Shown here: positions 1 to 64,000 of the stretch, piece by piece
Position numbering within the stretch: position 1 is the stretch's first letter
Layout: each line of letters starts with the position of its first letter
NCBI GenBank assembly: GCA_038318895.1
Contig: JBBQCS010000001.1
Span: 9,495 to 73,494 of the forward strand
Length of the DNA stretch: 64,000 nt
DNA from: Alphaproteobacteria bacterium
GTDB lineage: Bacteria > Pseudomonadota > Alphaproteobacteria > UBA11222
Direction: 5' to 3'
Made by a program: the position numbers and the translations under genes
Notes under the pieces: generated by a model
Database searches by the model: none
What the model saw: the letters and a program-made list of their open reading frames with translations, nothing else
What the model was told of the DNA's origin: nothing

Positions 1-1
1 C

Positions 2-514
2 AACGCCTTTGGGCATATACTGGAACTGGCCCCGCCGGTTGTGCGAGGACAGACATCGGACCATGCGGCCGATGAATTTCGCTGGGATATTTTTCTGCTG
101 GCGGGGGATCCGTCCGATGTGAATGCTGGCGCGCGCTATCATCCGCAAACCAGCAAGGATGGCTGGCTGACCACGCCTGACAATATCGCCTTTGACAGCC
201 GTGGGCGCATGTGGATCGCCACCGATGGCGCCAACGACAACGGGTTTGCAGATGGAATCTGGGCCACCGACGTGGAAGGGCCAGGCAGGGCGCTGACCCG
301 GCATTTTCTGGATGTGCCGCGTGGGGCGGAAATGTGCGGTCCGTGCTTTACCCCCGACGATGCGACACTGTTTGTCGCCGTGCAGCACCCGGGACAGGAA
401 GCGGGTTCGACATTCGATGCGCCCTCAACCCGCTGGCCGGATTTTGATGACACCATGCCGCCGCGCCCGGCAGTTGTCGCTATCACCGCCAAAGGCAAAA
501 CCATCGTCGGATAA
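2..514 (+). CDS. PhoX/DUF839-like phosphatase, C-terminal fragment (5' end outside window)
   Basis: Frame 2 is open from base 2 to the stop at 512-514. The translation (NAFGHILEL..WDIFLLAGDP..GRMWIATDG..LFVAVQHPG) resembles the C-terminal region of secreted PhoX-type phosphatases. Recognition is from memory only. Confidence 0.5.
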   Translation, partial: NAFGHILELAPPVVRGQTSDHAADEFRWDIFLLAGDPSDVNAGARYHPQTSKDGWLTTPDNIAFDSRGRMWIATDGANDNGFADGIWATDVEGPGRALTRHFLDVPRGAEMCGPCFTPDDATLFVAVQHPGQEAGSTFDAPSTRWPDFDDTMPPRPAVVAITAKGKTIVG

Positions 515-591
515 TCCAGGCATCCATAGCGCCGGTCATTGACCCGCCCCTTTAGTGGCTGTAAGCAACGCAGCAACAAGGACCGGACAAA

Positions 592-1500
592 ATGAACAGG
601 CCGCCGCCGCACGATCACGCGCACCCGGACCCCGCATCCTCAAAAGACAGCGGTAATGAGCGGCGTGTCCTGCAGGCATTGCTGCTAACCGCAGGATTTA
701 TGGTAGTCGAGGCGGCGGGCGGCCTGTGGTCCGGCTCTCTGGCGTTGCTGGCGGATGCGGCGCATATGCTGACAGATGCAGCGGCGCTGGCGTTGGCGTG
801 GCTGGCGTTCCGCGTGGCCAGACGTCCTGCCGATGCGCGCCGCTCCTATGGGTATCACCGGTTTCAGGTGCTGGCGGCTTTCATCAACAGCTTTGCGATG
901 ATTGCACTTGCGGGATGGATTGCGGTCGAGGCGGTTCTGCGCCTTGCGGACCCGGTACAGGTGCTGGCTGGGCCTATGATGATTATTGCGGTTGTTGGCC
1001 TTGCGGTTAACCTGGGCAGCTTTGCGCTGCTGCATTCGGGAGACCGGGAAAATTTGAATATGCGCGGCGCGGCGTTGCATGTAATGGGGGATATTCTGGG
1101 GTCGCTCGCCGCCATCATCGCGGCGGTCATTATCATATATACGGGATGGATGCCGGCGGATCCCATCCTGTCATTGCTTAGCGCGGGAATGATTCTGCGC
1201 GGCGCGGTGATCCTTGTGGGCCGTTCCGCGCACATTTTACTGGAAGGGACGCCCGAGGACTTTGACGGCGCTGCGTTGCGCCGCGGGTTGATGGATGCGC
1301 TGCCTGCGCTTGAAGATGTGCACCATATCCATGCCTGGTCCCTGGGGGACGGCAACACCCTTTTGACCCTGCACGCCACGACAAAACCTGAATCGGACCC
1401 GGAACTGCTGCTTGGGCGGATCAAGGCGGTGCTGTTGCAGCGCTTTGGCATTCGTCACGCCACCGTGCAGATCGAGACCCGCGCCTGCCCGGACCGCTAA
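592..1500 (+). CDS. Cation diffusion facilitator (CDF) family metal efflux transporter
   Basis: 302 aa with six predicted TM segments. It has the HMLTDAAALALAWLA and HxxxD motifs typical of CzcD/ZitB-like CDF proteins, and a His-rich N-terminus (PHDHAHPD). Confidence 0.85.
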   Translation: MNRPPPHDHAHPDPASSKDSGNERRVLQALLLTAGFMVVEAAGGLWSGSLALLADAAHMLTDAAALALAWLAFRVARRPADARRSYGYHRFQVLAAFINSFAMIALAGWIAVEAVLRLADPVQVLAGPMMIIAVVGLAVNLGSFALLHSGDRENLNMRGAALHVMGDILGSLAAIIAAVIIIYTGWMPADPILSLLSAGMILRGAVILVGRSAHILLEGTPEDFDGAALRRGLMDALPALEDVHHIHAWSLGDGNTLLTLHATTKPESDPELLLGRIKAVLLQRFGIRHATVQIETRACPDR

Positions 1501-1586
1501 CGCGGCCCCGGCAAACTTCGCGGATGCGCTGCGTGCGCTTATACGCTAGATTTTGTTCCAGATAACAACAATCCGAGGCGGGAAGC

Positions 1587-1994
1587 ATGTCCAAACAGCC
1601 CAAATTCTCACCGGCTCCAACGCCGGAAACCCAGCATTACTGGGATGGAACCAAGCGCGGCGAATTGCTGATCCAGCAATGCGATGCCTGCGCCAGCTAT
1701 TATTTTCCGCCCCGCCCGTTCTGCCCCAAATGCGCATCACGCAAAGTCAGCGTGAAAAAGTCCAGCGGCAAGGCCTTCCTGTATAGCTATGTCATCAGCC
1801 ATCAGTTGCGCGCCGGTCAGGAGCCGTTCGCCATCGCGGTCGTCGAGTTGGAAGAAGGCCCGCGTATGATGACCAATATCATCGGCTGTCCCCAGACGCC
1901 TGAGGCGCTGCAGCTGGATATGGCCCTCGAAGTAACATTCGAAGAATGGGACGAGAACATCACGCTCCCCAAATTCAAACCTGCCAAATCATAA
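1587..1994 (+). CDS. Zn-ribbon/OB-fold protein (DUF35), partner of an SCP2-type thiolase
   Basis: 135 aa with CxxC..CxxC (CDACASYYFPPRPFCPKC) followed by an OB-fold region. It lies 15 nt upstream of the thiolase-like gene, which is the usual arrangement for DUF35 proteins. Confidence 0.7.
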   Translation: MSKQPKFSPAPTPETQHYWDGTKRGELLIQQCDACASYYFPPRPFCPKCASRKVSVKKSSGKAFLYSYVISHQLRAGQEPFAIAVVELEEGPRMMTNIIGCPQTPEALQLDMALEVTFEEWDENITLPKFKPAKS

Positions 1995-2009
1995 GAGGGA
2001 GCAAATAAT

Positions 2010-3155
2010 ATGAAAAGCAAATCAATCGCCATTGTCGGCGCGGCGGAAACCACCAAGCTGGGTGTTATTCCGGATATGTCGGAAATCATGCTGCATGCGG
2101 ATGCAGCCCTGAACGCCCTGGCGGATGCCGGGCTGAAACCATCGGACATTGATGGGGTCGCAACGGCGGGCCTGTGGCCGACCGATCTTGCGTATTATCT
2201 GGGCATTACACCCACCTGGGCCGATGGCACTTTGGTGGGGGGGTGTTCGTTCATGCTGCATGTGCGCCATGCGGCGGCGGCCATCAATGAAGGGCTGTGC
2301 AATACAGTGCTGATCACCCATGGCGAAAGCGGCCGTTCGCGTATAGGCGCTGCGGGTTTTCCCGGTGGCGGGCGTCAATCCTTGCTGGCGCAGTTTGAGC
2401 AACCCTATGGAATCATGGGGCCGACCACGATGTTCACCATTCCCGCATTGCGGTATCTGAAAAAATACAATGTGCATCTGGACAAGCTGGCCAATGTCGC
2501 CGTGGTTCAACGCGAATGGGCGGCGAAAAATCCGCGTGCGACCAATCGCGAACTGATCACGCTGAAAGATGTGTATGAGTCGCGGATGATCGCCTGGCCG
2601 TTCACCAAGCTGATGTGCTGTCTGGTGACCGACGGCGGCGGGGCGTTGATCCTGACCACGGCGGAGCGCGCCAAAGATATGCCGCAAAAGCCGGTTTATA
2701 TTGTGGGAACCGGCGAAAGCGTCGAAACTCCGCTGGTCAGTCAGATGGAAGATTTCACCACCTCGAAAGCCTTCCGTGTTTCGGGCAAAAAAGCGTTTGA
2801 AGAGGCCGGCATCACCCATGCGGATGTGGATCATCTGATGATCTATGATGCGTTTGCGCATCTGCCGATTTATGGGCTCGAAGATCTGGGCTTTTGCCAA
2901 CGTGGCGAGGGCGGTGATTTTATCTGGGAACGCAATACCGCGCCGGGTGGTAAGCTGCCGGTCAACACCAATGGCGGCGGCCTCAGCTATATGCATTCGG
3001 GCATGTACGGCATGTACGCGTTGCAGGAAAGTGTGCGCCAGGTGCGCGGCACGGCGGCGGCGCAGGTGCCGAATGTCAAACTTTCCATAGCACACGGGGT
3101 TGGCGGCATGTTCGCCGCCAGTGGCACCATCATCATGAGTAATGAGGCTCCGTGA
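2010..3155 (+). CDS. Thiolase-like protein (SCP2/nsLTP-type acetyl-CoA acetyltransferase family)
   Basis: 381 aa with a good RBS (GAGGGAG). The N-terminus is thiolase-like (KSIAIVGAAETTKLG) and the C-terminus is Gly-rich (NTNGGGLS..HGVGG). It is paired with the DUF35 gene. Confidence 0.75.
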   Translation: MKSKSIAIVGAAETTKLGVIPDMSEIMLHADAALNALADAGLKPSDIDGVATAGLWPTDLAYYLGITPTWADGTLVGGCSFMLHVRHAAAAINEGLCNTVLITHGESGRSRIGAAGFPGGGRQSLLAQFEQPYGIMGPTTMFTIPALRYLKKYNVHLDKLANVAVVQREWAAKNPRATNRELITLKDVYESRMIAWPFTKLMCCLVTDGGGALILTTAERAKDMPQKPVYIVGTGESVETPLVSQMEDFTTSKAFRVSGKKAFEEAGITHADVDHLMIYDAFAHLPIYGLEDLGFCQRGEGGDFIWERNTAPGGKLPVNTNGGGLSYMHSGMYGMYALQESVRQVRGTAAAQVPNVKLSIAHGVGGMFAASGTIIMSNEAP

Positions 3156-4075
3156 CAGAAGAACAGCCGCCGCCGCAGGAAATAAGTTTCACAAGCGGCG
3201 GCGAGGTTTGCCGCGGCTGGCATTTCCTGCCGCAGAGCGACGCCATGACGAAATATAAGCGCGCTCCGTGCGTTGTCCTGGGGCATGGCTTTGGCGGCAC
3301 CCGCGATGCGGGCCTGGTTCCCTATGCGCGGCGCTTCGCGGCGGAAGGGTTTCATGTCGTAATCTTCGACTACCGGCACTTCGGGGTCAGCGATGGCGAG
3401 CCGCGGCAATTGATTTCGATAGAAAAACAGTTGCAGGACTGGGCGGCTGCAGCGGCGTTTGCCCGCGATATGCAAGGCGTAGACCCTTCGCGCGTGGCGA
3501 TATGGGGATCGTCATTTTCTGGCGGTCATGTTATCGAGACCGCCTTTTTGGATCGCCGGGTGGCGGCGGTGATTGCGCAATGTCCGGCCCTGGACGGGGT
3601 TTCACTCCTTAAAGCCTATTTGCGGTATGCCGGTATTATCTCGGGAATCAGACTTCTGTGCGCCGGCATTCGCGACAGAGTCCGGGGGCTACTAAGGTGG
3701 AAGCCAATAACGCTCCCGGTCATTGGGCAGCCGGGAAGTTTGGCTTTTCTTTCAAGTCCGGATTCTGAACCAGGATACTGGGCTATTGCGCCCGCCGGTT
3801 GGCGTAATGAGATACTGGCGCGTATTGCGCTGGAATTTCCATTCTACCGGCCGATCCGGCATATATACGAGCTCACCTGTCCTCAGTTGCAACAGCATTG
3901 CCTGCGCGATGTTATTGCCCCGCCGCCGCGCCTTGATCTAAGCAGGCAGCCGCGCGGACGCAAAACTATTGTCGTTAAAACCTATGATTGCGGACATTTC
4001 GATCTGTATCAGGGCGAATGGTTCGAAAAATCCCTGGCCGACCAGATCGCGTTTCTGAAAACCGTATTCTCCTGA
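3152..4075 (+). CDS. Alpha/beta hydrolase
   Basis: The GTG start overlaps the thiolase stop by 4 nt. It has the nucleophile elbow GSSFSGGH and an HGFGG oxyanion region. Confidence 0.65.
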   Translation: MTEEQPPPQEISFTSGGEVCRGWHFLPQSDAMTKYKRAPCVVLGHGFGGTRDAGLVPYARRFAAEGFHVVIFDYRHFGVSDGEPRQLISIEKQLQDWAAAAAFARDMQGVDPSRVAIWGSSFSGGHVIETAFLDRRVAAVIAQCPALDGVSLLKAYLRYAGIISGIRLLCAGIRDRVRGLLRWKPITLPVIGQPGSLAFLSSPDSEPGYWAIAPAGWRNEILARIALEFPFYRPIRHIYELTCPQLQQHCLRDVIAPPPRLDLSRQPRGRKTIVVKTYDCGHFDLYQGEWFEKSLADQIAFLKTVFS

Positions 4076-4325
4076 AATTATAGTTCCCGAAATATCTGGT
4101 TTTTGATCTGGATCAAATATTGCCGCCGCCAGCCGCGCTACCGTCCGGTCTCGAATTTGGCAGACGAAGGACGGGTGATATGATCAGTGGTGAGTTGTTG
4201 TTTTCAATATTGGCGATCGCAGGGGTTTCAATATACTGCGCAGTCATGCTGTGGCTGACATTTACATATCATGACAAGCAAAAATTACTGCCGCATGATT
4301 GAAGAAGTGCGGGCTGTTCGCGCGG

Positions 4326-4721
4326 CTATTTCTTTTCGACGGTTTCAACCGGGTAGCCCGCAGTTTTCCATTCACCAAAACCGCCGCGCATATGCGCTAC
4401 GGGGCGAAGCCCCATGTCGTGCGCCGCGCGTCCGGCCAGCGCCGACCGTAAACCCCCAGCGCAGAAGATGATGAATTTCTTGCCCGACTGAAACCGTTCC
4501 TTGGCGTAGGGGCTGTCGGGGTCTATCCAGAATTCCAGCATGCCGCGTGGCACATGCCAGGCGCCCGGGATTGCGCCGTCACGCCACAATTCGCGTACGT
4601 CGCGAATGTCGACCAGTTCTACATTCGGATCGTCCTTGGCTTTCATCACTTCGGCCACGGTCATTGTTTCGATGACCTCTTCGGCTTCTGCGCAGAGCTG
4701 TTTGACACCTTTTGTGACCAT
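4326..4721 (-). CDS. Rhodanese-domain sulfurtransferase
   Basis: The C-terminal half has the rhodanese active-site loop (IIFCAGGLRSALAG). The start is uncertain: the ORF extends to 4769, and internal ATGs at 4721 and 4664 are both plausible. Confidence 0.55.
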   Translation of the reverse strand: MVTKGVKQLCAEAEEVIETMTVAEVMKAKDDPNVELVDIRDVRELWRDGAIPGAWHVPRGMLEFWIDPDSPYAKERFQSGKKFIIFCAGGLRSALAGRAAHDMGLRPVAHMRGGFGEWKTAGYPVETVEKK

Positions 4722-4848
4722 GACTGTTAACCCCAGATGACTGAGTGGTAGGTGGGCCATTTTACACATTACGCGGTAGAAATCTATTATTTACGGGATC
4801 TGGATTGATGCATAGGGTGCTGGCGCGGGATCGCACTGGAGAAGTCGA

Positions 4849-5901
4849 ATGAGACAAGTTGCAAAAATTGCCGGGATTAACCTGTTGGTCATAGTAATAA
4901 TATTGCTTATGGGTGAAGGGATCGCGCGCTATTCGGTTCGCTACAATCCATCTTATTATACCAGCGTCAACGCTACCGATGCGGTAATTGAGTATCCCTA
5001 TGGGATTATCAAGCGCAATTCGCAGGGGCACCCCGACGACGAGTTCGATCTAGCTGATCCGCGGCCGCGTATCGCCTATGTTGGCGATTCGGTCACCATG
5101 GGTGTCGGCGCCGGGCACGGCTATCGATTTTCCGACATTCTGGAACAACGTTTTCCACAATATCAGCACATGACGCTGGCAAGCATCGGAGACAGTTTCG
5201 ACAGTAAGAAATATATGGACGGGCGTGTGGCCGTCGCGAAAGAGCTGGGTACGTCCCAATTTATTTATTTTTATAATTTGAACGACACCTTGCCAACAGT
5301 TACCGCAGGCGCTGGCGACCCGGCAATGGTGCGAGGGTCACCATTGGCGCGGACCATCAATTTTGTAAAAATGCGGACCGAGTTTCTCCGTAACAAAAGC
5401 TATTTGTTTAATTGGGTGCGGTTCAAGGGGCGTAATGCGCTCGCCCGATTTGGCGTTGGATATCGCGGCGAGCCAAGTTATGAATTATTTCCAGAGCAGA
5501 ACGCCGCTGTGTTGGATGACGTGGCGGAGCGAATAAACTATCTTGCCGCGAAGCTGGAAAAGGAAGGTATCGCCTTTACACTGGTGCTGTTGCCCTACGA
5601 GATGCAAATTTCAAAGGACGCGGCGGATACATACTCCAGGCTTGGCATAAAATGGGACGACGGGTTTATCGCTGGCAACACCCAGGACGAAATCAGGGCG
5701 CGGCTGGATCCGGGTATTATCGTGTTCGATGCGCGCGACGCTTTCGTCCAGGCCCCGCAAGATCGTTTGAATATCAAAACCGGCCAATATTTTGTCTATA
5801 ACAAGGGCGATTCGCTGGATTGGAACCATCCAAACCGGGAAGGACACGCGCTGATCGCCAATTTTCTGCAGCGCGAGGAGCTGTTTCGCCAACTGCAATG
5901 A
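4849..5901 (+). CDS. SGNH/GDSL-type hydrolase with an N-terminal membrane anchor
   Basis: RBS GGAGAAG; TM helix INLLVIVIILLMG; GDSx block YVGDSVTMG; C-terminal catalytic D..H block (DSLDWNHPNREGHALIA). The gene is clearly lower in GC than its neighbours. Confidence 0.6.
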   Translation: MRQVAKIAGINLLVIVIILLMGEGIARYSVRYNPSYYTSVNATDAVIEYPYGIIKRNSQGHPDDEFDLADPRPRIAYVGDSVTMGVGAGHGYRFSDILEQRFPQYQHMTLASIGDSFDSKKYMDGRVAVAKELGTSQFIYFYNLNDTLPTVTAGAGDPAMVRGSPLARTINFVKMRTEFLRNKSYLFNWVRFKGRNALARFGVGYRGEPSYELFPEQNAAVLDDVAERINYLAAKLEKEGIAFTLVLLPYEMQISKDAADTYSRLGIKWDDGFIAGNTQDEIRARLDPGIIVFDARDAFVQAPQDRLNIKTGQYFVYNKGDSLDWNHPNREGHALIANFLQREELFRQLQ

Positions 5902-5952
5902 GAGCGGTTACTGCTTGTTTCAATTAGCCGGATTATGCGTTAAACACCGCGC

Positions 5953-6885
5953 ATGACATCCATATCCAGTGCTGACAGGCCCCCGCCCCAGCCGATTTCC
6001 AGGAATCTTAAAGGCATGTTGCTGATGCTCCTTTCAGGAGTGGCGGTAGCATGTATGTCGGGGGTGATCGTGCATCTGGTCAAGACCCAGCATCCGTTTG
6101 AGGTGGCGTTTTTCCGCAATATATTGGGGTTGATTTTGTTGCTGCCGCTGCTGGCTGGCAAGGGGGGTATGGCGCATTTGCGTACGGGCCGGCTGGGGCC
6201 GCTGGTGTGGCGCGGGATGCTAAGCGCCATTTCCATGATGTGCTATTTTTATGGCGTGGGGCTAATTCCGCTGGCCGAGGTAACCGCGCTGTCGTTTGTG
6301 GGGCCGCTGTTTGCAACGGTTATCGCCGTGCTTGTGCTGGGGGAACGCATTCGCCTGCGGCGCACTGTGGCTCTGGTTGTGGGTTTCTCCGGCGCATTGA
6401 TCATTCTGCGTCCCGGGTTCCATGAGATCGGCCTGGGTACACTGCTGATCTTTGGGTCAGCGGCGTCATGGTCAATCTCAATGATCATCATCAAAGTACT
6501 GACCAAGACAGAATCCGCCTTGACGCAAAGTATTTATACTCTGGTCATGCTGACCCCGATTACCGGCCTTGCGGCCTTGCCGTATTGGCAAACGCCCAAT
6601 CTGGAGGAATTTGGCTGGATGATCGTGATGGCGGCATTGGGAACCGGCGCACAACTGGCTTTTACCGAAGCCTTCAAACTGTCAGATTTGACCGCATTGT
6701 TGCCGCTTGATTTCACCAAGCTGATCTGGGCCGCCATGGTGGGGTATCTGTTTTTCGCCCAGACACCGGACATCTGGGTGTTTATTGGGGGCGCGGTGAT
6801 TTTCGCCTCGACGACCTATATTGCGTTGCGTGAAGCGCAGATTAAAAGAAAAGCTATGGCCGAAGTCCCGGAACTGCCGGTCTAA
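5953..6885 (+). CDS. DMT superfamily (EamA-like) transporter
   Basis: 310 aa with 10 predicted TM helices in two EamA-like repeats. Confidence 0.8.
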   Translation: MTSISSADRPPPQPISRNLKGMLLMLLSGVAVACMSGVIVHLVKTQHPFEVAFFRNILGLILLLPLLAGKGGMAHLRTGRLGPLVWRGMLSAISMMCYFYGVGLIPLAEVTALSFVGPLFATVIAVLVLGERIRLRRTVALVVGFSGALIILRPGFHEIGLGTLLIFGSAASWSISMIIIKVLTKTESALTQSIYTLVMLTPITGLAALPYWQTPNLEEFGWMIVMAALGTGAQLAFTEAFKLSDLTALLPLDFTKLIWAAMVGYLFFAQTPDIWVFIGGAVIFASTTYIALREAQIKRKAMAEVPELPV

Positions 6886-6966
6886 ATCGGGGTTCACTAT
6901 CGCATCATTGTAAGCTTATAAAATACCTGGATAACGCTATATAGCCTTGAGGGGAGCCGATCAGAC

Positions 6967-7689
6967 ATGCGAGATCTATTGGATTTTACCGGCAAGACGG
7001 TTGTAGTTACCGGCGGTTCCACAGGCATCGGCAACGGTATCGCACGCGCGTTTCGTGATCATGGCGCGAAGCTGATTATTACCGCCAGCCGGGAACGCGC
7101 GGCCTACGACACGGATATGGACGGCATGGATTATCATCAGGTCGATATCGCCGATGATGACGCCATGCGCGCCTTTGCCGCCCAGGTGTCCAGCCTGGAT
7201 GTGCTGGTCAACAGCGTGGGTACGGTGGTCTACAAGCGCAAGGAATTTCAGATGCCCACCTTCCGCCATGTGGTGGATGTGAACCTGAACGGGGTGATGC
7301 ATGCCTGCGTGCTGTTTCATGACAAGCTGCTGGCCACGAAGGGCAATATTGTGAATATCGCCTCCGTCGCCAGTTTTCGGCCCACCCGTGGCAATCCGGC
7401 CTATAGCGCCTCCAAGGGGGGGCTGGCCCTGCTGACCAAAAGCCTGGCAGACGCATGGGGGCCGGAAGGCATACGGGTAAATGGCCTGGCGCCGGGTTTT
7501 GTGGCCACCAAAATCACCGCCGTCAGCTATGATAATCCTGAAATCAACGAAGGCATTGTCAACACCACCCCGCTGCGCCGTTGGGGAACGCCAGAGGAAA
7601 TGGGCCAGGTGGCATTGTTTCTGGCCTCCGACATGGCGTCGTTTATGACCGGGCATACAATCCCGGTGGACGGCGGGCAGAGTCTTTAG
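6967..7689 (+). CDS. SDR-family oxidoreductase
   Basis: TGGSTGIGNGIA cofactor-binding motif; catalytic YSASK (YxxxK); RBS GAGGGGAG. Confidence 0.85.
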   Translation: MRDLLDFTGKTVVVTGGSTGIGNGIARAFRDHGAKLIITASRERAAYDTDMDGMDYHQVDIADDDAMRAFAAQVSSLDVLVNSVGTVVYKRKEFQMPTFRHVVDVNLNGVMHACVLFHDKLLATKGNIVNIASVASFRPTRGNPAYSASKGGLALLTKSLADAWGPEGIRVNGLAPGFVATKITAVSYDNPEINEGIVNTTPLRRWGTPEEMGQVALFLASDMASFMTGHTIPVDGGQSL

Positions 7690-7736
7690 CGATATTGCGA
7701 TACAAAAAGAAGCGCCCATAAGGGCGTACATACCCG

Positions 7737-9299
7737 ATGGGAGGAATGGGCGTGCACATTAATATTGGAGGATTGCTTGCAAAGCGGGCGCAGCTTAGCC
7801 CGAAACTGGAAGGGCTGTATGATGTCGCCAATAATCTGCGGCTAAGCTATGCGCAGTTTAATGCGCGGGTAGACCAGGCGGCCAACATGATTTCGGCGCT
7901 TGGGCTTAAAAAGGGAGACCGGGTCGCTCTGCTGCTAATGAACAGCATCGAATTTGTGGAAGGTTTTTTGGCCTGCGCCAAGCTCGGTTTGGTGGTGGTG
8001 CCGCTGAACTGGCGGCTGGTGCCGGATGAACTTGAATTTATCCTCAAGGACAGTGGCAGTACGGTGCTGATATTCGGCGGGGAGTTTACCGCCAATGTCG
8101 ATGAACTGCATGCGCGCGGCGCCAAAACTGATCTCACCCAATGGCTCTATGTCGGGCCGGATACGAATTGCCCGAAATATGCGCGCTCCTATTCTGCACT
8201 AACCAAAGTTGCGGCCGCCACGCCGGTAAACATCACCGCTGGTGAAGACGACATGCTCTATATCATGTATACGTCCGGCACGACGGGTCTGCCCAAGGGC
8301 GTTGTGCATACCCATAATACCAGCTTCTGGGCGATCGCCACGCTTTCCGCCACAGCGGATATGCGGTTATATGACCGCTTTTTGTTGACCCTGCCGATGT
8401 TCCATGTGGGGGCGCTGCTGCCGTTGATGGTCTGCATTTATAATGGTCTGTCTTGTGTGATGCAGCGCGCCTTTGACCCCGCAACCACCTGGAAACTGAT
8501 CGAAGCTGAGAAAATCAATGTGGCGATGCTGGTGCCCGCCATGGTGAATTTCATGTTGCAGGCGCCGGAAATCGAAACCGTCGATGCGGCGTGCCTGCGC
8601 TATTTCTTCTGTGGCGCAGCGCCCGTGCCGGACCATCTGGTTTTATCCTATGACAAGCGCGAAATTCCAGTATTGCAGATTTACGGCCTAACCGAAACCT
8701 GCGGTCCGGTGTGTCTGGTTAGCCTGGATGATTATATGGAGAAGCTAGGTTCGACCGGCAAAGCCTTCATGCACACCGATGTGCGCATTATCGATGCGGA
8801 AACCGGCAAGGATATGCCCGCTAACACACCTGGCGAACTGATCACCCGCTCCAAGCATAATATGATCGAATATTGGAATCGTGAAAAAGCCACCGCTGAA
8901 ACCCTGCGCGATGGCTGGCTTTACACTGGCGATATCGCCCGGATGGACGAGGACGGGTATGTATTTATCGCCGACCGCAGCAAGGACATGATCATTTCAG
9001 GCGGCGAGAACGTGTATCCGGCGGAGATCGAAGGTGTGTTGCTGACCCACCCCAAAATCCGCGAAGTGGCGGTGATCGGGCAGGCTTCGGCAAAATGGGG
9101 CGAATCGCCCCTGGCCGTGGTGGTGAAGGCCGATCCGTCGTTGACCGAGGAAGAGGTTCTGGGCTTCGCGAACGGGAAATTATCGCGCTTCAAACTGCCA
9201 AAGGTTGCCGTATTCATCGATGAGATACCGCGAAATCCGTCCGGCAAGGTGCTGAAACGCGTGCTGCGTGAGCAATTCCCTGATGACGCGCCGGAATAA
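7737..9299 (+). CDS. AMP-dependent acyl-CoA synthetase/ligase (long-chain fatty acid--CoA ligase type)
   Basis: AMP-binding signature YTSGTTGLPKGV, plus the TGD..GY motif and a C-terminal PRNPSGKVLK. The start may instead be the GTG at 7752, which has better SD spacing. Confidence 0.85.
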   Translation: MGGMGVHINIGGLLAKRAQLSPKLEGLYDVANNLRLSYAQFNARVDQAANMISALGLKKGDRVALLLMNSIEFVEGFLACAKLGLVVVPLNWRLVPDELEFILKDSGSTVLIFGGEFTANVDELHARGAKTDLTQWLYVGPDTNCPKYARSYSALTKVAAATPVNITAGEDDMLYIMYTSGTTGLPKGVVHTHNTSFWAIATLSATADMRLYDRFLLTLPMFHVGALLPLMVCIYNGLSCVMQRAFDPATTWKLIEAEKINVAMLVPAMVNFMLQAPEIETVDAACLRYFFCGAAPVPDHLVLSYDKREIPVLQIYGLTETCGPVCLVSLDDYMEKLGSTGKAFMHTDVRIIDAETGKDMPANTPGELITRSKHNMIEYWNREKATAETLRDGWLYTGDIARMDEDGYVFIADRSKDMIISGGENVYPAEIEGVLLTHPKIREVAVIGQASAKWGESPLAVVVKADPSLTEEEVLGFANGKLSRFKLPKVAVFIDEIPRNPSGKVLKRVLREQFPDDAPE

Positions 9300-9347
9300 G
9301 CGGGTTAAACCTATCCAATATCAATATTTTCAAATGGAGTGAAGACG

Positions 9348-9794
9348 ATGGCGACCAATGCCGAAAAAATGCAGGAAAAATTCAACAAGGAAATTGGCGA
9401 CAGCTTTATCGCCAGCAGTGACAAACAGACCGGACTAGGCGAGTATCTTGGCATCAGGCTGGTTTCGTTCAGCCCCGGCAAGCTTGTCGCTGAACTGAAA
9501 GTGAAAGACGACTTGCTGACCCCGTTCGGCAATCTGCATGGCGGCGTGATGTCGGCCTTTACCGATCATGTCCTGGGCTGTGTGTGCTATCCGCATATGA
9601 GCAAGGGCCAATGGGCGGCGACCACCGAGTTCAAGCTCAATCTGCTGGCTCCGGTGAGCAAGGGCACGGTGCGCGCGGTTGCCGAAATCATCAACATGAC
9701 CCGCACCACGGCGGTCGTGCAGATCAGCATGGACAATGATGGGCGTCCCTGTGTCGCGGCGCAAGGCACCGTGCTGATCATGGACCCGCGTTAG
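9348..9794 (+). CDS. PaaI-family hotdog thioesterase
   Basis: About 148 aa; HGG motif (NLHGGVMSAFTDHVLG) typical of PaaI/YbgC-like 4HBT-fold thioesterases. An SD (GGAG) lies 8 nt upstream of the ATG at 9348; the ORF track starts at the GTG at 9339. Confidence 0.75.
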   Translation: MATNAEKMQEKFNKEIGDSFIASSDKQTGLGEYLGIRLVSFSPGKLVAELKVKDDLLTPFGNLHGGVMSAFTDHVLGCVCYPHMSKGQWAATTEFKLNLLAPVSKGTVRAVAEIINMTRTTAVVQISMDNDGRPCVAAQGTVLIMDPR

Positions 9795-9820
9795 GGGACG
9801 TCGGCGGTAACGTAATTTCA

Positions 9821-10729
9821 GTGGACGCGGACGCACGAGACCAAACAGACGCCGCGCTGTCGCGGCATCTGTTTGCACTGCCGGAGGGCGGGCTGTCCTA
9901 TCTGGACTTTGGCGGCCCGGCCAACGCGCGGCGCGTGGTGATGTCCAACGCCAATGGTTTTAACGCCTATACCTATCGGCAGTTGCTGTCGCCGCTGTGT
10001 GATCGTTTGCGCGTTCAGGCCATAGACGCGCGCGGCCACGGCTTCAGCAACGCCGCCGCCGATCCGGAAATGCCACTGTCCTGGAATAATTTCCGCGATG
10101 ATTTGATCCGCTTTCTGGAGGCGTTGGGAGAGCCCGCATTGCTCGTTGGCCATTCACTTGGCGCGACGACGAGCCTTTTGCTGGCGGAGGCGCGCCCGGA
10201 TCTGGTGACCGGCGTTCTGGCGGTGGAACCGGTTATTCAGCCCTATCTGCGGTCCTGGGGGATGCGCGTCAAACGCTGGCTGCATCTGCCGCATCAGGCG
10301 AATGGTCTGGTCGACGGGGCGGCCAAACGGCGGGCCATATTCCCGGACCGTGATGCAGTGTTCGCTTCCTACAAGGGGCGCGGCGCGTTCAGATCGTGGC
10401 CGGAACAGGTGCTGCGCGATTATATCACCGGTGGTACGCGCGACCGCGCGGATGGGCAGATAGAGCTTGCCTGCGCGCCAGCGTGGGAGGCGCATGTGTT
10501 CCGTTCCAGTGGCACCTATATCTGGGACCGGCTGGCGCGGATCAAGCGGCCCATTACCATCATCCATGGCAATGTGTTTTCAACCTGTTCGGCCCCGGTA
10601 ACCCAACGCATGGCGCGATTGCACCCATCGGCGAAGATCACGCTTGTGGATGGCGCCAGTCATTTTCTGCCGATGGAGTTTCCCGATATTGTGCGCGAAA
10701 ATATACTGCGCATGAGCACGCTGGAATAG
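9821..10729 (+). CDS. Alpha/beta hydrolase
   Basis: GHSLGA nucleophile elbow. GTG start; the N-terminal extent is uncertain. Confidence 0.65.
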   Translation: MDADARDQTDAALSRHLFALPEGGLSYLDFGGPANARRVVMSNANGFNAYTYRQLLSPLCDRLRVQAIDARGHGFSNAAADPEMPLSWNNFRDDLIRFLEALGEPALLVGHSLGATTSLLLAEARPDLVTGVLAVEPVIQPYLRSWGMRVKRWLHLPHQANGLVDGAAKRRAIFPDRDAVFASYKGRGAFRSWPEQVLRDYITGGTRDRADGQIELACAPAWEAHVFRSSGTYIWDRLARIKRPITIIHGNVFSTCSAPVTQRMARLHPSAKITLVDGASHFLPMEFPDIVRENILRMSTLE

Positions 10730-10732
10730 CCG

Positions 10733-12094
10733 CTAATAAGCGAACTCCTCGTAAGCGGGAAGCACACTGCCCTTCCACGGGCCGTGATAACGATCCAGCA
10801 TGATCTCCGCCGGGCTGCGGCCTGATGCCGCCGTTTCAAGCAGTACATCAAGAAAATGCTGTTCATCCTGGCCTGAACCCCCGATACGGGCGCGGGCTTT
10901 CAAACCGGCAGAGGCAATTTTCAGTACTTCAAACGCGACATCCTGCAATGCGCCGCCACGAAAAGGTGTGTGCAGCGCCAGTTTCGGCACACCATCGCGC
11001 AATGCCTGACGTTCCTGCGTGGTCCAGTCCTTTACCAGATCCCACGCCGCATCCAGTGCGCCCTGATCGTACAGCAGACCGACCCACAAAGCGGGCAGGG
11101 CGCACAGGGATCGCCACGGGCCGCCATCGGCGCCTCGCATTTCCAGGAATTTTTTCAGCCGTACTTCTGGAAACAGTGTCGTGAGATGATCAGCCCAGTC
11201 GCCCATGGTTGGCTTTTCACCGGGCAGCGCGGGCAAACGTCCGTCCAGAAAATCGCGGAACGATTGACCGGAAGCATCAATATATTTCCCGTCGCGATAG
11301 ACGAAATACATCGGCACATCCAGTGCGTACTGAACATAACGCTCAAACCCGAAACCGCCGTCAAACACAAAGGGGACCATTCCCGAACGATCCGGATCGG
11401 TGTCCGTCCATACATGGCTGCGGAAGCTCAGATGCCCGTTTGGTTTTCCTTCGGTAAACGGCGAATTGGCGAACAGCGCCGTTGCAAGGGGTTGCAGCGC
11501 CAGAGAGACGCGGAATTTACGCACCATGTCGGCTTCGGATGCGTAATCCAGATTAACTTGCACCGTACACGAACGGTACATCATATCAACGCCGTGATCA
11601 CCGCGTTTGGGCATGTAGTTTGTCATAATGCCATAGCGCCCCTTGGGCATTACCGGAATTTCCGCACGAGTCCAGTTCGGCGTAAAGCCCAGGCCCAGAA
11701 AGCCGATGCCAAGTCCGGTCGCCACTTCGCGCACTTGCTTAAGGTGGGTGTTTACCTCGTCACAGGTCTGATGCAGGGTTTCCAGCGGTGCACCGGACAA
11801 TTCAAACTGCCCGCCCGGTTCCAGACTTATGGCGCCGCCATCCAGCGTGAGTGCGATTATATTTCCCTTTTCCATGACCGGCTGCCAGCCAAAACGCTGC
11901 ATGCCTTCCAGAAGCGCGCGCACTCCTGCCGGGCCTTCATATGGCAGGGTGCTGTGGTCAGTCAGCCGGAACCCGAATTTTTCGTGCTCGGTGCCAATGC
12001 GCCACTGATCTTTGGGCTTGTTGCCGGAAGCAAGATAGTCGACAAGATCTGATTGGTGCTCGATCTGGCCGCTCGCTGATTGTGGTCCCGACAT
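10733..12094 (-). CDS. gshA: Glutamate--cysteine ligase (plant/alphaproteobacterial GCS2 type)
   Basis: 454 aa from the ATG at 12094, which has the SD AGGAAAG 7 nt upstream. The N-terminus [42 protein letters not shown] matches GCS2-family ligases. The ORF track extends to 12172, but that start lacks an RBS. Confidence 0.85.
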
Positions 12095-12244
12095 GGTGCG
12101 TCTTTCCTGGATGTGTTGTTGGCGGCACTCTACACTGGCAGAACGGTCAGTGCTACCATACGCATTCCTCATCGTTCCCCCGTGAACACCCTACTGAGAG
12201 GTTGCATCTAGGAACGCTCCGCCCAAATATGATATGGCGTCTTC

Positions 12245-13159
12245 ATGATAGAGTTTACGGGGAAAAAACAGGCAGGCGCAACTCAGGATGCGCCGGGTAA
12301 TTGGGTAGACTGGTATGCTCCTGCCCGTGTACGGCCTTATCTGCGGCTGGCGCGGCTGGACAGGCCTATCGGCACATGGTTGCTGCTATGGCCATGCTTG
12401 TGGTCGATCGCGCTGGCCTCGGGCGGCGTATGGCTGATGATCGTGTTTGCGCTGGGCGCGGTGGTGATGCGCGGTGCTGGCTGCACCTTTAATGACATTG
12501 TTGACCGTGACCTGGATACGAAAGTAACCCGTACCGCGAACCGTCCATTGCCCAGCGCCGCGGTCAGTGTACCGGCCGCATGGATGTTCCTGGCGTTGCA
12601 ATGCAGCGCAGGTTTGCTGATTTTGCTGTCGCTTAATTCCTTCGCCATTGGCGTCGGGGTGGCGTCCCTGCTGCCGGTGGCGATCTATCCGTTCATGAAA
12701 CGGGTCACTTATTGGCCGCAACTGTTTTTAGGTGTGGCGTTCAATTGGGGCGCGCTGCTGGGCTGGGCCGCGGTAACCGGGGGTCTGGCGGCGCCTGCGA
12801 TCTTGCTCTATCTCGGCGGGATATTCTGGACCCTGGGCTATGACACCATCTATGCCCATCAGGACAAGGACGACGATGCCCTGATCGGAGTCAAATCGAC
12901 GGCGCTGAAATTTGGCGCGCGCAGCAAACCCGCCATTGCCGCATTTTATCTGGGTGCCTTAGGCTTGTTCGCATTGGCGGGATGGGCCGCAGCACCGGGG
13001 TGGGGCTTCTGGCCGCTATTGGGGCTGGCGGGGATGCATCTGGCCTGGCAGGTGATTTCCCTGCAAAGTGATAATCCGGACAATTGCTTACGCCTGTTCC
13101 GAGCCAACCGGGATTTCGGCGCGTTGCTGTTTGTGGCGATTCTGGCAGGCGGGATATAG
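12245..13159 (+). CDS. ubiA: 4-hydroxybenzoate polyprenyltransferase
   Basis: UbiA signature GCTFNDIVDRDLDTKVTRTANRPL with a second Asp-rich motif; about 9 TM helices. Confidence 0.85.
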   Translation: MIEFTGKKQAGATQDAPGNWVDWYAPARVRPYLRLARLDRPIGTWLLLWPCLWSIALASGGVWLMIVFALGAVVMRGAGCTFNDIVDRDLDTKVTRTANRPLPSAAVSVPAAWMFLALQCSAGLLILLSLNSFAIGVGVASLLPVAIYPFMKRVTYWPQLFLGVAFNWGALLGWAAVTGGLAAPAILLYLGGIFWTLGYDTIYAHQDKDDDALIGVKSTALKFGARSKPAIAAFYLGALGLFALAGWAAAPGWGFWPLLGLAGMHLAWQVISLQSDNPDNCLRLFRANRDFGALLFVAILAGGI

Positions 13160-13192
13160 GTAAAATAAAGTAATTATGTGCTATAAAGGGCC

Positions 13193-14155
13193 ATGATTAC
13201 GCCATCAGACTATCTCTCTGCGGAAGAAATTTCGCGCCTGCGCGCCAAATCGCAATGGCGCTCCGTATGGATGGTCGCCCACGTCTGGGGGGTGGTGTTT
13301 GGCGCCATGGCGCTGTTCGCTCTCTGGCCCAACCCCCTGACGTTTATTCTGGCGGTCATGCTGATCGGCGCACGCCAGTTGGGCATGGCGATTTTGGTGC
13401 ATGATGCGGCACACGGCGCGCTGTTTCACAACCGCGCGCTCAATGACCGGGTAAGCAACTGGCTGCTGGGCTACCCGGTGCTGACCGAGACCAAAGCCTA
13501 TCGCGTCTATCATCTTGAGCATCACAAATATGTGCAGCAGCCGAATGATCCGGACATTGGCCTGTCGGCGCCATTTCCCATCACTAAATCCAGTTTCCGC
13601 CGCAAGCTGTGGCGTGACATCACCGGGCGTACCGGGTTTAAGCAACGCGGGGCGCAGATCCGGGCGGCCATCGGTGCGCCGGACATGCCGCTGGCTTCGC
13701 GTATTGCACTGTTCCGCCGCAAGATGGGGGGCATGCTGATCACCAATCTGGTCTTGCTGGGTGGGTTGAGCGCGATTGGATACTGGTATCTGTATCCCCT
13801 GCTATGGGTGTTGCCGCTGCTGACCTATTACCAGGTGATCACGCGCGTTCGTAATATCGCTGAACACGCGGTGGTTCCCGATAATGACGATGATTTTCGC
13901 ACCGCGCGCACCACGCGCGCGAACTGGCTGATGCGTGTTTTCCTGGCGCCCTATTTCGTCAATTATCATCTGGAACATCATCTGATGATGTTCGTTCCCT
14001 GTTACCGGTTGCCGCAGGTGCGTGAATTATTTCTGGCCAAGGGGCATGGCGCGCGCATGGAGTATAAGCCGGATTACCGCTCCGTTCTGGCCCTGGCTAT
14101 TTCGAAACCGGAACCGGCGGCCGATGCAAACGCCACGGGCCGGACCGCCGCCTGA
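13193..14155 (+). CDS. Membrane di-iron fatty-acid-desaturase-family oxygenase (CrtW/Des-like)
   Basis: Three His boxes: HDAAHG, HLEHHKY and YHLEHHLMMFVPCYRLP. The last resembles the C-terminal box of CrtW/DEGS-type enzymes. Four TM helices. Confidence 0.65.
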   Translation: MITPSDYLSAEEISRLRAKSQWRSVWMVAHVWGVVFGAMALFALWPNPLTFILAVMLIGARQLGMAILVHDAAHGALFHNRALNDRVSNWLLGYPVLTETKAYRVYHLEHHKYVQQPNDPDIGLSAPFPITKSSFRRKLWRDITGRTGFKQRGAQIRAAIGAPDMPLASRIALFRRKMGGMLITNLVLLGGLSAIGYWYLYPLLWVLPLLTYYQVITRVRNIAEHAVVPDNDDDFRTARTTRANWLMRVFLAPYFVNYHLEHHLMMFVPCYRLPQVRELFLAKGHGARMEYKPDYRSVLALAISKPEPAADANATGRTAA

Positions 14156-14814
14156 TGGAAACTGTGCTAGGCGATCCGGCGCAATTCATCCTGGATCATA
14201 CTGTACTGACCCAAACGCCGCTGGTTCCTGAAATCAGCCTGTATGTGGCCAGTGAAATGCTCCCGATCTGGCAGATGACGGAAGACGAAATGCGCACAGT
14301 TGGCCTGCCGCCGCCGTTCTGGGCTTTTGCCTGGGCGGGCGGTCAGGCGCTGGCGCGATACATTCTGGACAACCCGGAACTGGTCGCGGGCAAACGGGTG
14401 CTGGACTTTGGCGCGGGTTCAGGTCTTGCGGGAATTGCCGCGGCGCTGGCAGGTGCGGCACAGGTGAGCGCGGCGGAAATAGATCCGATCGCAATCATCG
14501 CGATGGATCTGAATGCGCGCGCCAACACTGTGACCCTTATCGCGCTAGAAGGCGATATTGTCGGCGCGGCGGGGGCTGACTGGGATGTGGTGCTGGCCGC
14601 CGATGTTTGTTATGAGGGGCCCGCCTCCAAACGCATTGTCGCGTGGCTGGATGATCTGGCGCGTACAGGTGTGACGGTGTTGATGGGCGATCCGGGGCGC
14701 ACATATTTTCCGAAATCGGGACATGAAAAACTGATCAGCTATGCGGTTAAAACCACGACCGAACTGGAAGACACGGATTTGCGCAATACTAGTGTATGGC
14801 GCGTGACGGGATGA
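14155..14814 (+). CDS. Class I SAM-dependent methyltransferase (PrmA/METTL20-like protein-lysine methyltransferase fold)
   Basis: The ATG overlaps the desaturase TGA by 1 nt (TGATG). Motif I is VLDFGAGSGLAGIAAALAGA and a DIDP motif is present. The upstream PFWAFAWAGGQALARYIL block recalls METTL20/EtfB-lysine methyltransferase homologues. Confidence 0.6.
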   Translation: METVLGDPAQFILDHTVLTQTPLVPEISLYVASEMLPIWQMTEDEMRTVGLPPPFWAFAWAGGQALARYILDNPELVAGKRVLDFGAGSGLAGIAAALAGAAQVSAAEIDPIAIIAMDLNARANTVTLIALEGDIVGAAGADWDVVLAADVCYEGPASKRIVAWLDDLARTGVTVLMGDPGRTYFPKSGHEKLISYAVKTTTELEDTDLRNTSVWRVTG

Positions 14815-14823
14815 GTGCGCGCC

Positions 14824-16350
14824 ATGGCATATAAATCCCTGCGCGACTTTGTGGCCTTGCTGGAGCGCGAGGGAAAACTGCTGCGCGTGAAAGAGCCGGT
14901 TTCCACCGAGCTGGAAATGACGGAAATTCAGACCCGGCTGCTGGCGGAGGGCGGCCCTGCGGTGCTGTTTGAAAAACCGGTCATCGCCGGGGGCGGCATC
15001 AGTCCGATACCGGTGCTGGTGAATTTGTTCGGCACGGTGGAGCGTGTCGCCATGGCGGTGACGATGGGCAACGTTACGCGGCGTACCGGTCTTGATTTGC
15101 GCGAGGTCGGCGAAACATTGGCGTTCCTGCGTCAGCCGCAACCGCCCGATGGCTTGCGCGAGGCGGTGGGCATGGCGCCATTACTGCGTACGGTGATGAA
15201 TATGCGCCCCAAGACTGTGCGTAGCGCGCCGGTGCAGGAAGTGGTCTTGACTGGCGATGAGATTGATCTGGCGCGCCTGCCGATCCAGACCTGCTGGCCA
15301 AATGAACCCGCACCCTTGATCACCTGGCCGCTGGTGGTGACAAAAGGTCCCGGCGAGAGCGCGGAAGACAGTTATAATCTGGGCATTTACCGTATGCAGG
15401 TGCTGGGGCGTAACCGTACGCTGATGCGCTGGCTGCGGCACAGGGGCGGGGCGCAACATCATGCGCGCTGGGGTGCGGCGCGGCCCGAACCGCTTCCCGC
15501 CGCGGTGGTTATCGGGTCCGATCCCGGCACCATACTGGCGGCGGTGACGCCGGTTCCCGACACGCTGAGCGAATATCAGTTCGCCGGGCTGCTGCGCGGC
15601 GAACGGGTGGAACTGGTGGACTGCAAAACCGTGCCGCTCAAGGTTCCCGCGCAGGCGGAGATCGTGCTGGAAGGTCATGTGTCGCTGACCGATTATGGTG
15701 ATGAAGGCCCATATGGCGATCACACCGGCTATTATAATTCGGTCGAGCAATTTCCGGTGTTCACCCTCAGCGCCATCACCATGCGCCGCGATCCGCTATA
15801 TCTCTCCACTTTCACGGGCCGCCCGCCGGATGAACCCAGCGTTCTGGGCGAGGCACTGAACGAAGTGTTTGTGCCCCTGTTGCAGCAGCAATTTCCCGAG
15901 ATCACGGATTTCTGGCTGCCGCCGGAAGGCTGCTCCTATCGCATCGCGGTGGTGTCGATCCGCAAGGCCTATCCAGGCCACGCAAAGCGGGTGATGATGG
16001 GCATCTGGTCTTATCTGCGCCAGTTCATGTATACAAAATGGGTCATTGTCGTGGACGACGATATCAATATTCGGGACTGGAAAGAGGTGATGTGGGCGAT
16101 TTCCACCCGCATGGACCCGGTGCGCGATATCACCCAGATGCAGAATACGCCGATCGATTATCTGGATTTCGCCAGTCCGGAAAGCGGCCTTGGCGGCAAG
16201 ATTGGTCTGGACGCCACCAATAAATGGCCGCCGGAAACCAAACGGGAATGGGGCACGCAAATCCGCATGACCGACGAGGTGATCGAAACCGTCACTCAAA
16301 AATGGTCGCAATTGGGACTGCCGGGGTCCGGCAAACCGATCTGGAAATAG
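14824..16350 (+). CDS. ubiD: UbiD-family decarboxylase (4-hydroxy-3-polyprenylbenzoate decarboxylase)
   Basis: [22 protein letters not shown] aligns with the E. coli UbiD N-terminus; about 509 aa. The stop of the upstream methyltransferase abuts the start (a GTG at 14815 is also possible). Confidence 0.85.
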
Positions 16351-16415
16351 CGGGCGGAACCGGATAGCCTGTAGCGCTAACAATAAAACCAAACGAATCC
16401 CGGGGGATCAAGGAC

Positions 16416-16856
16416 ATGGAAGAAGTTGCAGCGCAAATAACGGAAACGGTGGCGCAGTTGAGTAGCGGCATTATCCCGATATCTACCCTGTATATCGGTC
16501 TCAATGCGCTACTGAATTTAATTCTTGCCATTCTGGTCGTGCGGGTCCGGGTGAAGACGGAAACCCAAATTGGCGATGGCGGCAACGAAGACATGATAAA
16601 GGCGATGCGTGCACACGGTAATAATGTGGAATATGTCCCCATTACCCTGCTGGTGCTGATTGCAGTGGAAATGGCTGCGGCGCCGGTATGGCTGGTACAT
16701 GCGCTTGGCGCCGGGTTGACGGTTGCCCGCGCCGGGCATGCGTTTGGTATTTCAAGCAGTACAGGGCGATCCGTTGGCCGGTTTGCGGGCACCATGCTGG
16801 GCTGGATCGTATTATTGGTGGGCAGCGTTGCCTGCATTTACTACGGGCTTAATTGA
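16416..16856 (+). CDS. MAPEG-family membrane protein (MGST-like glutathione transferase family)
   Basis: 146 aa with 4 TM helices and the MAPEG signature R-A-H-x-N-x-x-E-Y (MRAHGNNVEYVPI). Confidence 0.7.
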   Translation: MEEVAAQITETVAQLSSGIIPISTLYIGLNALLNLILAILVVRVRVKTETQIGDGGNEDMIKAMRAHGNNVEYVPITLLVLIAVEMAAAPVWLVHALGAGLTVARAGHAFGISSSTGRSVGRFAGTMLGWIVLLVGSVACIYYGLN

Positions 16857-16868
16857 CCCCATATATAG

Positions 16869-16900
16869 CCAGACGGACCTTAGGGGCCGTCTGGATTTTT
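16869..16900 (+). terminator. Rho-independent terminator after the MAPEG gene
   Basis: 8-bp stem CCAGACGG / CCGTCTGG around a 10-nt loop, followed by ATTTTT. Confidence 0.55.
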
Positions 16901-16916
16901 GCAGTTAGGAGTACTC

Positions 16917-18287
16917 ATGTCACTGGAAAGCGCCACAGAGCACAAATATGATGAAGCCGCGTTACGCAACCTGGCCGAGGATGTGATCGCACGGGTGCGG
17001 GCGGCCGGGGCGGACGCCGCCGATGTATTGATGGTTGCCGGGGCGTCGCTGTCGGCATCGTGCCGGATGGGAGAGGTTGAAGAGGTTGAGAGGTCCGACG
17101 GCCAGGATTTTGGCCTGCGCGCCTTTGTTGGCAAACGTCAGGCCATTGTGTCTTCCAGCGATTTCAGCAAAACCTCTCTGGATCAGCTGATTACCCGGGT
17201 TGTCGCCATGGCGAGACTTGCTCCCGAAGATGCGTATTGCGGTCTGGCGGAGCGCGATCTGCTGGCCACCACTTTCCCGGATCTGGATATATGTGATCCC
17301 ACCGAGCTGGAAATGCCCGCAATGATTGACGCGGCAAAGCGGGCCGAGAATGCTGCCCGTGGTGTTACCGGTATCACCAATTCCGAAGGTGCGGGAGCCA
17401 GTTGCAGCCACAGCCGCGTGGTGCTGGCCACCAGTGAAGGTTTTTCCGGCAGTTACGCCACGTCGTCCTTTGGCATGTCCTGTTCAGTCCTGGCGGGCGA
17501 GGGCACCGAGATGGAGCGTGACTATGAATATTCGTCCGTGCGCCACTACGAGGATTTGACGGCGCCGGAAGAAATTGGTCTGGTTGCCGCCCAGCGCACC
17601 CTCAGTCGCCTTAATCCGCGTAAAGTGAAAACCCAGCAGGTGCCGGTAATTTATGCGCCGCGCATATCGAACAGTCTTTTGGGGCATTTGGCCGGCTCCA
17701 TATCCGGCGCGGCGGTGGCGCGCGGCACAAGTTTTCTGAAAGACCGGCTGGGAAAGGCGATTTTCGCCAACGGTGTCAGCGTTGTCGATGATCCGCACCG
17801 CCCGCGTGGTTTGCGCTCAAAGCCATTTGATGGTGAAGGCGTGGCGAACGGACGCACCATAGTGATCGAGGACGGGGTTCTGACCGGCTGGCTGCTGGAC
17901 ACTGCGTCGGCCAAACAGTTGGGGTTGCGCAGTAGGGGCCATGCCGCGCGCGGCAGCGGTTCTGCGCCCTCACCCTCCACGACTAATTTTTATATGCAGG
18001 CCGGAAAAACACCGGCGGTTGGTATGATCAGTTCACTGAGTAAAGGTCTGTTCATAACCGAATTGATTGGCATGGGCGTAAACCCGGTGACCGGCGACTA
18101 CAGCCGGGGGGCCACTGGCTTCTGGATTGAAAATGGCCAGTTCACCCACGCTGTCAGCGAGATTACGGTGGCGGGCAATTTGCTGGAAATGTTCATGCAT
18201 CTGACACCGGGGGACGACCTGGAATTCCGGTATGGCATGAATGCGCCCACGATTATGATCGAAGGGATGACGGTCGCAGGTGAGTGA
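16917..18287 (+). CDS. pmbA: TldD/PmbA-family metalloprotease (PmbA/TldE)
   Basis: The ATG at 16917 follows AGGAG with a 6-nt spacer. About 456 aa, with a Gly-rich PmbA C-terminus (GDYSRGATGFWIENG). Confidence 0.8.
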   Translation: MSLESATEHKYDEAALRNLAEDVIARVRAAGADAADVLMVAGASLSASCRMGEVEEVERSDGQDFGLRAFVGKRQAIVSSSDFSKTSLDQLITRVVAMARLAPEDAYCGLAERDLLATTFPDLDICDPTELEMPAMIDAAKRAENAARGVTGITNSEGAGASCSHSRVVLATSEGFSGSYATSSFGMSCSVLAGEGTEMERDYEYSSVRHYEDLTAPEEIGLVAAQRTLSRLNPRKVKTQQVPVIYAPRISNSLLGHLAGSISGAAVARGTSFLKDRLGKAIFANGVSVVDDPHRPRGLRSKPFDGEGVANGRTIVIEDGVLTGWLLDTASAKQLGLRSRGHAARGSGSAPSPSTTNFYMQAGKTPAVGMISSLSKGLFITELIGMGVNPVTGDYSRGATGFWIENGQFTHAVSEITVAGNLLEMFMHLTPGDDLEFRYGMNAPTIMIEGMTVAGE

Positions 18288-19065
18288 CGCGCACGGCGAA
18301 AAACATCACCTTGTTGCGGTACATGCCGCGCGTGAGGCGGGTGCGCTGGCCATGACGTATTTCGGCGCCGATTACGCGAAGTGGGAAAAAAGCAGAGATA
18401 ATCCGGTAACCGAGGCGGACTTTGCGGTTGACCTGCTGTTACGCCAACGTCTGCAGGCCTTCGGCTCCGGCTATGGCTGGCTTTCGGAGGAAAGCGTGGA
18501 CGACAACAGCCGCCGAACCGCGCGCCGGGTCTGGGTTGTTGATCCAATCGACGGCACCCGCGCCTTCATCCGTGGTCAACCGCATTTCGCCGTTTGTATC
18601 GCCTTGTTGGAAGACGGCAGGCCAATTTCCGCCGTGATATTTAATCCGGCGACGGATGAGCTGTTTGAAGCGTCGGAGGGCGGGCCGGCATTGTTGAACG
18701 GTGTGCGAGTTCAGGTAAGCGCGAAAGACAAGCTGCAGGATGCACGCATGCTGGCGTCAAAAGGCGTGTTTCAGCACGAACGCTGGACCAATCCGTGGCC
18801 CGCGATGCATGTGGAATCACGCAATTCCATTGCCTATCAGGTGGCCCTGACGGCGTCGGGACATTTCGACGGCTGTATGAACCTGTGGGGCGCTTATGAT
18901 TGGGATCTGGCGGCTGCGGATTTGATTTTGCGTTCCGCGGGCGGGCATATCACGGACCATACGGGTGCGGCCTTGCGTTTCAATCAGGACACCCTGCGGC
19001 ACCCGAGTATCGTTGCAGCAAACCCGGCGCTGCACGGTTTATTGCTGGAACGGTTGCAAGTATGA
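18280..19065 (+). CDS. Inositol monophosphatase-family phosphatase
   Basis: IMPase motifs WVVDPIDGTRAFIRG and WDLAA; the GTG start overlaps the pmbA end by 8 nt. Confidence 0.8.
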   Translation: MSDAHGEKHHLVAVHAAREAGALAMTYFGADYAKWEKSRDNPVTEADFAVDLLLRQRLQAFGSGYGWLSEESVDDNSRRTARRVWVVDPIDGTRAFIRGQPHFAVCIALLEDGRPISAVIFNPATDELFEASEGGPALLNGVRVQVSAKDKLQDARMLASKGVFQHERWTNPWPAMHVESRNSIAYQVALTASGHFDGCMNLWGAYDWDLAAADLILRSAGGHITDHTGAALRFNQDTLRHPSIVAANPALHGLLLERLQV

Positions 19066-21038
19066 AAATGGACCGGCGCAGATCAGGATCAGGGATGCGT
19101 GTGCCGCTGTTGCTCACGCGGTTTTTTGGGTGGCTGATAGTGTTGCCGCGCGCGGCGAAGCTTGCCATCTCGGTTACTTTTGACGCGGTGCCTGTCCTTG
19201 CCGTCAGTCTCATCGGGTTGGCGGGATATCAGTTGCTGTGTAATTGCACGGTGGACGGCGTGACCCGGCTCGCTATTGGCGTGTTGCTCATTTTAATTTG
19301 CATTGGTGTTTTCGTGTTGACCGGCCTGTACCGGCCCCTGCTGCGCTATCGCGATACGCTGATTATTTTTCCTGTGCTGGGTTCCAGCTCGGCGGCGGCG
19401 GCCGTCATTGCGCTGGGTGCGGCGGCATTTACATCTGCCCCCAACACACTGCCTATGATTGGCATATTGTGGCTGGGGCTGATGGCGCTGATGCTGGCCT
19501 GGCGGCTGATTGGCGGCGCGTTGTTGAACAGCGCCGTTCGTGATACTCAGCCCGATGTAACCCGGGTTGCGATTTATGGCGCGGGGCGGGCAGGCGTCGC
19601 GTTGGCCGAGGCCATGGCAAAAGACGACACACTCAAGCTCATGTGCTTTGTGGACGATGACAGCCAATTACATGGCCGCAGTCTGCATGGGGTGAAAGTG
19701 CGTCATGCCAATACCTTGCATAGTCTTGCAGCGCGCCGGCAGCTTGATCTCGTTGTTTTGGCGATACCGTCTGCCAGCCCCTCGCTGCGCGCCGCGATTA
19801 TCAACCAATTGGCCGAACTGGAGGTTAAGGTTGAGACCGCGCCGACACTGGAAGAAATTATTTCCGGCTGGCGCCGCGTCAGTGATATTCGCGCGGTAAG
19901 TCCCGAGGAACTGCTTTCGCGTGAGCCGGTGGCCCCTGATATGGCGTTGCTGGAGCGCGAACTTCGCGGCAAATCGGTGCTGGTAACTGGCGGCGGCGGA
20001 TCGATTGGATCGGCGCTGTGCCGTGCGGTTCTTGCCCATGCGCCGGCAAAGCTGATCATTTTCGAGATGTCGGAATTTGCGCTGTATAGTGTTGAGCGTG
20101 AACTGCGCGAACAGATCGACGCGCGCGGCGGGCGCACCCAACTGGTCTGTCTGTTGGGGTCTGTCCTGGACAAGGCGGCGATCGGCCGCGTGATCGCGGT
20201 GCACAGTCCGCATATTGTCTACCATGCCGCTGCCTACAAGCATGTGCCGCTGGTGGAGATGAACCCGATTGCAGGTGCGGAGAACAATATTTTTGGCACC
20301 CTGAATGTGGCGCAGGCAGCGCATCAGCATGGCGTAAACAAATTTGTGCTGATCTCCACCGACAAGGCGGTACGGCCCACCAATGTCATGGGGGCGGCCA
20401 AACGTGTGGCGGAAAAGCTGGTGCAGGCGCTTGGCCAGAGCGGCAGCCGCACATCTTACACGCTTGTGCGGTTTGGCAATGTGCTGGACTCCGCAGGTTC
20501 TGTCGTACCTTTGTTTCGCGAACAGATACGCGGCGGGGGTCCGGTGACGGTCACCGACCCCGCCATGGTGCGCTATTTTATGACCATTCCGGAGGCCGCC
20601 GATCTGGTTATTCAGGCGGGCGCAATGGCGAAAGGCGACGGTGATCTGTTCCACCTTGATATGGGGGAGCCGGTTAATGTCGCGGACCTGGCGCGTAAAC
20701 TTATTCATTTGTCAGGCTTTTCGGTGCGTGAGCCGGGGACTGGCGGCGGTGATATTGAAATCCGATTCATTGGGTTGCGGCCGGGAGAAAAGCTTTTTGA
20801 AGAATTGCTGGTGGACGGTACAAGCACACCGACACAACATCCGCGTATCTTTCGCGCCGACGCCGGTGTCATGGAGTGGAATGCATTGGAGCCTTTTGTG
20901 GCGCAGCTAACGCAGATCGTGGCGTCGCAGGATGTTGAAGGTTTGAAGTCAGTTCTGCGTCAACTGGTCGAATCCTATGGTACGGTGCGCGGGCATAATT
21001 CTGATGTCGCCAGCGCCTTGAATGTGATTGGTGAATAA
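19062..21038 (+). CDS. Membrane-bound NDP-sugar 4,6-dehydratase/epimerase (CapD/WbpM/PglF-like polysaccharide biosynthesis protein)
   Basis: The ATG at 19062 overlaps the IMPase TGA (ATGA). Four N-terminal TM helices are followed by a Rossmann motif (VLVTGGGGSIGSAL) and an SDR catalytic YxxxK (YKHVP). About 659 aa. Confidence 0.8.
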   Translation: MKMDRRRSGSGMRVPLLLTRFFGWLIVLPRAAKLAISVTFDAVPVLAVSLIGLAGYQLLCNCTVDGVTRLAIGVLLILICIGVFVLTGLYRPLLRYRDTLIIFPVLGSSSAAAAVIALGAAAFTSAPNTLPMIGILWLGLMALMLAWRLIGGALLNSAVRDTQPDVTRVAIYGAGRAGVALAEAMAKDDTLKLMCFVDDDSQLHGRSLHGVKVRHANTLHSLAARRQLDLVVLAIPSASPSLRAAIINQLAELEVKVETAPTLEEIISGWRRVSDIRAVSPEELLSREPVAPDMALLERELRGKSVLVTGGGGSIGSALCRAVLAHAPAKLIIFEMSEFALYSVERELREQIDARGGRTQLVCLLGSVLDKAAIGRVIAVHSPHIVYHAAAYKHVPLVEMNPIAGAENNIFGTLNVAQAAHQHGVNKFVLISTDKAVRPTNVMGAAKRVAEKLVQALGQSGSRTSYTLVRFGNVLDSAGSVVPLFREQIRGGGPVTVTDPAMVRYFMTIPEAADLVIQAGAMAKGDGDLFHLDMGEPVNVADLARKLIHLSGFSVREPGTGGGDIEIRFIGLRPGEKLFEELLVDGTSTPTQHPRIFRADAGVMEWNALEPFVAQLTQIVASQDVEGLKSVLRQLVESYGTVRGHNSDVASALNVIGE

Positions 21039-21040
21039 GC

Positions 21041-22165
21041 ATGTCTGGCGGTGTATTTCCCGGCGCTGCGATCACGCTTACGGCGGCGCTAAACCACACG
21101 GTTTTTGTGCTTGGAGTTTTTCTTGCTTCGGCGGCAATGACCTGGGGCATGATCCGTTTCAATATTTCCGATGTGCCGAACGAGCGTTCATCGCATCAGC
21201 GTCCGACACCAAAAAGTGGTGGCGTAGCGATAGCGGCGGCTTTTTTTGCAGGCCTAGCGGGACTTTATCTGCTTAGCGACATGGCACGGCTGCCCGCGGG
21301 GCAATTCGCCATGTTTCTTGTCACCGCTGGCGTCATGTTTGCCGCAGCCTTGATTGATGATGTGATCGGACTACGCGCGCTGGTGAAGTTTTCCGTGCAA
21401 TTCTTTAGCGCGTTGCTGTTCAGCCTGTTCGTGGCGCATATTGATACTTTGGCATTTCCCGTGTTTGGCGACGTTGCGTTTGGCGCCCTTGGTCATGGGA
21501 TCACCGTGCTGTGGATCATATTTTTCATGAACGCCTTTAATTTCATGGATGGCATTAACGGCCTTGCGGGCGGTGGCGCGCTGATAGCCTCGGTCTTCCT
21601 GGCAGGCATCGCGTTTTTTTCCGGGGCGCATTTTGTGTATCTCAGTGCGCTGTGCCTATTCGGCGCTGTGCTTGGGTTTTTTGTATTCAATTTCCCCCAT
21701 GGCCGCATCTTCATGGGGGATACGGGCAGCCAGATCATTGGTTTCGTTCTGGCGGGGCTGGCGGTGATTGGCGCGCGCGCGGACATTGGCCAGGTATCGA
21801 TCATGGTGGTGCCGGTGTTATTTGCATGTTTCCAGTTCGATGTGCTGGCGACACTGTGTTACCGCTTTGCGCGGGGCAAGCAGCTTGGCCAGGCGCATCG
21901 CGAGCATCTGTATCAGATCAGCAACCGTCTTGGGTTTTCACATCAGCGGGTCAGCGCAATCTATTTCGGGCTGTTTGTGATGAACGGGGTATTTGGAGTT
22001 CTGATCCAGGCCGCCGAACCTGCGGCACGGTTACCGTTACTGCTGGGCTGTGTGCTGCTGCATGCGCCGCTGGCGATAATGGTATATGGCGCGGGCCTGC
22101 GTCAGGGGATTGCCGATTTATCCGGCCCAGTCAAAATCCAGCCCCAGGTCCAGACACGCGCTTGA
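21041..22165 (+). CDS. Polyprenyl-phosphate N-acetylhexosamine-1-phosphate transferase (WecA/WbpL/MraY family, GT4)
   Basis: Multi-TM protein with DDVIGL, NAFNFMDGINGLAGG and MGDTGSQ motifs. It starts 2 nt after the upstream stop. Confidence 0.75.
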   Translation: MSGGVFPGAAITLTAALNHTVFVLGVFLASAAMTWGMIRFNISDVPNERSSHQRPTPKSGGVAIAAAFFAGLAGLYLLSDMARLPAGQFAMFLVTAGVMFAAALIDDVIGLRALVKFSVQFFSALLFSLFVAHIDTLAFPVFGDVAFGALGHGITVLWIIFFMNAFNFMDGINGLAGGGALIASVFLAGIAFFSGAHFVYLSALCLFGAVLGFFVFNFPHGRIFMGDTGSQIIGFVLAGLAVIGARADIGQVSIMVVPVLFACFQFDVLATLCYRFARGKQLGQAHREHLYQISNRLGFSHQRVSAIYFGLFVMNGVFGVLIQAAEPAARLPLLLGCVLLHAPLAIMVYGAGLRQGIADLSGPVKIQPQVQTRA

Positions 22166-22984
22166 ATGGGTCAACGCGCCAACGGAAATCAAGTCCACGC
22201 CCGTGGCCGCAATGCCCGCCACCGTGTCCAGATTAACGTTACCGGATGCTTCCAATATTGCGCGTCCATTATTAATACGCACTGCATCGCGCAGCATGTC
22301 GTTGGACATATTATCCAGCAGGATAATATCGGGTTTTTCCAGCAGCGCTTCTTCAAGCTGCGCCAGGGTATCCACCTCGACCTCAATCTTCACCATATGC
22401 CCCGCATGCGCGCGCGCGCGGGCAATGGCAGTGCGCACACCACCGGCAACACCGATGTGATTGTCCTTGATCAGCACGGCGTCATCCAGCCCGAAACGGT
22501 GATTGGCGCCGCCGCCCGCGCGCACCGCATATTTTTGTAACGCACGCATGCCCGGAATGGTTTTACGGGTGCAGCAAATGCGCGCCTTGTGGCCTCCAGT
22601 TGCCGCCACCATGCGGGCCGTGGCGGATGCTATCCCGGAAAGATGGCCCAGAAAATTGAGCGCCGTGCGTTCCGCGGTCAGCGCCGCACGCGCGGGACCG
22701 GAAATAATTGCAATCGTGTCCCCGGGGCAAAGCGCAGCGCCATCCTTGCAGAATTTTTCCACCTGCAAACGCGCGTCCACCTGTTTGAAAACCGCTTCGG
22801 CAATGTCGATCCCGGCCAGACACCCGGCCTGACGGCTAGCCAGTGTGACGCGCACCATAGTCGTATCCGGGATGATGCTGTCCGACGTAATGTCGCCGGC
22901 AGCTCCCAGATCCTCGGCCAGCGCAGTATGCACCAGTGGCAGGTAAAGCAGGGGGGAAAGGGGGATCAGATCATGTGCGCTCAT
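22118..22984 (-). CDS. nadC: Nicotinate-nucleotide pyrophosphorylase (quinolinate phosphoribosyltransferase)
   Basis: 288 aa of typical NadC/ModD-fold sequence; it is the last gene of the nadABC operon. Confidence 0.9.
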   Translation of the reverse strand: MSAHDLIPLSPLLYLPLVHTALAEDLGAAGDITSDSIIPDTTMVRVTLASRQAGCLAGIDIAEAVFKQVDARLQVEKFCKDGAALCPGDTIAIISGPARAALTAERTALNFLGHLSGIASATARMVAATGGHKARICCTRKTIPGMRALQKYAVRAGGGANHRFGLDDAVLIKDNHIGVAGGVRTAIARARAHAGHMVKIEVEVDTLAQLEEALLEKPDIILLDNMSNDMLRDAVRINNGRAILEASGNVNLDTVAGIAATGVDLISVGALTHSSACLDLGLDFDWAG

Positions 22985-24570
22985 GCGTATGCATAGGTTT
23001 TTTGTTTATCTGCGACGGCATCGGCTGAATATGAGAACGAACGGTGTTGCTGATCCGGGTCGGTAGCAGGATAATCTTCCCGGTAATGACCACCACGGCT
23101 TTCACGCCGCTGCAATGCAGCCTCGCAAATCAACCGCGCCGCGGCCAGCATATTACTGATGCGCGCGGAACGGTTTCCAACCATCGCCATCAGCTCATTC
23201 AATTCCGTTAATGCAGTGCGTAACCCGGTCTCGCAGCGCATAACCCCGGCATGCACAGACATGATTTCACGCAAGCGTTGTACAGCTGGGGCCAATTCAG
23301 GCGCGTCATAAGACTGAAATTGCGAATGCGCTGCCCGAGCGGCGTGTTGTCCACCGGCCGTGTTGCATTGTGCAGAAATATCAAGGGCGGCGCGTGCGCC
23401 GAATACAAGACCTTCCAGCAGAGAATTGCTGGCCAGCCGGTTGGCGCCATGCAACCCGGTCGCCGCCACTTCGCCGCAGGCCCACAGGCCGGGCAGGTTG
23501 GTGCGGCCGTTACAGTCGGTTGCTATTCCGCCCATATGATAGTGCGCCGCCGGGGCAACCGGAATCAAATCCGTCGACGGATTAATTCCGGCGGCATTCG
23601 CCAGCGCAAATACGGTGGGAAACCGTTCAGGAAACTTTTCGCCAATCGCCGTACGGCAATCAAGATAGGGTTTGTGGCCGTCACGCACTTGCCGCCAGAT
23701 GGTCCGCGCGACAATATCACGTGGCGCAAGCTCTGCTTCGGGATGGGCGTCGAGCATGAAACGCTCGCCCAGTTCATTCACCAGAACCGCGCCTTCGCCA
23801 CGTAACGCTTCGGTCGCAAGTGGCGCGGGTGAGCGGCCAACATCCATCGCGGTCGGATGGAACTGTACAAACTCCAGGTCCGACAGTTTGGCGCCTGCGT
23901 TCGCCGCCATCGCCAATCCCGCGCCGCTGCATCCCGGTGGATTGGTCGTTACCGTGTACAATCCGCCAATGCCGCCGGTCGCCAGCACCACCGCGGCCGC
24001 CTGCAGGCTAACAGCGTTTGCATCAGTTTGATCTGTCGCGCGGGCAATTACGCCGTATACGCGCCCCTGATCTTGCAGTAATTCCTCGGCGGCAAAATTC
24101 TCGGCAACCGTAATACTGGGACAATCGCGCACGGCGGTAATCAGCGCATGCATCAGCCCGGCGCCGGTTCCGTCACCTCCGATATGCAGAATGCGATTAA
24201 CCGAATGGGCGGCCTCGCGGCCCAGCGCGATATCGCCGCCCGGTGTCCGGTCAAATCGTGCGCCCAGGGCGATCAGTTCTTCAATGCATCGGGGCGCTTC
24301 GCGGGTGGCCAGGGCGACAATGGCGGCGTCGGCAATACCTGCGGCAGCGGTGAGTGTGTCGGACGCGTGTTGCCGTGGGCTATCATCCGGTGCGATGGCG
24401 GCGGAAATTCCGCCTTGCGCCCAATTGGTGGCGGCGCCCGCACCCAACGGCGCATTCAGCAGCAAAATCACCCGATGCGGCGCAAGTTTCAGCGCAGCAG
24501 TTAAACCTGCCACGCCGCCGCCTACAACAATGGCGTCGGCTTGGATCGCGGCTAACTCATTGGGCTGCAT
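22981..24570 (-). CDS. nadB: L-aspartate oxidase
   Basis: N-terminal FAD motif DAIVVGGGVAGLTAALKLA; 529 aa. Its stop overlaps nadC by ATGA. Confidence 0.9.
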   Translation of the reverse strand: MQPNELAAIQADAIVVGGGVAGLTAALKLAPHRVILLLNAPLGAGAATNWAQGGISAAIAPDDSPRQHASDTLTAAAGIADAAIVALATREAPRCIEELIALGARFDRTPGGDIALGREAAHSVNRILHIGGDGTGAGLMHALITAVRDCPSITVAENFAAEELLQDQGRVYGVIARATDQTDANAVSLQAAAVVLATGGIGGLYTVTTNPPGCSGAGLAMAANAGAKLSDLEFVQFHPTAMDVGRSPAPLATEALRGEGAVLVNELGERFMLDAHPEAELAPRDIVARTIWRQVRDGHKPYLDCRTAIGEKFPERFPTVFALANAAGINPSTDLIPVAPAAHYHMGGIATDCNGRTNLPGLWACGEVAATGLHGANRLASNSLLEGLVFGARAALDISAQCNTAGGQHAARAAHSQFQSYDAPELAPAVQRLREIMSVHAGVMRCETGLRTALTELNELMAMVGNRSARISNMLAAARLICEAALQRRESRGGHYREDYPATDPDQQHRSFSYSADAVADKQKTYAYA

Positions 24571-24581
24571 CGTTGTACCTG

Positions 24582-25694
24582 TTATGCTGATACCAGTTCG
24601 CGCGGCCCGCCGACGATTTCCGCCCTACGCAGATTTCCGGGGCCACCCTGCCATTGTGCGGATCCGGCCGCAGGCTGGCCAAGCGCCAGCATGCGTTCTA
24701 CTGCAAGGCGCGCGCGCGGCGCGATCTGCGGGTCAATCTCCACCACATGCTGCATCTCGCGCAGGCTGTGCAAAATATTCTGTAACGAGATTTTCTTCAT
24801 ATAGGGGCACAGATTGCAGGGCCGGATGAACTCCACATTGGGCAGCTCGGCGGCGACATTATCGCTCATCGAACATTCGGTGATCATCACTACCTTGGGC
24901 GGCTGTTTGCTACGCACATAGCCGATCATCCCCGCGGTGGACCCGGCATAATCCGCTTCGTCCAGCACATCGGGGGGGCATTCGGGATGCGCCAGCACGA
25001 TGATGCCGGGATTGGCTTCGCGATATTCGCGAATTTCCTTGGCGGTAAAACGTTCATGCACGATGCAGCGGCCATTCCAGGTAAGGATTTTTACATTGGT
25101 CTGGCGGGCCACATTTTGCGCCAGATATTGATCGGGTAAAAACAGGACGCTGTCCGTTCCAAGTGATTCAACTACCTGCAACGCATTGGACGATGTGCAG
25201 CAAATATCGGTTTCGGCTTTCACGTCGGCACTGGTGTTGACATACGTCACCACGGGCACACCGGGAAACGCCTGTTTCAGCAACCGCACATCCGCGCCGG
25301 TAATCGATTCCGAAAGCGAACAGCCGGCCGACATATCGGGGATCAGAACTGTCTTGCCGGGGTTGAGCAGTTTTGCCGTCTCGGCCATGAAATGCACGCC
25401 ACACTGCACGATAATGTCCGCATCGGCCTTTGCCGCTTCGCGCGCCAGCGCCAGACTGTCCCCGGCAATATCGGCAACCCCGTGATAGATTTCCGGGGTC
25501 ATGTAATTATGCGCCAGAACGATGGCGTTCTTTTGCACCTTCAGTTCATTGATGGCGTGAATGTACGGAGCAAAGAACGGCCATTCTATTTCCGGGATGA
25601 CATTACGCACCCGGTCATAAATCGCAGCCGTGGCGCGGGCCACAGCCGGCGTATATTCGAGCCCGTCACGGGCGAGTTCCGTTGCGCTGTTCAT
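24582..25694 (-). CDS. nadA: Quinolinate synthase
   Basis: 370 aa of NadA-family sequence with the Cys ligands (PCNLCPYM). RBS GGAGAA. Confidence 0.9.
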
Positions 25695-25742
25695 GGCTTT
25701 CTCCTGCGCTTTCCCTGTTTCCGGGCGCCCTTCTTATTTATA

Positions 25743-25763
25743 CTCATTTAGAGCATAAATGAG
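25743..25763. promoter_or_regulatory. Perfect 21-bp palindrome in the nadA promoter (candidate NrtR operator)
   Basis: CTCATTTA-GAGCA-TAAATGAG lies about 30-50 bp upstream of the nadA start and downstream of nrtR. A second, weaker inverted repeat ATGCT-N7-AGCAT is at 25801-25817, and the core CATTTAG occurs in both. Confidence 0.4.
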
Positions 25764-25851
25764 GCTTAAAAAAACACCGGCTCTTCTTCCGGTCTTCAAT
25801 ATGCTATATGTGAGCATTTAGGCGAGTCAACAACATTATTTCAAAAATATT

Positions 25852-26856
25852 TCAGCGCGGAGACGAAATGCGCACCCCCGCCGCCAGCCGTTCTCGCAGC
25901 ACTTCACGGCGAAAGCGGAACAAAGCGGCGGGACGGCCCCGTTGTTGCGGCTGAATTTCACCGGTGTTTTCGACGATACGGCTGTTCTCGACCAACCGGC
26001 GGAAATTCTGTTTATGCAGCGGCGTACCCAGAATCGCTTCCACCGTGCGCTGTAATTGGAACAGGCTGAATGTTTCCGGCATCAGGTCAAACACCACCGG
26101 CCGGTATTTCAGTTTCGCGCGCAATCGCCCCATGGCGGTCGCCAGTATGCGGCGGTGGTCCGACATCATCGGATTTCCCAGTGGCGGAGGGGGCTGTAAT
26201 CGTTGCACGCCTTCACCTTCGCGCCGCGCCTCGGCGACGAGCCCGGCGCCGTAGAGCAGCTGGTAGCGCTCCAGCACGATCTCCTCGTCCCAGCTTGCGC
26301 CGTCCAGCGCAAAGCAGATATTCGCGCGGTCCTGGCGCACGCGTTGTTCGGATTTCGCCGGCCCGGCCTGTATCCAGGCATGCAGCAGCGGCGCGATCAC
26401 TTTGTCGATAAAGACCGGGCGCCCGTTGCGCCAGTCTTCCCAGGGAAAATAGTCGTACCAGGAACGCCAGGCCGCATTCTCCGGGGGCGTCATATCCGCC
26501 TCATGGGTTAACGCCAGATAACCAACGGAAATCACTCTTGGGCCACCTTCGCGTTCACGCGGGTGGCGTCCGCTGTCGCCAAAAGTATACAGCTGTTCAA
26601 CATAGCCCAGGGTGACACCGATGCGCCCGGTAACGGTTTCGCGCAGTCCAATATCCAGTGTGCGATGGCGGGCGGCGTCAAATGGCCCCGACGGCAACGC
26701 GTCGCCCGCCACATCAAAGCCGCGCGCAATGCTGCGCGCCTCCGCCTCGTCAAGGGCTGGACCATGGCGCACCAGCACGAGCGGCCTGCCATCGGTAACC
26801 GCGACGATTACCGCTCCCAGATCGATGATCATGTCGGTATGTTTGGGAGCCTCCAT
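25852..26856 (-). CDS. nrtR: Nudix-related transcriptional regulator of NAD metabolism (NrtR: Nudix domain + C-terminal winged helix)
   Basis: 334 aa with a Nudix-like N-terminal half and a C-terminal wHTH region (FSLFQLQRTVEAILGTPLHKQNFRRLVE). It sits immediately upstream of nadABC, the classic NrtR context. Confidence 0.6.
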   Translation of the reverse strand: MEAPKHTDMIIDLGAVIVAVTDGRPLVLVRHGPALDEAEARSIARGFDVAGDALPSGPFDAARHRTLDIGLRETVTGRIGVTLGYVEQLYTFGDSGRHPREREGGPRVISVGYLALTHEADMTPPENAAWRSWYDYFPWEDWRNGRPVFIDKVIAPLLHAWIQAGPAKSEQRVRQDRANICFALDGASWDEEIVLERYQLLYGAGLVAEARREGEGVQRLQPPPPLGNPMMSDHRRILATAMGRLRAKLKYRPVVFDLMPETFSLFQLQRTVEAILGTPLHKQNFRRLVENSRIVENTGEIQPQQRGRPAALFRFRREVLRERLAAGVRISSPR

Positions 26857-26870
26857 GCCTGGACTTTGAT

Positions 26871-27377
26871 TTACAGCTTTGCGGGCATGGAAAACAATGT
26901 GCCTTCCATGTCGAACTCGCCAGGCCCCATTTCGTTGACCGCTTCGATCATCCGGCCCTTGCGTCCCATCAGTTTGTCTGCAACGGCCACCAGGCGGCGA
27001 TTGGGCTGGGCGTGGCGCGCGGCGGTGCGCATTATCTGTGCGGCGCTACGTTCGTGGCCTTCGTTCAGATGGCACAGGGCGATATAGGCGGTGGCGGTCG
27101 AACGGCTGATCCCTGCCCAGCAGTGGATCAGCATCGGCGCGCTTTGATCCCAGCTGTCGATGAAACCGAGGATATCCCTGATGTGCTCGTCACCGGGTAT
27201 GACCAGTCCTTCGCGTGGCTCAGCGATGTCGTTCACCGATAGCCGCAAATGCCGCTCACGGTGCACTAAAGGCGGCGTGTCTATCATTGATGCAGGGTCG
27301 AGCAAGGATACAAGATGTGACGGCGCCAACCGTTCAATCGAAGCATGCACCTGGCTAAGCGGACAAACATATATCAT
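26871..27377 (-). CDS. Dual-specificity protein phosphatase (tyrosine phosphatase family)
   Basis: CX5R P-loop HCWAGISRST. The ATG at 27377 has the SD GAGGAA 7 nt upstream; the ORF track extends to 27443. Confidence 0.6.
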   Translation of the reverse strand: MIYVCPLSQVHASIERLAPSHLVSLLDPASMIDTPPLVHRERHLRLSVNDIAEPREGLVIPGDEHIRDILGFIDSWDQSAPMLIHCWAGISRSTATAYIALCHLNEGHERSAAQIMRTAARHAQPNRRLVAVADKLMGRKGRMIEAVNEMGPGEFDMEGTLFSMPAKL

Positions 27378-27448
27378 TGTGAATTCCTCAATTTGACCGG
27401 CCAACACTTGCCTATAGATAAATCTGCCATAGTGCCAGCACACATACC

Positions 27449-28060
27449 TTATTTTGGAGCCAATATGCGAAAGCGTTCCAGAAAGGCGCGCTTGGCCCGG
27501 CTAGGGGAAAGCTGATGAATTTCGGGACAGACAAGATTGCGCGGCCGGTCAAAAATCCGTCCGGCTTCGGCGACGTCAAACCCGGCTACCGAGATAGCCT
27601 CGAAATAGGCGCTGGCGCGGTCGGCGCGCTTGATCGTTCGCGCAATTTCATCGGGCAGCAGCGCAGGCAATCCAAATCGCAGCCGTATAGCGCTGTCCAG
27701 CCGCTGTTCCAGCGCCTTATAATTGGTCCCGACCGCCGCCTTGAAGGGGCTGATCAAATCTCCCACCACATATTCCGCCGCATCATGAAGTAACGCCGCC
27801 AGCCGCCAGCGTTGTTCGGCGCGCGGTTGTATACAGTCATATAAAGCCAGAACCAAAAGCGAATGTTGCGCGACGCTGAACGGCCACGGGCCATTTGTCT
27901 GACCGTTCCAGCGCGCAACACGCGACAGGCCGTGGGCGATATCTTCTATTTCAATATCCAGAGGAGAGGGATCCAGCAGATCCAGCCGCCGCCCGCTCAG
28001 CATTCGTTGCCAGGCCCGTCCCTGCTTATCTTTATCCTGTTTTTGTGTTTTCACGTACAT
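27449..28060 (-). CDS. HD-domain phosphohydrolase (YfbR-like)
   Basis: H..HD..D metal motif (HSLLVLAL..LLHDAAEYVVGD). The true start may be the ATG at 28003 (MLSGRRLDLLDP..). Confidence 0.55.
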   Translation of the reverse strand: MYVKTQKQDKDKQGRAWQRMLSGRRLDLLDPSPLDIEIEDIAHGLSRVARWNGQTNGPWPFSVAQHSLLVLALYDCIQPRAEQRWRLAALLHDAAEYVVGDLISPFKAAVGTNYKALEQRLDSAIRLRFGLPALLPDEIARTIKRADRASAYFEAISVAGFDVAEAGRIFDRPRNLVCPEIHQLSPSRAKRAFLERFRILAPK

Positions 28061-28231
28061 ATCACCAGTATTACTTAGAGTTGTATAGATTATATACTTA
28101 AATAGAAAAATTATACCACACGTTTAACAAATGTGGCGAAATTAAGTCAAAAAAATTCCTGTATTCGCGTAAATATGAACATTGAATTCTGAAAGGTCGT
28201 CCATATTTATTGTGTAGCAGAGGACGAGACC
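28061..28231. promoter_or_regulatory. AT-rich intergenic/promoter region upstream of the PAS-like gene
   Basis: About 170 bp at roughly 30% GC inside a roughly 60% GC genome. There is no coding potential; TATA-like runs are present. Confidence 0.3.
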
Positions 28232-28834
28232 ATGGATAGAAACAATATCATACTAACAATCTTCGAATATTGGCGATCCAAGCTCAAGGGCCGCCGACTA
28301 CCCTCCCGGTCGGATATTGTGCCGGGCGAGTTACGCGAGTTGTTGCCCTTCTTGTTTATTGCGAAGGTGAATACGATAACCCCTGCAGGGCGTGAGATCA
28401 ATTTACGGCTTGTCGGGACCCATATCGAGCGAGCCCTGGGGTTCGATCTTACAGGCTTTCCTGTTGGCGGCGTGGCTAGACACTGGCAGGATTTTACTGT
28501 TGGGCGCGATTTTTTCGATGCAGCAAGCCAGCGCAGCGCGATTATTGCCACGCATGAGTTGCGGGGCACTATAACCCCTGAAAAATTTCTGCCCCAGCAA
28601 ACCGGCGCCGCCTTTTTGCGCTACCATAGGGTGGTGCTGCCTTTGTCGTGCGATGGGTTTCGCGTGGACCGCCTTTTAGGCGCATTGGTTGCGGAGGTGC
28701 GCGAGAATGTCTGGGCAATGTGGCAGGCGCCCTTTGCATTTGAAGTAAAGGCCAAAAAGCTGCTGACATCCCCTTTCACCTGGCCGGCAAATGCGAAATC
28801 TATTGCGTTACCGGCACGCCGGGTTCTTGTTTAG
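28232..28834 (+). CDS. PAS-domain-like protein (small alphaproteobacterial PAS family), function unknown
   Basis: 200 aa, good SD (GAGGA). Lower GC than neighbours; the PAS assignment is tentative. Confidence 0.4.
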   Translation: MDRNNIILTIFEYWRSKLKGRRLPSRSDIVPGELRELLPFLFIAKVNTITPAGREINLRLVGTHIERALGFDLTGFPVGGVARHWQDFTVGRDFFDAASQRSAIIATHELRGTITPEKFLPQQTGAAFLRYHRVVLPLSCDGFRVDRLLGALVAEVRENVWAMWQAPFAFEVKAKKLLTSPFTWPANAKSIALPARRVLV

Positions 28835-29273
28835 CGGTACGTATCGTGAGAGAGGTTTTCACGCTGGCCACATTTGGCGCAGACGTCAGATTTGCGGTTA
28901 AAAAGCGCTGAAATTCTGAAAGGTCATGCGCGACACATTTCAGTATGAAATCGATTTCACCGTTCAGCATGTGACATTCGCGCACAATTGGCCAGGCGGC
29001 CACCATTTGCTCGAATGTTACGAGATCGGCCTCCGCCTGACTGCGCAATGACACCATGGCGAATACCGTGACTTCATATCCCAACGCCCTGGCGTCCAAA
29101 TCCGCATGATAGCCCCGAATGAACCCTGCTTCTTCCAGTGCACGCACCCGGCGCAGGCAGGGCGGCGCGGAAATGCCCACCCGGTGTGCAAGCTCGACAT
29201 TGGTAATGCGGCCATCCGCCTGCATCTCCCGAAGGATCATGCGATCAATTTCGTCCAATTTAACCCGTTGCAT
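28800..29273 (-). CDS. Lrp/AsnC-family transcriptional regulator
   Basis: N-terminal HTH (LDEIDRMILREMQADGRITNVELAHRVGISAPPCLRRVRALEEAGFI) followed by a RAM domain. Confidence 0.85.
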   Translation of the reverse strand: MQRVKLDEIDRMILREMQADGRITNVELAHRVGISAPPCLRRVRALEEAGFIRGYHADLDARALGYEVTVFAMVSLRSQAEADLVTFEQMVAAWPIVRECHMLNGEIDFILKCVAHDLSEFQRFLTANLTSAPNVASVKTSLTIRTAKQEPGVPVTQ

Positions 29274-29353
29274 GGTGATCGAATTCCGAGACTTATGATG
29301 TAAATGATAATATTATTACAAGCGTGAGTAATTATATAACCCAATTAGGGCCA

Positions 29354-30358
29354 ATGAGTAACAATCATAAGCCTTTACGACCGCCCGAGCCTACCTGCTG
29401 GGTTGTTACCGATGGCAATGCGGGGATGGAAAATCAGTGCCTGGGTCTGGCTGAAGCGCTGGGGGTCATCGCACAGGTCAAACGCCTTAGACTGCGTGCC
29501 CCGTGGGAGTGGCTGCCACCGCGGCTGGGCAGGCTGGCAAACCCGCTCGCGGGGCTGGATGCGCGCGGCGATATGCTTAATCCTCCCTGGCCGGATTTAT
29601 TGATCGCCACTGGGCGGCGAACTGTTGCCGTCAGCGCGATGATCAAGCGGCTGAACAGCAGGACCGTGACCGTGCAAATCCAGAACCCGCATTTTCCAGT
29701 GTCAGCCTTTGATCTGGTGGTGACGCCCGCGCATGACCGCCTGAGCGGCGCGAACGTGATCACGACGGCGGGTGCGCTGCACCGGGTTACGCGGGTGCGC
29801 CTGGATATGGCGGCGCAGGAATTTCGCAGCGCTCTGGCGCATCTGCCGCGGCCGTTGATTGCCGTGCTGATTGGCGGCGCCAACAAGGCGTACCGGATGA
29901 ATCCGCAAATCATTGCAAGATTTGCCGATAGCCTGCGTGATCTGGCAGCGGAAACCGGGTGCAGTTTTGCCGTCACGCCGTCACGCCGCACAGGAGATGA
30001 CAATATAGCCGCGTTGCGCAAGGGGCTGGCCGGGACGCCGCATACGCTTTGGGAGGGGGAGGGCGCCAATCCCTATTTCGGCTATCTGGGGTTGGCCGAC
30101 GCGGTGATTGTCACGTCGGACTCGGTCAATATGGTGAGCGAGGCTTGCGCATCCCAAAAACCGGTTTATGTATACAATCTTCCGGGCGGGTCGGCTAAAT
30201 TTAACGCCTTTCATACGGCAATGCGTGAAAGCGGCGCCGTGCGGCCCTTCATTCCGGGGCAGACAACGCGGCTTGAATCATGGACGCCGCCTGCGATTGA
30301 TGATACGGCCACGGTGGCCAGGGCGGTCAAACGCCTGCTTATTATTCGAAACAACTGA
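29354..30358 (+). CDS. ELM1/GtrOC1-family (DUF1022, mitochondrial-fission-ELM1-like) putative GT-B glycosyltransferase
   Basis: CWVVTDGNAGMENQCLGLAEALG is the characteristic N-terminal block of this family as I recall it; about 334 aa. The start is uncertain (GTG at 29324 or ATG at 29354). Confidence 0.55.
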   Translation: MSNNHKPLRPPEPTCWVVTDGNAGMENQCLGLAEALGVIAQVKRLRLRAPWEWLPPRLGRLANPLAGLDARGDMLNPPWPDLLIATGRRTVAVSAMIKRLNSRTVTVQIQNPHFPVSAFDLVVTPAHDRLSGANVITTAGALHRVTRVRLDMAAQEFRSALAHLPRPLIAVLIGGANKAYRMNPQIIARFADSLRDLAAETGCSFAVTPSRRTGDDNIAALRKGLAGTPHTLWEGEGANPYFGYLGLADAVIVTSDSVNMVSEACASQKPVYVYNLPGGSAKFNAFHTAMRESGAVRPFIPGQTTRLESWTPPAIDDTATVARAVKRLLIIRNN

Positions 30359-30368
30359 CGGATACGGC

Positions 30369-30992
30369 ATGCCGGTGCTTGATATAGCGGCTCTGCAGAT
30401 AGCCCCTTTGCAACATGATCCGTTTGATTATGTGCTGGTGCCCGGTTTTGTGAACGCGGCGGCGCTGGCGGATATCAACAGGGATTTTCCGGCGGTTCCC
30501 GGACCCGGCTCGTACCCCCCGGCGCGTCTGGATATTCGCGGGCGGTTTGGCACGTTGCTGGACGAACTGGATGGTGTGGAATTTCAGACGGCCATCGCGG
30601 AGAAATTTGGCGTCGATCTTTCCGGCTATCCCACCATGTTTACCGTGCGCGGGTTTTGCCGCTTGTCCGATGGCAAAATACACAATGACAGCGAAACCAA
30701 AATTATTACCGTACTGCTCTATCTGAACCCGCCATGGGAAGCCGGGGCGGGCCGTCTGCGATTATTGCGCGGCCCGGATGATCTGAACGATATGGCAGCG
30801 GAAGTGCCGCCCGATGGCGGCAGTCTGCTGGTGTTCCGCCGCGCTGCAAATAGCTGGCACGGGCATGAACCCTATGAAGGGCAGCGCCGCGCCATCCAGA
30901 TGAACTGGGTGCGTGATGCGGGTGTTGTTCGGCGCGAACAGTTGCGGCACCGTATATCGGCGGCGGCCAAACGCCTCGTTCCATTTGTGTGA
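30369..30992 (+). CDS. 2OG-Fe(II) oxygenase (prolyl-4-hydroxylase-like)
   Basis: HxD..H facial triad in the P4Hc-like arrangement (HNDSETKIITVLLYLNPPWEAGAGRLRLL ... SWHGH). The ATG at 30369 lies 10 nt after the upstream stop. Confidence 0.65.
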   Translation: MPVLDIAALQIAPLQHDPFDYVLVPGFVNAAALADINRDFPAVPGPGSYPPARLDIRGRFGTLLDELDGVEFQTAIAEKFGVDLSGYPTMFTVRGFCRLSDGKIHNDSETKIITVLLYLNPPWEAGAGRLRLLRGPDDLNDMAAEVPPDGGSLLVFRRAANSWHGHEPYEGQRRAIQMNWVRDAGVVRREQLRHRISAAAKRLVPFV

Positions 30993-30998
30993 GTGCAG

Positions 30999-32972
30999 AT
31001 GGCGCTGAACCTTGAAACTTTCTCTAACGCCGATATGAAAAGCGGCTGGCGGCCTGGCAATAATGCGGGCGGCCACTCGCTGTTCAAGGCGCTGGGTCAT
31101 CCGATGGCGGCGCGCCGCGGGCGGGCATTGTTTGACGCATGCCTGCAAAATGGCCCTATCGCGATTTACGATCCGCGCGGGGTCGCGGCGGCGTTCGATG
31201 CGCTGTTCGGAATTTCGCGTTGTGAGATTGAAAATATTTATGTGCAGCGTGTAGAAGATCAGGATACGGATATTTTAGGGAAATCCGCCAGATTGCTGAC
31301 GGAATTGCCGCAATCGAAGGCCAGGACACTGCTGGTCCTGTCGTTTGATGCGGCGCGCCTCACGGGACACTTGCAACCGTTGCTGCCGGCCGGCATGACT
31401 GTACGTTCACTGGACGAGATGCGCATTGACGCAGAGATGTTGACCAACACCGGCAATTATACTGACCCGCTGAATTTCGCGACGAATTTTGCGTTGTTCC
31501 GGGATGTGGCGGGCAGGGATGCACAGGGCGGGCTGCACACCACCATTACGACCGCAAATTACTGGGGCATGCAGGGGGCGGAAAACCCCGGACTGTGGCT
31601 ATGCCTGTTCGATGCGAATGGAAATGTGCTGGCGGAGTGGCATGAGCCGTTGCCGCAGGCAGGCGCGTTGATCCGAATTGACAGCCGTGAGGTGCGCGCG
31701 CGTTTTGGCCTAGGGGATTTTTGCGGATCGTTGTTCATGCATGCGCTGCGCGTGGTGAAACATGACATCGTCAAATATGCGCTGGATATTCATGGGGAAG
31801 ACGGGGCCGCGCTTTCGTGCAGTCATGACGCCAATGCGTGGCCAGCAGATTTTTATGCGGGGATGCCTGCGGCACAGTCCGATGAGCGCGTGATCCTGCA
31901 TATTCAGAACAGTCACCCGACACCTATCCCTGCAGGCATTATCGGGCTTGGCATTATGGGCGGGCGATCGGTCAACAGACTGGAGATCGAAATCGCGCCG
32001 TTCGCCACTTACGCACTGGACGTGGCGCAGCTATTGCCGCAGGCGCGTTGGCCCGATCAGGTCGAAATTCATGCCGGACGCTATTTCGTCCGTCCACGCT
32101 ATGAAACCGTGCGGGGCGACGGACGCAGGCGGATTGCCCACGCCAACGTCGAACGCACCGATTTGCAGTCTGATCCGCGTATTCCACAGCTGTCCAAAAG
32201 CATGGGCAAGGCCTATCTTATGCCGCTGCCGGTGCCGCCATTGAAAGAGTTTTCCTCGTTGATGCTGCCAACGCCCATGGCGGCCGGTCAGCGGGAATTG
32301 CCCGTGCGGGCGGAACTTTATGATGCGAACGGTGACAAGGTTGCAGAACATTTCATGGGGCGTCTGCAGCGGCGCGACAGTGTTCCACTGAGCATTGACA
32401 GCTGGTTGAGACAATCGGGTGCGACGCTTGCATCCGGGTCCGGGCATATCGAGTTTCTGTATGATTTTCGCGATGGCGGCGAGGCGGATGGCTGGCTGCA
32501 TGCGCTGGGGAAATATACGCTGCGTTCGAGCGGCCATCAGGCGGAAACAATTTTCGGCGCACATATTTATAACGTGCCAGTGATATATAAGGACGAGCCG
32601 CAATCCTACACTGATACCCCGCCGGGGTTGTCGACCCGGCTGTTTCTGCGGCTGGGGCAAAATCTTGGAATAAAAATGGATGCGCTGTGCCATCTGATTT
32701 ATCCGGCGTCACTTCCCTGGCATAAAAAATCCAGTACACAGATCATTCTGCATGATGGCGATGGTCAGGTCGTGGCGCAAAAACAGGTTGCCATTAAGTG
32801 CAGTGGCAGCCTGTTCTGGCGCTATTCGGAAATGTTTGACGCAGGAGATCGCAAGGCGGCGGGTCCAGGCGCCTATGTCATCGTGCGCGACGCCACCTGC
32901 CGTCTGTTTGGCTTTCACGGGCTTATGCATGGAACCACCAGTTTCAGCCTGGATCACATGTTCGGATTTTAG
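30999..32972 (+). CDS. Hypothetical 657-aa cytoplasmic protein with an internal tandem repeat, family unknown
   Basis: The ATG is 6 nt after the oxygenase stop, so translationally coupled. There are no TM helices or signal peptide and no motif I recognise. The repeat blocks LFDANGNVLAEW..IRIDS and LYDANGDKVAEH..LSIDS indicate a roughly 230-aa duplication. Confidence 0.5.
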   Translation: MALNLETFSNADMKSGWRPGNNAGGHSLFKALGHPMAARRGRALFDACLQNGPIAIYDPRGVAAAFDALFGISRCEIENIYVQRVEDQDTDILGKSARLLTELPQSKARTLLVLSFDAARLTGHLQPLLPAGMTVRSLDEMRIDAEMLTNTGNYTDPLNFATNFALFRDVAGRDAQGGLHTTITTANYWGMQGAENPGLWLCLFDANGNVLAEWHEPLPQAGALIRIDSREVRARFGLGDFCGSLFMHALRVVKHDIVKYALDIHGEDGAALSCSHDANAWPADFYAGMPAAQSDERVILHIQNSHPTPIPAGIIGLGIMGGRSVNRLEIEIAPFATYALDVAQLLPQARWPDQVEIHAGRYFVRPRYETVRGDGRRRIAHANVERTDLQSDPRIPQLSKSMGKAYLMPLPVPPLKEFSSLMLPTPMAAGQRELPVRAELYDANGDKVAEHFMGRLQRRDSVPLSIDSWLRQSGATLASGSGHIEFLYDFRDGGEADGWLHALGKYTLRSSGHQAETIFGAHIYNVPVIYKDEPQSYTDTPPGLSTRLFLRLGQNLGIKMDALCHLIYPASLPWHKKSSTQIILHDGDGQVVAQKQVAIKCSGSLFWRYSEMFDAGDRKAAGPGAYVIVRDATCRLFGFHGLMHGTTSFSLDHMFGF

Positions 32973-33131
32973 CTCACGCCGGTTACGCTACTTTGCGCCG
33001 ATATTGCGCCTGTTGATTTTCCGATAGCCTGGTCTTAAGTCCGCCTTTTGCGCCCTGCCCGTGACGGTGAATCCCGATACTCAACAAACCCCGGAACGAG
33101 ATAGGTATGGCATACTAAAATACTCCTGCCG

Positions 33132-33986
33132 TCATTCCTTCTTGCCTGTTTCGCGGTAATCGCCGAAGTCCGCGTCGCGGTTGCTGAGGGCGGTGGTGAG
33201 GCCCTGCTCGCCGATGGATTTGATCCAGGTTTGTGAGGTTTCGGTAAAACTGGCCAGGCCCTGAATTTCGGTGGTGGCGCGAAGCGCGGCGCGAATGCCC
33301 ATAATGTCCATCTGGCGGTGCACGCTGCGCTTGTTGAACTGTTGCAGATCTGGCGGCACCTTGGCTACGCGGGCCGCCATTTCCAGCACCTTGGCCTCCA
33401 GCTGATCCGCAGGGACCGAGGCGTTGGCGAAACCGCATTCGGCGGCCTCGATCCCGGTCATGCTGTCGCCGGTCAGCATCATTTCCATGCCCTTGCGCAT
33501 GCCCATCACCCAGGGGAAGAACTGATTGTCCGGCGGGCTGATGGAACGCACCGGCGGATAGCCGATCTTGGCGTCATCGGCCACATAGATCAGATCGCAG
33601 GACTGCGCCAGTTCCATGCCGCCCGCCAGGCAATAGCCGGTAACCTGGGCGATGACCGGTTTCGCCAGATCCCAGATGTAAAAACAGCCCTCAAGCACGT
33701 GACGCGGCCAGTTGGCGAGGCCGCCTGCGGTGTAATAGGGCTGGCCCTTGGTCACATTGGTTTTCAGGTCATACCCGGCGCTGAACGCTTTTTCATTGCC
33801 GCGAATGATCATCACGCGCACGGAACGGTCCTGATCGGCGCGCGTGAGTGCGTCGAACAGCTCGCCGCGCAGGGCGTTGCTGAGTGCATTGCGCGCCTCG
33901 GGCCGGTTCAGGGTGATGCGGCGGATATGTTCGGTTCCCGGCGGGGTGTCGACGATTACATATTTATAGTCGGGGGTATCGCTCAT
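33132..33986 (-). CDS. Enoyl-CoA hydratase/isomerase (crotonase) family protein
   Basis: Crotonase fold motifs (AFSAGYDL, oxyanion-hole region). SD GGAGG 7 nt upstream of the ATG at 33986. Confidence 0.8.
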   Translation of the reverse strand: MSDTPDYKYVIVDTPPGTEHIRRITLNRPEARNALSNALRGELFDALTRADQDRSVRVMIIRGNEKAFSAGYDLKTNVTKGQPYYTAGGLANWPRHVLEGCFYIWDLAKPVIAQVTGYCLAGGMELAQSCDLIYVADDAKIGYPPVRSISPPDNQFFPWVMGMRKGMEMMLTGDSMTGIEAAECGFANASVPADQLEAKVLEMAARVAKVPPDLQQFNKRSVHRQMDIMGIRAALRATTEIQGLASFTETSQTWIKSIGEQGLTTALSNRDADFGDYRETGKKE

Positions 33987-34051
33987 CTGGTTTCCTCCCA
34001 CGTTTATTTCAGGTTACAATAGAAGCTATTGGCATATTAGAGGAAGCTGAC

Positions 34052-34963
34052 ATGCAAAGCGAAGTGAAACAGGTGCAACTGGTCGAGGTTGGTCCGCGCG
34101 ACGGTCTGCAAAATGACCCTACTTTGCTGGATGTGGACACCCGGATCGAGTTCATCACCCGGCTGGTGGATACAGGGGTGAAACGCATCGAGGCGGTCAG
34201 TTTCGTCAATGACAAACGGGTTCCTGCCATGGCCGGGGCGGAGGCGGTAATGGCGGGCGTGCCGCGCGGGCGCGGCGTCAGCTATATCGGGCTGGCGCTG
34301 AACACGCGCGGGTTTGACCGTGCGGTGCTGGCTGGTGTGGACGAGGTGAACTATGTCGTCTGCGCGTCCGACACCTTCAACCAGCGCAATCAGGGTGCCC
34401 CGCGCGCCGCCACCCTTGCCGCCATGCACGATATTGCCAGCAAAGCCAGGGACGCCGGGCTGCCATGCAGCCTGACGGTCGCCACCGCGTTCGGCTGCCC
34501 GTTCGAAGGCGAAGTGGATGTAGCCGTTGTATCCGAAATCGCGCGCCAGGCGGCGGATGCAGGCATTACCGAACTGGGCCTTGCAGATACTATCGGGGTT
34601 GCAACGCCGTTAAACGTCAAGACTTTGGTGGCCGCCGCCCGCGCCGCCGCGCCGGGCATGGCGTTACGCTGTCATTTTCACAATACCCGTAATACCGGCA
34701 TCGTGAACGCCTATGCGGCGGTGGAGGCAGGGATAAGCGTGCTTGACGCGAGTACCGCCGGCATCGGCGGGTGTCCGTTCGCACCCAAGGCGACCGGCAA
34801 TATCGGCAGCGAAGATCTGCTGTATATGCTGCATCGCATGGGGATTGAAACCGGCATTGATCTGCCCAAACTGATCGAGGTGGCGAAATGGCTGGAAGGG
34901 GCGCTGGGCCACGCAACATTCGCGCAGGTCAGCCGGGCCGGCCTGTTCCCGGCTGCGGCCTAG
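34052..34963 (+). CDS. Hydroxymethylglutaryl-CoA lyase
   Basis: HMGL-like TIM-barrel protein (VEVGPRDGLQN, E..CxxAxGG, HFHNTRNTG). Confidence 0.85.
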   Translation: MQSEVKQVQLVEVGPRDGLQNDPTLLDVDTRIEFITRLVDTGVKRIEAVSFVNDKRVPAMAGAEAVMAGVPRGRGVSYIGLALNTRGFDRAVLAGVDEVNYVVCASDTFNQRNQGAPRAATLAAMHDIASKARDAGLPCSLTVATAFGCPFEGEVDVAVVSEIARQAADAGITELGLADTIGVATPLNVKTLVAAARAAAPGMALRCHFHNTRNTGIVNAYAAVEAGISVLDASTAGIGGCPFAPKATGNIGSEDLLYMLHRMGIETGIDLPKLIEVAKWLEGALGHATFAQVSRAGLFPAAA

Positions 34964-34966
34964 GGC

Positions 34967-35767
34967 ATGACCACACTCACGATTGCCAGCTGGAACATCA
35001 ACTCTGTCCGGCTACGGATTGATACAGTAGCGCGGTTTTTGCAGGAATATCAGCCTGACGTGCTATGCCTGCAGGAGACCAAAGTGGTCAATGATCAGTT
35101 CCCGGATAAGATGTTCCGAAAACTGGGCTATGACTCCATCGCGCTGAACGGGCAAAAAGCGTATCACGGTGTAGCCATTCTATCGCGGGTTCCATTTGAG
35201 GCGATGGATCTACGGGAATTTTGCGATAAGGGCGACGCGCGGCATGTGGCGGTGACGCTGCCGGGAGATATAGAATTACATAATTTCTATGTGCCTGCGG
35301 GCGGCGACGAACCGGACCCGGCGTTAAACGTCAAGTTCGCCCACAAGCTAGCGTTCCTCAGCGAAATGGCGGACTGGTTTGAAGCCTGGCCGCGGCAAAG
35401 TAAGCATCGCATTCTTGTGGGCGATCTGAATGTCGCGCCGCTGGAGCATGACGTTTGGTCGCACAAACAGATGCTGAAAGTGGTCAGCCATACCCCTATT
35501 GAGGTGGACCATCTCGCCCGAGTTCAAGACGCGCATGGCTGGATCGATGTGGCGCGGCAATTTATCCCGCCCGAGGAGAAGCACTACACCTGGTGGAGCT
35601 ATCGCGCCGCCGACTGGCTGGCCAGCAATCGCGGGCGCAGGCTGGATCATATTTGGGTGTCGCCCGGGCTGGCGGATACGCCCAGGGCGTTTACTGTGGC
35701 CCAGGCGGTGCGCGGCTGGCCAAAACCCTCCGACCACGCGCCTATCCTGGCGAGCCTTGAAGTGTAG
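34967..35767 (+). CDS. xthA: Exodeoxyribonuclease III
   Basis: IASWNINSVR..LCLQETK AP-endonuclease N-terminus; C-terminal SDHAP. Confidence 0.9.
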   Translation: MTTLTIASWNINSVRLRIDTVARFLQEYQPDVLCLQETKVVNDQFPDKMFRKLGYDSIALNGQKAYHGVAILSRVPFEAMDLREFCDKGDARHVAVTLPGDIELHNFYVPAGGDEPDPALNVKFAHKLAFLSEMADWFEAWPRQSKHRILVGDLNVAPLEHDVWSHKQMLKVVSHTPIEVDHLARVQDAHGWIDVARQFIPPEEKHYTWWSYRAADWLASNRGRRLDHIWVSPGLADTPRAFTVAQAVRGWPKPSDHAPILASLEV

Positions 35768-35814
35768 CTGGGGCTTTTGGGCCAATTGAGAATAAGCCTT
35801 TTCGGCGAAGCAAA

Positions 35815-36672
35815 TCAGCCCACTGCAATATTATCCAGCAGCCGGGTTTTACCAATACGCGCAGCCACGATCAGGCGGGCCGGGCGGGCGCCGACGTGGG
35901 TGAGCGGCGTCAGATCCTCAGCATCGCACAGTTCCAGATAATCGACGCTGTCAAATCCGCCGCGCAATAATTCGTCGCGGCCCCATGCAAGATGTGCGTC
36001 CGCGTCCGATCCATCGCAAAGCCGCTTCGCCACCGCTTGCAAAGTGCGCGGCAGCGCCAGCGCCTGACTGCGCTGCGCCGGGCTGAGGTAAGCATTACGC
36101 GAAGATAGCGCCAAACTGTCCGCCTCGCGCACCGTGGGCACGCCCACAATGTCAGTTGGAATATCCAGATCGCGCGCCATGCGCGTGATGGTTTTTAGTT
36201 GCTGATAATCTTTCTCGCCGAAAAACGCGGCGTCCGGCAGCACCTGCAACAGAAGTTTGGTGACAACTGTGGTCACGCCCTGAAAGTGTCCGGGCCGGGC
36301 GGCGCCGCACAGGCTCTCGGTCAGGCCCGTAACATTGACAGTCGTCGCGGTTCCAGGCGGATACATGATATCGACGGTGGGCAGATACACCAGATCAGCC
36401 TGCGCCGTTTCAAGTTTTGCGATATCGGCGTTCTCGTCGCGCGGATAGGCGTCAAAGTCTTCATTGGGGCCGAACTGCGTTGGATTGACGAAAATCGAAA
36501 CCACGACTTTGTCGCAACGCTGTTTTGCAGTCCGGACCAGGGTGATATGGCCGTCATGCAGCGCGCCCATGGTCGGCACGAAGCCGATGCGCAACCCCTG
36601 CGAACGCCACGCTCGCACCTGGGCGCGCAGATCAGGTATGGTGCGGACGGCCGCAATAGTCGAAATACCCAT
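35815..36672 (-). CDS. panC: Pantoate--beta-alanine ligase
   Basis: VPTMGALHDGH HIGH-type motif; 285 aa. Confidence 0.9.
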   Translation of the reverse strand: MGISTIAAVRTIPDLRAQVRAWRSQGLRIGFVPTMGALHDGHITLVRTAKQRCDKVVVSIFVNPTQFGPNEDFDAYPRDENADIAKLETAQADLVYLPTVDIMYPPGTATTVNVTGLTESLCGAARPGHFQGVTTVVTKLLLQVLPDAAFFGEKDYQQLKTITRMARDLDIPTDIVGVPTVREADSLALSSRNAYLSPAQRSQALALPRTLQAVAKRLCDGSDADAHLAWGRDELLRGGFDSVDYLELCDAEDLTPLTHVGARPARLIVAARIGKTRLLDNIAVG

Positions 36673-36702
36673 CCGTTACACCAGATTTAATCCGTGAGCT
36701 AA

Positions 36703-37560
36703 TTAACCGGCAATTTGGGTGATGCGGGTTTTGGGCGTCTGCTGTTTCTGCTTGTAGACATTTTTTTGGGCCGGAAACTCACGCGTGCGCACCGCGCTCG
36801 CATACGCGTCAATGGCGCGCTGGGTTTCGCCGGCGACATCTCCGAACACCTGAACGAATTTGGGGACATCCGTGCCGAAAACGCCCGTCATGTCCTCGCT
36901 GACCAGTATCTGGCCGTCGCAGGCCGATGACGCGCCAATGCCGATGGTCGGTATGTCCACGCGCGCCGTAATATTTTTCGCCAGATCTTCAACCATGCCT
37001 TCCAGAACAATGCAGAACGCACCGGCCTCGGCAATGGCGACGCTGTCGTCGAGAATGGCTTGCGCTTCGCGTTCGCCGTGGCCGCGGGAGCGGTAACCGC
37101 CCAGCGTGTTGACCATTTGCGGCCGCAGGCCCGTATGCCCCATCACCGGAATGCCGCGTTGGGTCAGGAAATGCACCGTCTCGGCCATTTCGCGTCCGCC
37201 TTCCAGCTTGATTCCCGCGCATCCGGTTTCCTGCATCACGCGCGCGCAGTTGCGAAAGGCAGTCTCGGGGGATTCCTGTGTAGTGCCAAAGGGCATATCC
37301 ACGATGACGCAGGCGCGTTTTGAGCCGCGCATGACCGCCTGGCCGTGGGCGATCATCATATCGAGCGTAACCCCCAATGTGCTTTCCATACCGTACAGCA
37401 CCATGCCGAGTGAATCGCCGACCAACATCAGATCAACCACTTCATCCATCATTCGCGCCATGGGCGTGGTGTAAGCGGTTAAACAAACAAGCGGCGTGCC
37501 GCCTTTCCGTGAACGGATCGCCGGCGCCGTGATGCGGCAAACGGTATTGGTTTTGCTCAT
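36703..37560 (-). CDS. panB: 3-methyl-2-oxobutanoate hydroxymethyltransferase
   Basis: PanB signature ([20 protein letters not shown]). Confidence 0.9.
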
Positions 37561-37680
37561 CGTGATGTCTCCCTGGAACCCACCAGTCTACGCCAGTTTC
37601 CGGTCTAGTTGGGTTGGGACTATAGTCATTATTTTGTCATAAAGCGATTCATATGTTCGGTAGAAAACAGAATTTTCGCG

Positions 37681-38577
37681 TCAGCGAATGGCCCCCTGAC
37701 GATACAGGCGATATAATAGCTGGGGTGCGGCCAATATGGGGTGGCGGCGCTGCCAGGGGCGTAAGGCCAGGGCGTAACCTGAATGCCGCTCCACCTTCCA
37801 CAGCAGGTATTCCACACCACCTTCAAAGGTGAACGCCCCTTTGCAGAGGCGCTGGACGGACAGAATTTTACCGGCATAGCGCCTCAGCGCCCAAATGCCG
37901 CGTACCTGGTCTGACAGGCGCGGGAATTCTAATTCAAGCGCATTAAAAATGCTGTCATAATAGACAGGATCATTGTCATAAATAAGGTGCGGCCGGTTGC
38001 CGCGTTCCACCCGCAATTCTGCACCATAGGTGAGGGCGAAAAGCTGCGTCCAGAATACCGATGATGTGGTGGTCACAGGGTTACATTTAATCGCCCAACC
38101 GCATGCGGTGCGTGCAGCCTGGATCAACGCCGCAATCAGCCGTTTTTTTGCCGTATCGTCGGCGGCGTATAATAAGGATGAAGGCTGCGTGAAACGCGCC
38201 CACATGGTGGTGTCCAGTGCGTCCTGACGCACCCGCCGGGTGAACTGGTCCAGCGAAATTACAGTCACTTTCGCGGCTACCGCTTCGGCCGCGTCGCCCA
38301 GACGCATAAATGACACATCGGGTGGCAGCAGCCGGTTCATCAGGGAGCGGAATATTGATCCATGATAGTCGCGATACCGGTCCACCAATACATAAAAATC
38401 CAGGATGCCTCCGGGTTGATCACTGCGGCGGCAGGAGCCATAGAACAGGATGGCCTGTACGCTATTCCCATGGGCGGCCAGGATGGCGTCCGCTACTGTT
38501 TGGGCGGCGATACTGGGGGGCTGCGCCAGGGTGGATTCGATCAGCATTTTCAGGGCGTGGTCCGCGGCGCCGTTCAT
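37681..38577 (-). CDS. Nucleotidyltransferase-fold protein resembling Tam41/Mmp37 (mitochondrial-type CDP-diacylglycerol synthase family)
   Basis: NTase-like hG[GS]..Dh.h pattern (ILFYGSCRRSDQPGGILDFYVLVD). Downstream blocks (DYHGSIFRSLMNRL; KVTVISLDQF..TMWARFTQPSSLLY) resemble Tam41 as I recall it. The ATG overlaps the upstream kinase stop (ATGA). The family assignment is unverified. Confidence 0.4.
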   Translation of the reverse strand: MNGAADHALKMLIESTLAQPPSIAAQTVADAILAAHGNSVQAILFYGSCRRSDQPGGILDFYVLVDRYRDYHGSIFRSLMNRLLPPDVSFMRLGDAAEAVAAKVTVISLDQFTRRVRQDALDTTMWARFTQPSSLLYAADDTAKKRLIAALIQAARTACGWAIKCNPVTTTSSVFWTQLFALTYGAELRVERGNRPHLIYDNDPVYYDSIFNALELEFPRLSDQVRGIWALRRYAGKILSVQRLCKGAFTFEGGVEYLLWKVERHSGYALALRPWQRRHPILAAPQLLYRLYRQGAIR

Positions 38578-39521
38578 GGATGCACGAAATCCACTGTGCG
38601 GCGCGCGGAAAGCTCGATCAATCCGGAAGGTCCGGGATCAAACAACTCACCATCAACAGTAAAACGTGATGTCAGGCGCAGCGTCAGACGATCAGCGCTG
38701 CCACTACGGTATCCGGCGGCTTCCATCCATGGCCGGGGGCGTCCGCGCAGCACGGGCAACAGGGCCGCGGCCAGGCTTTTGGGCGGACCATTAATAGCCG
38801 TATAGCGGACGGCGCCGCCTTGTGGTCCCCAGAACGGGTTAAGCCCCAGGATGATCCGCTGCAAACTTGTCGCCAGCATAATAAACTGTTCACCTTCACA
38901 TATCTTGCCGCCATCGGCGGTCAGGACCATCGGCGTGCTGTCCCCCGCAGGGCCGCGTATGTTGCGCACAAGCATGGAAGCAATCGTCCATGCGACCGCC
39001 AGTCCGTGATACAGACCCAGCGCATTGGCTTCAGTTTGCGCCAGTTCGGTACCCGCCGAAAAGGCCCCTGCGCCAAAAAACAATCCGCAGATGGGCGCTC
39101 CGGGGCAATCCTTGCGGCTAATTTCCAATATGGGGCGGTGGACCCTCTTGCGGTCCAGCTCACCTTTCCGGGCGGCGTCCAGCACCTGCTGCAGCCCTGC
39201 GGGCCCGTGGCGCGCCGAGCCGACATCATAGGCGGCAAGATTGGTTTTGCCGCCTGGAATGATCGTCAGGGCCGGCCGCCATTCCGGATCAACCCGCCAC
39301 AACCCCGTAAGCACGTCGCGCACCGTGCCGTCACCGCCATTGATGGCGATGACATTCACGTCCTGCTGTTTGAAGCGGGTCAGGACGGTTAACAAATCGG
39401 TCTGTGTTTCGGGTTCGGCAAAGCCGGCCAGATGTGCGCACGCCGCGACATCGCGCAGCGTTGCGGGGCCGTGCAGGTTACGGTGGCTTTTCGGGTTGCT
39501 GATGATGGCCAGCCGGTTCAA
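38574..39521 (-). CDS. DAGK-catalytic-domain lipid kinase (YegS / sphingosine-ceramide-diacylglycerol kinase family)
   Basis: NGGDGTV motif. The likely TTG start at 39521 overlaps the TGA of the upstream gene (TTGA). The ORF track extends to 39617 but would then overlap the upstream CDS by 100 nt. Confidence 0.6.
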   Translation of the reverse strand: MNRLAIISNPKSHRNLHGPATLRDVAACAHLAGFAEPETQTDLLTVLTRFKQQDVNVIAINGGDGTVRDVLTGLWRVDPEWRPALTIIPGGKTNLAAYDVGSARHGPAGLQQVLDAARKGELDRKRVHRPILEISRKDCPGAPICGLFFGAGAFSAGTELAQTEANALGLYHGLAVAWTIASMLVRNIRGPAGDSTPMVLTADGGKICEGEQFIMLATSLQRIILGLNPFWGPQGGAVRYTAINGPPKSLAAALLPVLRGRPRPWMEAAGYRSGSADRLTLRLTSRFTVDGELFDPGPSGLIELSARRTVDFVHP

Positions 39522-40678
39522 GTCGCCAGCCAGGAGCGAATGGGTGCGCGGCGCAGTTTGCAGGCGACCGCCTGGGCAATCTGCACGAAATGGACGCCAA
39601 TACAGGCCAGCGTCCATACCGCGACAATAATCATGCCGATGTCCGGCCGGCCCAGCGTTGCGCCCGCCATGAGGATAACAAGATTGGGGTTGCGCCGCGC
39701 GTTTATTAGGCGAAAGCGGCTGTCAAAGGGCCGCCAGACATGCAGGGTGACGCCGAAAAACAGCTTGAAGGCGCCCTCTTGCAGGCGCTGAAATACATAG
39801 CCGCCGATCACGATGGCGGCAATGATTTCGCCCTGCCACAGGCTGCCCCCTGCACTGCTGATGCCAACAATCCACGCCCAATACCAGAATGGAGGATGAA
39901 CCAGATCAATGCCATGATCGAATATGTTGCCGAAGGCGCTGGAATTGACCGTCACCCGCGCCAGTTTGCCGTCCACCGTATCCAGAAATGTCATGCCCCA
40001 GGCCGCCACCAGGCCCCACCCGAACAGGCCGCCAGCGAACAGGAAATACGCCATTACCGTCAGAACGGCGCTGGCGGATGTTACCATATTGGGCGTAATG
40101 CCGGTTGCGGCGCAGGCGCGTGTGACATGATAGGCGGGCCACGGCCAGACATATTTTGTCACGATATCGGTAACGCCTTTATAGACGGCCCCAAAAAGAT
40201 GGCGTTCTATCTGGCCCTTTGTCGCAGCGGTTATGGGCATGACAAAGGCGGAAATGCGCTTTTTCACCTCATGGCTATAGTCCTCGGCCTCCGCCAGGGA
40301 CAGCGGCGTTGCGATGACGCCTTCGGGCAGGCCAGATGGAGCAAGCGGTAGATTTTGCTGTATCAGTTCAGCTATTGTCGGCGCGCTGTCGGCGGTGACA
40401 TGTGCCGCCACCACCTGACCAGAGGCGGGATCAAGCAGGTATTTCCCCGGGCTTGCAATGAGTTTGCGCAACAAATTCTCTTCGATGAGAAAACCTGCAT
40501 GGATCAGAACAACGAATGGCGCCCGTGCGGCCGAATCGGGCCAGGGGGCAATATCGGCTATGCCAAAGCTGTGCAGCGTCCGGGCAAGGCGGGTCGCCCC
40601 GTCCAGCCCCCAGACAGGTACGGGAGAATTGCCGATCAAACGGATCGCAGGATTTTGCACAGGGTCCGGGGCACGCAT
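39518..40678 (-). CDS. CDP-alcohol phosphatidyltransferase-family enzyme with a roughly 160-aa N-terminal soluble domain
   Basis: Complete CAP motif D-x2-D-G-x2-A-R-x8-G-x3-D-x3-D (LDTVDGKLARVTVNSSAFGNIFDHGID); about 6 TM helices in the C-terminal part. The N-domain has a weak NTP-transferase-like G-rich start (GNSPVPVWGLDGATRL). Confidence 0.75.
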   Translation of the reverse strand: MRAPDPVQNPAIRLIGNSPVPVWGLDGATRLARTLHSFGIADIAPWPDSAARAPFVVLIHAGFLIEENLLRKLIASPGKYLLDPASGQVVAAHVTADSAPTIAELIQQNLPLAPSGLPEGVIATPLSLAEAEDYSHEVKKRISAFVMPITAATKGQIERHLFGAVYKGVTDIVTKYVWPWPAYHVTRACAATGITPNMVTSASAVLTVMAYFLFAGGLFGWGLVAAWGMTFLDTVDGKLARVTVNSSAFGNIFDHGIDLVHPPFWYWAWIVGISSAGGSLWQGEIIAAIVIGGYVFQRLQEGAFKLFFGVTLHVWRPFDSRFRLINARRNPNLVILMAGATLGRPDIGMIIVAVWTLACIGVHFVQIAQAVACKLRRAPIRSWLAT

Positions 40679-40791
40679 CAGGCTGACGGCTTTCTACCAT
40701 TGGGGTGAAACCCCACTTATACTAATGGTGTGGAAAGAAAGCCAGTTGAAGCCGTATGATAGGCCGCTAATGCGATGCGTTTAGGAATTGT

Positions 40792-41601
40792 TTGACTATG
40801 GATATGAACTCTGACGAGAGGGTGGTTGCGTCTGACGCATCGTTGATTCGAAGCCCAACCTGTCCGGCCTGCGATGCGGCGGAGCGCAGACCGTATTACC
40901 GGCATGAGACGTGGGAGCTTTTTTCCTGCGAAGTGTGCCGGTTGATTTATCTTGATCCGATGCCGGGGCCAGCCACGCTGGCGACGATCTATCATGATGC
41001 GTATAACGGCGCGCAAACCGGCTACTTCACCAAAACCAGCTCGAAACTGCGCCGCAGTTCGAAGCGGCTGCGAATTATCCGGCGTTTTTCAAAAACCAGC
41101 GGCGGCAATTTTCTGGATGTCGGCTGTAATGGCGGGTTTATGGTAGAGGCCGCGCGCCGCGTCGGCTATACGGCCTGGGGAATCGATCCGGATCTTGTGT
41201 CACTGGAGTACGCGCGCGCACATTTTCCAGACAGTCGCTACTTCCACGGGGTGATTGACGAATTTGATCCCAGGGATAGCGTTGGCGCGGCTGTGCGGTT
41301 TGATATGGCCTATTGCTCCGAGGTGATTGAGCATGTGCCGCAGCCACAGGCTTTTCTGCGTGATATAAATCGGCTGCTGAAGCCAGGCGGCGTACTGTAC
41401 CTGACGACGCCGGATATTTCCCATTGGCGGCGGCCGCGCCGGCTGGAGAACTGGGATGGGTTCTGCCCGCCATCCCACTTGTTGTATTTTAGTCCGGAAA
41501 ATCTGATTGCTCTTGCGCGGCGCAGTGGCTTTGAACTGCTAAGCCGCCGTCCCGCATGGAAGCCGGGTGTTAAACTGGTGTTGCAACGGCCTCAACGCTA
41601 A
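40792..41601 (+). CDS. Class I SAM-dependent methyltransferase with an N-terminal CxxC..CxxC zinc ribbon
   Basis: CPACDAAERR..CEVCRL is followed by motif I (FLDVGCNGG) and motif post-I (AWGIDPD). Confidence 0.7.
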   Translation: MTMDMNSDERVVASDASLIRSPTCPACDAAERRPYYRHETWELFSCEVCRLIYLDPMPGPATLATIYHDAYNGAQTGYFTKTSSKLRRSSKRLRIIRRFSKTSGGNFLDVGCNGGFMVEAARRVGYTAWGIDPDLVSLEYARAHFPDSRYFHGVIDEFDPRDSVGAAVRFDMAYCSEVIEHVPQPQAFLRDINRLLKPGGVLYLTTPDISHWRRPRRLENWDGFCPPSHLLYFSPENLIALARRSGFELLSRRPAWKPGVKLVLQRPQR

Positions 41602-42424
41602 ACGCTTCTGCACATGTAAGCCAGCATGCCCCGCCGCCCGGCCGGCAATGCGGCGCTATGGCGCGCAATAGTTGAGACAAAAACTCCCACCCGTCTGCGT
41701 CCTGAACGAGATGATGGGTCAATAGACCGGTTGGCTCTTGCGGATCAAAGCCCCGCGGCAGAGGTTTCCCCAATACGAGTGTTCCTTTTGGTATTTGCGG
41801 GTGCAGGCGGCGTATGCGCAGCAGCGTGGTCAATTCCTCCAGCACTGTGTCGGCAGGGCGCAGGCACCGCCCGGTATGCCAGTCAATTGCGTCTATGTGG
41901 CTGTTGGTTTGTACCAGGCCAGGGACTGGCGTCCGATTTGGCGCCGGACGAAACGCCGACACACCATGATAGCCGATCCGCGGCAAATGAACGGCAAGAT
42001 CTTCATCCAGCCGATTCCATGGTGGCACAAATACGGGAAACAGCTTGCTGCCAAACATGTCCCGCAATAGCGACAGTCCCTCAGTGACTTCCGCGCGCAT
42101 TACCGCATTGTCCCGATGCGCGCCAAACTCAGCCCGCTTCCCGGTCCGCGGAGCATGGTTGATATGGGCATACCCATGCACAATAGGGGTGATGTTGTGG
42201 GCCTGTCCTATCATCTCCGGCAACGATGCCTCGGCCCGGCGCGGGACGACGGCCAGCGCCAGCGGCGCGGCAAACTTTTCGGTCAGTTCCAGCAATTGCG
42301 TCAGCGCTGCACTTCCGGTGGCCGCATCATCATCGCGCCACCACAGGCTGGCCGTGCGCCCCGCCTGCGCCCATGCACATAATTCCGCATCCAGTGCCTT
42401 CCAGGCATTTGCACTCTCAGGCAT
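41570..42424 (-). CDS. Polysaccharide deacetylase (CE4)-like protein, divergent
   Basis: WWRDDDA (TFDDG-like), HGYAH (HxxxH) and FVPPWNRL (RxPxG-like) blocks. The start overlaps the upstream GT stop by 8 nt. Confidence 0.45.
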   Translation of the reverse strand: MPESANAWKALDAELCAWAQAGRTASLWWRDDDAATGSAALTQLLELTEKFAAPLALAVVPRRAEASLPEMIGQAHNITPIVHGYAHINHAPRTGKRAEFGAHRDNAVMRAEVTEGLSLLRDMFGSKLFPVFVPPWNRLDEDLAVHLPRIGYHGVSAFRPAPNRTPVPGLVQTNSHIDAIDWHTGRCLRPADTVLEELTTLLRIRRLHPQIPKGTLVLGKPLPRGFDPQEPTGLLTHHLVQDADGWEFLSQLLRAIAPHCRPGGGACWLTCAEAFSVEAVATPV

Positions 42425-43613
42425 TCAGTTTCTCCTGAATGAAACGGGCCGTTACTGCCCCGCCATTCATGTCCGGCAGATACCGGGCGGTATTGTTTTG
42501 CAACATCGCCTGATCAATTGCAGCGGCCAGCGAGGCCGGACCTAAATCCGATTCCGGCACCACCACGGCAAGGCCTGCGCGCGTCAGAGCCTGCGCCCGC
42601 AATGTCTGCTCCCGCTCCCGCGCGGCGCCAAATGGGACAATCACTGCGGGCGTTTCAGAAATAGTCCTAGCCTGCAAAATATCCATTACTGTATTATAGC
42701 CCCCCTGGCTAACCGAACAGGCGCAGTTGAATAGCATTTGCGGAAAATCCGGCCGCGCTGTTTCAACCACTAGGCCTTCCGGCGCTTTGTCCTGCAGCGC
42801 CTGCCGTTGACCATCCGGTGCATTGCGACCGATTAATAACCGCCATAATTTTCCCCTCGCTTGTGTTGAAAGCGCGCGCGCCTGCAGGGCTGCTGTCATT
42901 AATGCTTCACCCACCGCGCCCCCTCCGGCAGATATAATAACTTCATCTTTACCAACAATGCCTGTAGGCGGGTGTTGTGCGTAAGGCGTGTCCGCCGTCA
43001 CATAGCCTGTATAGACTATTTTGCCGTTCAGTTCGGCTGCCGCCGGATAGCTTTCTTCCAGGCGAATGAAATTCGCGTCCCCGTGCACCAGTATATGATC
43101 AAAATAATTCCGTGCGTGGGTGATGGCTTCGTCTGTCCGCCCGGGCTTGTCAGAAGGAACCAGAATGTCACGCACAGAGCACGCGACGAGCGGCGCGGGT
43201 CTGCGCTTGCGGGCTGCTTCCAGCAACGGCAGTAATTCGAAACGGAACTGTCGCCGCCCGAATGGAAACATTTCGATCAGCAGCATATCGGGCGCCAGAT
43301 TGGCAAATGCCTGTAGCAACACAGTTTGGCGGTGGTGGCGCCAGGCGTCGTCGATGGGTTTGCCTTCCTGATTCAGCAATTTCGAAAACTCGGCGTCGGC
43401 GGTGCGAACCGGGGCAAGCTGGATTATATTCGCGCCATGCGCGTCACTATGGGGATATGGCATACCACCGCTGACAATGGTTACCGCCATCCCCGCATCC
43501 TGCAGGCGCCGGGTCAATCGCAGGGCGCGCTCCAGATGACCAATGCCGAGCAGATGCTGCACATAAAACATAATCTGTTTAGGGACGAATATATCATCCA
43601 TGTTTGCTCTCAA
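42417..43613 (-). CDS. GT-B glycosyltransferase (GT1/GT28-like, COG4671 type)
   Basis: The N-terminal FYVQHLLGIGHLERALRLTRRL matches the GT28/GT1 N-domain G-loop + His pattern. It is a paralogue of the 46604..47863 gene. The start may be at 43601. Confidence 0.55.
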   Translation of the reverse strand: MRANMDDIFVPKQIMFYVQHLLGIGHLERALRLTRRLQDAGMAVTIVSGGMPYPHSDAHGANIIQLAPVRTADAEFSKLLNQEGKPIDDAWRHHRQTVLLQAFANLAPDMLLIEMFPFGRRQFRFELLPLLEAARKRRPAPLVACSVRDILVPSDKPGRTDEAITHARNYFDHILVHGDANFIRLEESYPAAAELNGKIVYTGYVTADTPYAQHPPTGIVGKDEVIISAGGGAVGEALMTAALQARALSTQARGKLWRLLIGRNAPDGQRQALQDKAPEGLVVETARPDFPQMLFNCACSVSQGGYNTVMDILQARTISETPAVIVPFGAAREREQTLRAQALTRAGLAVVVPESDLGPASLAAAIDQAMLQNNTARYLPDMNGGAVTARFIQEKLNA

Positions 43614-44190
43614 ACGCCATATTCAGTGCAACCGGAACAACAGTCCCCCCCGCACTTGCATCGAACAGATGGACGGCGTTCCAGGCCAGTTCAACTGGCG
43701 GATTTCCCAGCATATCCCAGTCATAGGCCAATGCGAGCGCCGCGCGGATGACGCCCTTATGGGTCATCGCCGTAACCGGCCGGCCGGGATTGGCGATGTC
43801 TTTGAACCAGGACTTTAGCCGCGCCCGTACATCGGCGGGGGATTCGCCGCCGGGAGGGCGAAAATGCAAGCCGCGGTCTTCGTTTTCCTGCATTGCGCCT
43901 CCGTAACGCGCGCGCAGATCACTCAGGGTTTCACCTTCCCATTCCCCCCAATGCATTTCTATAAGCCTCGGCTCTATCGCGAACGCACCGGGGCCTAGAA
44001 TACGCGCCGATTCAACCGCGCGGCGAAGCGGACTGACATGCCAATGGCTGTTGCGCAAGGCCGCGGGAACCCCAAGCCCCTGTAGTTCGCGGCGGCCCTC
44101 CTGGCTAAGCGATATATCAGCGTGTCCCTGCATACGGCCATCCCTATTCCATTGGGTCGGGCCATGACGGATGAAAGCGACAAAGGTCAT
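43594..44190 (-). CDS. Histidine phosphatase (phosphoglycerate-mutase family)
   Basis: RHG motif FIRHGPTQWN plus downstream His. The ATG at 44190 is 7 nt after the upstream GT4 stop. Confidence 0.7.
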   Translation of the reverse strand: MTFVAFIRHGPTQWNRDGRMQGHADISLSQEGRRELQGLGVPAALRNSHWHVSPLRRAVESARILGPGAFAIEPRLIEMHWGEWEGETLSDLRARYGGAMQENEDRGLHFRPPGGESPADVRARLKSWFKDIANPGRPVTAMTHKGVIRAALALAYDWDMLGNPPVELAWNAVHLFDASAGGTVVPVALNMAFESKHG

Positions 44191-44197
44191 GGAAAAA

Positions 44198-45358
44198 TCA
44201 CGACCGGCGCCACAGCCGCGCCCAACGGCTGCGCGGGCGGGCCTGTTGGCGAAGTCTGACGGCAACCAGTCCTGCGTTCAAAATAATTGCAGCCTTTTCC
44301 ATGCTGCGCATACTGTGGACAAACCGTTTTCCGGTTTCGCCCATGGTGTGACGGACCCCGGCGTCGGAGATCAGAAAGTCGATAACCCCCGCAAAGGCCT
44401 CCGCATCACCCTCCGGGGTAAGAAAGCCGGTTTGTCCATCCAGCATTACATCCGGAACGCCGCGCACCCTGCCAGCGACAACCGGCAGGCCGGACGCCTG
44501 CGCTTCCAGCAGCGCCATGCCATAGGCTTCGCCCGCAGCCGGCCATACATATATGTCGGCAGCCGCATATATGCCGGGCATCTCAATCTTCTGGCGCGCG
44601 CCCCTGAACTGAAGCCGATCCTGTCCGAGCGGGGCAAGCGCGGCCTCTACTTCCGCGCGCGCGGGACCATCCCCCACAATGGTCAGGCGCCAATCCTGGT
44701 GTTTCAGGAGTGCCAGACAATCCGCCAGCCTGCGGTAACTTTCCGCTTTATCCCCTGGCCGCATCATACCTACTGCCAGCAACCGGAGCGGCTCTTCGGG
44801 AAGCGGATCATTGCGCGGCTCCGCGGCATAAGGTCTGGGGTCGAGAAAGGGCGGCAGGTCACGATGAATTTGCACCGGATCAAGAACTGCTTCCAGACCC
44901 TCCGCATCAATGCTGGTCATGGAAAAAATCAGATCAGCAGTTTTGATCGCCAGTTCGGAGCCCCTGTGTCCTATGGCCCATGGGCCTTCTGCCCGGCTTG
45001 CGGCATAAGAGGCTTCCGCCACCACATAGGGAATGCCCAGCGCCCTGGCCACAGCGGGCCCGATCCAGTCGGGCGACTTGTAATAGACGTGATAGCTGAA
45101 CCATAATTCCGGCTGCTGATCTTTCGCGCGCGCGCGATAGCGTTCAATAAGCCGCGCGGCCTCGCGTTCCGCGCCTTTTAAGAGAGTTTCCTGCTGCGCA
45201 GGGTCACCTATGCCATCATAGGCCCGGAACGACGAAGCGACTTCCACTTCATGGCCACCCATGCCCAGCGCGGTGATGAGCAGCCCCGCCATTTCCCTGT
45301 CGCCCGAAGGGGTCAGATCGTCGGGCGCTTTCATCGGTGCATAAAATGCTATGCGCAT
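44198..45358 (-). CDS. Glycosyltransferase family 4 (GT-B, retaining)
   Basis: E-x7-E motif (EAYGMALLEAQASGLPVV) and Glycos_transf_1 C-domain. Confidence 0.8.
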   Translation of the reverse strand: MRIAFYAPMKAPDDLTPSGDREMAGLLITALGMGGHEVEVASSFRAYDGIGDPAQQETLLKGAEREAARLIERYRARAKDQQPELWFSYHVYYKSPDWIGPAVARALGIPYVVAEASYAASRAEGPWAIGHRGSELAIKTADLIFSMTSIDAEGLEAVLDPVQIHRDLPPFLDPRPYAAEPRNDPLPEEPLRLLAVGMMRPGDKAESYRRLADCLALLKHQDWRLTIVGDGPARAEVEAALAPLGQDRLQFRGARQKIEMPGIYAAADIYVWPAAGEAYGMALLEAQASGLPVVAGRVRGVPDVMLDGQTGFLTPEGDAEAFAGVIDFLISDAGVRHTMGETGKRFVHSMRSMEKAAIILNAGLVAVRLRQQARPRSRWARLWRRS

Positions 45359-46611
45359 ACGGGCTCACCATTGCTGGCGGTAAAACGCCTTACTAACTCA
45401 TCAATTGTATGTTGCATCTGAAAGCGGGTTTCCAGCCGTATCCGGCCCTGTCTGCCCATTTGCGCGCGGCGTTCCGGATCCCGGATCAGTTGTTCCAGCG
45501 CAATGGCCAACGCCTGCGCGTCATCTGGCGGACATAACAGTCCCGTCTCGCCGTCGATGATAAATTCAGGAATAGCCGACAGGTTACTGCTGACACAGGC
45601 CAGGCCCTGACTTTGCGCCTCCAGCAGGACGTTAGGGATGCCGTCGCGATCGCCGTCCGGACCGACCCGGCAGGCAAGCGCGAACAGATCGCTCTCGCGC
45701 AGGGCGCTGATGACCGCATCCTGATCAACGGGGCCACCCCAGATGATGGACGCGCCAAGCCCAAGATTTTGCGCCTGCTGTTTCAGTGCCGTCAGCTCCG
45801 GCCCGCCGCCAAGATGCTGAAACCGCCAATGCAGTTCTCGGGGCAACAGCGCCAGGGCCTGCAATAAAGTGTCGAAGCCTTTTTTCACGACCGCCCGCCC
45901 GACACTGATCAGTCGTACTGCAGATTCCGGTGTACTGCCGTCGCGGCTGAAATGCGCAGCAGGTGGGGGGGGAAAGCGCGCGAGGTCAAGCCCGTGGTAT
46001 ACCAGTTCGACGTTAGCTGTTCGTTGCGGTGTGCGCAGTTCATTGAGATAGCCGGTCCCTGCGGCTGTACAACTGACGCCCCAGGCGCAACTGCCAAGTT
46101 TTTCACGCAATTCCCAGGCCGGCGTCGTCCAGATATCCTTTGCATGGGCTGAAAAGCTCCAGGGAAGTCCGCGCATTATCGCCGCGTAGCGGGTGACCGA
46201 TCCCGGTGTATGCAGAAAATGCGCATGCAGATGGCGGACTTTCCCGTCCAGTTCACTGGCCAGCACCAGCGCCTGGGCAAAACGGCGGCCGCGATTGGGT
46301 GTCAGATCGCGGCGCAGATCGCGCAGCCAGATCCGCAGCGCCCGGGAATAGCCCGGCAGCCGCCGCGCCGCAAACCAGCCGCGCAGCACCCGCAACGGAT
46401 CATCGCGCAGATATTCCGGCAGGTAATTTACCGGTGCGGTAATATCCCCGTGCATGGAATGGGACCTGGTGTCGGTTGGGTGGCGTAACGAAAAAATCAC
46501 AATTGGCACGCCACGTTGTTCGAGCGCCAGAATTTCCTGGGCAATAAAGGTTTCTGAAAGTCTGGGATACCCCTTCAGCACAAATGCAATCGTGGGGCCG
46601 GCGCTAGGCAT
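45349..46611 (-). CDS. Glycosyltransferase family 4 (WcaL-like)
   Basis: GT4 C-domain (GIPNVLLEAQSQGLACVSS, EFIIDGETGLL); overlaps both neighbours by 8-10 nt. Confidence 0.8.
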   Translation of the reverse strand: MPSAGPTIAFVLKGYPRLSETFIAQEILALEQRGVPIVIFSLRHPTDTRSHSMHGDITAPVNYLPEYLRDDPLRVLRGWFAARRLPGYSRALRIWLRDLRRDLTPNRGRRFAQALVLASELDGKVRHLHAHFLHTPGSVTRYAAIMRGLPWSFSAHAKDIWTTPAWELREKLGSCAWGVSCTAAGTGYLNELRTPQRTANVELVYHGLDLARFPPPPAAHFSRDGSTPESAVRLISVGRAVVKKGFDTLLQALALLPRELHWRFQHLGGGPELTALKQQAQNLGLGASIIWGGPVDQDAVISALRESDLFALACRVGPDGDRDGIPNVLLEAQSQGLACVSSNLSAIPEFIIDGETGLLCPPDDAQALAIALEQLIRDPERRAQMGRQGRIRLETRFQMQHTIDELVRRFTASNGEPVCA

Positions 46612-47863
46612 GGCGGCGTTTATCCGTTGAATGACGCCGAGTGCGTCTGGTTTCCGGTTTAAGCGAAGACGCCGCGATATCCGCCATCCTTGAGAGACCG
46701 TCGTTGATCCCTGTAATGGCGGTCCGAGAGGGTGGCGCCTGATTGGGCAAGGCCAGAAGCGCCGTCAGCATCACCTCGGGGTCTCGCACGCCGGTGCCGT
46801 TATGCGAAGGATCTGCCAGCATGGCAACCAAACCGCGATCGCTTGCGCGCCGGGCGCGGATGGTTTGTTCCAGACGTGGCGCCGAACGCGGCACAATCAG
46901 CGCTGGCTTGTCACGCGCCAAAATCTCGCAAAAAGTATTGTAGCCCCCCATCGCCACAATGGCTGTCGCGCCGGCCTCAAACTGTTCAATATGGCTATCG
47001 AATGTGAGTATTGTGATTGCCGGTAAAAGCACCGCGCGCGCGGTGAAGGCGGCCTGCGCATCCGGGTTCATAAATGGTCCAAGCACGATCAGCGCAGGCA
47101 GGGGCGCGGGGCCCGCGCGCAATGCGCTAAGCTCATACGCCGATAGCACCCAGTCTATCAGTTCTTCGCCATCACCGCCGCCGCCGGTTGTCACTAATAG
47201 ATAAGGGTTTCTGGTGACCTCCGGCCATACCATGGCGGCAGGCGCGGACGGTAGGGGTGTGCACAGGTACCCGGTATAGGTAATCTTGTCGGCCACCATA
47301 GCTGGAATGGAAACGCCGTCCAGGGGGGCATAGATATCCTGCATACCGTATACCCAAATCTCGTCATAAAGATCTCGCAGGGCGGGGAAGGCTTTTTTGC
47401 GTTGCCATTCCGCCGACAGCCTTGCTGGTTCATCCAGAATATCGCGCAGACCAAGCACCAGCTTTGTGCCGCGCGCCTTGAGCATTTCCAGGGTGGACGC
47501 CACCTCTCCGCGTAATCCCAGCGGTTCTTTGTCGACAATAAATAAATCCGGCGCGAAAATATCTGCTGTGTGCTGGATGATCGACTGGCGAAGCGCCAGT
47601 GTTTCAGAAATATCAAGGTGCAGGTTAAGTGACGTATATTCGCCATTGCGCAATTTGATCACACCGGGCACCCGGATAAAATCCACCCTGGCCCGGAAAT
47701 CGAAACTGCCGATAATCGGCGAGCCGGAAAGGATTAACACCGAAAGTTTGGAGTAGTTCTCAACCAGCGCATGGGCAATAGCCCTGCAACGGCGCAAATG
47801 CCCGAGGCCAAATGTGTCGTGACTGTAGATTAAAACCCGTGATCCGGATTTTCGTGCCGGCAT
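46604..47863 (-). CDS. GT-B glycosyltransferase (GT1/GT28-like, COG4671 type), first gene of the operon
   Basis: N-terminal RVLIYSHDTFGLGHLRRCRAIAHAL and C-terminal GGYNT block; paralogous to 42417..43613. Confidence 0.55.
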   Translation of the reverse strand: MPARKSGSRVLIYSHDTFGLGHLRRCRAIAHALVENYSKLSVLILSGSPIIGSFDFRARVDFIRVPGVIKLRNGEYTSLNLHLDISETLALRQSIIQHTADIFAPDLFIVDKEPLGLRGEVASTLEMLKARGTKLVLGLRDILDEPARLSAEWQRKKAFPALRDLYDEIWVYGMQDIYAPLDGVSIPAMVADKITYTGYLCTPLPSAPAAMVWPEVTRNPYLLVTTGGGGDGEELIDWVLSAYELSALRAGPAPLPALIVLGPFMNPDAQAAFTARAVLLPAITILTFDSHIEQFEAGATAIVAMGGYNTFCEILARDKPALIVPRSAPRLEQTIRARRASDRGLVAMLADPSHNGTGVRDPEVMLTALLALPNQAPPSRTAITGINDGLSRMADIAASSLKPETRRTRRHSTDKRRHA

Positions 47864-47988
47864 CGTATTTAATGTTTCCTTGAGCGTTTTTAACTTAAAC
47901 CGGGCCGTGCCGCCCTTATGGCGCGAGTAGATTAAAACAACCTATGCTAAACAAATAGTAACGGGCGAATCAGCCGGTTGCGCCGCAC

Positions 47989-50793
47989 ATGAATGTGACA
48001 GAGCAGCTTAAATCATTCTACTATGATAAAATTATCCTTTTGCTAAAGAGTTCCCATCACGCAATGGATCCCAGTATTTTCAAATATATCTGGCGCTATA
48101 GTCGGCAAAGCCAGCTAGTTGTTCTGGCGTTGGTGTTGGGATCATTGCCATTTTATTTCCTGATGCTTGATCTGCCGCGCGCCATTGTCAACGGCCCGAT
48201 CCAGGGCAAGGGCTTCGAAACCTCTGATGCGACTGCGACTTTCCTGAGCTTTTCATTTGCTATGCCCGGTTTCCTGCAATCGCTTTTCGGAACAGCAAAA
48301 TCGACCATTTTTGAGGGGTTTGAACTTGCTCGCGAGCCTTATCTTCTGGCGCTGAGCTGTTCTTTGTTGCTGCTGGTCGCTGTCAACGGGATATTCAAAC
48401 TTCAGATCAATACCCTGAAGGGGCGTATGGGCGAACGCGTGCTGCGGCGTTTGCGCTATCAATTGTTTGACCGGATATTACGGTTCCCGACTGCCCATGT
48501 GCGCAAGGTACGCCAGGCCGAAGTGGCGTCGATGATCAAGGACGAGGTCGAACCGCTGGGTGGATTTATCGGTGATGCGTTTGTGCAACCGGCATTTCTG
48601 GGTGGCCAGGCGATCACGGCCCTGCTGTTCATCATGATCCAGAGTTTCTGGTTGGGGCTTGTGGCGGGTGCTGTCGTCCTGGCGCAGGCCTTTATCATTC
48701 CCAAGCTGCGCCGCCGTATTCTGGAGCTTGGCCGTCAGCGGCAACTGGTGGCGCGCCATCTTGCCGGGCGTGTTGGCGAGGTCGTCGAGGGGGCGCTGGA
48801 AATTCATGCGCACGACACCTCGCATTATGAACGGGCCGAAATCACCGGCCGTCTGGGACAGATTTTCCGGCTGCGCTTTGAAATTTACCGCCGCAAGTTT
48901 CAGGTCAAGTTTCTCAATAATACGCTGGCCCAGGTTACGCCATTCATCTTTTATTCTGTGGGCGGATATTTTGCGATCCGGGGCAGAATGGATATCGGCC
49001 AGCTTGTTGCGGCGCTGGTTGCCTACAAGGAGCTTCCAAGTCCGGTCAAGGAGCTTATCGACTGGGATCAGCAGCGTCTTGATGTGCAGATCAAATATGA
49101 AAGTATTATCACTCAATTCAACCCTGACGGCATGATCGCGCCGGAACTACAGGACCCGGACGCCGATGACGATGCGCCGCTAACGGGAATGTTGAACGCT
49201 TCACGCATCACGCTTGAAGATGACGCCGGGGTAAAATTGCTGGATGGCGTGTCATTTACATTTGACGTCCGGTCCCATGTGGCGATTACAGGGCCGGTAG
49301 GCGGCGGACAGGATTATCTGGGGCTTGTTCTGGCGCGGCTGATATTCCCCAATAGCGGAAAACTAAGCATTGGCGGGCGTGACACGGCGTTATTGCCAGA
49401 GGCGGTAACAGGACGGCGTATTTCCTATGCGGGCAGTGATTCAATCCTGTTCCCACGTAGCGTACGCGAAAACATGTTGTACGGGCTAATGCATCGCCCG
49501 CTGACGCCGCCGGTAATTATTGAGGAGGATCCACGCCAAGAGGCCATGGAACGTAGTGAAATCCGGCGTTCGGGAAACTCCCGGTTTGATCTGCGCGCCG
49601 ACTGGATTGATTATGCCGCCGCCGGAGCGCAAGGCCCCTATGATATCGATAACCAGATTGCGGCTGCGCTGGATGCTGTCATGATGGAAGAGGATGTCTA
49701 TCAACTTGGTTTGCGCGGCTGCATCAATCCGGAAGATCACCCGTCACTGGCCGAGAACATATTGCAGGCGCGGAAAGCGCTGCTCGAAATGCTCCGGGAT
49801 CCAGAATATGCGGCGCTGGTGGCGCCATTCGATCCCGAACGCTATAACCATAACGCGACATTAAGTGAAAACCTGCTGTTTGGAACTGCTGTTGGCACGG
49901 CCTTTTCTACGGTCAACCTGATTGGAAATACCTATTTTCAGTGGGTGCTGGAGGAATCTGGCCTCACACCTGAATTGCTTCGAATGGGTTTCGCCATTGC
50001 TGAAACCATGGTCGAGCTTTTTGCGGACATTGCGCCGGGGCATCCGTTTTTCGATCAGTTCAGCTTTATCGCTTCCGACGATTTGCCGGACTATCAGGAG
50101 ATCGTGCATCGCGCGGGAAGGATTGCGCTCGAGCAACTTCCAGAGTCAGATCAGCGGCGTCTGGCCGCCCTGACGCTGGATTATGTCGAGGCCCGTCACC
50201 GTCTTGGGCTGATTGACGCCGCTCTGGAGCAGAGGGTGCTGACAGCGCGCCGTCTTTTTGCATCGCGCCTGCCGGCCACCTATCGCGGGGCGATAGAAGT
50301 TTATGACCCTGAAAAATACAATTCAGCCGCGACCCTGCTCGATAATATTCTGTTTGGGCGTGTGGTCTATGGACTGGCGGAAGCGCAATCGCGTATCGGA
50401 GTGTTGATCGGCGAAGTGGTGGGGCAGTTAAATCTGCGCTGGGAAATATTCAAAATAGGCTTGAACTTTAACGTGGGAGGACGCGGACGGTTCCTGAGCA
50501 CCATCCAACGCCAGAAACTCGCGCTCGCCAAGGCAATCCTGAAGCGTCCCGATCTGCTTGTGGTGAATGACGCAATTTCGCTGCTGGACGTGCGAAGTCA
50601 GCAGCAGATCCTGCACAACATCAAAACTTATTGCGATGGGCGGGGAGTTATCTGGATCGGTGGACAACCGAACCTGGGCCGGAATTTTGACCAGGTTTTG
50701 GTGATCGAGGACGGAAAAATTGCCGAGCAGGGCGAATTCGAGCAACTGTCACTGAATGGCAAGTATCTGCCGCAACTGCTCGCCGTTGGGTAA
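47989..50793 (+). CDS. ABC-exporter-like protein: type I TMD fused to a degenerate, insertion-containing nucleotide-binding domain
   Basis: Six N-terminal TM helices with an ABC-exporter-like layout. The NBD motifs are all present but altered: Walker A GPVGGGQDYL (no Lys/Ser), signature LSTIQRQK (for LSGGQ), Walker B LLVVNDA (for hhhhDE), H-loop IGGQP. About 330 aa are inserted between the Q-loop region and the signature. An alternative start is at 48064. Confidence 0.6.
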   Translation: MNVTEQLKSFYYDKIILLLKSSHHAMDPSIFKYIWRYSRQSQLVVLALVLGSLPFYFLMLDLPRAIVNGPIQGKGFETSDATATFLSFSFAMPGFLQSLFGTAKSTIFEGFELAREPYLLALSCSLLLLVAVNGIFKLQINTLKGRMGERVLRRLRYQLFDRILRFPTAHVRKVRQAEVASMIKDEVEPLGGFIGDAFVQPAFLGGQAITALLFIMIQSFWLGLVAGAVVLAQAFIIPKLRRRILELGRQRQLVARHLAGRVGEVVEGALEIHAHDTSHYERAEITGRLGQIFRLRFEIYRRKFQVKFLNNTLAQVTPFIFYSVGGYFAIRGRMDIGQLVAALVAYKELPSPVKELIDWDQQRLDVQIKYESIITQFNPDGMIAPELQDPDADDDAPLTGMLNASRITLEDDAGVKLLDGVSFTFDVRSHVAITGPVGGGQDYLGLVLARLIFPNSGKLSIGGRDTALLPEAVTGRRISYAGSDSILFPRSVRENMLYGLMHRPLTPPVIIEEDPRQEAMERSEIRRSGNSRFDLRADWIDYAAAGAQGPYDIDNQIAAALDAVMMEEDVYQLGLRGCINPEDHPSLAENILQARKALLEMLRDPEYAALVAPFDPERYNHNATLSENLLFGTAVGTAFSTVNLIGNTYFQWVLEESGLTPELLRMGFAIAETMVELFADIAPGHPFFDQFSFIASDDLPDYQEIVHRAGRIALEQLPESDQRRLAALTLDYVEARHRLGLIDAALEQRVLTARRLFASRLPATYRGAIEVYDPEKYNSAATLLDNILFGRVVYGLAEAQSRIGVLIGEVVGQLNLRWEIFKIGLNFNVGGRGRFLSTIQRQKLALAKAILKRPDLLVVNDAISLLDVRSQQQILHNIKTYCDGRGVIWIGGQPNLGRNFDQVLVIEDGKIAEQGEFEQLSLNGKYLPQLLAVG

Positions 50794-50826
50794 GGCCACG
50801 GTGAATACAAAATATGAGACATATGA

Positions 50827-51294
50827 ATGCCGCTAAATGACGAAGTGGAACTGTTGCGGAAAGTGTTGCTGTTTTCCGGTATCGAACCCGCAAAGCTGAA
50901 ACTGCTTGCCTTTACCAGCGAGCGCGTGAATTTCGCCAAAGGCCAAAACCTGATGCGGCAGGGAGAGATGGGTAATGCGGCCTATTTGATATTGAGCGGC
51001 GAGGCGGATGTTCTGGCCGATGCAGGTGGCGGCCCGGTTAAGGTGGCAAGCGTGGGCCGAAACGACTTTGTTGGTGAGATGGCTATCTTGCGCGATCAGC
51101 CGCGCACCGCTACTGTCGTCGCCGCGACAGAAGTCTCTACCCTGAAGATCACGAAAGAAAGCTTCTTGCAGCTTATCCAGGATAGTCCGAAAATCGCTAT
51201 AGAACTGACGCGGATTCTCGCACAGCGGCTTGAAACGACAACAATCGATCTGACCAGCGCCAGGGAAAAACTGCGCGCTGCCGGAATCGAATGA
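50827..51294 (+). CDS. Stand-alone cyclic-nucleotide-binding (CAP-effector) domain protein
   Basis: 155 aa with the cNMP-binding beta-roll (GEMGNAAYLILSGEADV ... GEMAIL..RTATV) and no DNA-binding HTH. Confidence 0.75.
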   Translation: MPLNDEVELLRKVLLFSGIEPAKLKLLAFTSERVNFAKGQNLMRQGEMGNAAYLILSGEADVLADAGGGPVKVASVGRNDFVGEMAILRDQPRTATVVAATEVSTLKITKESFLQLIQDSPKIAIELTRILAQRLETTTIDLTSAREKLRAAGIE

Positions 51295-51782
51295 AATTAA
51301 TGCAGGGGAAAACCAACGTGACAAATATGATCGATCCGGCGACATTGCCGCCCAATATTCAGGCGATTTTGCGCAAGCCTTCCCCCGCCAGCCAGTATCT
51401 TGGCCTGGAGTTTCTGGAATGCGATCCGCAAAAAGGCCATGTCAAAGTGGCGTATCAGGCCAGCGATCAATTGTGCAATTTATGGGGTGGTATTCATGGC
51501 GGCATGGTTGCCGCAATCATGGATGATGTGCTTGCTCTGACCTTCGGCCTGACCATTGCCTGGGGACAGATCACCCCGACACTGGAATTGAAAACCACCT
51601 TTCTGCAGGCGGCCCGTCCCGGGCGGCTGCTGGCCGAGGGGGTTATACTGCGCCGCGGCAAGTCAATCAGTTTCGCCGAAGCGGAACTGCGCTCGGCAGA
51701 CGGAGAACTGCTTGCCAAGGCAAGCGCGACCGCAAGTATTGTTACTTTGAAGCCCAAAGACGGTTCAAAGGCCAAGGATTAA
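51291..51782 (+). CDS. PaaI-family hotdog thioesterase
   Basis: HGG motif (GGIHGGMVAAIMDDVLA); the ATG overlaps the upstream TGA (ATGA). Confidence 0.75.
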   Translation: MKLMQGKTNVTNMIDPATLPPNIQAILRKPSPASQYLGLEFLECDPQKGHVKVAYQASDQLCNLWGGIHGGMVAAIMDDVLALTFGLTIAWGQITPTLELKTTFLQAARPGRLLAEGVILRRGKSISFAEAELRSADGELLAKASATASIVTLKPKDGSKAKD

Positions 51783-51838
51783 GGCGGCTCACATTTTTCT
51801 GGTTCTAGAGTTTCCCTATAAAACAGCCTATTGAGACG

Positions 51839-52708
51839 TTATCCCTGGCTGGAAAGCCAGTCGCGCAGGATTTCGTTGACCCTTTCCGGCGCTTCCTGCT
51901 GCACCCAGTGGGAAACCCCCGGCAAATAGTGGATGGTGAAATCTTCGACCAGTTCTTCCGTACCGAAAGTCAACTCCTTGCCCAGCGCGGTGTCTTCGTC
52001 GCCCCAGATCATCAGGGTCGGGGTGGATAGCTTACCCGGCACCCGCGCCTCCTTTGGTTTCGCGCCGCGCAAAGCGGCTCGGTAATAATTGATCATCGCA
52101 GTCAGCGCGCCGGGTTGTGACGCGTTGCGCTGAAACACCTCCAGCACCTCGGGGGGAAAGCGCGATTTGTCCACCGCCATAGTGCTGAATGCCTCCCCAA
52201 CACCGCGTGCGCCATTGCGCCCCAGGCCCCATTCGGGCAACCAGGGAATCTGAAAGAAAAACACGTACCAGGAGCGTTTCAGTTGCGCCCAGTGCCGCAC
52301 CCCCTGGGCGAACAATTTGGGATGGGGAATATTCATCACCACCAGCTTCTTCAGTGGCCGGATGTTACGCAGCGCAAACTCCCAGGCGATCACGCCGCCC
52401 CAATCATGCGCGATCAGCACAACCTCTTCCGCCCCGGAAGCGTCGATCAGTCCGGCGACATCGGCCAGCAGATGCGGCATGGCGTAATTCGCGACCCCGG
52501 CTGGCCGGGAGGTATTGCCGTAACCGCGCATATTTGGCGCCCAGACCAGATAGCCCATCTCCGCCAGCATCCGCAATTGATGCCGCCAGGAATAGGAATG
52601 CTCGGGAAATCCGTGCAGACACAGCGCCAGCTTCTTTCCGCTGCCGCACATATCCACTTCAAAGTGCAGGCCGTTGGCCTCGACAATTTCAGTCCTTGGA
52701 GCTTCCAT
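51839..52708 (-). CDS. Alpha/beta hydrolase (epoxide hydrolase / haloalkane dehalogenase-like)
   Basis: LHGFPE (HGxP) oxyanion motif and IAHDWGG nucleophile elbow. Confidence 0.8.
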   Translation of the reverse strand: MEAPRTEIVEANGLHFEVDMCGSGKKLALCLHGFPEHSYSWRHQLRMLAEMGYLVWAPNMRGYGNTSRPAGVANYAMPHLLADVAGLIDASGAEEVVLIAHDWGGVIAWEFALRNIRPLKKLVVMNIPHPKLFAQGVRHWAQLKRSWYVFFFQIPWLPEWGLGRNGARGVGEAFSTMAVDKSRFPPEVLEVFQRNASQPGALTAMINYYRAALRGAKPKEARVPGKLSTPTLMIWGDEDTALGKELTFGTEELVEDFTIHYLPGVSHWVQQEAPERVNEILRDWLSSQG

Positions 52709-52792
52709 GCTATCGATCCGCCGCCTATATGCAAGGGGTTGAGTTTGATCCGGATCATATCCTAATCTAAAAAGAACAAGGACAATAATCAG

Positions 52793-55267
52793 ATGAACCA
52801 GGAAAATGGAAAGTCCGAAAAACGGGTGGGGATGTTACGCGCGCCCGAATTGCGGCGTGCATGTGAAAGTGGTTGCCTTGGCTTCGTCAGCACGGACGAA
52901 CTATCCGATCCCGCCCATGTATTCGGGCAGGACCGCGCGATCAACGCCATAGAGTTTGGCGCCGATATTGCGCGCGAGGGCTATAATCTGTTCGTGTTAG
53001 GCGAACCGGGCAGTGGCAAACGCAGCCTGGTGCGCCAGTTACTGGAACAGCGCGCAGCGGCCGAGCCGCCCCCCAGTGACTGGGTCTATGTATATAATTT
53101 TGCGAAACCCCATCAGCCAAACGCCATTGAACTGCCAACGGGTCAGGGGGTGCGCTTTCGCGATGCGCTGGCGCATATGGTTGAGGAACTGCGCACCGCA
53201 ATCCCGGCAATTTTCGACAGCGAGGAATACCGTGTTCGCCGCCATGCGATTGATGAAAAAATTCAGGAGCGTCAGCAGGCAGCCTTTGAGGTTCTGGAAA
53301 AGCGCGCCAGCGAGAAATCCATTCGCGCGGTCCGCACCCCTGCCGGGATTACCCTGGTGCCGCTGCGCGACGGCGAGCTGATAAAGCCGGAAGCCTTCGA
53401 GGCATTGCCGGAAGCCGAGCGCAAACAGATCGAAGCAGACATTCAGGAACTGCAACGCCAGATGCTGCAGACCTTTGAACAGATGCCGCGTCTTGAAAAG
53501 GAGCGGCGCAAAAGCTTGCGCGAACTCAACCACGAATTCGCCAATTACGCCGTGCGGGAAATCATCGACGAAGAACGCGCCGCTTTTTCCGAAATCGCCG
53601 AAGTGCGGGATTATCTTGATCTGGTGCAGGCGGATATCATCAACAATATACAGATGTTCACGCAATCGCAGGAAATGCAGGAAGCCTCGGAACTGCCGGG
53701 CGGCGGTCAGCAAGAGGGTGGCGACGGCATGGCGCAGGCCCTGCTGGGCAATCCGTTTCACCGCTACGAGGCGAACCTTATCGTCGATAATTCCAGAACC
53801 AGAGGCGCCCCGGTGGTGGAGGAAGGCAAACCCACGGTGCAGCAACTGGTGGGGCGCGTGGAACATATCGCGCAGATGGGCGCCCTTGTTACCAATTTCA
53901 TGCTGATCAAACCGGGCGCGCTGCACCGGGCCAACGGGGGATATCTGCTGATCGACTCGCGCGCCTTGCTGATGCAGCCGTTCGCGTGGGAAACGCTGAA
54001 GCGCGCATTATGGAACCGTGAGACGCGCATTGAATCCCCCGCCGACATGCTTTCCATGGTCAGCACGATCTCGCTGGAACCTGAACCCATTCCGTTGCGC
54101 ACCAAAGTGGTGCTGTTCGGCGAAGCGATGACTTATTACCTGCTGTCTGCGCATGACCCGGAATTCCAGGGCCTGTTCAAGACCGTTGCGGAAATGGAAA
54201 CCACCGTTGACTGGACGCCGGAATCCGAGCAGGCGTTTGCCTGTCAACTGGCGGCCATTTGCCGCGCGGGTTCTGTCCGCCATCTGGATCCGTCGGGGGT
54301 TGGGCGGATGGTCGAACAGGCGGCGCGTCACGCGTCGGATGCGGAAAAGCTTTCCATTCATATCGGTCATGTCGCCGATCTGCTGCGCGAGGCCGATTAT
54401 TGGGCGAACAAGGCGGGCGCCGAATTGATTTCCGCCGCGCATGTGCAAAAAGCGGTGGATATGCGTGAAGAGCGGATCGGACGCATTCGTGAGAAAAGCC
54501 AGGAATCCATTACCCGCGATATTGTGCTGATAGATACCGATGGCGCGCGTATCGGTCAGATCAATGGCCTTAGCGTGTTGTCCATAGGCGATTTGAGTTT
54601 CGGCCGGCCCACACGCATTTCAGCACGCATCGGCATTGGCGCCGGTCGGGTGCTGGACATCGAACGCGAAGTGGAACTGGGTGGGCCCCTGCATTCAAAA
54701 GGCGTGTTGATCCTGTCCGGCTTTCTGCGTGAACGCTTTGGCGTGGCCAGCCCGCTGGCGCTTACCGCAAGTCTGGTGTTCGAGCAATCCTATGGCGGCG
54801 TGGATGGCGACAGCGCCTCGTCGGCCGAGCTGTACTGCCTGCTGTCCGCTATTGCCGAGGTTCCCATTCAGCAAAGTTTTGCCGTTACCGGTTCAGTCAA
54901 TCAGCATGGCGAGGTGCAGGCGATCGGTGGTGTGAATGAAAAAATCGAAGGCTTTTTCGATATTTGCGTGGCGCGCGGCCTGACCGGCCGTCAGGGGGTT
55001 CTGATACCCAGCGCCAATGTCAAACATCTGATGTTGCGCCAGGATGTGGTGGATGCGGTCGGCGGCGGGCGTTTTCATATCCATGCAATCGATACAATCG
55101 ATCACGGCATTGAAGTCCTGACCGGCGTCACGGCTGGCGAACGCCAGAGCGATGGAGGCTATCCCGAAGGCTCCATCAACGCCCGCGTGGCGGCGCGTCT
55201 GGCTAACTTTTCCAGGGCACGCAAATCGGCGGACGGCCGCGCTTCTGACACCGGGGAACGTATATGA
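52793..55267 (+). CDS. Lon-like ATP-dependent protease (LonB/COG1067 type: AAA+ domain plus S16 peptidase domain)
   Basis: Walker A GEPGSGKRSL; C-terminal Lon proteolytic domain with the Ser (DGDSASSAE) and Lys (NEKIEG) dyad. 824 aa. Confidence 0.8.
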   Translation: MNQENGKSEKRVGMLRAPELRRACESGCLGFVSTDELSDPAHVFGQDRAINAIEFGADIAREGYNLFVLGEPGSGKRSLVRQLLEQRAAAEPPPSDWVYVYNFAKPHQPNAIELPTGQGVRFRDALAHMVEELRTAIPAIFDSEEYRVRRHAIDEKIQERQQAAFEVLEKRASEKSIRAVRTPAGITLVPLRDGELIKPEAFEALPEAERKQIEADIQELQRQMLQTFEQMPRLEKERRKSLRELNHEFANYAVREIIDEERAAFSEIAEVRDYLDLVQADIINNIQMFTQSQEMQEASELPGGGQQEGGDGMAQALLGNPFHRYEANLIVDNSRTRGAPVVEEGKPTVQQLVGRVEHIAQMGALVTNFMLIKPGALHRANGGYLLIDSRALLMQPFAWETLKRALWNRETRIESPADMLSMVSTISLEPEPIPLRTKVVLFGEAMTYYLLSAHDPEFQGLFKTVAEMETTVDWTPESEQAFACQLAAICRAGSVRHLDPSGVGRMVEQAARHASDAEKLSIHIGHVADLLREADYWANKAGAELISAAHVQKAVDMREERIGRIREKSQESITRDIVLIDTDGARIGQINGLSVLSIGDLSFGRPTRISARIGIGAGRVLDIEREVELGGPLHSKGVLILSGFLRERFGVASPLALTASLVFEQSYGGVDGDSASSAELYCLLSAIAEVPIQQSFAVTGSVNQHGEVQAIGGVNEKIEGFFDICVARGLTGRQGVLIPSANVKHLMLRQDVVDAVGGGRFHIHAIDTIDHGIEVLTGVTAGERQSDGGYPEGSINARVAARLANFSRARKSADGRASDTGERI

Positions 55268-55980
55268 GCCAGCAAGCAGAGCCGGGGCCTAAGCCGCGCT
55301 ACCACCGCCTGCTCATCGGCTTTAATCATCACACGGAATGCCGCAGCGTGCTCGGTTTCGCTGCTCAGGTCTCCCAGGCCGCCGGGGTGGAGCTGGCCGG
55401 TGTGTTTGTTGAGGATCAGGATTTGCTGGACCTGGCCCGGCTGCCTTTTTCCGCAGAAATTCTCTCATCCAGCCGCCAGACCCGTAATCTGGATTTCAAT
55501 AGTATCGAGGGCGAGTTGCGCGCCATCGCCTGGCAGATGCAGCGCTCGTTGCGCATACTCGCGGAACGCACCAAAAGACAGTACAGCTTCCGCACGGTGC
55601 GCGGGCATCTGTTGCGCGCACTGATTGCGCAAGTCGAAGCGGGAGATTTGGTCCTGTTGCGCACGGCTTGTGTTCCGTGGCCCAGCACAAAACCCGCAAT
55701 GTCCATAATTGGTGATATTAGGGGGCCCGTCGTGCTGCTGGAGCCTCCCGGCAGCGGGAACGGAAATCTTGTTGCTCTGGCACAGGAAATAGCGCGCATA
55801 ATGAAACAGGAACTTGTTGTGCTGCGCGAATATAGCGGCCCGCAAACATTGCGGAGTCTGAATGCCGGATTGATTATTGCGCCGGCCGCGCTACTTAGCG
55901 CGGATGCAGCAGGAAACGGCGTCGAGCATTTCGTTGATGCGGCGCCATGTCCGGTGTTGCTTGTCCCCGAAACCGGATAA
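55264..55980 (+). CDS. Universal-stress-protein-like protein, translationally coupled to the Lon-like gene
   Basis: The ATG overlaps the upstream TGA (ATGA). The N-terminus is USP-like (RLLIGFNHHTECRSVLGFAAQVSQAAGVELAGVFV) and the C-terminus is CPVLLVP. The assignment is tentative. Confidence 0.4.
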   Translation: MSQQAEPGPKPRYHRLLIGFNHHTECRSVLGFAAQVSQAAGVELAGVFVEDQDLLDLARLPFSAEILSSSRQTRNLDFNSIEGELRAIAWQMQRSLRILAERTKRQYSFRTVRGHLLRALIAQVEAGDLVLLRTACVPWPSTKPAMSIIGDIRGPVVLLEPPGSGNGNLVALAQEIARIMKQELVVLREYSGPQTLRSLNAGLIIAPAALLSADAAGNGVEHFVDAAPCPVLLVPETG

Positions 55981-55984
55981 CTTC

Positions 55985-57010
55985 CTATTGCCGGTTTTTC
56001 CAGACATGCAAACAGTGGGACAGACGTTTTTCCGCTGTGCCGTCCGCCAGTGCGCCAATGCGCAACCAGTATGGCTGGGTGTCAAACAGCCGGGCATAGA
56101 TTCCGCTTTGCGCCAGATGCACAAATAATTGATCTGCATACGGCGTATAAACAAGACTGAACAGCGGGTGCGAACCGGCAATGCGCATACCATGTTGCAC
56201 TAATATTGCATCGCGTCGTTGCCCATCGGCATGTAGCCGTGCCCGCGTCTGTACGATCCAGGCCTGATCCTGGAGTGCGCGCGCACCCACGGCGCAGGCC
56301 ATGCCGCTCACCGCCCAGGGTCCGATCAGCGCTGCAATTTCCATAACCAGTTCCGGAGCGCCGATCGCGAAACCAAGCCGTAGTCCCGCCAGGCCAAAAA
56401 ACTTCCCGAAAGACCGCAGAATAATTACATTGGCCCGCCCGGACAACAGCGCACAGAAGCTGTTTTCCGAATTGCAGTCCATGAACGCTTCGTCCAGCAC
56501 CAGCCAGCCGCCACGCGCCGCCAGCCGCTCCGCAACTGGTATCAGGTCCGCGCCTGGGCACAACCGCCCGTCGGGATTATTGGGATTGACCAGCACCACG
56601 ACATCACATTCCGTGTCGGCCGTATCTTCTAATGCGATCTGCCGTACCTGATGCCCGGCGCGCTGCCAGCATAGCGCATGTTCGGCATAGGTCGGCCCCA
56701 CGACGCCAATCCGTCCCACGCCACTTATTTGCGCCCGCAGGAACGGCAGCCACTGGATCAGTGCCTGGGTGCCCGGCGCGGCAGTCAATTGTCGGACGCC
56801 TACCCCGTAATAACCCGCCGCCGCCCGATAGAGGCCGTCAAGCAGCGCCACGTCCGGCAAATTCTGCCAGATATCCAGGCTGATCTCCGGCACAGGGTAG
56901 GCTTGCGGATTAATACCGGTACTAAGATCAATCCATGGCCTTTGCGCATGCGGATAGGCGCGGCGAATAGCGCTAAGATCACCGCCATGCAGGGTTGGGC
57001 CGGCTCGCAT
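55985..57010 (-). CDS. cobD: L-threonine-O-3-phosphate decarboxylase (class I/II aminotransferase fold; cobalamin biosynthesis)
   Basis: N-terminal HGGDL motif and PLP-lysine region (LRSFGKFFGLAGLRLGF). Divergent to cbiB. A GTG start at 57091 is also possible. Confidence 0.65.
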   Translation of the reverse strand: MRAGPTLHGGDLSAIRRAYPHAQRPWIDLSTGINPQAYPVPEISLDIWQNLPDVALLDGLYRAAAGYYGVGVRQLTAAPGTQALIQWLPFLRAQISGVGRIGVVGPTYAEHALCWQRAGHQVRQIALEDTADTECDVVVLVNPNNPDGRLCPGADLIPVAERLAARGGWLVLDEAFMDCNSENSFCALLSGRANVIILRSFGKFFGLAGLRLGFAIGAPELVMEIAALIGPWAVSGMACAVGARALQDQAWIVQTRARLHADGQRRDAILVQHGMRIAGSHPLFSLVYTPYADQLFVHLAQSGIYARLFDTQPYWLRIGALADGTAEKRLSHCLHVWKNRQ

Positions 57011-57030
57011 AAATGGCGTCACTATGGTAG

Positions 57031-57981
57031 ATGCAAAGCAATATGTTAGCAGCTTTCGCCCTGATTCTTGAATATGTGTTTGGCTATCCACGGTGGCTGT
57101 ACCAGCGTATTGGACACCCGGTGACGTGGTTGGGCGCGCTTATCAGTTTTGCGGACCGCCGCTATAACCGTGAAGGCGACACGGATAAACAGCGCAAAAT
57201 CCTTGGTGTGGCGCTGTTGCTTGGTATTGTAACCTTGGCTGCGGTCTGGGGTTGGGCCTGCCAACGGCTGATCCGAGCGCTCCCTGTGAGCTGGTTGTGG
57301 GAGGCGATGCTGGTGGCAAGTTTGCTGGCGGGGCGCAGCCTGTACGACCATGTGGCGGCGGTGCGGAACGTACTGCGCGATGATGGCATAGACGCGGCGC
57401 GGCGCGAGCTATCCAAGATTGTCGGGCGCAATACCAGCCAGCTGGATGAAAAAGACGTCTGCCGCGCAGCGATTGAATCCTTAAGCGAGAATACGTCGGA
57501 TGGTCTTGTCGCCCCGCTGTTCTGGTATCTGCTGGCGGGTCTGCCCGGCATTGCTATCTATAAGGCGGTTAACACAGCCGACAGCATGGTAGGATACAAA
57601 ACGGCGCGGTATATGCAATTTGGCTGGGCATCGGCGCGTATGGATGATGTGTTGAACTTTATTCCCGCGCGCTTGACGGTGCTGTTGTATGCGTTGGCTG
57701 CAGTATTTTACGCGCCTGCCAGCCCGTTGGACACCCTGAAGGTGGCCTGGTTTGACGCGCAAAAGCATGCCTCTCCCAATGCCGGCTGGCCGGAAGCGGC
57801 GATGGCGGGCGCGCTGGGGTTGCGGCTGGGCGGACCCGGCATGCGCGGCGGCGAACCCCATCCCGATCCCTATTTTGGCAAGGGGCGGGTGGAATTACGC
57901 GCCGCCGATATCACCACTGCGCTGGCGCTATACCGCCGATTATGCACTGTCGTGCTGATTTTAACGCTGGTAATCGCGTAG
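57031..57981 (+). CDS. cbiB: Adenosylcobinamide-phosphate synthase
   Basis: CbiB/CobD-family membrane protein (LILEYVFGYPRWLYQRIGHPVTWLG ... motifs). Confidence 0.8.
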   Translation: MQSNMLAAFALILEYVFGYPRWLYQRIGHPVTWLGALISFADRRYNREGDTDKQRKILGVALLLGIVTLAAVWGWACQRLIRALPVSWLWEAMLVASLLAGRSLYDHVAAVRNVLRDDGIDAARRELSKIVGRNTSQLDEKDVCRAAIESLSENTSDGLVAPLFWYLLAGLPGIAIYKAVNTADSMVGYKTARYMQFGWASARMDDVLNFIPARLTVLLYALAAVFYAPASPLDTLKVAWFDAQKHASPNAGWPEAAMAGALGLRLGGPGMRGGEPHPDPYFGKGRVELRAADITTALALYRRLCTVVLILTLVIA

Positions 57982-58079
57982 CAAATAAACCGCTGGACGC
58001 AGTGGCCCGCCGGGGTGCTAGACTATGCGCGTTAGTTGCGCATGCGTATCCGGCCGGTCAGGCCTGAACCATAATAATA

Positions 58080-59291
58080 ATGGAGACGCCCATGCCCGCG
58101 TTAGAATCCATGCGTGTACTCGATTTCACCCAGTGGGAGGCCGGGCCAAGCTGTTCCATGCTGCTCGCCTGGCTGGGTGCCGATGTGGTGAAGCTCGAAC
58201 CTCCTGGTGGTGAAATCGCCCGCAAGGTGCTTGGCGTCGGGCCTGGGGACAGCCAGTATTTTCTCAATTACAACGCCAACAAGCGCGGCATTGCGATCAA
58301 TCTTAAAACGAAAAAAGGCCGCCAGCTGCTTCTGGATATGATCCCGCAGTTTGATGTGTTTGTAGAAAATCAGGGACCAGGGGTGGTCGAGAATCTCAAG
58401 CTGGAACCGGAAGTCCTGCAGGCGCTTAACCCAAAGCTGATTTACGCCCGCATCAAGGGGTATGGCCTGAGCGGTCCCTATAGCGAATATAAAAGCTTTG
58501 ACCCCCTGGCCCAGGCCGCAAGCGGCGTGTTTTCCATGACCGGGGCTGCGGACGGACCGCCCATGCCGCCCGGCGCGTCATTCGCCGATACCGGCACTGG
58601 GATAACCGCGGCGCTGGGCATTGTCGCCGCCTATGTGCAGCAGCAGCGCACGGGCAAGGGCCAGGTGATCGAGTTGTCCATGCATGAAGTGATGACCATG
58701 TTCATCCGCACCATGACGGCAACGCATTGGGGTCCCGAAAGCGCGCCCGCGCCGCGGCGGAACCATGATGGCTTTCCGCCCTCTGGCATATACCGCTGCA
58801 AGGGGGGCGGGCCGAACGACTATGCGGTGATACTCATCGTGCTGCCCCGCATGTGGCATGCGCTGTGTGATGCGATTGGCCACCCGGAACTGAAGGACGA
58901 TCCGCGTTACGCCAATCCGGCGGAGCGCTTCAAAAACGAAGTGGAGCTGAAAGCAATTATTGGCGCGTGGATGGCGGAGCGCGACAATCGTGAGGTCATG
59001 CGGATTCTGGGCGAGGCCGGCGTTCCGGTAAGCGCGACATTTGACACCCAGCAAATGTTCAACGATCCGCACCTTATCGCGCGCGACTTTTTCAAAAAAG
59101 TGCCGCATCCTGAAAAAGGTGAGATCATGATGATGCGCTCACCCATCCGGCTTTCGGATTCCGACGTGCCGATAATCGCTGCTCCGCTTGCCGGACAACA
59201 TACGGCGCAGGTGCTGCAGAAGGAACTGGGGCTAAAAGACGATGAAATCGCCGCACTGATGAATGACGGCGTCATAGCAGGAGGAAATTGA
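58080..59291 (+). CDS. CaiB/BaiF family III CoA-transferase (formyl-CoA transferase-like)
   Basis: MRVLDFTQWEAGPSC..LGADVVKLEPPGG N-terminus typical of family III CoA transferases; 403 aa. Confidence 0.8.
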   Translation: METPMPALESMRVLDFTQWEAGPSCSMLLAWLGADVVKLEPPGGEIARKVLGVGPGDSQYFLNYNANKRGIAINLKTKKGRQLLLDMIPQFDVFVENQGPGVVENLKLEPEVLQALNPKLIYARIKGYGLSGPYSEYKSFDPLAQAASGVFSMTGAADGPPMPPGASFADTGTGITAALGIVAAYVQQQRTGKGQVIELSMHEVMTMFIRTMTATHWGPESAPAPRRNHDGFPPSGIYRCKGGGPNDYAVILIVLPRMWHALCDAIGHPELKDDPRYANPAERFKNEVELKAIIGAWMAERDNREVMRILGEAGVPVSATFDTQQMFNDPHLIARDFFKKVPHPEKGEIMMMRSPIRLSDSDVPIIAAPLAGQHTAQVLQKELGLKDDEIAALMNDGVIAGGN

Positions 59292-59292
59292 G

Positions 59293-60945
59293 ATGGCGAA
59301 GATTAGCGGATCGACACTGATGGCCCGTGCGCTGAAGCAGCAGGGCGTACAATATATGTTTGGCATTGTCGGGTTTCCGGTGATCCCGATCGCCATGGCC
59401 GCGCAGCGTGAAGGCATAACCTATATTGGTATGCGCAACGAACAATCCGCCAGCTATGCGGCGCAGGCGGCAGGCTATATGACCGGGCGGCCACAGGCCT
59501 GTCTGGTGGTGTCGGGTCCCGGTGTGGTGCACGGGCTGGCGGGGCTGGCCAATGCGCAATCCAACTGCTGGCCGATGATATTGATCGGCGGCGCTTCGTC
59601 GGTGGAACAAAATGGCATGGGAGCCTTCCAGGAAGAACGCCAGGTCATGCTGGCGTCCCCGTTGTGCAAGTATGCGCATGCGGTGGAAAAGGTTGAGCGC
59701 ATCCCGTTTTATGTCGAGCAGGCGGTGCGCGCGTCGCTGTTTGGCCGGCCGGGTGCGGCCTATCTGGATATGCCGGATGACGTGATTACAGGGGAAGTGG
59801 AAGAGGACAACGTCCACATCGCCGCAACCGTCGGAGAGCCGCCGCGCAGCCTGGCCCCGCAAGAAAGCATAGACGCTGCGCTGGACGCATTGCAAAGCGC
59901 CAAGCGGCCGCTGATTATTGTCGGCAAGGGCATGGCCTGGTCGCGCGCCGAAGACGAAGTGCGGCAATTGATCGAACGCACCCAGGTGCCGTTTCTGGCA
60001 ACTCCCATGGGCAAGGGCGTCGTGCCGGACGATCATCCGCTATCTGTTGGCGGCGCGCGTTCGCATGCCCTGCAGGAAGCCGATCTGATTTTCCTGCTTG
60101 GTGCACGGTTGAACTGGATTTTGCATTTTGGTCTGCCGCCGCGTTACGCCAAGGATGTGCGGGTCGTGCAACTGGATATTAGTCCCGAGGAAATCGGCAA
60201 CAACAAGGCGGCGGAAATAGCCCTTGTTGGGGATGGCAAATCAATCGTCGGGCAACTGAACCAGGGTCTTACGGCGCGGCAATGGTTCTACCCCGCGGAA
60301 ACATCCTGGCGTCAGGCGATCGCCGCAAAAATCAAGGGCAATCAGGAAACGGTCGCGCCGATGATCGCCGACAACACTTCGCCGGTGAATTATTACCGCG
60401 CGTTCCGGGACATTACGGCGCGTATTCCGCGCAACGCCATCATTGTCGGCGAGGGCGCCAACACGATGGATATTGGCCGTACCCAGATGCCTAATTTCGA
60501 GCCACGGTCCCGCCTCGATGCGGGCAGCTATGGCACCATGGGCATCGGGCTTGGTTTTGCCATCGCCGCCGCCGCCGTACATCCCGACCGTCCGATTGTC
60601 GTCGTGCAGGGTGACAGCGCGTTTGGGTTTTCCGGGATGGAGTTTGAGACCGCCGCGCGCTATGGCATGCCGATCAAGGTCATTATTCTCAATAATGGCG
60701 GCATTGGCGGCGGCGTTCCCGATCAAAAGCCGGGAAGGCCGTTACCCCCGCACGGGCTTTCCTATGACGCGCGGTATGAACGCATCGCGGAGGCCTTTGG
60801 GGGCGCGGGTTATTATGTAACCGACGAAGCGGAACTTGGCCCTGCTCTGGATGCGGCCATGGCGTTCAAAGGCCCGGCGATCGTGAACGTAAAAATCGCC
60901 GCGATGGCAAACCGCAAGCCGCAACAGTTCAATTGGCATGGCTGA
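59293..60945 (+). CDS. Thiamine-diphosphate enzyme of the oxalyl-CoA decarboxylase / 2-hydroxyacyl-CoA lyase family
   Basis: ThDP motif GDSAFGFSGMEFETAARYGMPIKVIILNNGG; 550 aa. It starts 2 nt after the CoA-transferase stop. Confidence 0.75.
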   Translation: MAKISGSTLMARALKQQGVQYMFGIVGFPVIPIAMAAQREGITYIGMRNEQSASYAAQAAGYMTGRPQACLVVSGPGVVHGLAGLANAQSNCWPMILIGGASSVEQNGMGAFQEERQVMLASPLCKYAHAVEKVERIPFYVEQAVRASLFGRPGAAYLDMPDDVITGEVEEDNVHIAATVGEPPRSLAPQESIDAALDALQSAKRPLIIVGKGMAWSRAEDEVRQLIERTQVPFLATPMGKGVVPDDHPLSVGGARSHALQEADLIFLLGARLNWILHFGLPPRYAKDVRVVQLDISPEEIGNNKAAEIALVGDGKSIVGQLNQGLTARQWFYPAETSWRQAIAAKIKGNQETVAPMIADNTSPVNYYRAFRDITARIPRNAIIVGEGANTMDIGRTQMPNFEPRSRLDAGSYGTMGIGLGFAIAAAAVHPDRPIVVVQGDSAFGFSGMEFETAARYGMPIKVIILNNGGIGGGVPDQKPGRPLPPHGLSYDARYERIAEAFGGAGYYVTDEAELGPALDAAMAFKGPAIVNVKIAAMANRKPQQFNWHG

Positions 60946-62254
60946 GTCGGTCGAGCAGCTTTCCGTAAAGGATCGTCTGTTCGCGCAATGGCGCCGTCCG
61001 GATCGAGCGCACACGTTTAGCGGTTGGAAAATAACCGGGGCGTTGTGCGCCATCTATTTTCTTTCTATAGGCGTAACTTATTACGGGTACGCGGCAATTC
61101 TCCCATCCATGATTCTCGATCTTGGCTGGACAAGGGGCGACGCGAGCCTCGGCTTCGCCTTGCTAAGCATTGTGATCGGGATCGCTGGCCCGTTGGCGGC
61201 GTATTCTATCCGGCGGATCGGCGCGCGTAATACCATCATTGCAGGTGGCGCCGTCAATGCCCTGGGCGCGCTGATCACCTATTTCACGGATTCATTGCTG
61301 CAATATTATGTGGGGGTTGGCGTTGTTATGGCGGTGGGTATAACATTTCAGACCCTTGTCCCCGCCGGGCAGGTGCTGGCCAACTGGTTTATGCAGCGCC
61401 GCGCCCTGACCATGGGGATGTTTCTCTCGATGGGCGGATTTGGCGCGTTTATTTCCACGCCAGCCTTTGCGTACCTCGCCACGGCGACGGGCGATTGGCG
61501 CGGCGCATGGCTGGTCATGGCTTGTTCGGCGCTTCTGGCCTCGCTGATCGCCTATCTATTTGTGCATAATCATCCAGACGATCTGGGACAGCATCAGGAC
61601 GGCGTGGACCCTTCTTTGCCTCCCGCGCCGGCGGGCAAGACTCGAAGAATGCCCGCTGTCTATCAGACTGCGTATCAATGGACGATGCGAGAGGCGGTTC
61701 GCACACGGGCATTCTGGACAATTATCACCGCGGCGAGCATCGCGACGATGGGGTTGTCCCTTAGCACCAGTCAGGCGCTGATTTATTTACATCAAGACCG
61801 TGGGATTGATGCGGTGCTTGCGGCGTCGGCGCTGGGAACCGTTGGTCTGATGGGGGCTGTTGGACGATTGTCTGGCGGGGTGCTCGGCGATCATTTTGAA
61901 CCGCGCTATATCATGGCGGCAGGATTGACGCTCTTGCTGGTTGGCATGGTGTTGCTGAATTATACGGACAGTGTCGTACTGGTCTATGCTTACGCGATTT
62001 CTCTTGGTTTCGGATACGGCCTGTCATACGTATCCCTGCCGACCCTTGTCGCCAATTATTTCAGCGCGCATGATTACGCGAGACTCATCGCGACCAGTTA
62101 TTTCGTGGTTGTACCGATTAGCGCGATAGCACCGATCGCCGCCGGTTATACCTATGATCAAGTGCATAGTTATACCATCATATTCCTGGGGTTCTCAGTG
62201 CTTACAGTCGTGCCCATTGTGATGATGATGATGCTTCGGCCACCCGTCCGCTAG
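60938..62254 (+). CDS. MFS transporter (OxlT-like oxalate/formate antiporter family candidate)
   Basis: 12-TM MFS topology; overlaps the ThDP-enzyme stop by 8 nt. Confidence 0.7.
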   Translation: MAESVEQLSVKDRLFAQWRRPDRAHTFSGWKITGALCAIYFLSIGVTYYGYAAILPSMILDLGWTRGDASLGFALLSIVIGIAGPLAAYSIRRIGARNTIIAGGAVNALGALITYFTDSLLQYYVGVGVVMAVGITFQTLVPAGQVLANWFMQRRALTMGMFLSMGGFGAFISTPAFAYLATATGDWRGAWLVMACSALLASLIAYLFVHNHPDDLGQHQDGVDPSLPPAPAGKTRRMPAVYQTAYQWTMREAVRTRAFWTIITAASIATMGLSLSTSQALIYLHQDRGIDAVLAASALGTVGLMGAVGRLSGGVLGDHFEPRYIMAAGLTLLLVGMVLLNYTDSVVLVYAYAISLGFGYGLSYVSLPTLVANYFSAHDYARLIATSYFVVVPISAIAPIAAGYTYDQVHSYTIIFLGFSVLTVVPIVMMMMLRPPVR

Positions 62255-62291
62255 CCGGTGGCCTTCAGTTGTTTTATGCGTCAACGCATGA

Positions 62292-63182
62292 TCAGACCGC
62301 TCTAGCCGCCTTTAAGGTCGCGCGCACTTCGGTGGGGGTGGCAAGCGTGCCGCCAGCAGTAGTGATGGCTTTTACGGCGGCCTCGGCGATCTGGACATTG
62401 GTCTGGGTGCTGCCATGACGGCCATCCTCCAGGCCCACGCGCACATGCCCGCCCAACTGAACCGCCTGCGCCAGGATTGGCGACAAATCGACATCCAGCC
62501 CGGCGATCATCCACGGCGCATTGGGCGCTTCTTCTTTCAGCAGTTCGTGGAATGCGGTCAGCGCGTAATCGCGCGGCGGATAGCTGAAGGTGAAATGATC
62601 GCTGAACATCAGCCGGTAGATGGGCTGCCCCGCCCTGGGCTGTTCGGCGGCCAGCCGGGCGCCCATGCGGATAAAGCCCGGTTCATAACAGGCATAGGCC
62701 ATCGGTACGCCGTGTTCGGCGGAAATGCGCAACCCGGCGCGCACATGGGCGGCGGTGTTGGCGTATAGAAATCCGTCACGGCCCGCCTTCAAATCCCGTT
62801 CATGGGCAAAATTCATGGAGCCGGGATCCAGTGCGCCCCATTCACACAGCCCCCGGTCCGCCAGCCCCTTCAGCGCCGCAAACCGGTCCGCTGCGCCCTT
62901 GGTGCCGGCGATATCCGAATTATCATCGGCGGGCAGGGTGGGATAGACAATGGCGTCGCTATGTTCGCGGACCCCCGCGACGATAGCCGCGTATAATTCC
63001 GGGTCATCCTTCTGCCTGCCTGTGGCTTCGTCATAGGAATGAAAATGAATGATCGCGGCGCCCGCCTTGATGCAGGCCAGCGCGTCACTGACGATTTCCT
63101 TGACGGTTATTGGCAGATGGGGTTGCACTCTCCGCCCCCAGGGGCCGTTGACCGCAACTTCCAGCCAGGTCTTGTGCGTCAT
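62292..63182 (-). CDS. 3-keto-5-aminohexanoate cleavage enzyme family (BKACE/DUF849) protein
   Basis: The N-terminal LEVAVNG and IIHFHSYD blocks are typical of DUF849 TIM-barrel beta-keto-acid cleavage enzymes. Start at the ATG at 63182 (MTHKTW..). Confidence 0.7.
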   Translation of the reverse strand: MTHKTWLEVAVNGPWGRRVQPHLPITVKEIVSDALACIKAGAAIIHFHSYDEATGRQKDDPELYAAIVAGVREHSDAIVYPTLPADDNSDIAGTKGAADRFAALKGLADRGLCEWGALDPGSMNFAHERDLKAGRDGFLYANTAAHVRAGLRISAEHGVPMAYACYEPGFIRMGARLAAEQPRAGQPIYRLMFSDHFTFSYPPRDYALTAFHELLKEEAPNAPWMIAGLDVDLSPILAQAVQLGGHVRVGLEDGRHGSTQTNVQIAEAAVKAITTAGGTLATPTEVRATLKAARAV

Positions 63183-63320
63183 GGTTTTCCTCACATCGCA
63201 TTTTTTCGCAGCTTGAACCGTTTTCAGATGTAATTCAACCAACTCTATCATCCTTGACAGGACGCCTCTGCACCTATGAAATGAGCCTTAACAAGAAATC
63301 TTTTCGGGAGAGGAATGCGC

Positions 63321-64000
63321 CATGCGTGACGGATACAAGATCGTTGATACCGATTGCCACCAGATGGAAAATCAATCCGTATGGTCGGATTATATCGATG
63401 CGCCTTTCAAGGGACGCGAACCAAAGCCCGCCGAATATAAAGGCAAAAAATATTTCTGCGTCGAGGGGGAGCCAGTACAGCCGCCCGAGGAAGAAGGCCA
63501 TTATCCAATGCACGCCCCGGAATTCCTGGACGCGGTGAACAAGGCGATGCAACGTTTCAAGCGCGCCCGCGACACACGTTTCAGCCCGGAAAGCCGTCTG
63601 ATGGACATGGACGAAGAAGGCGTTGATATCCAGATCATGTACCCGACCATTGGCGGACAAATTCTGGGACGCGAATTCAAGGACCCGGAGCTGCTGGCCG
63701 CCATCTGCCGCGCCTATAATGACTGGAGCCGGGAATATTGTTCAAAAGATCCCAAACGCCTGCGCTGGGCGGCGATGCTGCCACTGCAGGCGACCGGCCT
63801 GGCGATCGAAGAGGCAAAACGCGCGGCAAGCAACGGCGCTGTGTCATTCTATGTACGGCCCAATCCAATCTGTGGCCGGGGCCTGCATCATCCCGAAAAT
63901 TGGCCGCTCTGGGATGTCGTGGAAAAACTGAACATTCCGCTTAGCCTGCATGATAGCGGGTCACCACGCATCCCCTCATTTGGCGATCGCATGGAATCTC
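63321..64000 (+). CDS. Amidohydrolase-2 family metal-dependent hydrolase, N-terminal fragment (3' end outside window)
   Basis: Not in the ORF track because there is no in-window stop. The ATG at 63321 follows GGAGAGGAA. The translation MRDGYKIVDTDCHQME.. has the N-terminal metal-binding D-x-H of PF04909-type amidohydrolases. Confidence 0.6.

Follow-up and report, generated by a model that had tools for sequence, protein, structure and literature searches.

Six genes packed onto the minus strand of the DNA that we analysed (hereafter the window, a stretch of 64,000 nucleotides) appear, from the relationships of their sequences, to belong to a widespread glycoconjugate system with an atypical export pump, carried by hundreds of Alpha- and Betaproteobacteria; the family occurs at at least 580 loci among species-representative genomes. 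We tentatively regard the six genes as the biosynthetic half of this system, which could well follow a Wzx/Wzy-independent cytoplasmic route to a short oligosaccharide or glycoside, de-N-acetylated in part and perhaps methylated, that an ABC protein would then export. The original prediction had also described a dedicated glycoconjugate pathway operating without Wzx, Wzy or Wzz, and in this respect it is upheld.

Gene content and layout

The features considered are the following:

46604-47863, minus strand: GTa, glycosyltransferase, 419 aa, with a weak match to Glyco_tran_28_C; opens the operon and is its best-conserved gene
45349-46611, minus strand: GT4a, retaining GT4 glycosyltransferase, 420 aa, Glycos_transf_1 (Pfam, E 2e-32)
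44198-45358, minus strand: GT4b, glycosyltransferase, 386 aa, Glyco_trans_1_4 (Pfam, E 4e-29)
43594-44265, minus strand: HisP, histidine phosphatase, 223 aa as the longest open reading frame, or 198 aa (43594..44190) from the ATG at 44190, His_Phos_1 (Pfam, E 6e-38)
42417-43613, minus strand: GTb, glycosyltransferase, 398 aa, with a weak match to Glyco_tran_28_C (PF04101, E 1.6e-8); start at TTG 43613 or ATG 43601
41570-42424, minus strand: DAc, predicted deacetylase, 284 aa, with no Pfam or NCBIfam match as a single sequence
40792..41601, plus strand: convergent Zn-ribbon SAM methyltransferase, Methyltransf_23 (Pfam, E 2e-29)
47864..47988: divergent intergenic region of 125 bp that separates GTa from the ABC exporter and is presumed to control both
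47989..50793, plus strand: divergent ABC exporter, about 900 aa, ABC_membrane and weak ABC_tran (Pfam)
50827..51294, plus strand: stand-alone cyclic-nucleotide-binding (cNMP) protein, 155 aa, PF00027 (E 6e-22)
51291..51782, plus strand: hotdog-fold (4HBT) thioesterase, PF03061 (E 4e-11)
21041-22165: WecA/WbpL-type priming transferase, 19 kb from the operon

The six minus-strand reading frames span exactly 41570-47863. The overlaps are 8 nt for GTa/GT4a, 10 nt for GT4a/GT4b, 8 nt for GTb/DAc, and either 8 or 20 nt for HisP/GTb, depending on whether GTb starts at ATG 43601 or TTG 43613. At the fifth junction, GT4b and HisP would overlap, by 68 nt, only if HisP began at an upstream TTG; because its homologues begin 7 residues before the RHG motif and the gene calls in relatives are 198-aa proteins, ATG 44190 is the more likely start, and the junction becomes a 7-nt gap. 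The claim that all six genes overlap by 7-20 nt most likely applies to four of the five junctions. That they form a single, tightly packed operon is confirmed. The order GTa-GT4a-GT4b-HisP-GTb-DAc is collinear at 35 of the 55 informative alpha- and betaproteobacterial species loci, a recurrence that places the arrangement far beyond chance, and eight more loci, all betaproteobacterial, lack only HisP.

Pfam searches and structure comparison bore out the fold and family previously assigned to each of the six genes, and the N-terminal motifs quoted for the paired enzymes (FGLGHL and GIGHL) are present. GTa and GTb, which had been called clear paralogues, are by sequence paralogous GT1/GT28-like GT-B enzymes, albeit distant ones (26% identity across 363 residues, E 3e-17); the closest solved structures to GTa are GT1 enzymes acting on small molecules, with GT1 nearer than GT28. 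Among solved structures GT4a is closest to BshA, PimB', SPS and PimA, and GT4b to MshA (the best match), BshA and SPS. All of these matches lie in the donor-binding domain only, and those to MshA, BshA and SPS discriminate poorly.

On alignment, HisP is a branch-1 histidine phosphatase whose homologues conserve the RH(G) motif, the SPLxR arginine, a glutamate and the distal histidine. The comparison with glycosyl-phosphoglycerate phosphatases that had been drawn holds at the level of the superfamily: GpgP of M. tuberculosis is a detectable relative, but is outscored by alpha-ribazole phosphatase and PhoE. In DAc, the motifs WWRDDDA, HGxxH, PPWN, HxD and THH are invariant among homologues, 23 of 30 of which weakly match DUF2334 (which we take to be the same family as COG3233). 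Foldseek searches with its predicted model (pLDDT 94) returned CE4 deacetylases and ArnD at a TM of about 0.5, and searches for a signal peptide or transmembrane segment found neither; DAc is accordingly modelled as a putative cytoplasmic, metal-dependent deacetylase of CE4/DUF2334-like type. Transmembrane-like segments were predicted in none of the six products, and all six enzymes are predicted to be cytoplasmic. As had been noted, the operon contains no Wzx, Wzy, Wzz or priming enzyme, and the convergent methyltransferase is a real gene, its 3' end overlapping that of DAc by 32 nt.

Conserved partners across genomes

The conserved partners of these genes are the divergent ABC exporter, the cNMP protein, a small methyltransferase or thioesterase and, mostly, a co-operonic ABC importer. 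The exporter lies divergently and immediately upstream of GTa in 39 of 64 informative loci, and exporter and cNMP protein together are upstream of GTa in 42 of the 64. At one locus (L085) GTa keeps the exporter though the other operon genes are absent. The exporter combines a transmembrane domain with an atypical nucleotide-binding domain bearing an insert of about 300 aa, itself internally duplicated, and throughout the family its Walker A, Walker B and signature motifs depart from the canonical forms. The cNMP protein accompanies the exporter in 42 of 43 loci; it has no DNA-binding domain and shows a sub-threshold match to a bacteriocin-transport-associated family (TIGR03896). A scan of 40500-52000 for consensus promoters gave nothing above chance and placed no site in 47864..47988, which we presume, from the gene layout only, to be a control region shared by the GTa operon and the exporter.

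The first 4 nt of the thioesterase gene lie within the cNMP gene, and close relatives likewise carry a thioesterase in this slot; most other genomes have there a Methyltransf_17 gene, which in 36 of 46 loci follows the gene for the cNMP protein. The convergent Methyltransf_23 gene is kept in relatives down to 72% GTa identity and occurs in one of 80 species loci, being linked to the operon only in the window's lineage. Since a search of the window for a Methyltransf_17 homologue found none, the convergent enzyme may replace it here.

The importer, a substrate-binding-protein-dependent system of the peptide/opine (PepT) type, is co-operonic in most genomes. In 37 of 40 loci the gene that follows DAc is the fused ATPase of the importer, and in L082 and L084 the overlaps are of 4 nt; the importer is still joined to the rearranged locus in Sinorhizobium and Rhizobium. 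Neither the importer nor a 179-aa membrane protein is present in the window. GT4b, HisP and DAc make up an accessory module that is missing from the reduced rhizobial locus, and a variant cluster on an E. coli plasmid is extended by genes for an outer-membrane porin of the alginate-export type, for two kinases and for a sugar dehydrogenase, additions that point to an exported glycan. Our literature search found no publication on the homologues, none of which has an assigned product, donor or acceptor. The exporter, the cNMP protein and the importer that is co-operonic elsewhere were missed by the original prediction.

Proposed pathway and alternatives

The following account of the chemistry, of the direction in which the product moves, of how the system is regulated and of what it makes is our inference. 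Four soluble Leloir glycosyltransferases, the inverting GTa and GTb and the retaining GT4a and GT4b, would assemble a short, defined glycan in the cytoplasm on an acceptor that comes from no Wzx/Wzy pathway. One residue would enter as an N-acetyl-hexosamine and be de-N-acetylated by DAc, and HisP would strip phosphate from a phosphorylated acceptor or intermediate, by the logic of SPS/SPP, MshA/MshA2/MshB and GpgS/GpgP; because eight betaproteobacterial loci are without HisP, this step may be dispensable or supplied from elsewhere. The divergent ABC exporter, probably gated by the cNMP protein, would carry the product across the inner membrane, although with non-canonical Walker A, Walker B and signature motifs it may not export by means of ATP. 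The product is probably modified by a methyltransferase as well (the Methyltransf_17 enzyme in most genomes, the convergent Methyltransf_23 enzyme here).

Because most genomes co-transcribe a substrate-binding-protein-dependent importer, we favor a small, soluble oligosaccharide or glycoside, located in the periplasm or outside the cell and open to recapture, over a membrane glycolipid. With the importer and the 179-aa membrane protein absent from the window, recapture by the host genome cannot be argued from the window alone. The small-molecule GT1 enzymes that are structurally closest to GTa count for the proposed pathway, as does the precedent of a GT4 enzyme, a COG3233 deacetylase and a flippase that produce GlcN-phosphatidylglycerol (PMC12713373); the likeness of GT4a to EPS repeat-unit transferases, full-length and below cut-off, counts against it. 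Of the two products offered previously, a methylated, deacetylated oligosaccharide fits the conserved neighborhood better, and a glycolipid less well.

It is rather unlikely that the glycosyltransferases decorate diacylglycerol, a phospholipid or ceramide to form a membrane glycolipid, in which deacetylation would expose an amino sugar, the MsbA-like ABC protein would flip the lipid and the head group would come, in the window's lineage, from the neighboring CDP-alcohol-transferase/kinase operon. A GT4 enzyme, a DUF2334/COG3233-type deacetylase and a flippase constitute a proven aminoglycolipid recipe (gpgSDF, hexSDF; PMC12713373); the weak DUF2334 matches of DAc, its structural neighbor ArnD (which acts on a lipid-linked sugar) and MsbA as the best NCBIfam match of the exporter are in keeping with it. 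The lipid operon also adjoins the six genes, both here and in close relatives with 78-87% GTa identity. However, this adjacency is gone in a relative with 72% GTa identity (L083), the lipid operon is found in none of 80 species loci, and its distant homologues, in Stella and Acidovorax, belong to sphingolipid-type clusters without these glycosyltransferases. The link to a Tam41-like/CDP-alcohol-transferase operon, on which the glycolipid reading had been based, is thus not conserved, and the adjacency is a local accident. A glycolipid is further opposed by the leaning of GTa toward small-molecule GT1 rather than GT28 enzymes, by the scores of the GT4 proteins against the NCBIfam GlcNAc-PG synthase model (51 and 30 bits, with a cut-off of 480) and by the co-operonic importer, which is hard to square with a membrane-embedded product.

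We also doubt that the glycosyltransferases extend a polyprenyl-diphosphate-linked oligosaccharide or polymer primed elsewhere, with the ABC protein flipping or exporting it, as do PglK or MsbA2, to yield a surface or secreted polysaccharide, possibly methyl-capped. In its favor, the NCBIfam matches of GT4a include WcaL and, full-length but far below cut-off, the EPS transferase EpsE, and the window holds the priming transferase together with a CapD-like dehydratase (18900-22165). A UDP-glucose dehydrogenase lies beside the rhizobial versions, and in S. meliloti a polysaccharide lyase does too; the version on the E. coli plasmid comes with the alginate-export porin and kinases; and the msbA2 operon of S. 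meliloti sets a precedent for glycosyltransferases and an MsbA-like exporter that use the primed intermediates of another pathway. But the sampled alpha- and betaproteobacterial loci contain no conserved priming enzyme, polymerase, chain-length regulator or outer-membrane exporter, and the priming gene of the window, 19 kb off, was not seen near the cluster in relatives. Moreover, a cytoplasmic histidine phosphatase would have no obvious role, and GTa, being about 60% identical from one class to the other, shows more conservation than is usual in a polysaccharide transferase.

An intracellular compatible solute or cofactor-like glycoside (of the sucrose, mannosylfructose or GlcN-inositol type), made by a GT4 synthase and phosphatase with or without the deacetylase, the transporters serving uptake or recapture of leaked product, is quite improbable. 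A GT4 enzyme paired with a phosphatase, the SPS, MshA and BshA matches, the predicted cytoplasmic location of all six enzymes and the uptake system co-operonic in most genomes are as this model would have it; yet four glycosyltransferases exceed the needs of known solute pathways, the tightest partner of GTa is an exporter-type ABC protein, and the reduced rhizobial locus, without GT4b, phosphatase and deacetylase, has kept both exporter and importer. It is hardly credible that HisP is the CobC alpha-ribazole phosphatase of cobalamin synthesis, merely placed among glycosyltransferase genes: its best NCBIfam match is CobC (TIGR03162, E 6e-31), its best solved relative is annotated as a Thermus alpha-ribazole phosphatase, and genes for CobD/CbiB and a class I/II aminotransferase are found 12 kb away, but its 107 bits fall short of the family cut-off of 163 and in those 35 of 55 species loci it occupies one and the same place, flanked by GT4b and GTb at junctions that overlap or nearly abut.

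Comparison with known systems

The rhizobial redA/redB locus (S. meliloti 1021, pSymB at about 837 kb; R. etli CIAT 652 plasmid pA, RHECIAT_PA0000036-46) is a true homologue, its GTa, GT4a, GTb and ABC protein being 51%, 52%, 44% and 45-50% identical to those of the window. Like the alpha- and betaproteobacterial loci, it has the 900-aa ABC protein, the 155-aa cNMP protein and the PepT-type importer. It differs from the window in lacking GT4b, the phosphatase and the deacetylase, in having all genes in the same direction, and in adding an adenylate cyclase and a UDP-glucose dehydrogenase, with a polysaccharide lyase also in S. meliloti. The names redA and redB are database annotation only, and a literature search returned no paper and no function for them.

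In the gpgSDF genes of Pseudomonas aeruginosa and the hexSDF genes of Clostridioides difficile, a cytoplasmic GT4 enzyme adds GlcNAc, a COG3233-type deacetylase, also cytoplasmic, exposes the amine and a dedicated membrane protein moves the product, which for gpgSDF is GlcN-phosphatidylglycerol (PMC12713373). Unlike the operon in the window, these systems have three genes, one sugar, a UPF0104-type rather than an ABC flippase, and no phosphatase; DAc is only weakly DUF2334-like, and the GT4 proteins of the window fall far under the GlcNAc-PG synthase cut-off. In MshA-MshA2-MshB (mycothiol GlcN-inositol), SPS/SPP and GpgS/GpgP, a GT4 synthase acts on a phosphorylated acceptor and dephosphorylation follows, MshB also removing the N-acetyl group. 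Here the likeness is at the family level only, even with MshA as the best solved relative of GT4b: MshB is LmbE-type whereas DAc is CE4-like, SPP is a HAD-type enzyme whereas HisP is a histidine phosphatase, and these pathways include neither a further pair of GT-B enzymes nor an exporter of their own.

Nod factors are made by assembly of an oligosaccharide on no lipid carrier (NodC) and CE4 de-N-acetylation (NodB), both in the cytoplasm, along with SAM-dependent methylation (NodS) and ABC export (NodIJ). The resemblance to the proposed pathway would be one of logic only: NodC is a processive GT2 enzyme, NodIJ is another type of ABC transporter, and the window operon is without a NodA-like acyltransferase. 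Comparable too are the msbA2 operon of S. meliloti (SMb21188-21191), NdvA/ChvA and PglK, in which, as proposed here, glycosyltransferases are paired with an ABC exporter of the type-IV fold and the product is unknown or a periplasmic glycan; the msbA2 operon is a locus separate from redA/redB, lying at 938 kb rather than 837 kb on pSymB. MsbA2, NdvA/ChvA and PglK are, as far as is known, ordinary ABC exporters; the family represented in the window is set apart by changes to its Walker A, Walker B and signature motifs and by its duplicated insert of about 300 aa.

Gene content of the operon

The six minus-strand genes proposed from the sequence are present in the window, and their open reading frames coincide exactly with the limits claimed for them. 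They encode two GT1/GT28-like GT-B glycosyltransferases (GTa and GTb), two GT4 glycosyltransferases (GT4a and GT4b), a histidine phosphatase (HisP) and a CE4/DUF2334-like deacetylase (DAc).

Genes of the operon (window coordinates)
46604-47863, minus strand: GTa, weak match to the GT28 C-terminal domain
45349-46611, minus strand: GT4a, GT4 glycosyltransferase (E 2e-32)
44198-45358, minus strand: GT4b, GT4 glycosyltransferase (E 4e-29)
43594-44265 (longest ORF), minus strand: HisP, branch-1 histidine phosphatase (E 6e-38)
42417-43613, minus strand: GTb, weak match to the GT28 C-terminal domain
41570-42424, minus strand: DAc, as a single sequence without Pfam or NCBIfam match

Every gene was thought to overlap its neighbours, and this holds at four junctions: GTa/GT4a (8 nt, ATGCCTAG), GT4a/GT4b (10 nt), HisP/GTb (8 or 20 nt) and GTb/DAc (8 nt). 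At the remaining one, GT4b/HisP, an overlap requires that HisP start at an upstream TTG. Because the first residue of HisP homologues lies 7 before the RHG motif, and because the proteins called in relatives are 198 aa long and start 4-8 nt past the GT4b stop, we place the HisP start at the ATG at 44190, with a gap of 7 nt after GT4b. The presence of a convergent Zn-ribbon methyltransferase gene (40792-41601) is confirmed as well; the 3' ends of this gene and of DAc overlap by 32 nt on opposite strands (window 41570-41601), so that there is no space for a terminator between the two; the overlap recurs in relatives (20-35 nt). Scans for consensus promoters and terminators returned nothing above chance, and all six operon products lack transmembrane-like segments and hydrophobic N-termini.

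The operon encodes four cytoplasmic Leloir glycosyltransferases belonging to two mechanistic classes. Assignment to GT28/GT1 would call for a GT-B fold, a G-x-G-H loop at the N-terminus and a donor domain of the GT28_C/UDPGT type: GTa and GTb both carry an h-G-h-G-H-L-x-R loop, and PF04101 (cut-off 22) scores 35.2 bits on GTb and 20.6 bits, i.e., under the cut-off, on GTa. As predicted, the two are paralogues, real but distant (26% identity over 363 residues, E 3e-17). A sequence search of solved structures with the GTa family profile gave no match; its closest structural relatives are enzymes acting on small molecules. Both other transferases are members of GT4, GT4a by its Glycos_transf_1 match (112.6 bits) and GT4b by a Glyco_trans_1_4-type C-terminal domain (102.3 bits; Pfam cut-offs 26-27), and they can be aligned with each other in their C-terminal domains only. 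Since the GT4 matches to MshA, BshA, PimA and SPS are confined to the donor domain, we do not count them as evidence on the acceptor.

HisP belongs to branch 1 of the histidine phosphatase superfamily, as defined by a His_Phos_1 domain (130.8 bits; cut-off 21.7) with the RHG histidine, two arginines, a glutamate and a distal histidine. These motif residues are kept across 46 homologues; HisP retains the catalytic residues, and it looks active. The suggestion of a GpgP-type phosphatase is not supported by sequence comparison: M. tuberculosis GpgP (4pz9) was matched at E 1.4e-12, more weakly than both a Thermus alpha-ribazole phosphatase (4e-16) and PhoE (3e-15), to which HisP appears closer in sequence. 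Its best family match is CobC (TIGR03162), and the score of 107.3 bits falls short of the equivalog cut-off (162.9); the conserved position of HisP inside a glycosyltransferase operon further argues against a role in cobalamin metabolism. A CobD/CbiB gene and a class I/II aminotransferase gene (possibly threonine-phosphate decarboxylase) are situated 12 kb from HisP (window 55985-57981).

Membership of CE4 was taken to mean a NodB-type deformed barrel, an Asp-His-His metal site (D-D and H-x-x-x-H motifs) and a match to PF01522 (Polysacc_deac_1). The predicted model of DAc (pLDDT 94) matches CE4 deacetylases at a TM of ~0.5 and 12-16% identity, including acetyl-xylan esterases, peptidoglycan and chitin deacetylases and ArnD; searched by sequence against solved structures, DAc gave no match. 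The label "CE4-like" is therefore apt for the fold, but membership of the family is not demonstrable, as PF01522 is matched weakly and in 4 of 30 homologues. Weak matches to DUF2334 occur in 23 of the 30 (best E 6e-7), the window copy reaching only E 0.017. In the alignment of these 30 homologues the motifs WWRDDDA, HGxxH, PPWN, HxD and THH are invariant, and DAc looks to be an active metal-dependent deacetylase.

Distribution and conserved partners

A scan of species-representative genomes recovered at least 580 confirmed loci, of which 80 were kept for neighbourhood analysis, 55 with enough downstream sequence. The complete collinear arrangement GTa-GT4a-GT4b-HisP-GTb-DAc occurs in 35 of the 55, and 8 further loci, all from Betaproteobacteria, lack only HisP. 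The 80 loci come from, among others, Azospirillum, Inquilinus, Stellaceae, Dongiaceae, Kiloniellaceae, Rhodoferax, Nitrosovibrio and many Burkholderiales MAGs. More widely, the cluster is carried by Alpha- and Betaproteobacteria from soil and water or associated with plants, such as Sinorhizobium and Rhizobium besides Azospirillum, Inquilinus, Rhodoferax and Nitrosovibrio. GTa has thousands of relatives, the best betaproteobacterial matches still being >60% identical, and identity of about 60% across classes argues for a conserved, specific product. The window copy is typical of what is a large family of uncharacterised loci. A lone GTa copy lies amid transposons on an Azospirillum oryzae plasmid.

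Partner genes were identified by clustering the ORFs of all loci against each other and by calling genes on long contigs. The operon is tightly linked to an exporter-type ABC protein and, in other genomes, to an importer.

Genes upstream of GTa (window coordinates)
47989-50793, divergent from GTa: ABC exporter
50827-51294: cNMP protein, consisting solely of a cyclic-nucleotide-binding domain
51291-51782: hotdog thioesterase, its start overlapping the cNMP gene by 4 nt

The 900-aa exporter and, after it, the 155-aa cNMP protein are both present, divergent upstream of GTa, in 42 of 64 loci, and they are usually followed by a Methyltransf_17 gene (36 of 46 loci), sometimes by a hotdog thioesterase. 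The cNMP protein, which stands beside the exporter almost everywhere, matches TIGR03896 under threshold; this family comprises cyclic-nucleotide-binding proteins associated with bacteriocin-type ABC exporters. The exporter itself has a transmembrane domain matching PF00664, and all of its NCBIfam matches are far under their cut-offs. Whereas canonical ABC exporters have a Walker A of GxxGxGKS/T, an LSGGQ signature and a Walker B of hhhhDE, the nucleotide-binding domain is non-canonical in all 48 homologues: Walker A reads GxxGxG[K/R/Q][D/E], with an acidic residue where Ser/Thr is expected, Walker B reads hhhh[S/N/G][E/D/Q], without the Asp, and the signature is LSxxQRQK. An insert of ~300 aa separates the Q-loop region from the signature; it has no Pfam match and is internally duplicated (residues 586-662 versus 745-826; 30% identity, E 2e-8). 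With its altered Walker motifs, its duplicated insert and the cNMP protein as a separate partner, the transporter has an architecture that is unusual in itself.

Downstream of DAc, other genomes often encode a small membrane protein of ~179 aa that matches no family (26 of 40 loci; two such proteins, 158 and 175 aa long, likewise had no Pfam match) and a GsiA-like fused importer ATPase (37 of 40 loci). The importer is of the peptide/opine type (i.e., fused ATPase, family-5 binding protein and two permeases), and in two of the loci (L082 and L084) its genes are linked by 4-nt overlaps. Both the ~179-aa membrane protein and the importer genes are absent from the window.

One locus (L085) keeps GTa with the exporter set and has none of the remaining operon genes, and in Sinorhizobium and Rhizobium the order is importer-GTa-GT4a-GTb-ABC-cNMP, without GT4b, HisP or DAc. 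Because these loci carry subsets, we regard the system as modular: its core is GTa, GT4a and GTb with the exporter and importer, and GT4b-HisP-DAc form an accessory module. The rhizobial versions (annotated redA/redB; S. meliloti pSymB and R. etli CIAT 652 pA) encode an adenylate cyclase as well as a UDP-glucose dehydrogenase, and that of S. meliloti has two further genes, one for a PF14099 polysaccharide lyase and one for an FkbM methyltransferase. The match to the ABC gene of S. meliloti strain ml21 is split between two reading frames, suggestive of a frameshift or sequencing error.

Context of the adjacent lipid operon

The glycolipid option of the original prediction leaned on a neighbouring lipid-headgroup operon, and a lack of co-conservation between the two gene sets was named there as counting against it.

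Genes of the lipid operon (window coordinates)
37681-40678: CDP-alcohol transferase, DAGK-like kinase and 298-aa "Tam41-like" protein

The adjacency is not conserved beyond relatives with GTa at 78% identity or more. Homologues of the CDP-alcohol transferase, the kinase and the 298-aa protein lie near 0 of the 80 loci, and a homologue of the convergent methyltransferase near 1 of the 80. Relatives whose GTa is 87% and 78% identical share the layout of the window down to panB/panC, with the lipid operon adjoining; in a relative at 72% identity, folC, accD and trpA occupy its position. The CDP-alcohol transferase family is widespread by itself, and the lipid operon has a conserved context of its own, different from that of the glycosyltransferase operon. 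Distant homologues of the transferase in Stella humosa and on an Acidovorax contig, each together with the kinase and the 310-aa protein, adjoin LptF/G-like permeases, a metallophosphatase and nucleotidyltransferases; the Stella trio is also near a class I/II aminotransferase, an acyl carrier protein, an epimerase-type reductase and an AMP-binding enzyme. The Stella set looks like one of bacterial ceramide (sphingolipid) synthesis genes, as in the Caulobacter spt cluster, and the kinase is presumably akin to ceramide kinase, which it may be rather than a diacylglycerol kinase. The 298-aa protein has no Pfam match. Recognizing the lipid operon as probably unrelated would keep a wrong glycolipid annotation from being passed on.

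Elsewhere in the window (29324-30358), an ORF strongly matches Pfam Mito_fiss_Elm1 (PF06258, E 1e-106), a family that takes its name from a plant mitochondrial fission factor.

Nature of the product and relation to known systems

The gene set suggests a pathway in which a short glycan would be assembled in the cytoplasm, one of its residues being N-acetylated on entry and subsequently deacetylated. A phosphate would be removed from a phosphorylated acceptor or intermediate, the product would be methylated in most lineages, and the ABC protein would export it under cyclic-nucleotide control. We favour a soluble product over a membrane glycolipid because a binding-protein-dependent importer is co-transcribed and still attached through rearrangements, and because small molecules are the substrates of the enzymes closest to GTa in structure. 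A more specific proposal, to which we give a rather low probability, is that the locus makes a new small amino-oligosaccharide or glycoside, releases it under second-messenger control and, in most genomes, recaptures it through the importer. If so, a new class of glycan, periplasmic or extracellular (a signal, an osmolyte, or a metal or nutrient shuttle), would be shared by hundreds of Alpha- and Betaproteobacteria, rhizobia among them.

A lipid product remains a serious rival because the recipe of GT4 transferase, deacetylase and transporter is proven for aminoglycolipids (gpgSDF, hexSDF).

A polyprenol-linked or polymeric product is possible. GT4a resembles EPS transferases, a UDP-glucose dehydrogenase lies beside the rhizobial versions and a polysaccharide lyase beside that of S. 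meliloti, and a variant cluster on an E. coli IncFIA/FIB plasmid (NZ_CP012498.1, 1547-11737; 33% identity to GTa) combines a GT28-like enzyme, two GT4 enzymes and an ordinary 604-aa ABC exporter with two APH-family kinases, an alginate-export-family outer-membrane porin and a nucleotide-sugar dehydrogenase; GTa matches occur on ten Escherichia plasmids. A polysaccharide locus would be recognized by a flippase with a polymerase or by Wzm/Wzt, by a chain-length regulator and by an in-locus priming phosphoglycosyl transferase. As originally noted, the operon holds no Wzx/Wzy, Wzz or priming enzyme, and neither these nor Wzm/Wzt or a chain-length regulator are found among the operon genes or their conserved neighbours. 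The window does contain a WecA-type gene of the undecaprenyl-priming type (a PF00953 polyprenyl-phosphate hexosamine-1-phosphate transferase) 19 kb from the operon; no PF00953 gene was seen near the operon in relatives. This WecA/WbpL-type gene follows a CapD/WbpM-like Polysacc_synt_2 dehydratase (712-aa ORF) at window 18900-22165.

The only true homologue bearing a name is the rhizobial redA/redB annotation, for which we found no publication on S. meliloti or Rhizobium; it is distinct from the S. meliloti msbA2 operon, the two lying 100 kb apart (837 kb versus 938 kb). Literature searches on COG4671 and on the combination of phosphatase, glycosyltransferase, deacetylase and ABC protein yielded nothing relevant, and those on DUF2334 with glycosyltransferase only unrelated work. 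The homologues in S. meliloti and R. etli make the question testable in well-developed genetic systems, and the identity of the product could bear on cell-envelope or symbiosis biology.

Nothing in the locus contradicts established principles. Its combination of genes is not known from any characterised pathway, and in kind it is best called ABC-exporter-coupled cytoplasmic glycan assembly. The locus resembles gpgSDF, MshA/MshB, SPS/SPP, Nod factor synthesis and export by NdvA or PglK in logic but is not a member of any of them.

Follow-up and report, generated by a model that had tools for sequence, protein, structure and literature searches.

An ABC-exporter-like protein with a degenerate and enlarged nucleotide-binding domain is encoded together with a cNMP-binding protein next to a glycosyltransferase operon

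The window analysed here is a stretch of 64,000 nucleotides from an alphaproteobacterial contig (JBBQCS010000001.1, positions 9,495 to 73,494). It contains the gene of an ABC-exporter-like protein, hereafter the ABC-like protein, which is followed on the same strand by genes for a small cNMP-binding (CNB) protein and a thioesterase. A glycosyltransferase operon starts at position 47863 and runs leftwards, divergently from the ABC-like gene. This gene order had been reported in the same way in a preliminary description of the locus. All features are listed in Table 1.

Table 1. Genes of the locus and parts of the ABC-like protein, with window coordinates
Feature	Position	Residues	Strand	Remarks
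unkE, conserved 284-aa protein	41570..42424		-	without Pfam/NCBIfam match; 46/83 loci
GT28d, second MurG/GT28-C-like	42417..43613		-	50/83 loci; = redAh, pRL110048
Histidine-phosphatase superfamily protein	43594..44265		-	PF00300, E 6e-38; 42/83 loci
GT4c, second GT4 glycosyltransferase	44198..45358		-	43/83 loci
GT4b, GT4 glycosyltransferase	45349..46611		-	52/83 loci; = redB, pRL110049
GT28a, MurG/GT28-C-like	46604..47863		-	55/83 loci; = redA, pRL110050 in R. leguminosarum
ABC-exporter-like gene	47989..50793		+	ORF of 934 aa; start probably Met26 at 48064 (909 aa)
Transmembrane domain, six-helix type IV exporter fold	48064..49113	26-375	+	PF00664; AF2 model; Foldseek
N-terminal RecA-like part of pseudo-NBD	49186..49503	400-505	+	PF00005 positions 1-94; holds degenerate Walker A and Q-loop
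Degenerate Walker A GPVGGGQDY	49291..49317	435-443	+	aligns with ABCB1 GSSGSGKST
Helical insertion	49501..50232	505-748	+	invariant motifs including DWIDY, GHPFF.QFSFI, EARHRLGL
Internal repeat copy A	49756..49992	590-668	+	contains FDPERYNHNATLSENLLFG; hhalign versus copy B
Internal repeat copy B = canonical helical subdomain	50233..50463	749-825	+	contains YDPEKYNSAATLLDNILFG; leads into signature
Degenerate signature LSTIQRQK	50494..50517	836-843	+	aligns with ABCB1 LSGGQKQR
Degenerate Walker B LLVVND, then conserved D-loop SLLD (Asp867)	50554..50589		+	LLVVNDA aligns with LLLLDEA
H-loop position WIGGQP	50653..50670		+	aligns with IIAHRL; Gly892 in place of His
cNMP-binding protein, 155 aa, single domain	50827..51294		+	PF00027, E 5.7e-22; no other domain
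Hotdog-fold thioesterase	51291..51782		+	PF03061

Most homologues (904-910 aa) align with the ABC-like protein from Met26 onwards and AAAGAG precedes this codon by about 13 nt, so the true start is probably Met26, at window position 48064. The product of the open reading frame is a protein of the type IV ABC-exporter fold. Pfam detected ABC_membrane (PF00664) at aa 92-344 (E 1.7e-13) and ABC_tran (PF00005) at aa 418-525 only, a match that spans positions 1-94 of the 137 in the profile. Exporter models of NCBIfam and sequences from the PDB matched the protein twice, over roughly aa 104-501 and roughly aa 821-931, and in the C-terminal stretch of the nucleotide-binding domain (NBD) their alignments begin at aa 767-781. 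The matches to the NBD, here termed pseudo-NBD, fall into one piece at aa 418-525 and another at aa 821-931, with an insertion between them. An AF2 model of the whole protein (pLDDT 83) resembles TmrAB, Atm1 and PCAT1 in Foldseek searches, the best match being TmrAB (5mkk_B, E 9e-18, TM-score 0.63 normalised to the target). The transmembrane domain (TMD) is the best-conserved region, with a mean column conservation of 0.75 versus about 0.6 in the NBD parts, and its coupling-helix region KDEVEPLGGFIGDA is invariant.

Motif positions in the pseudo-NBD were set by residue-by-residue alignment to ABCB1. None of the seven ATP-site elements of the window protein is canonical. In Walker A, Gln441 replaces the Lys and Asp442 the Ser/Thr, which breaks the GxxGxGK[ST] pattern, and in Walker B the Asp is changed to Asn (N860) and the catalytic Glu to Asp (D861). 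Both Mg2+ ligands have changed. The Gln of the Q-loop is replaced by Ser483 and the aromatic residue of the A-loop is absent. The altered Walker A, signature, Walker B and H-loop had been described before from the translation, and the alignment gave the same picture, to which it added the Walker B Asn, the Q-loop Ser and the lack of an A-loop aromatic residue. A scan of the whole sequence revealed neither G....GK[ST] nor LS.GQ elsewhere in the protein, so the earlier reading was not overturned by intact motifs at other positions, and no combination of canonical ABC Walker A and signature was present among open reading frames of at least 150 aa within the 64-kb window. Since this single chain is degenerate both on the Walker A/B/H-loop side and on the signature side, a homodimer of the window protein would carry two dead ATP sites, as originally proposed, and the classical heterodimer layout, in which one site is consensus and the other degenerate, is impossible. 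From these substitutions we infer that ATP binding has probably been lost in the window protein.

We then counted motif residues in 120 close homologues. The Walker A profile of the family is G-P-x-G-[SG]-G-[K59/R39/Q16]-[E85/D29]. The P-loop glycines are kept (G435 in 120/120, G440 in 119/120), and the position of the Walker Lys is basic (K or R) in 98/120, with about half of the close family keeping Lys. In the window's clade this residue is Gln in all members. The Ser/Thr position is acidic in 114 homologues, only 2 having Thr or Ser there. At the Q-loop position Q (50), S (26) and P (25) occur. The signature follows the profile L-[ST]-[AS]-[AV]-Q-R-Q-K, in which QRQK is invariant among the close homologues. 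Position 860, the Walker B Asp, is N in 91/120 and Asn or Ser in 111/120; position 861, the catalytic Glu, is E in 84/120 and D in 29/120. The D-loop Asp (D867) is kept in 119/120, and the H-loop position is H in 41, Q in 24 and G in 20. In the R. leguminosarum orthologue pRL110047 (46% identity), Walker A reads GPNGSGAEA (Ala for Lys) and Walker B FIFNRP (Arg for the catalytic Glu). A wider survey of 69 distant full-length representatives revealed motifs ranging from near-canonical (P0233, with GKST and LDEA) to unrecognisable, and the glycine-rich loop was wholly lost in about 15 of them. Judged from these alignments, motif degeneracy is common to the whole family and variable between its members. 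Given the proportions in which Lys, Glu and His are retained, some members may still bind or slowly hydrolyse ATP.

Several of the substitutions are conserved and not random, in particular the acidic residue at the Ser/Thr position and the Asn at the Walker B Asp. Together with the retained P-loop glycines, the mostly basic residue at the Lys position, D867 and the invariant QRQK after the signature, they would fit an alternative in which the NBDs bind ATP or another phosphorylated ligand without hydrolysing it, and CNB-modulated dimerisation gates the TMD as a CFTR-like conduit. Degenerate sites of ABCC proteins indeed hold ATP stably (PMC7756269). However, this alternative appears improbable in view of the Gln for Lys in the window's clade, the missing A-loop aromatic residue, the Ala for Lys in the Rhizobium orthologue, the distant members devoid of the glycine-rich loop and the alteration of both Mg2+ ligands.

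Relatives of the ABC-like protein were present in at least 571 sampled species genomes, and the insert by itself formed 1007 clusters at 50% identity. Compared with relatives of 76-85% identity, the dN/dS of the ABC-like gene was 0.07-0.10 overall; regional values were about 0.04-0.13 where dS was estimable, dS being saturated in some regions. The retained pseudo-NBD, about 530 aa, is under purifying selection. Transposon sequencing (INSeq) of R. leguminosarum found pRL110047, the neighbouring CNB gene pRL110046 and the GT4 gene (pRL110049) all depleted in nodules; pRL110047 is therefore needed there although its site is even more degenerate than that of the window protein. No INSeq phenotype was observed for the two MurG-like genes of this cluster. 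An adenylate cyclase gene adjoins the Rhizobium cluster. The copy of the ABC-like gene in S. meliloti 1021 looks frameshifted, so some lineages can do without the module. This frameshift and the degeneracy of every motif in the window protein would agree with an ordinary ABC exporter gene that is decaying into a pseudogene, but that explanation is ruled out by the intact 909-aa frame, by the low dN/dS overall and in the NBD and insert regions with estimable dS, and by the breadth of the family, the same architecture occurring in orthologues of hundreds of species; the fitness phenotype of the Rhizobium orthologue also speaks against it. Thus, the question whether the degeneracy is conserved in orthologues is answered by non-canonical motifs throughout the family under strong purifying selection, and not by decay of a single copy.

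Exporter profiles skip about 35 positions where the ABC-like protein has about 320 residues, which corresponds to a net insertion of about 285 aa. The insertion splitting the NBD had been noticed before at roughly 330 aa; its presence was confirmed and its net size is somewhat below that figure. Within the insert, the leader of the ABC helical subdomain is internally duplicated: hhalign of the corresponding alignment slices paired repeats A and B with a probability of 98% (E 1.3e-13). Searches for a solved structural homologue of the insert found none, and it resembled no known domain. As this helical platform carries invariant surface-type motifs and is unlike known domains, it could be a docking site.

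The CNB gene lies directly downstream of the ABC-like gene in 79 of 83 loci. In nine out of nine long relatives tested (1034-1206 aa) a CNB domain is fused to the C-terminus, and one of the nine also carries a GGDEF domain. The fusion P0127 is collinear with the window pair (ABC-like part, 43% identity; CNB part, 33%, E 4e-29). The phosphate-binding cassette (GE...RTA) is intact in the CNB protein of the window and well kept across the partners (G 80/80, E 73/80, R 80/80, T/S 75/80, A 80/80). Judging from gene order and fusions, the CNB neighbour is an integral partner of the ABC-like protein. Its Rhizobium orthologue pRL110046 is annotated as a CRP/FNR regulator. For the window's 155-aa protein a role as CRP/FNR transcription factor was rejected: the cNMP domain is present but the C-terminal HTH is absent, with no HTH family matched and the CRP model aligned only over model positions 15-134 of 214. 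The thioesterase occurs at its position only in the window's clade (L006, L007, L008 and L027), and in 49/83 loci, all outside this clade, a Methyltransf_17 gene comes after the CNB gene. The thioesterase is clade-specific and lies outside the conserved module.

The glycosyltransferases are co-conserved in three gene orders, found in Alphaproteobacteria, Betaproteobacteria and Rhizobium, and their domain matches are to soluble-type GT-B only. In 52/83 related loci the cluster also includes a double-NBD ATPase of the OptD type, both of whose Walker A motifs are canonical. Because a binding protein and permeases of its own accompany this ATPase, it completes an Opp-type importer, which is absent from the window and from its clade. 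The two gene sets give opposite hints as to the product: GT28 enzymes often use lipid acceptors, whereas a binding-protein-dependent importer suggests a soluble compound.

The importer bears on an obligate partnership with another NBD, which the preliminary description had raised: a double-NBD ATPase does exist in many loci, but none is encoded in the window, and where present it belongs to a complete importer. An obligate heteromer with a competent ABC partner, either a canonical half-transporter or the OptD-like ATPase, would allow ATP-driven transport, and heterodimeric exporters are commonly degenerate on one side only (PMC7756269). We regard such a heteromer as very unlikely. With both sides degenerate in one chain, even a perfect partner would leave both composite sites non-canonical, and the place where a trans NBD must dock is taken by the covalently attached pseudo-NBD. 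Furthermore, no second exporter gene was seen among the genes called or screened in the related loci examined or in the 64-kb window, and OptD is equipped with its own binding protein and permeases and is missing from the window.

The ABC-like protein could also be a non-transporting membrane scaffold or sensor that uses the ABC fold as an anchor only, with nothing passing through. It would then pass on a cNMP signal, received via the CNB partner, to the glycosyltransferases or the neighbouring Opp-type importer. Such a role, for which the regulatory ABC protein SUR provides a precedent, would be in line with the absence of every catalytic motif, the large helical platform with its surface-type motifs, the soluble-type GT-B domain matches of the glycosyltransferases and the co-conservation of the importer. 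Nevertheless, we consider it unlikely, since the high conservation of the TMD relative to the NBD parts goes beyond the needs of a mere anchor, the coupling-helix region is invariant and the importer is missing from the window's clade.

Altogether, the pair of ABC-like and CNB proteins looks like an uncharacterised export system that is signal-gated instead of ATP-powered. With a probability of roughly 45%, we favour the ABC-like protein as a cNMP-gated exporter or flippase for the glycosyltransferase product that operates independently of ATP hydrolysis. The ABC-like half-transporter, presumably homodimeric, would be the core, in the membrane, of a conserved module made up of two proteins, the second being the small CNB protein. 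Its NBD would have been converted to a non-catalytic pseudo-NBD, the helical subdomain having grown by about 285 residues, partly by internal duplication. The module would serve the co-conserved GT28/GT4 genes, and the conserved TMD may be the translocation path for their glycoside, oligosaccharide or glycolipid; transport as such, its substrate and its direction are all putative. Movement would follow a thermodynamic gradient downhill, or would be coupled to a process different from ATP hydrolysis. Binding of cAMP or cGMP to the CNB partner, probably as an activating signal, would control the opening of the path. The partner would act on the pseudo-NBDs, in which dimer-interface elements are kept (D-loop Asp867 and QRQK after the signature), and the enlarged helical platform is its presumed docking site.

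A broader version is possible but doubtful: a widespread family in which an ABC exporter was turned into a second-messenger-gated conduit, with cNMP and CNB replacing ATP as the switch, that releases or flips the glycoside of the linked glycosyltransferases. Binding of cAMP or cGMP to the CNB subunit would then close the pseudo-NBD dimer and open the path across the membrane, with the duplicated helical subdomain as a new regulatory interface, and in most lineages the co-encoded ATP-driven Opp-type importer might retrieve the released glycoside.

If both sites are dead, the member with Ala for Lys is needed in symbiosis and CNB control is hard-wired into the NBD, the type IV fold would work without hydrolysis. 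The family would then be a tractable bacterial model for the transition from transporter to gated channel or regulator, and the conduit a bacterial counterpart to the way in which CFTR and SUR arose from transporters. For Alpha- and Betaproteobacteria, rhizobia among them, cNMP signalling would be linked to the export of glycans or glycosides, pRL110046 would be re-read as a transporter subunit instead of a CRP/FNR regulator, and the red/opt/pRL110046-47 cluster would be a genetically accessible system for substrate discovery.

ATP-driven alternating access is the defining feature of ABC exporters. The type IV exporters MsbA, BmrA, TmrAB, TM287/288 and Atm1 share TMD and NBD folds and domain order with the window protein and match it best in both sequence and structure; conservation extends to the coupling-helix region and the D-loop. 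Known type IV exporters have at least one consensus ATP site, whereas the motifs of the window protein are non-canonical on both sides, and unlike them it has the NBD insertion of about 285 aa and a cNMP-binding companion in nearly all loci. TM287/288, TmrAB and TAP1/2 are encoded by two half-transporter genes, usually adjacent, whereas no second gene was found for the window protein. In such heterodimers the degeneracy is split between the chains and one consensus site is left, whereas here it is all in one chain; characterised exporters with a degenerate site all keep one consensus site (PMC7756269).

Like the proposed family, CFTR and SUR (ABCC7, ABCC8/9) use the exporter fold mainly for gating or regulation and less for pumping, but they are eukaryotic, full-length proteins with one hydrolytic site, and their regulation runs through a phosphorylated R domain or an associated Kir channel instead of a cNMP-binding domain bound directly. 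Their NBDs are ligand-operated switches, and cAMP controls CFTR via PKA. No homology to the window protein was found beyond the ABC fold. YpfP and LtaA of Staphylococcus aureus are a GT28 glycosyltransferase and an ATP-independent flippase for its glycolipid. This pair offers an analogy for downhill or ion-coupled translocation, although LtaA belongs to the MFS, has no ABC fold and lacks cNMP control. SbmA/BacA have the TMD fold of ABC exporters and do not hydrolyse ATP, so this fold can transport on another energy source. These proteins are importers that have wholly lost the NBD, whereas the window's family has kept and enlarged it; BacA is mentioned in PMC12912959.

MsbA2 of S. meliloti (SMb21191) is an MsbA-like exporter that occurs with glycosyltransferases, is required for symbiosis and handles an unknown glycan (PMC3687685, PMC12239276). 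Its locus lies at about 938 kb on pSymB and that of the window-family member at 843 kb, so they are different loci, and neither the insert nor a CNB partner is reported for MsbA2 in PMC3687685 and PMC12239276. HetC of Nostoc is a type IV PCAT exporter regulated via a domain of the cNMP-binding fold (PMC10986499). In HetC this N-terminal domain binds ppGpp and is combined with a C39 peptidase and an essential catalytic ATPase residue (PMC10986499), whereas in the window's family peptidase and N-terminal domain are absent, the ATPase appears dead, and the CNB domain is C-terminal or a separate protein with a cassette canonical for cNMP.

Homologues of the ABC-like protein are mostly 904-910 aa long and their alignment begins at Met26. 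Because an AAAGAG motif is in addition located ~13 nt 5' of the Met26 codon, the gene probably starts at 48064, within the longer ORF listed in the table of features. In the Pfam analysis, ABC_membrane covered aa 92-344 and the ABC_tran match was confined to aa 418-525, corresponding to profile positions 1-94 of 137. NCBIfam exporter models scored far under their cut-offs (e.g. MsbA, 141.8 bits vs. a cut-off of 602), and these models as well as PDB sequences aligned in two blocks, ~aa 104-501 and ~aa 821-931. As ~35 profile positions are spanned by ~320 protein residues, the net insertion in the nucleotide-binding domain (NBD) amounts to ~285 aa.

The printed alignments with ABCB1 placed GPVGGGQDY opposite GSSGSGKST (Walker A), LSTIQRQK opposite LSGGQKQR (signature), LLVVNDA opposite LLLLDEA (Walker B) and WIGGQP opposite IIAHRL (H-loop region). 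The four altered motifs of the preliminary description are thus real, and further changes were found: the Walker B Asp is replaced by Asn, the Q-loop Gln by Ser483, and the A-loop aromatic residue is absent. The alternative that intact motifs are hidden elsewhere was followed up as well, and neither a canonical Walker A nor a canonical signature was detected in the rest of the protein or across the 64-kb window. Altogether, the protein has the fold of a type IV ABC exporter, yet it departs from those exporters at every catalytic motif, and every residue needed for Mg-ATP hydrolysis is lost. The transmembrane domain (TMD) and the coupling region are highly conserved in the family, and elements of the dimer interface are kept, namely the D-loop Asp867 (119 of 120 homologues) and QRQK after the signature.

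Searching 1.84 billion cluster representatives with the insert (aa 500-825) returned 1007 clusters with E<=1e-3, 701 of them with E<=1e-10. Because the matching region sits at ~residues 450-800 of the full-length matches (820-1206 aa), the insert is, in sequence terms, a signature of the ABC-like family without occurrence in other contexts. Profile-profile comparison of alignment slices revealed an internal repeat, with copy A (aa 590-668) homologous to copy B (aa 749-825) at an hhalign probability of 98% (E 1.3e-13). This repeat was visible by profile-profile comparison alone, as BLASTP self-comparison of the NBD region did not find it; a Pfam scan gave no match for the isolated insert slices and copy A, and a weak ABC_tran match for the C-terminal slice. 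Copy B continues directly into the signature, and exporter profiles resume at aa 767-781; because of this, copy B is the canonical helical subdomain and copy A its duplicate. The first segment after the Q-loop, SVRENMLYG, weakly resembles both repeats, but with 17 columns and a probability of 20-26% we do not claim a triplication as proven.

The best 120 database homologues (51-100% identity, 890-957 aa) share this architecture. Their profile (counts out of 120) reads G-P-x-G-[S/G]-G-[K 59 / R 39 / Q 16]-[E 85 / D 29] for Walker A, Q 50, S 26 and P 25 for the Q-loop, L-[ST]-[AS]-[AV]-Q-R-Q-K for the signature, hhhh-[N 91 / S 20]-[E 84 / D 29] for Walker B and H 41, Q 24 and G 20 for the H-loop; in the clade of the window the Walker Lys is Gln. 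Non-canonical motifs are thus common to the orthologues. By the Nei-Gojobori method, dN/dS of the ABC-like gene against three relatives of 76-85% identity was 0.07-0.10 overall and ~0.04-0.19 for the TMD, both NBD halves and the insert where dS was estimable, these regional values being approximate owing to dS saturation. With each species represented by a single genome, a pattern scan confirmed that at least 571 genomes carry relatives; the matches listed include Reyranella, Dongia, Kiloniellaceae, Pelagibius and Hyphomicrobiales (Alphaproteobacteria) as well as Burkholderiales and Nitrosomonadales (Betaproteobacteria), the closest among them being an uncultured alphaproteobacterial MAG (85%). 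The shared architecture, the low dN/dS and this distribution refute the view, considered earlier, that the gene is a decaying pseudogene.

The motifs of the ATP site vary widely among 69 distant full-length representatives, from near-canonical in P0233 (GTPGSGKST and ILILDEA) to a lost glycine-rich loop in some members, e.g. P0160 (APGDQEAEL). Given this range, the simplest reading would be an active ancestor in which the insert originated, with catalysis becoming dispensable afterwards. A compensatory charge swap preserving Mg-ATP binding (Walker A Ser/Thr to Asp/Glu with Walker B Asp to Asn) was considered and rejected, because no consistent covariation was observed among these representatives; GKSE occurs with LNEA and GKEA with LDDA. 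Non-hydrolytic switching gated by nucleotide is an unlikely explanation, and it is less plausible for the Gln/Asp copy of the window than for members containing Lys and Glu. The preliminary description had also raised an obligate partnership with another NBD. Such a heteromer, in which the other ABC protein would be competent, is very unlikely: a single chain shows degeneracy in both halves of the ATP site, and the vicinity encodes no partner.

A homologue of the single-domain cyclic-nucleotide-binding (CNB) protein follows immediately 3' of the ABC-like gene in 79 of the 83 loci examined; the window protein lacks an HTH. Moreover, all nine tested relatives of 1034-1206 aa carry a C-terminal cNMP_binding domain. 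One of them, P0179 (1206 aa), has a GGDEF domain after it, which would connect c-di-GMP signalling with the module. In P0127 the two window proteins are matched collinearly, residues 1-866 being 43% identical to the ABC-like protein and residues 909-1042 33% identical to the CNB protein (E 4e-29). In 80 CNB partners the phosphate-binding cassette shows almost no variation (G 80, E 73, R 80, T/S 75, A 80), which makes it very probable that the partner is a cAMP- or cGMP-binding protein cooperating physically with the pseudo-NBD. Adenylate or guanylate cyclase genes, a possible source of the cNMP signal, occur a few kb from the module in Rhizobium (cyaA) and at six other loci (L079, L059, L048, L029, L077, L065).

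The divergent operon of the window comprises a GT28-C-like gene, two GT4 genes, a histidine phosphatase gene, a second GT28-C-like gene and a 284-aa gene without known family, and its members recur in 42-55 of the 83 loci, many of which are truncated. Relative to the ABC-like gene, alphaproteobacterial loci have the glycosyltransferase genes in divergent and betaproteobacterial loci in the same orientation; the order in Rhizobium is optDABC-redA-redB-redAh-ABC-CNB. Unexpectedly, a complete Opp/PepT-type ABC importer was found in the neighbourhood of 52 of the 83 loci. Besides permeases and a binding protein, it includes a 630-aa fused double-NBD ATPase whose two Walker A motifs are canonical, and in Betaproteobacteria it separates the ABC-like gene from those for the glycosyltransferases. 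The clade of the window is without this importer, and the window itself encodes no nucleotide cyclase, Opp-type importer or Methyltransf_17 protein. Four genes at 37681-41601 hint at a lipid-linked product; all but the methyltransferase gene were not found in other loci. A PIM-like glycolipid, suggested by the phosphatidylinositol-phosphate-synthase-like and lipid kinase genes, was dismissed because neither is conserved in other loci.

Table. Coordinates of features in the window and in related loci (L numbers)
Feature	Location	Strand	Remark
298-aa protein without family match	37681-38577	-	adjoins glycosyltransferase operon
DAGK_cat lipid kinase	38574-39617	-	adjoins glycosyltransferase operon
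CDP-alcohol phosphatidyltransferase resembling phosphatidylinositol-phosphate synthase	39518-40678	-	adjoins glycosyltransferase operon
Class I methyltransferase	40792-41601	+	adjoins glycosyltransferase operon; recurs in L008
ABC-like gene	47989..50793	+	ORF, 934 aa
CNB protein, 155 aa, single cNMP-binding domain	50827-51294	+	34 nt 3' of ABC-like gene
Hotdog thioesterase	51291-51782		at Methyltransf_17 position in window and closest relatives L006, L007, L008, L027
Alpha/beta hydrolase	51839-52708	-	convergent
LonB/LonC-like protein, 824 aa (AAA_32, LonC_helical, LonB_AAA-LID, Lon_C)	52793-55267	+	downstream, beyond alpha/beta hydrolase gene
Methyltransf_17 (PF12692), ~162 aa	L001 11199-11687; L003 11219-11710		3' of CNB gene in 49/83 loci
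Opp/PepT-type importer	L030 2804-7691; L086 (R. johnstonii pRL11) 743-6713		
Cyclase pRL110055 (cyaA)	L086 1-588		Rhizobium
pRL110046, ~155 aa	L086 13417-13884		annotated FNR/CRP-family transcriptional regulator
S. meliloti 1021 member	L088 (pSymB 831125-856102) 10542-13308		two overlapping ORFs

Using tblastn with the insert, the family was detected on 263 plasmids or chromids of Rhizobium, Sinorhizobium and others. The orthologue of R. leguminosarum 3841, RL_RS29995, is, on the basis of gene order and description, pRL110047 ("permease component of ABC exporter"), neighboured by pRL110046 ("FNR/CRP family", CNB), redAh/redB/redA (pRL110048-50), optC to optD and cyaA. At 46% identity to the window protein, it shows a still stronger degeneration: Walker A reads GPNGSGAEA, Walker B reads FIFNRP, and the H-loop His is missing. 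It cannot plausibly bind ATP. In INSeq (Wheatley et al., bioRxiv 10.1101/2020.05.07.082560; NE, neutral; DE, defective; ES, essential) pRL110047 was classed nodule-general, its individual classes being NE (rhizosphere, root), ES (nodule bacteria) and DE (bacteroids). In the same data the GT4 gene pRL110049 was ES/ES in nodules and pRL110046 ES in nodules, and the two MurG-like genes were neutral. Another preprint (10.1101/2022.11.21.517457) counts pRL110046 as one of the regulators required in root attachment and speculates that pRL110045 is under its control. The regulator annotation of pRL110046 is probably wrong, because it is only ~155 aa long and the window homologue lacks an HTH; our analysis suggests that it is instead a subunit of pRL110047. 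Rhizobium thus offers a ready genetic handle on the family. The S. meliloti 1021 member, for which the plasmid table gives no annotated CDS, is probably frameshifted since it is split into two overlapping ORFs. It is not msbA2, as this gene lies at ~938 kb and the member at 843 kb on pSymB, ~95 kb apart.

We tentatively favour (probability about 0.45) a cNMP-gated homodimer whose TMD would still translocate the glycosyltransferase product. A substance synthesised in the cell can be exported downhill, so that gating rather than energy would be needed, and this gating would be supplied by cNMP binding to the CNB partner, acting through the pseudo-NBDs. Observed, as opposed to proposed, are the pRL110047 phenotype, the genetic linkage to glycosyltransferases, the obligatory CNB companion and the enlarged helical subdomain. 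A non-transporting scaffold or sensor that kept the ABC fold, as suggested in the preliminary description, is a rather unlikely alternative. For the gated homodimer, the co-conserved ATP-driven importer would suit a release-and-retrieve cycle for a soluble glycoside, and the GT28-type enzymes would suit a glycolipid flippase equally well.

The literature on degenerate or pseudo-ATPase ABC exporters, on cNMP-partnered ABC proteins, on glycosyltransferase clusters with such partners and on redA/redB/opt yielded no description of this family with its dead NBD, insert and CNB partnership; the family is widespread and, as far as the searchable literature shows, mechanistically undescribed. In exporters that have one degenerate site, a consensus site is retained (PMC7756269); the ABC-like protein has none. 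SbmA/BacA have lost the NBD, whereas here a pseudo-NBD is retained. CFTR and SUR keep one active site, and their regulatory domain differs from the CNB partner. HetC, finally, combines an N-terminal ppGpp-binding domain with an essential ATPase (PMC10986499), unlike the module described here.
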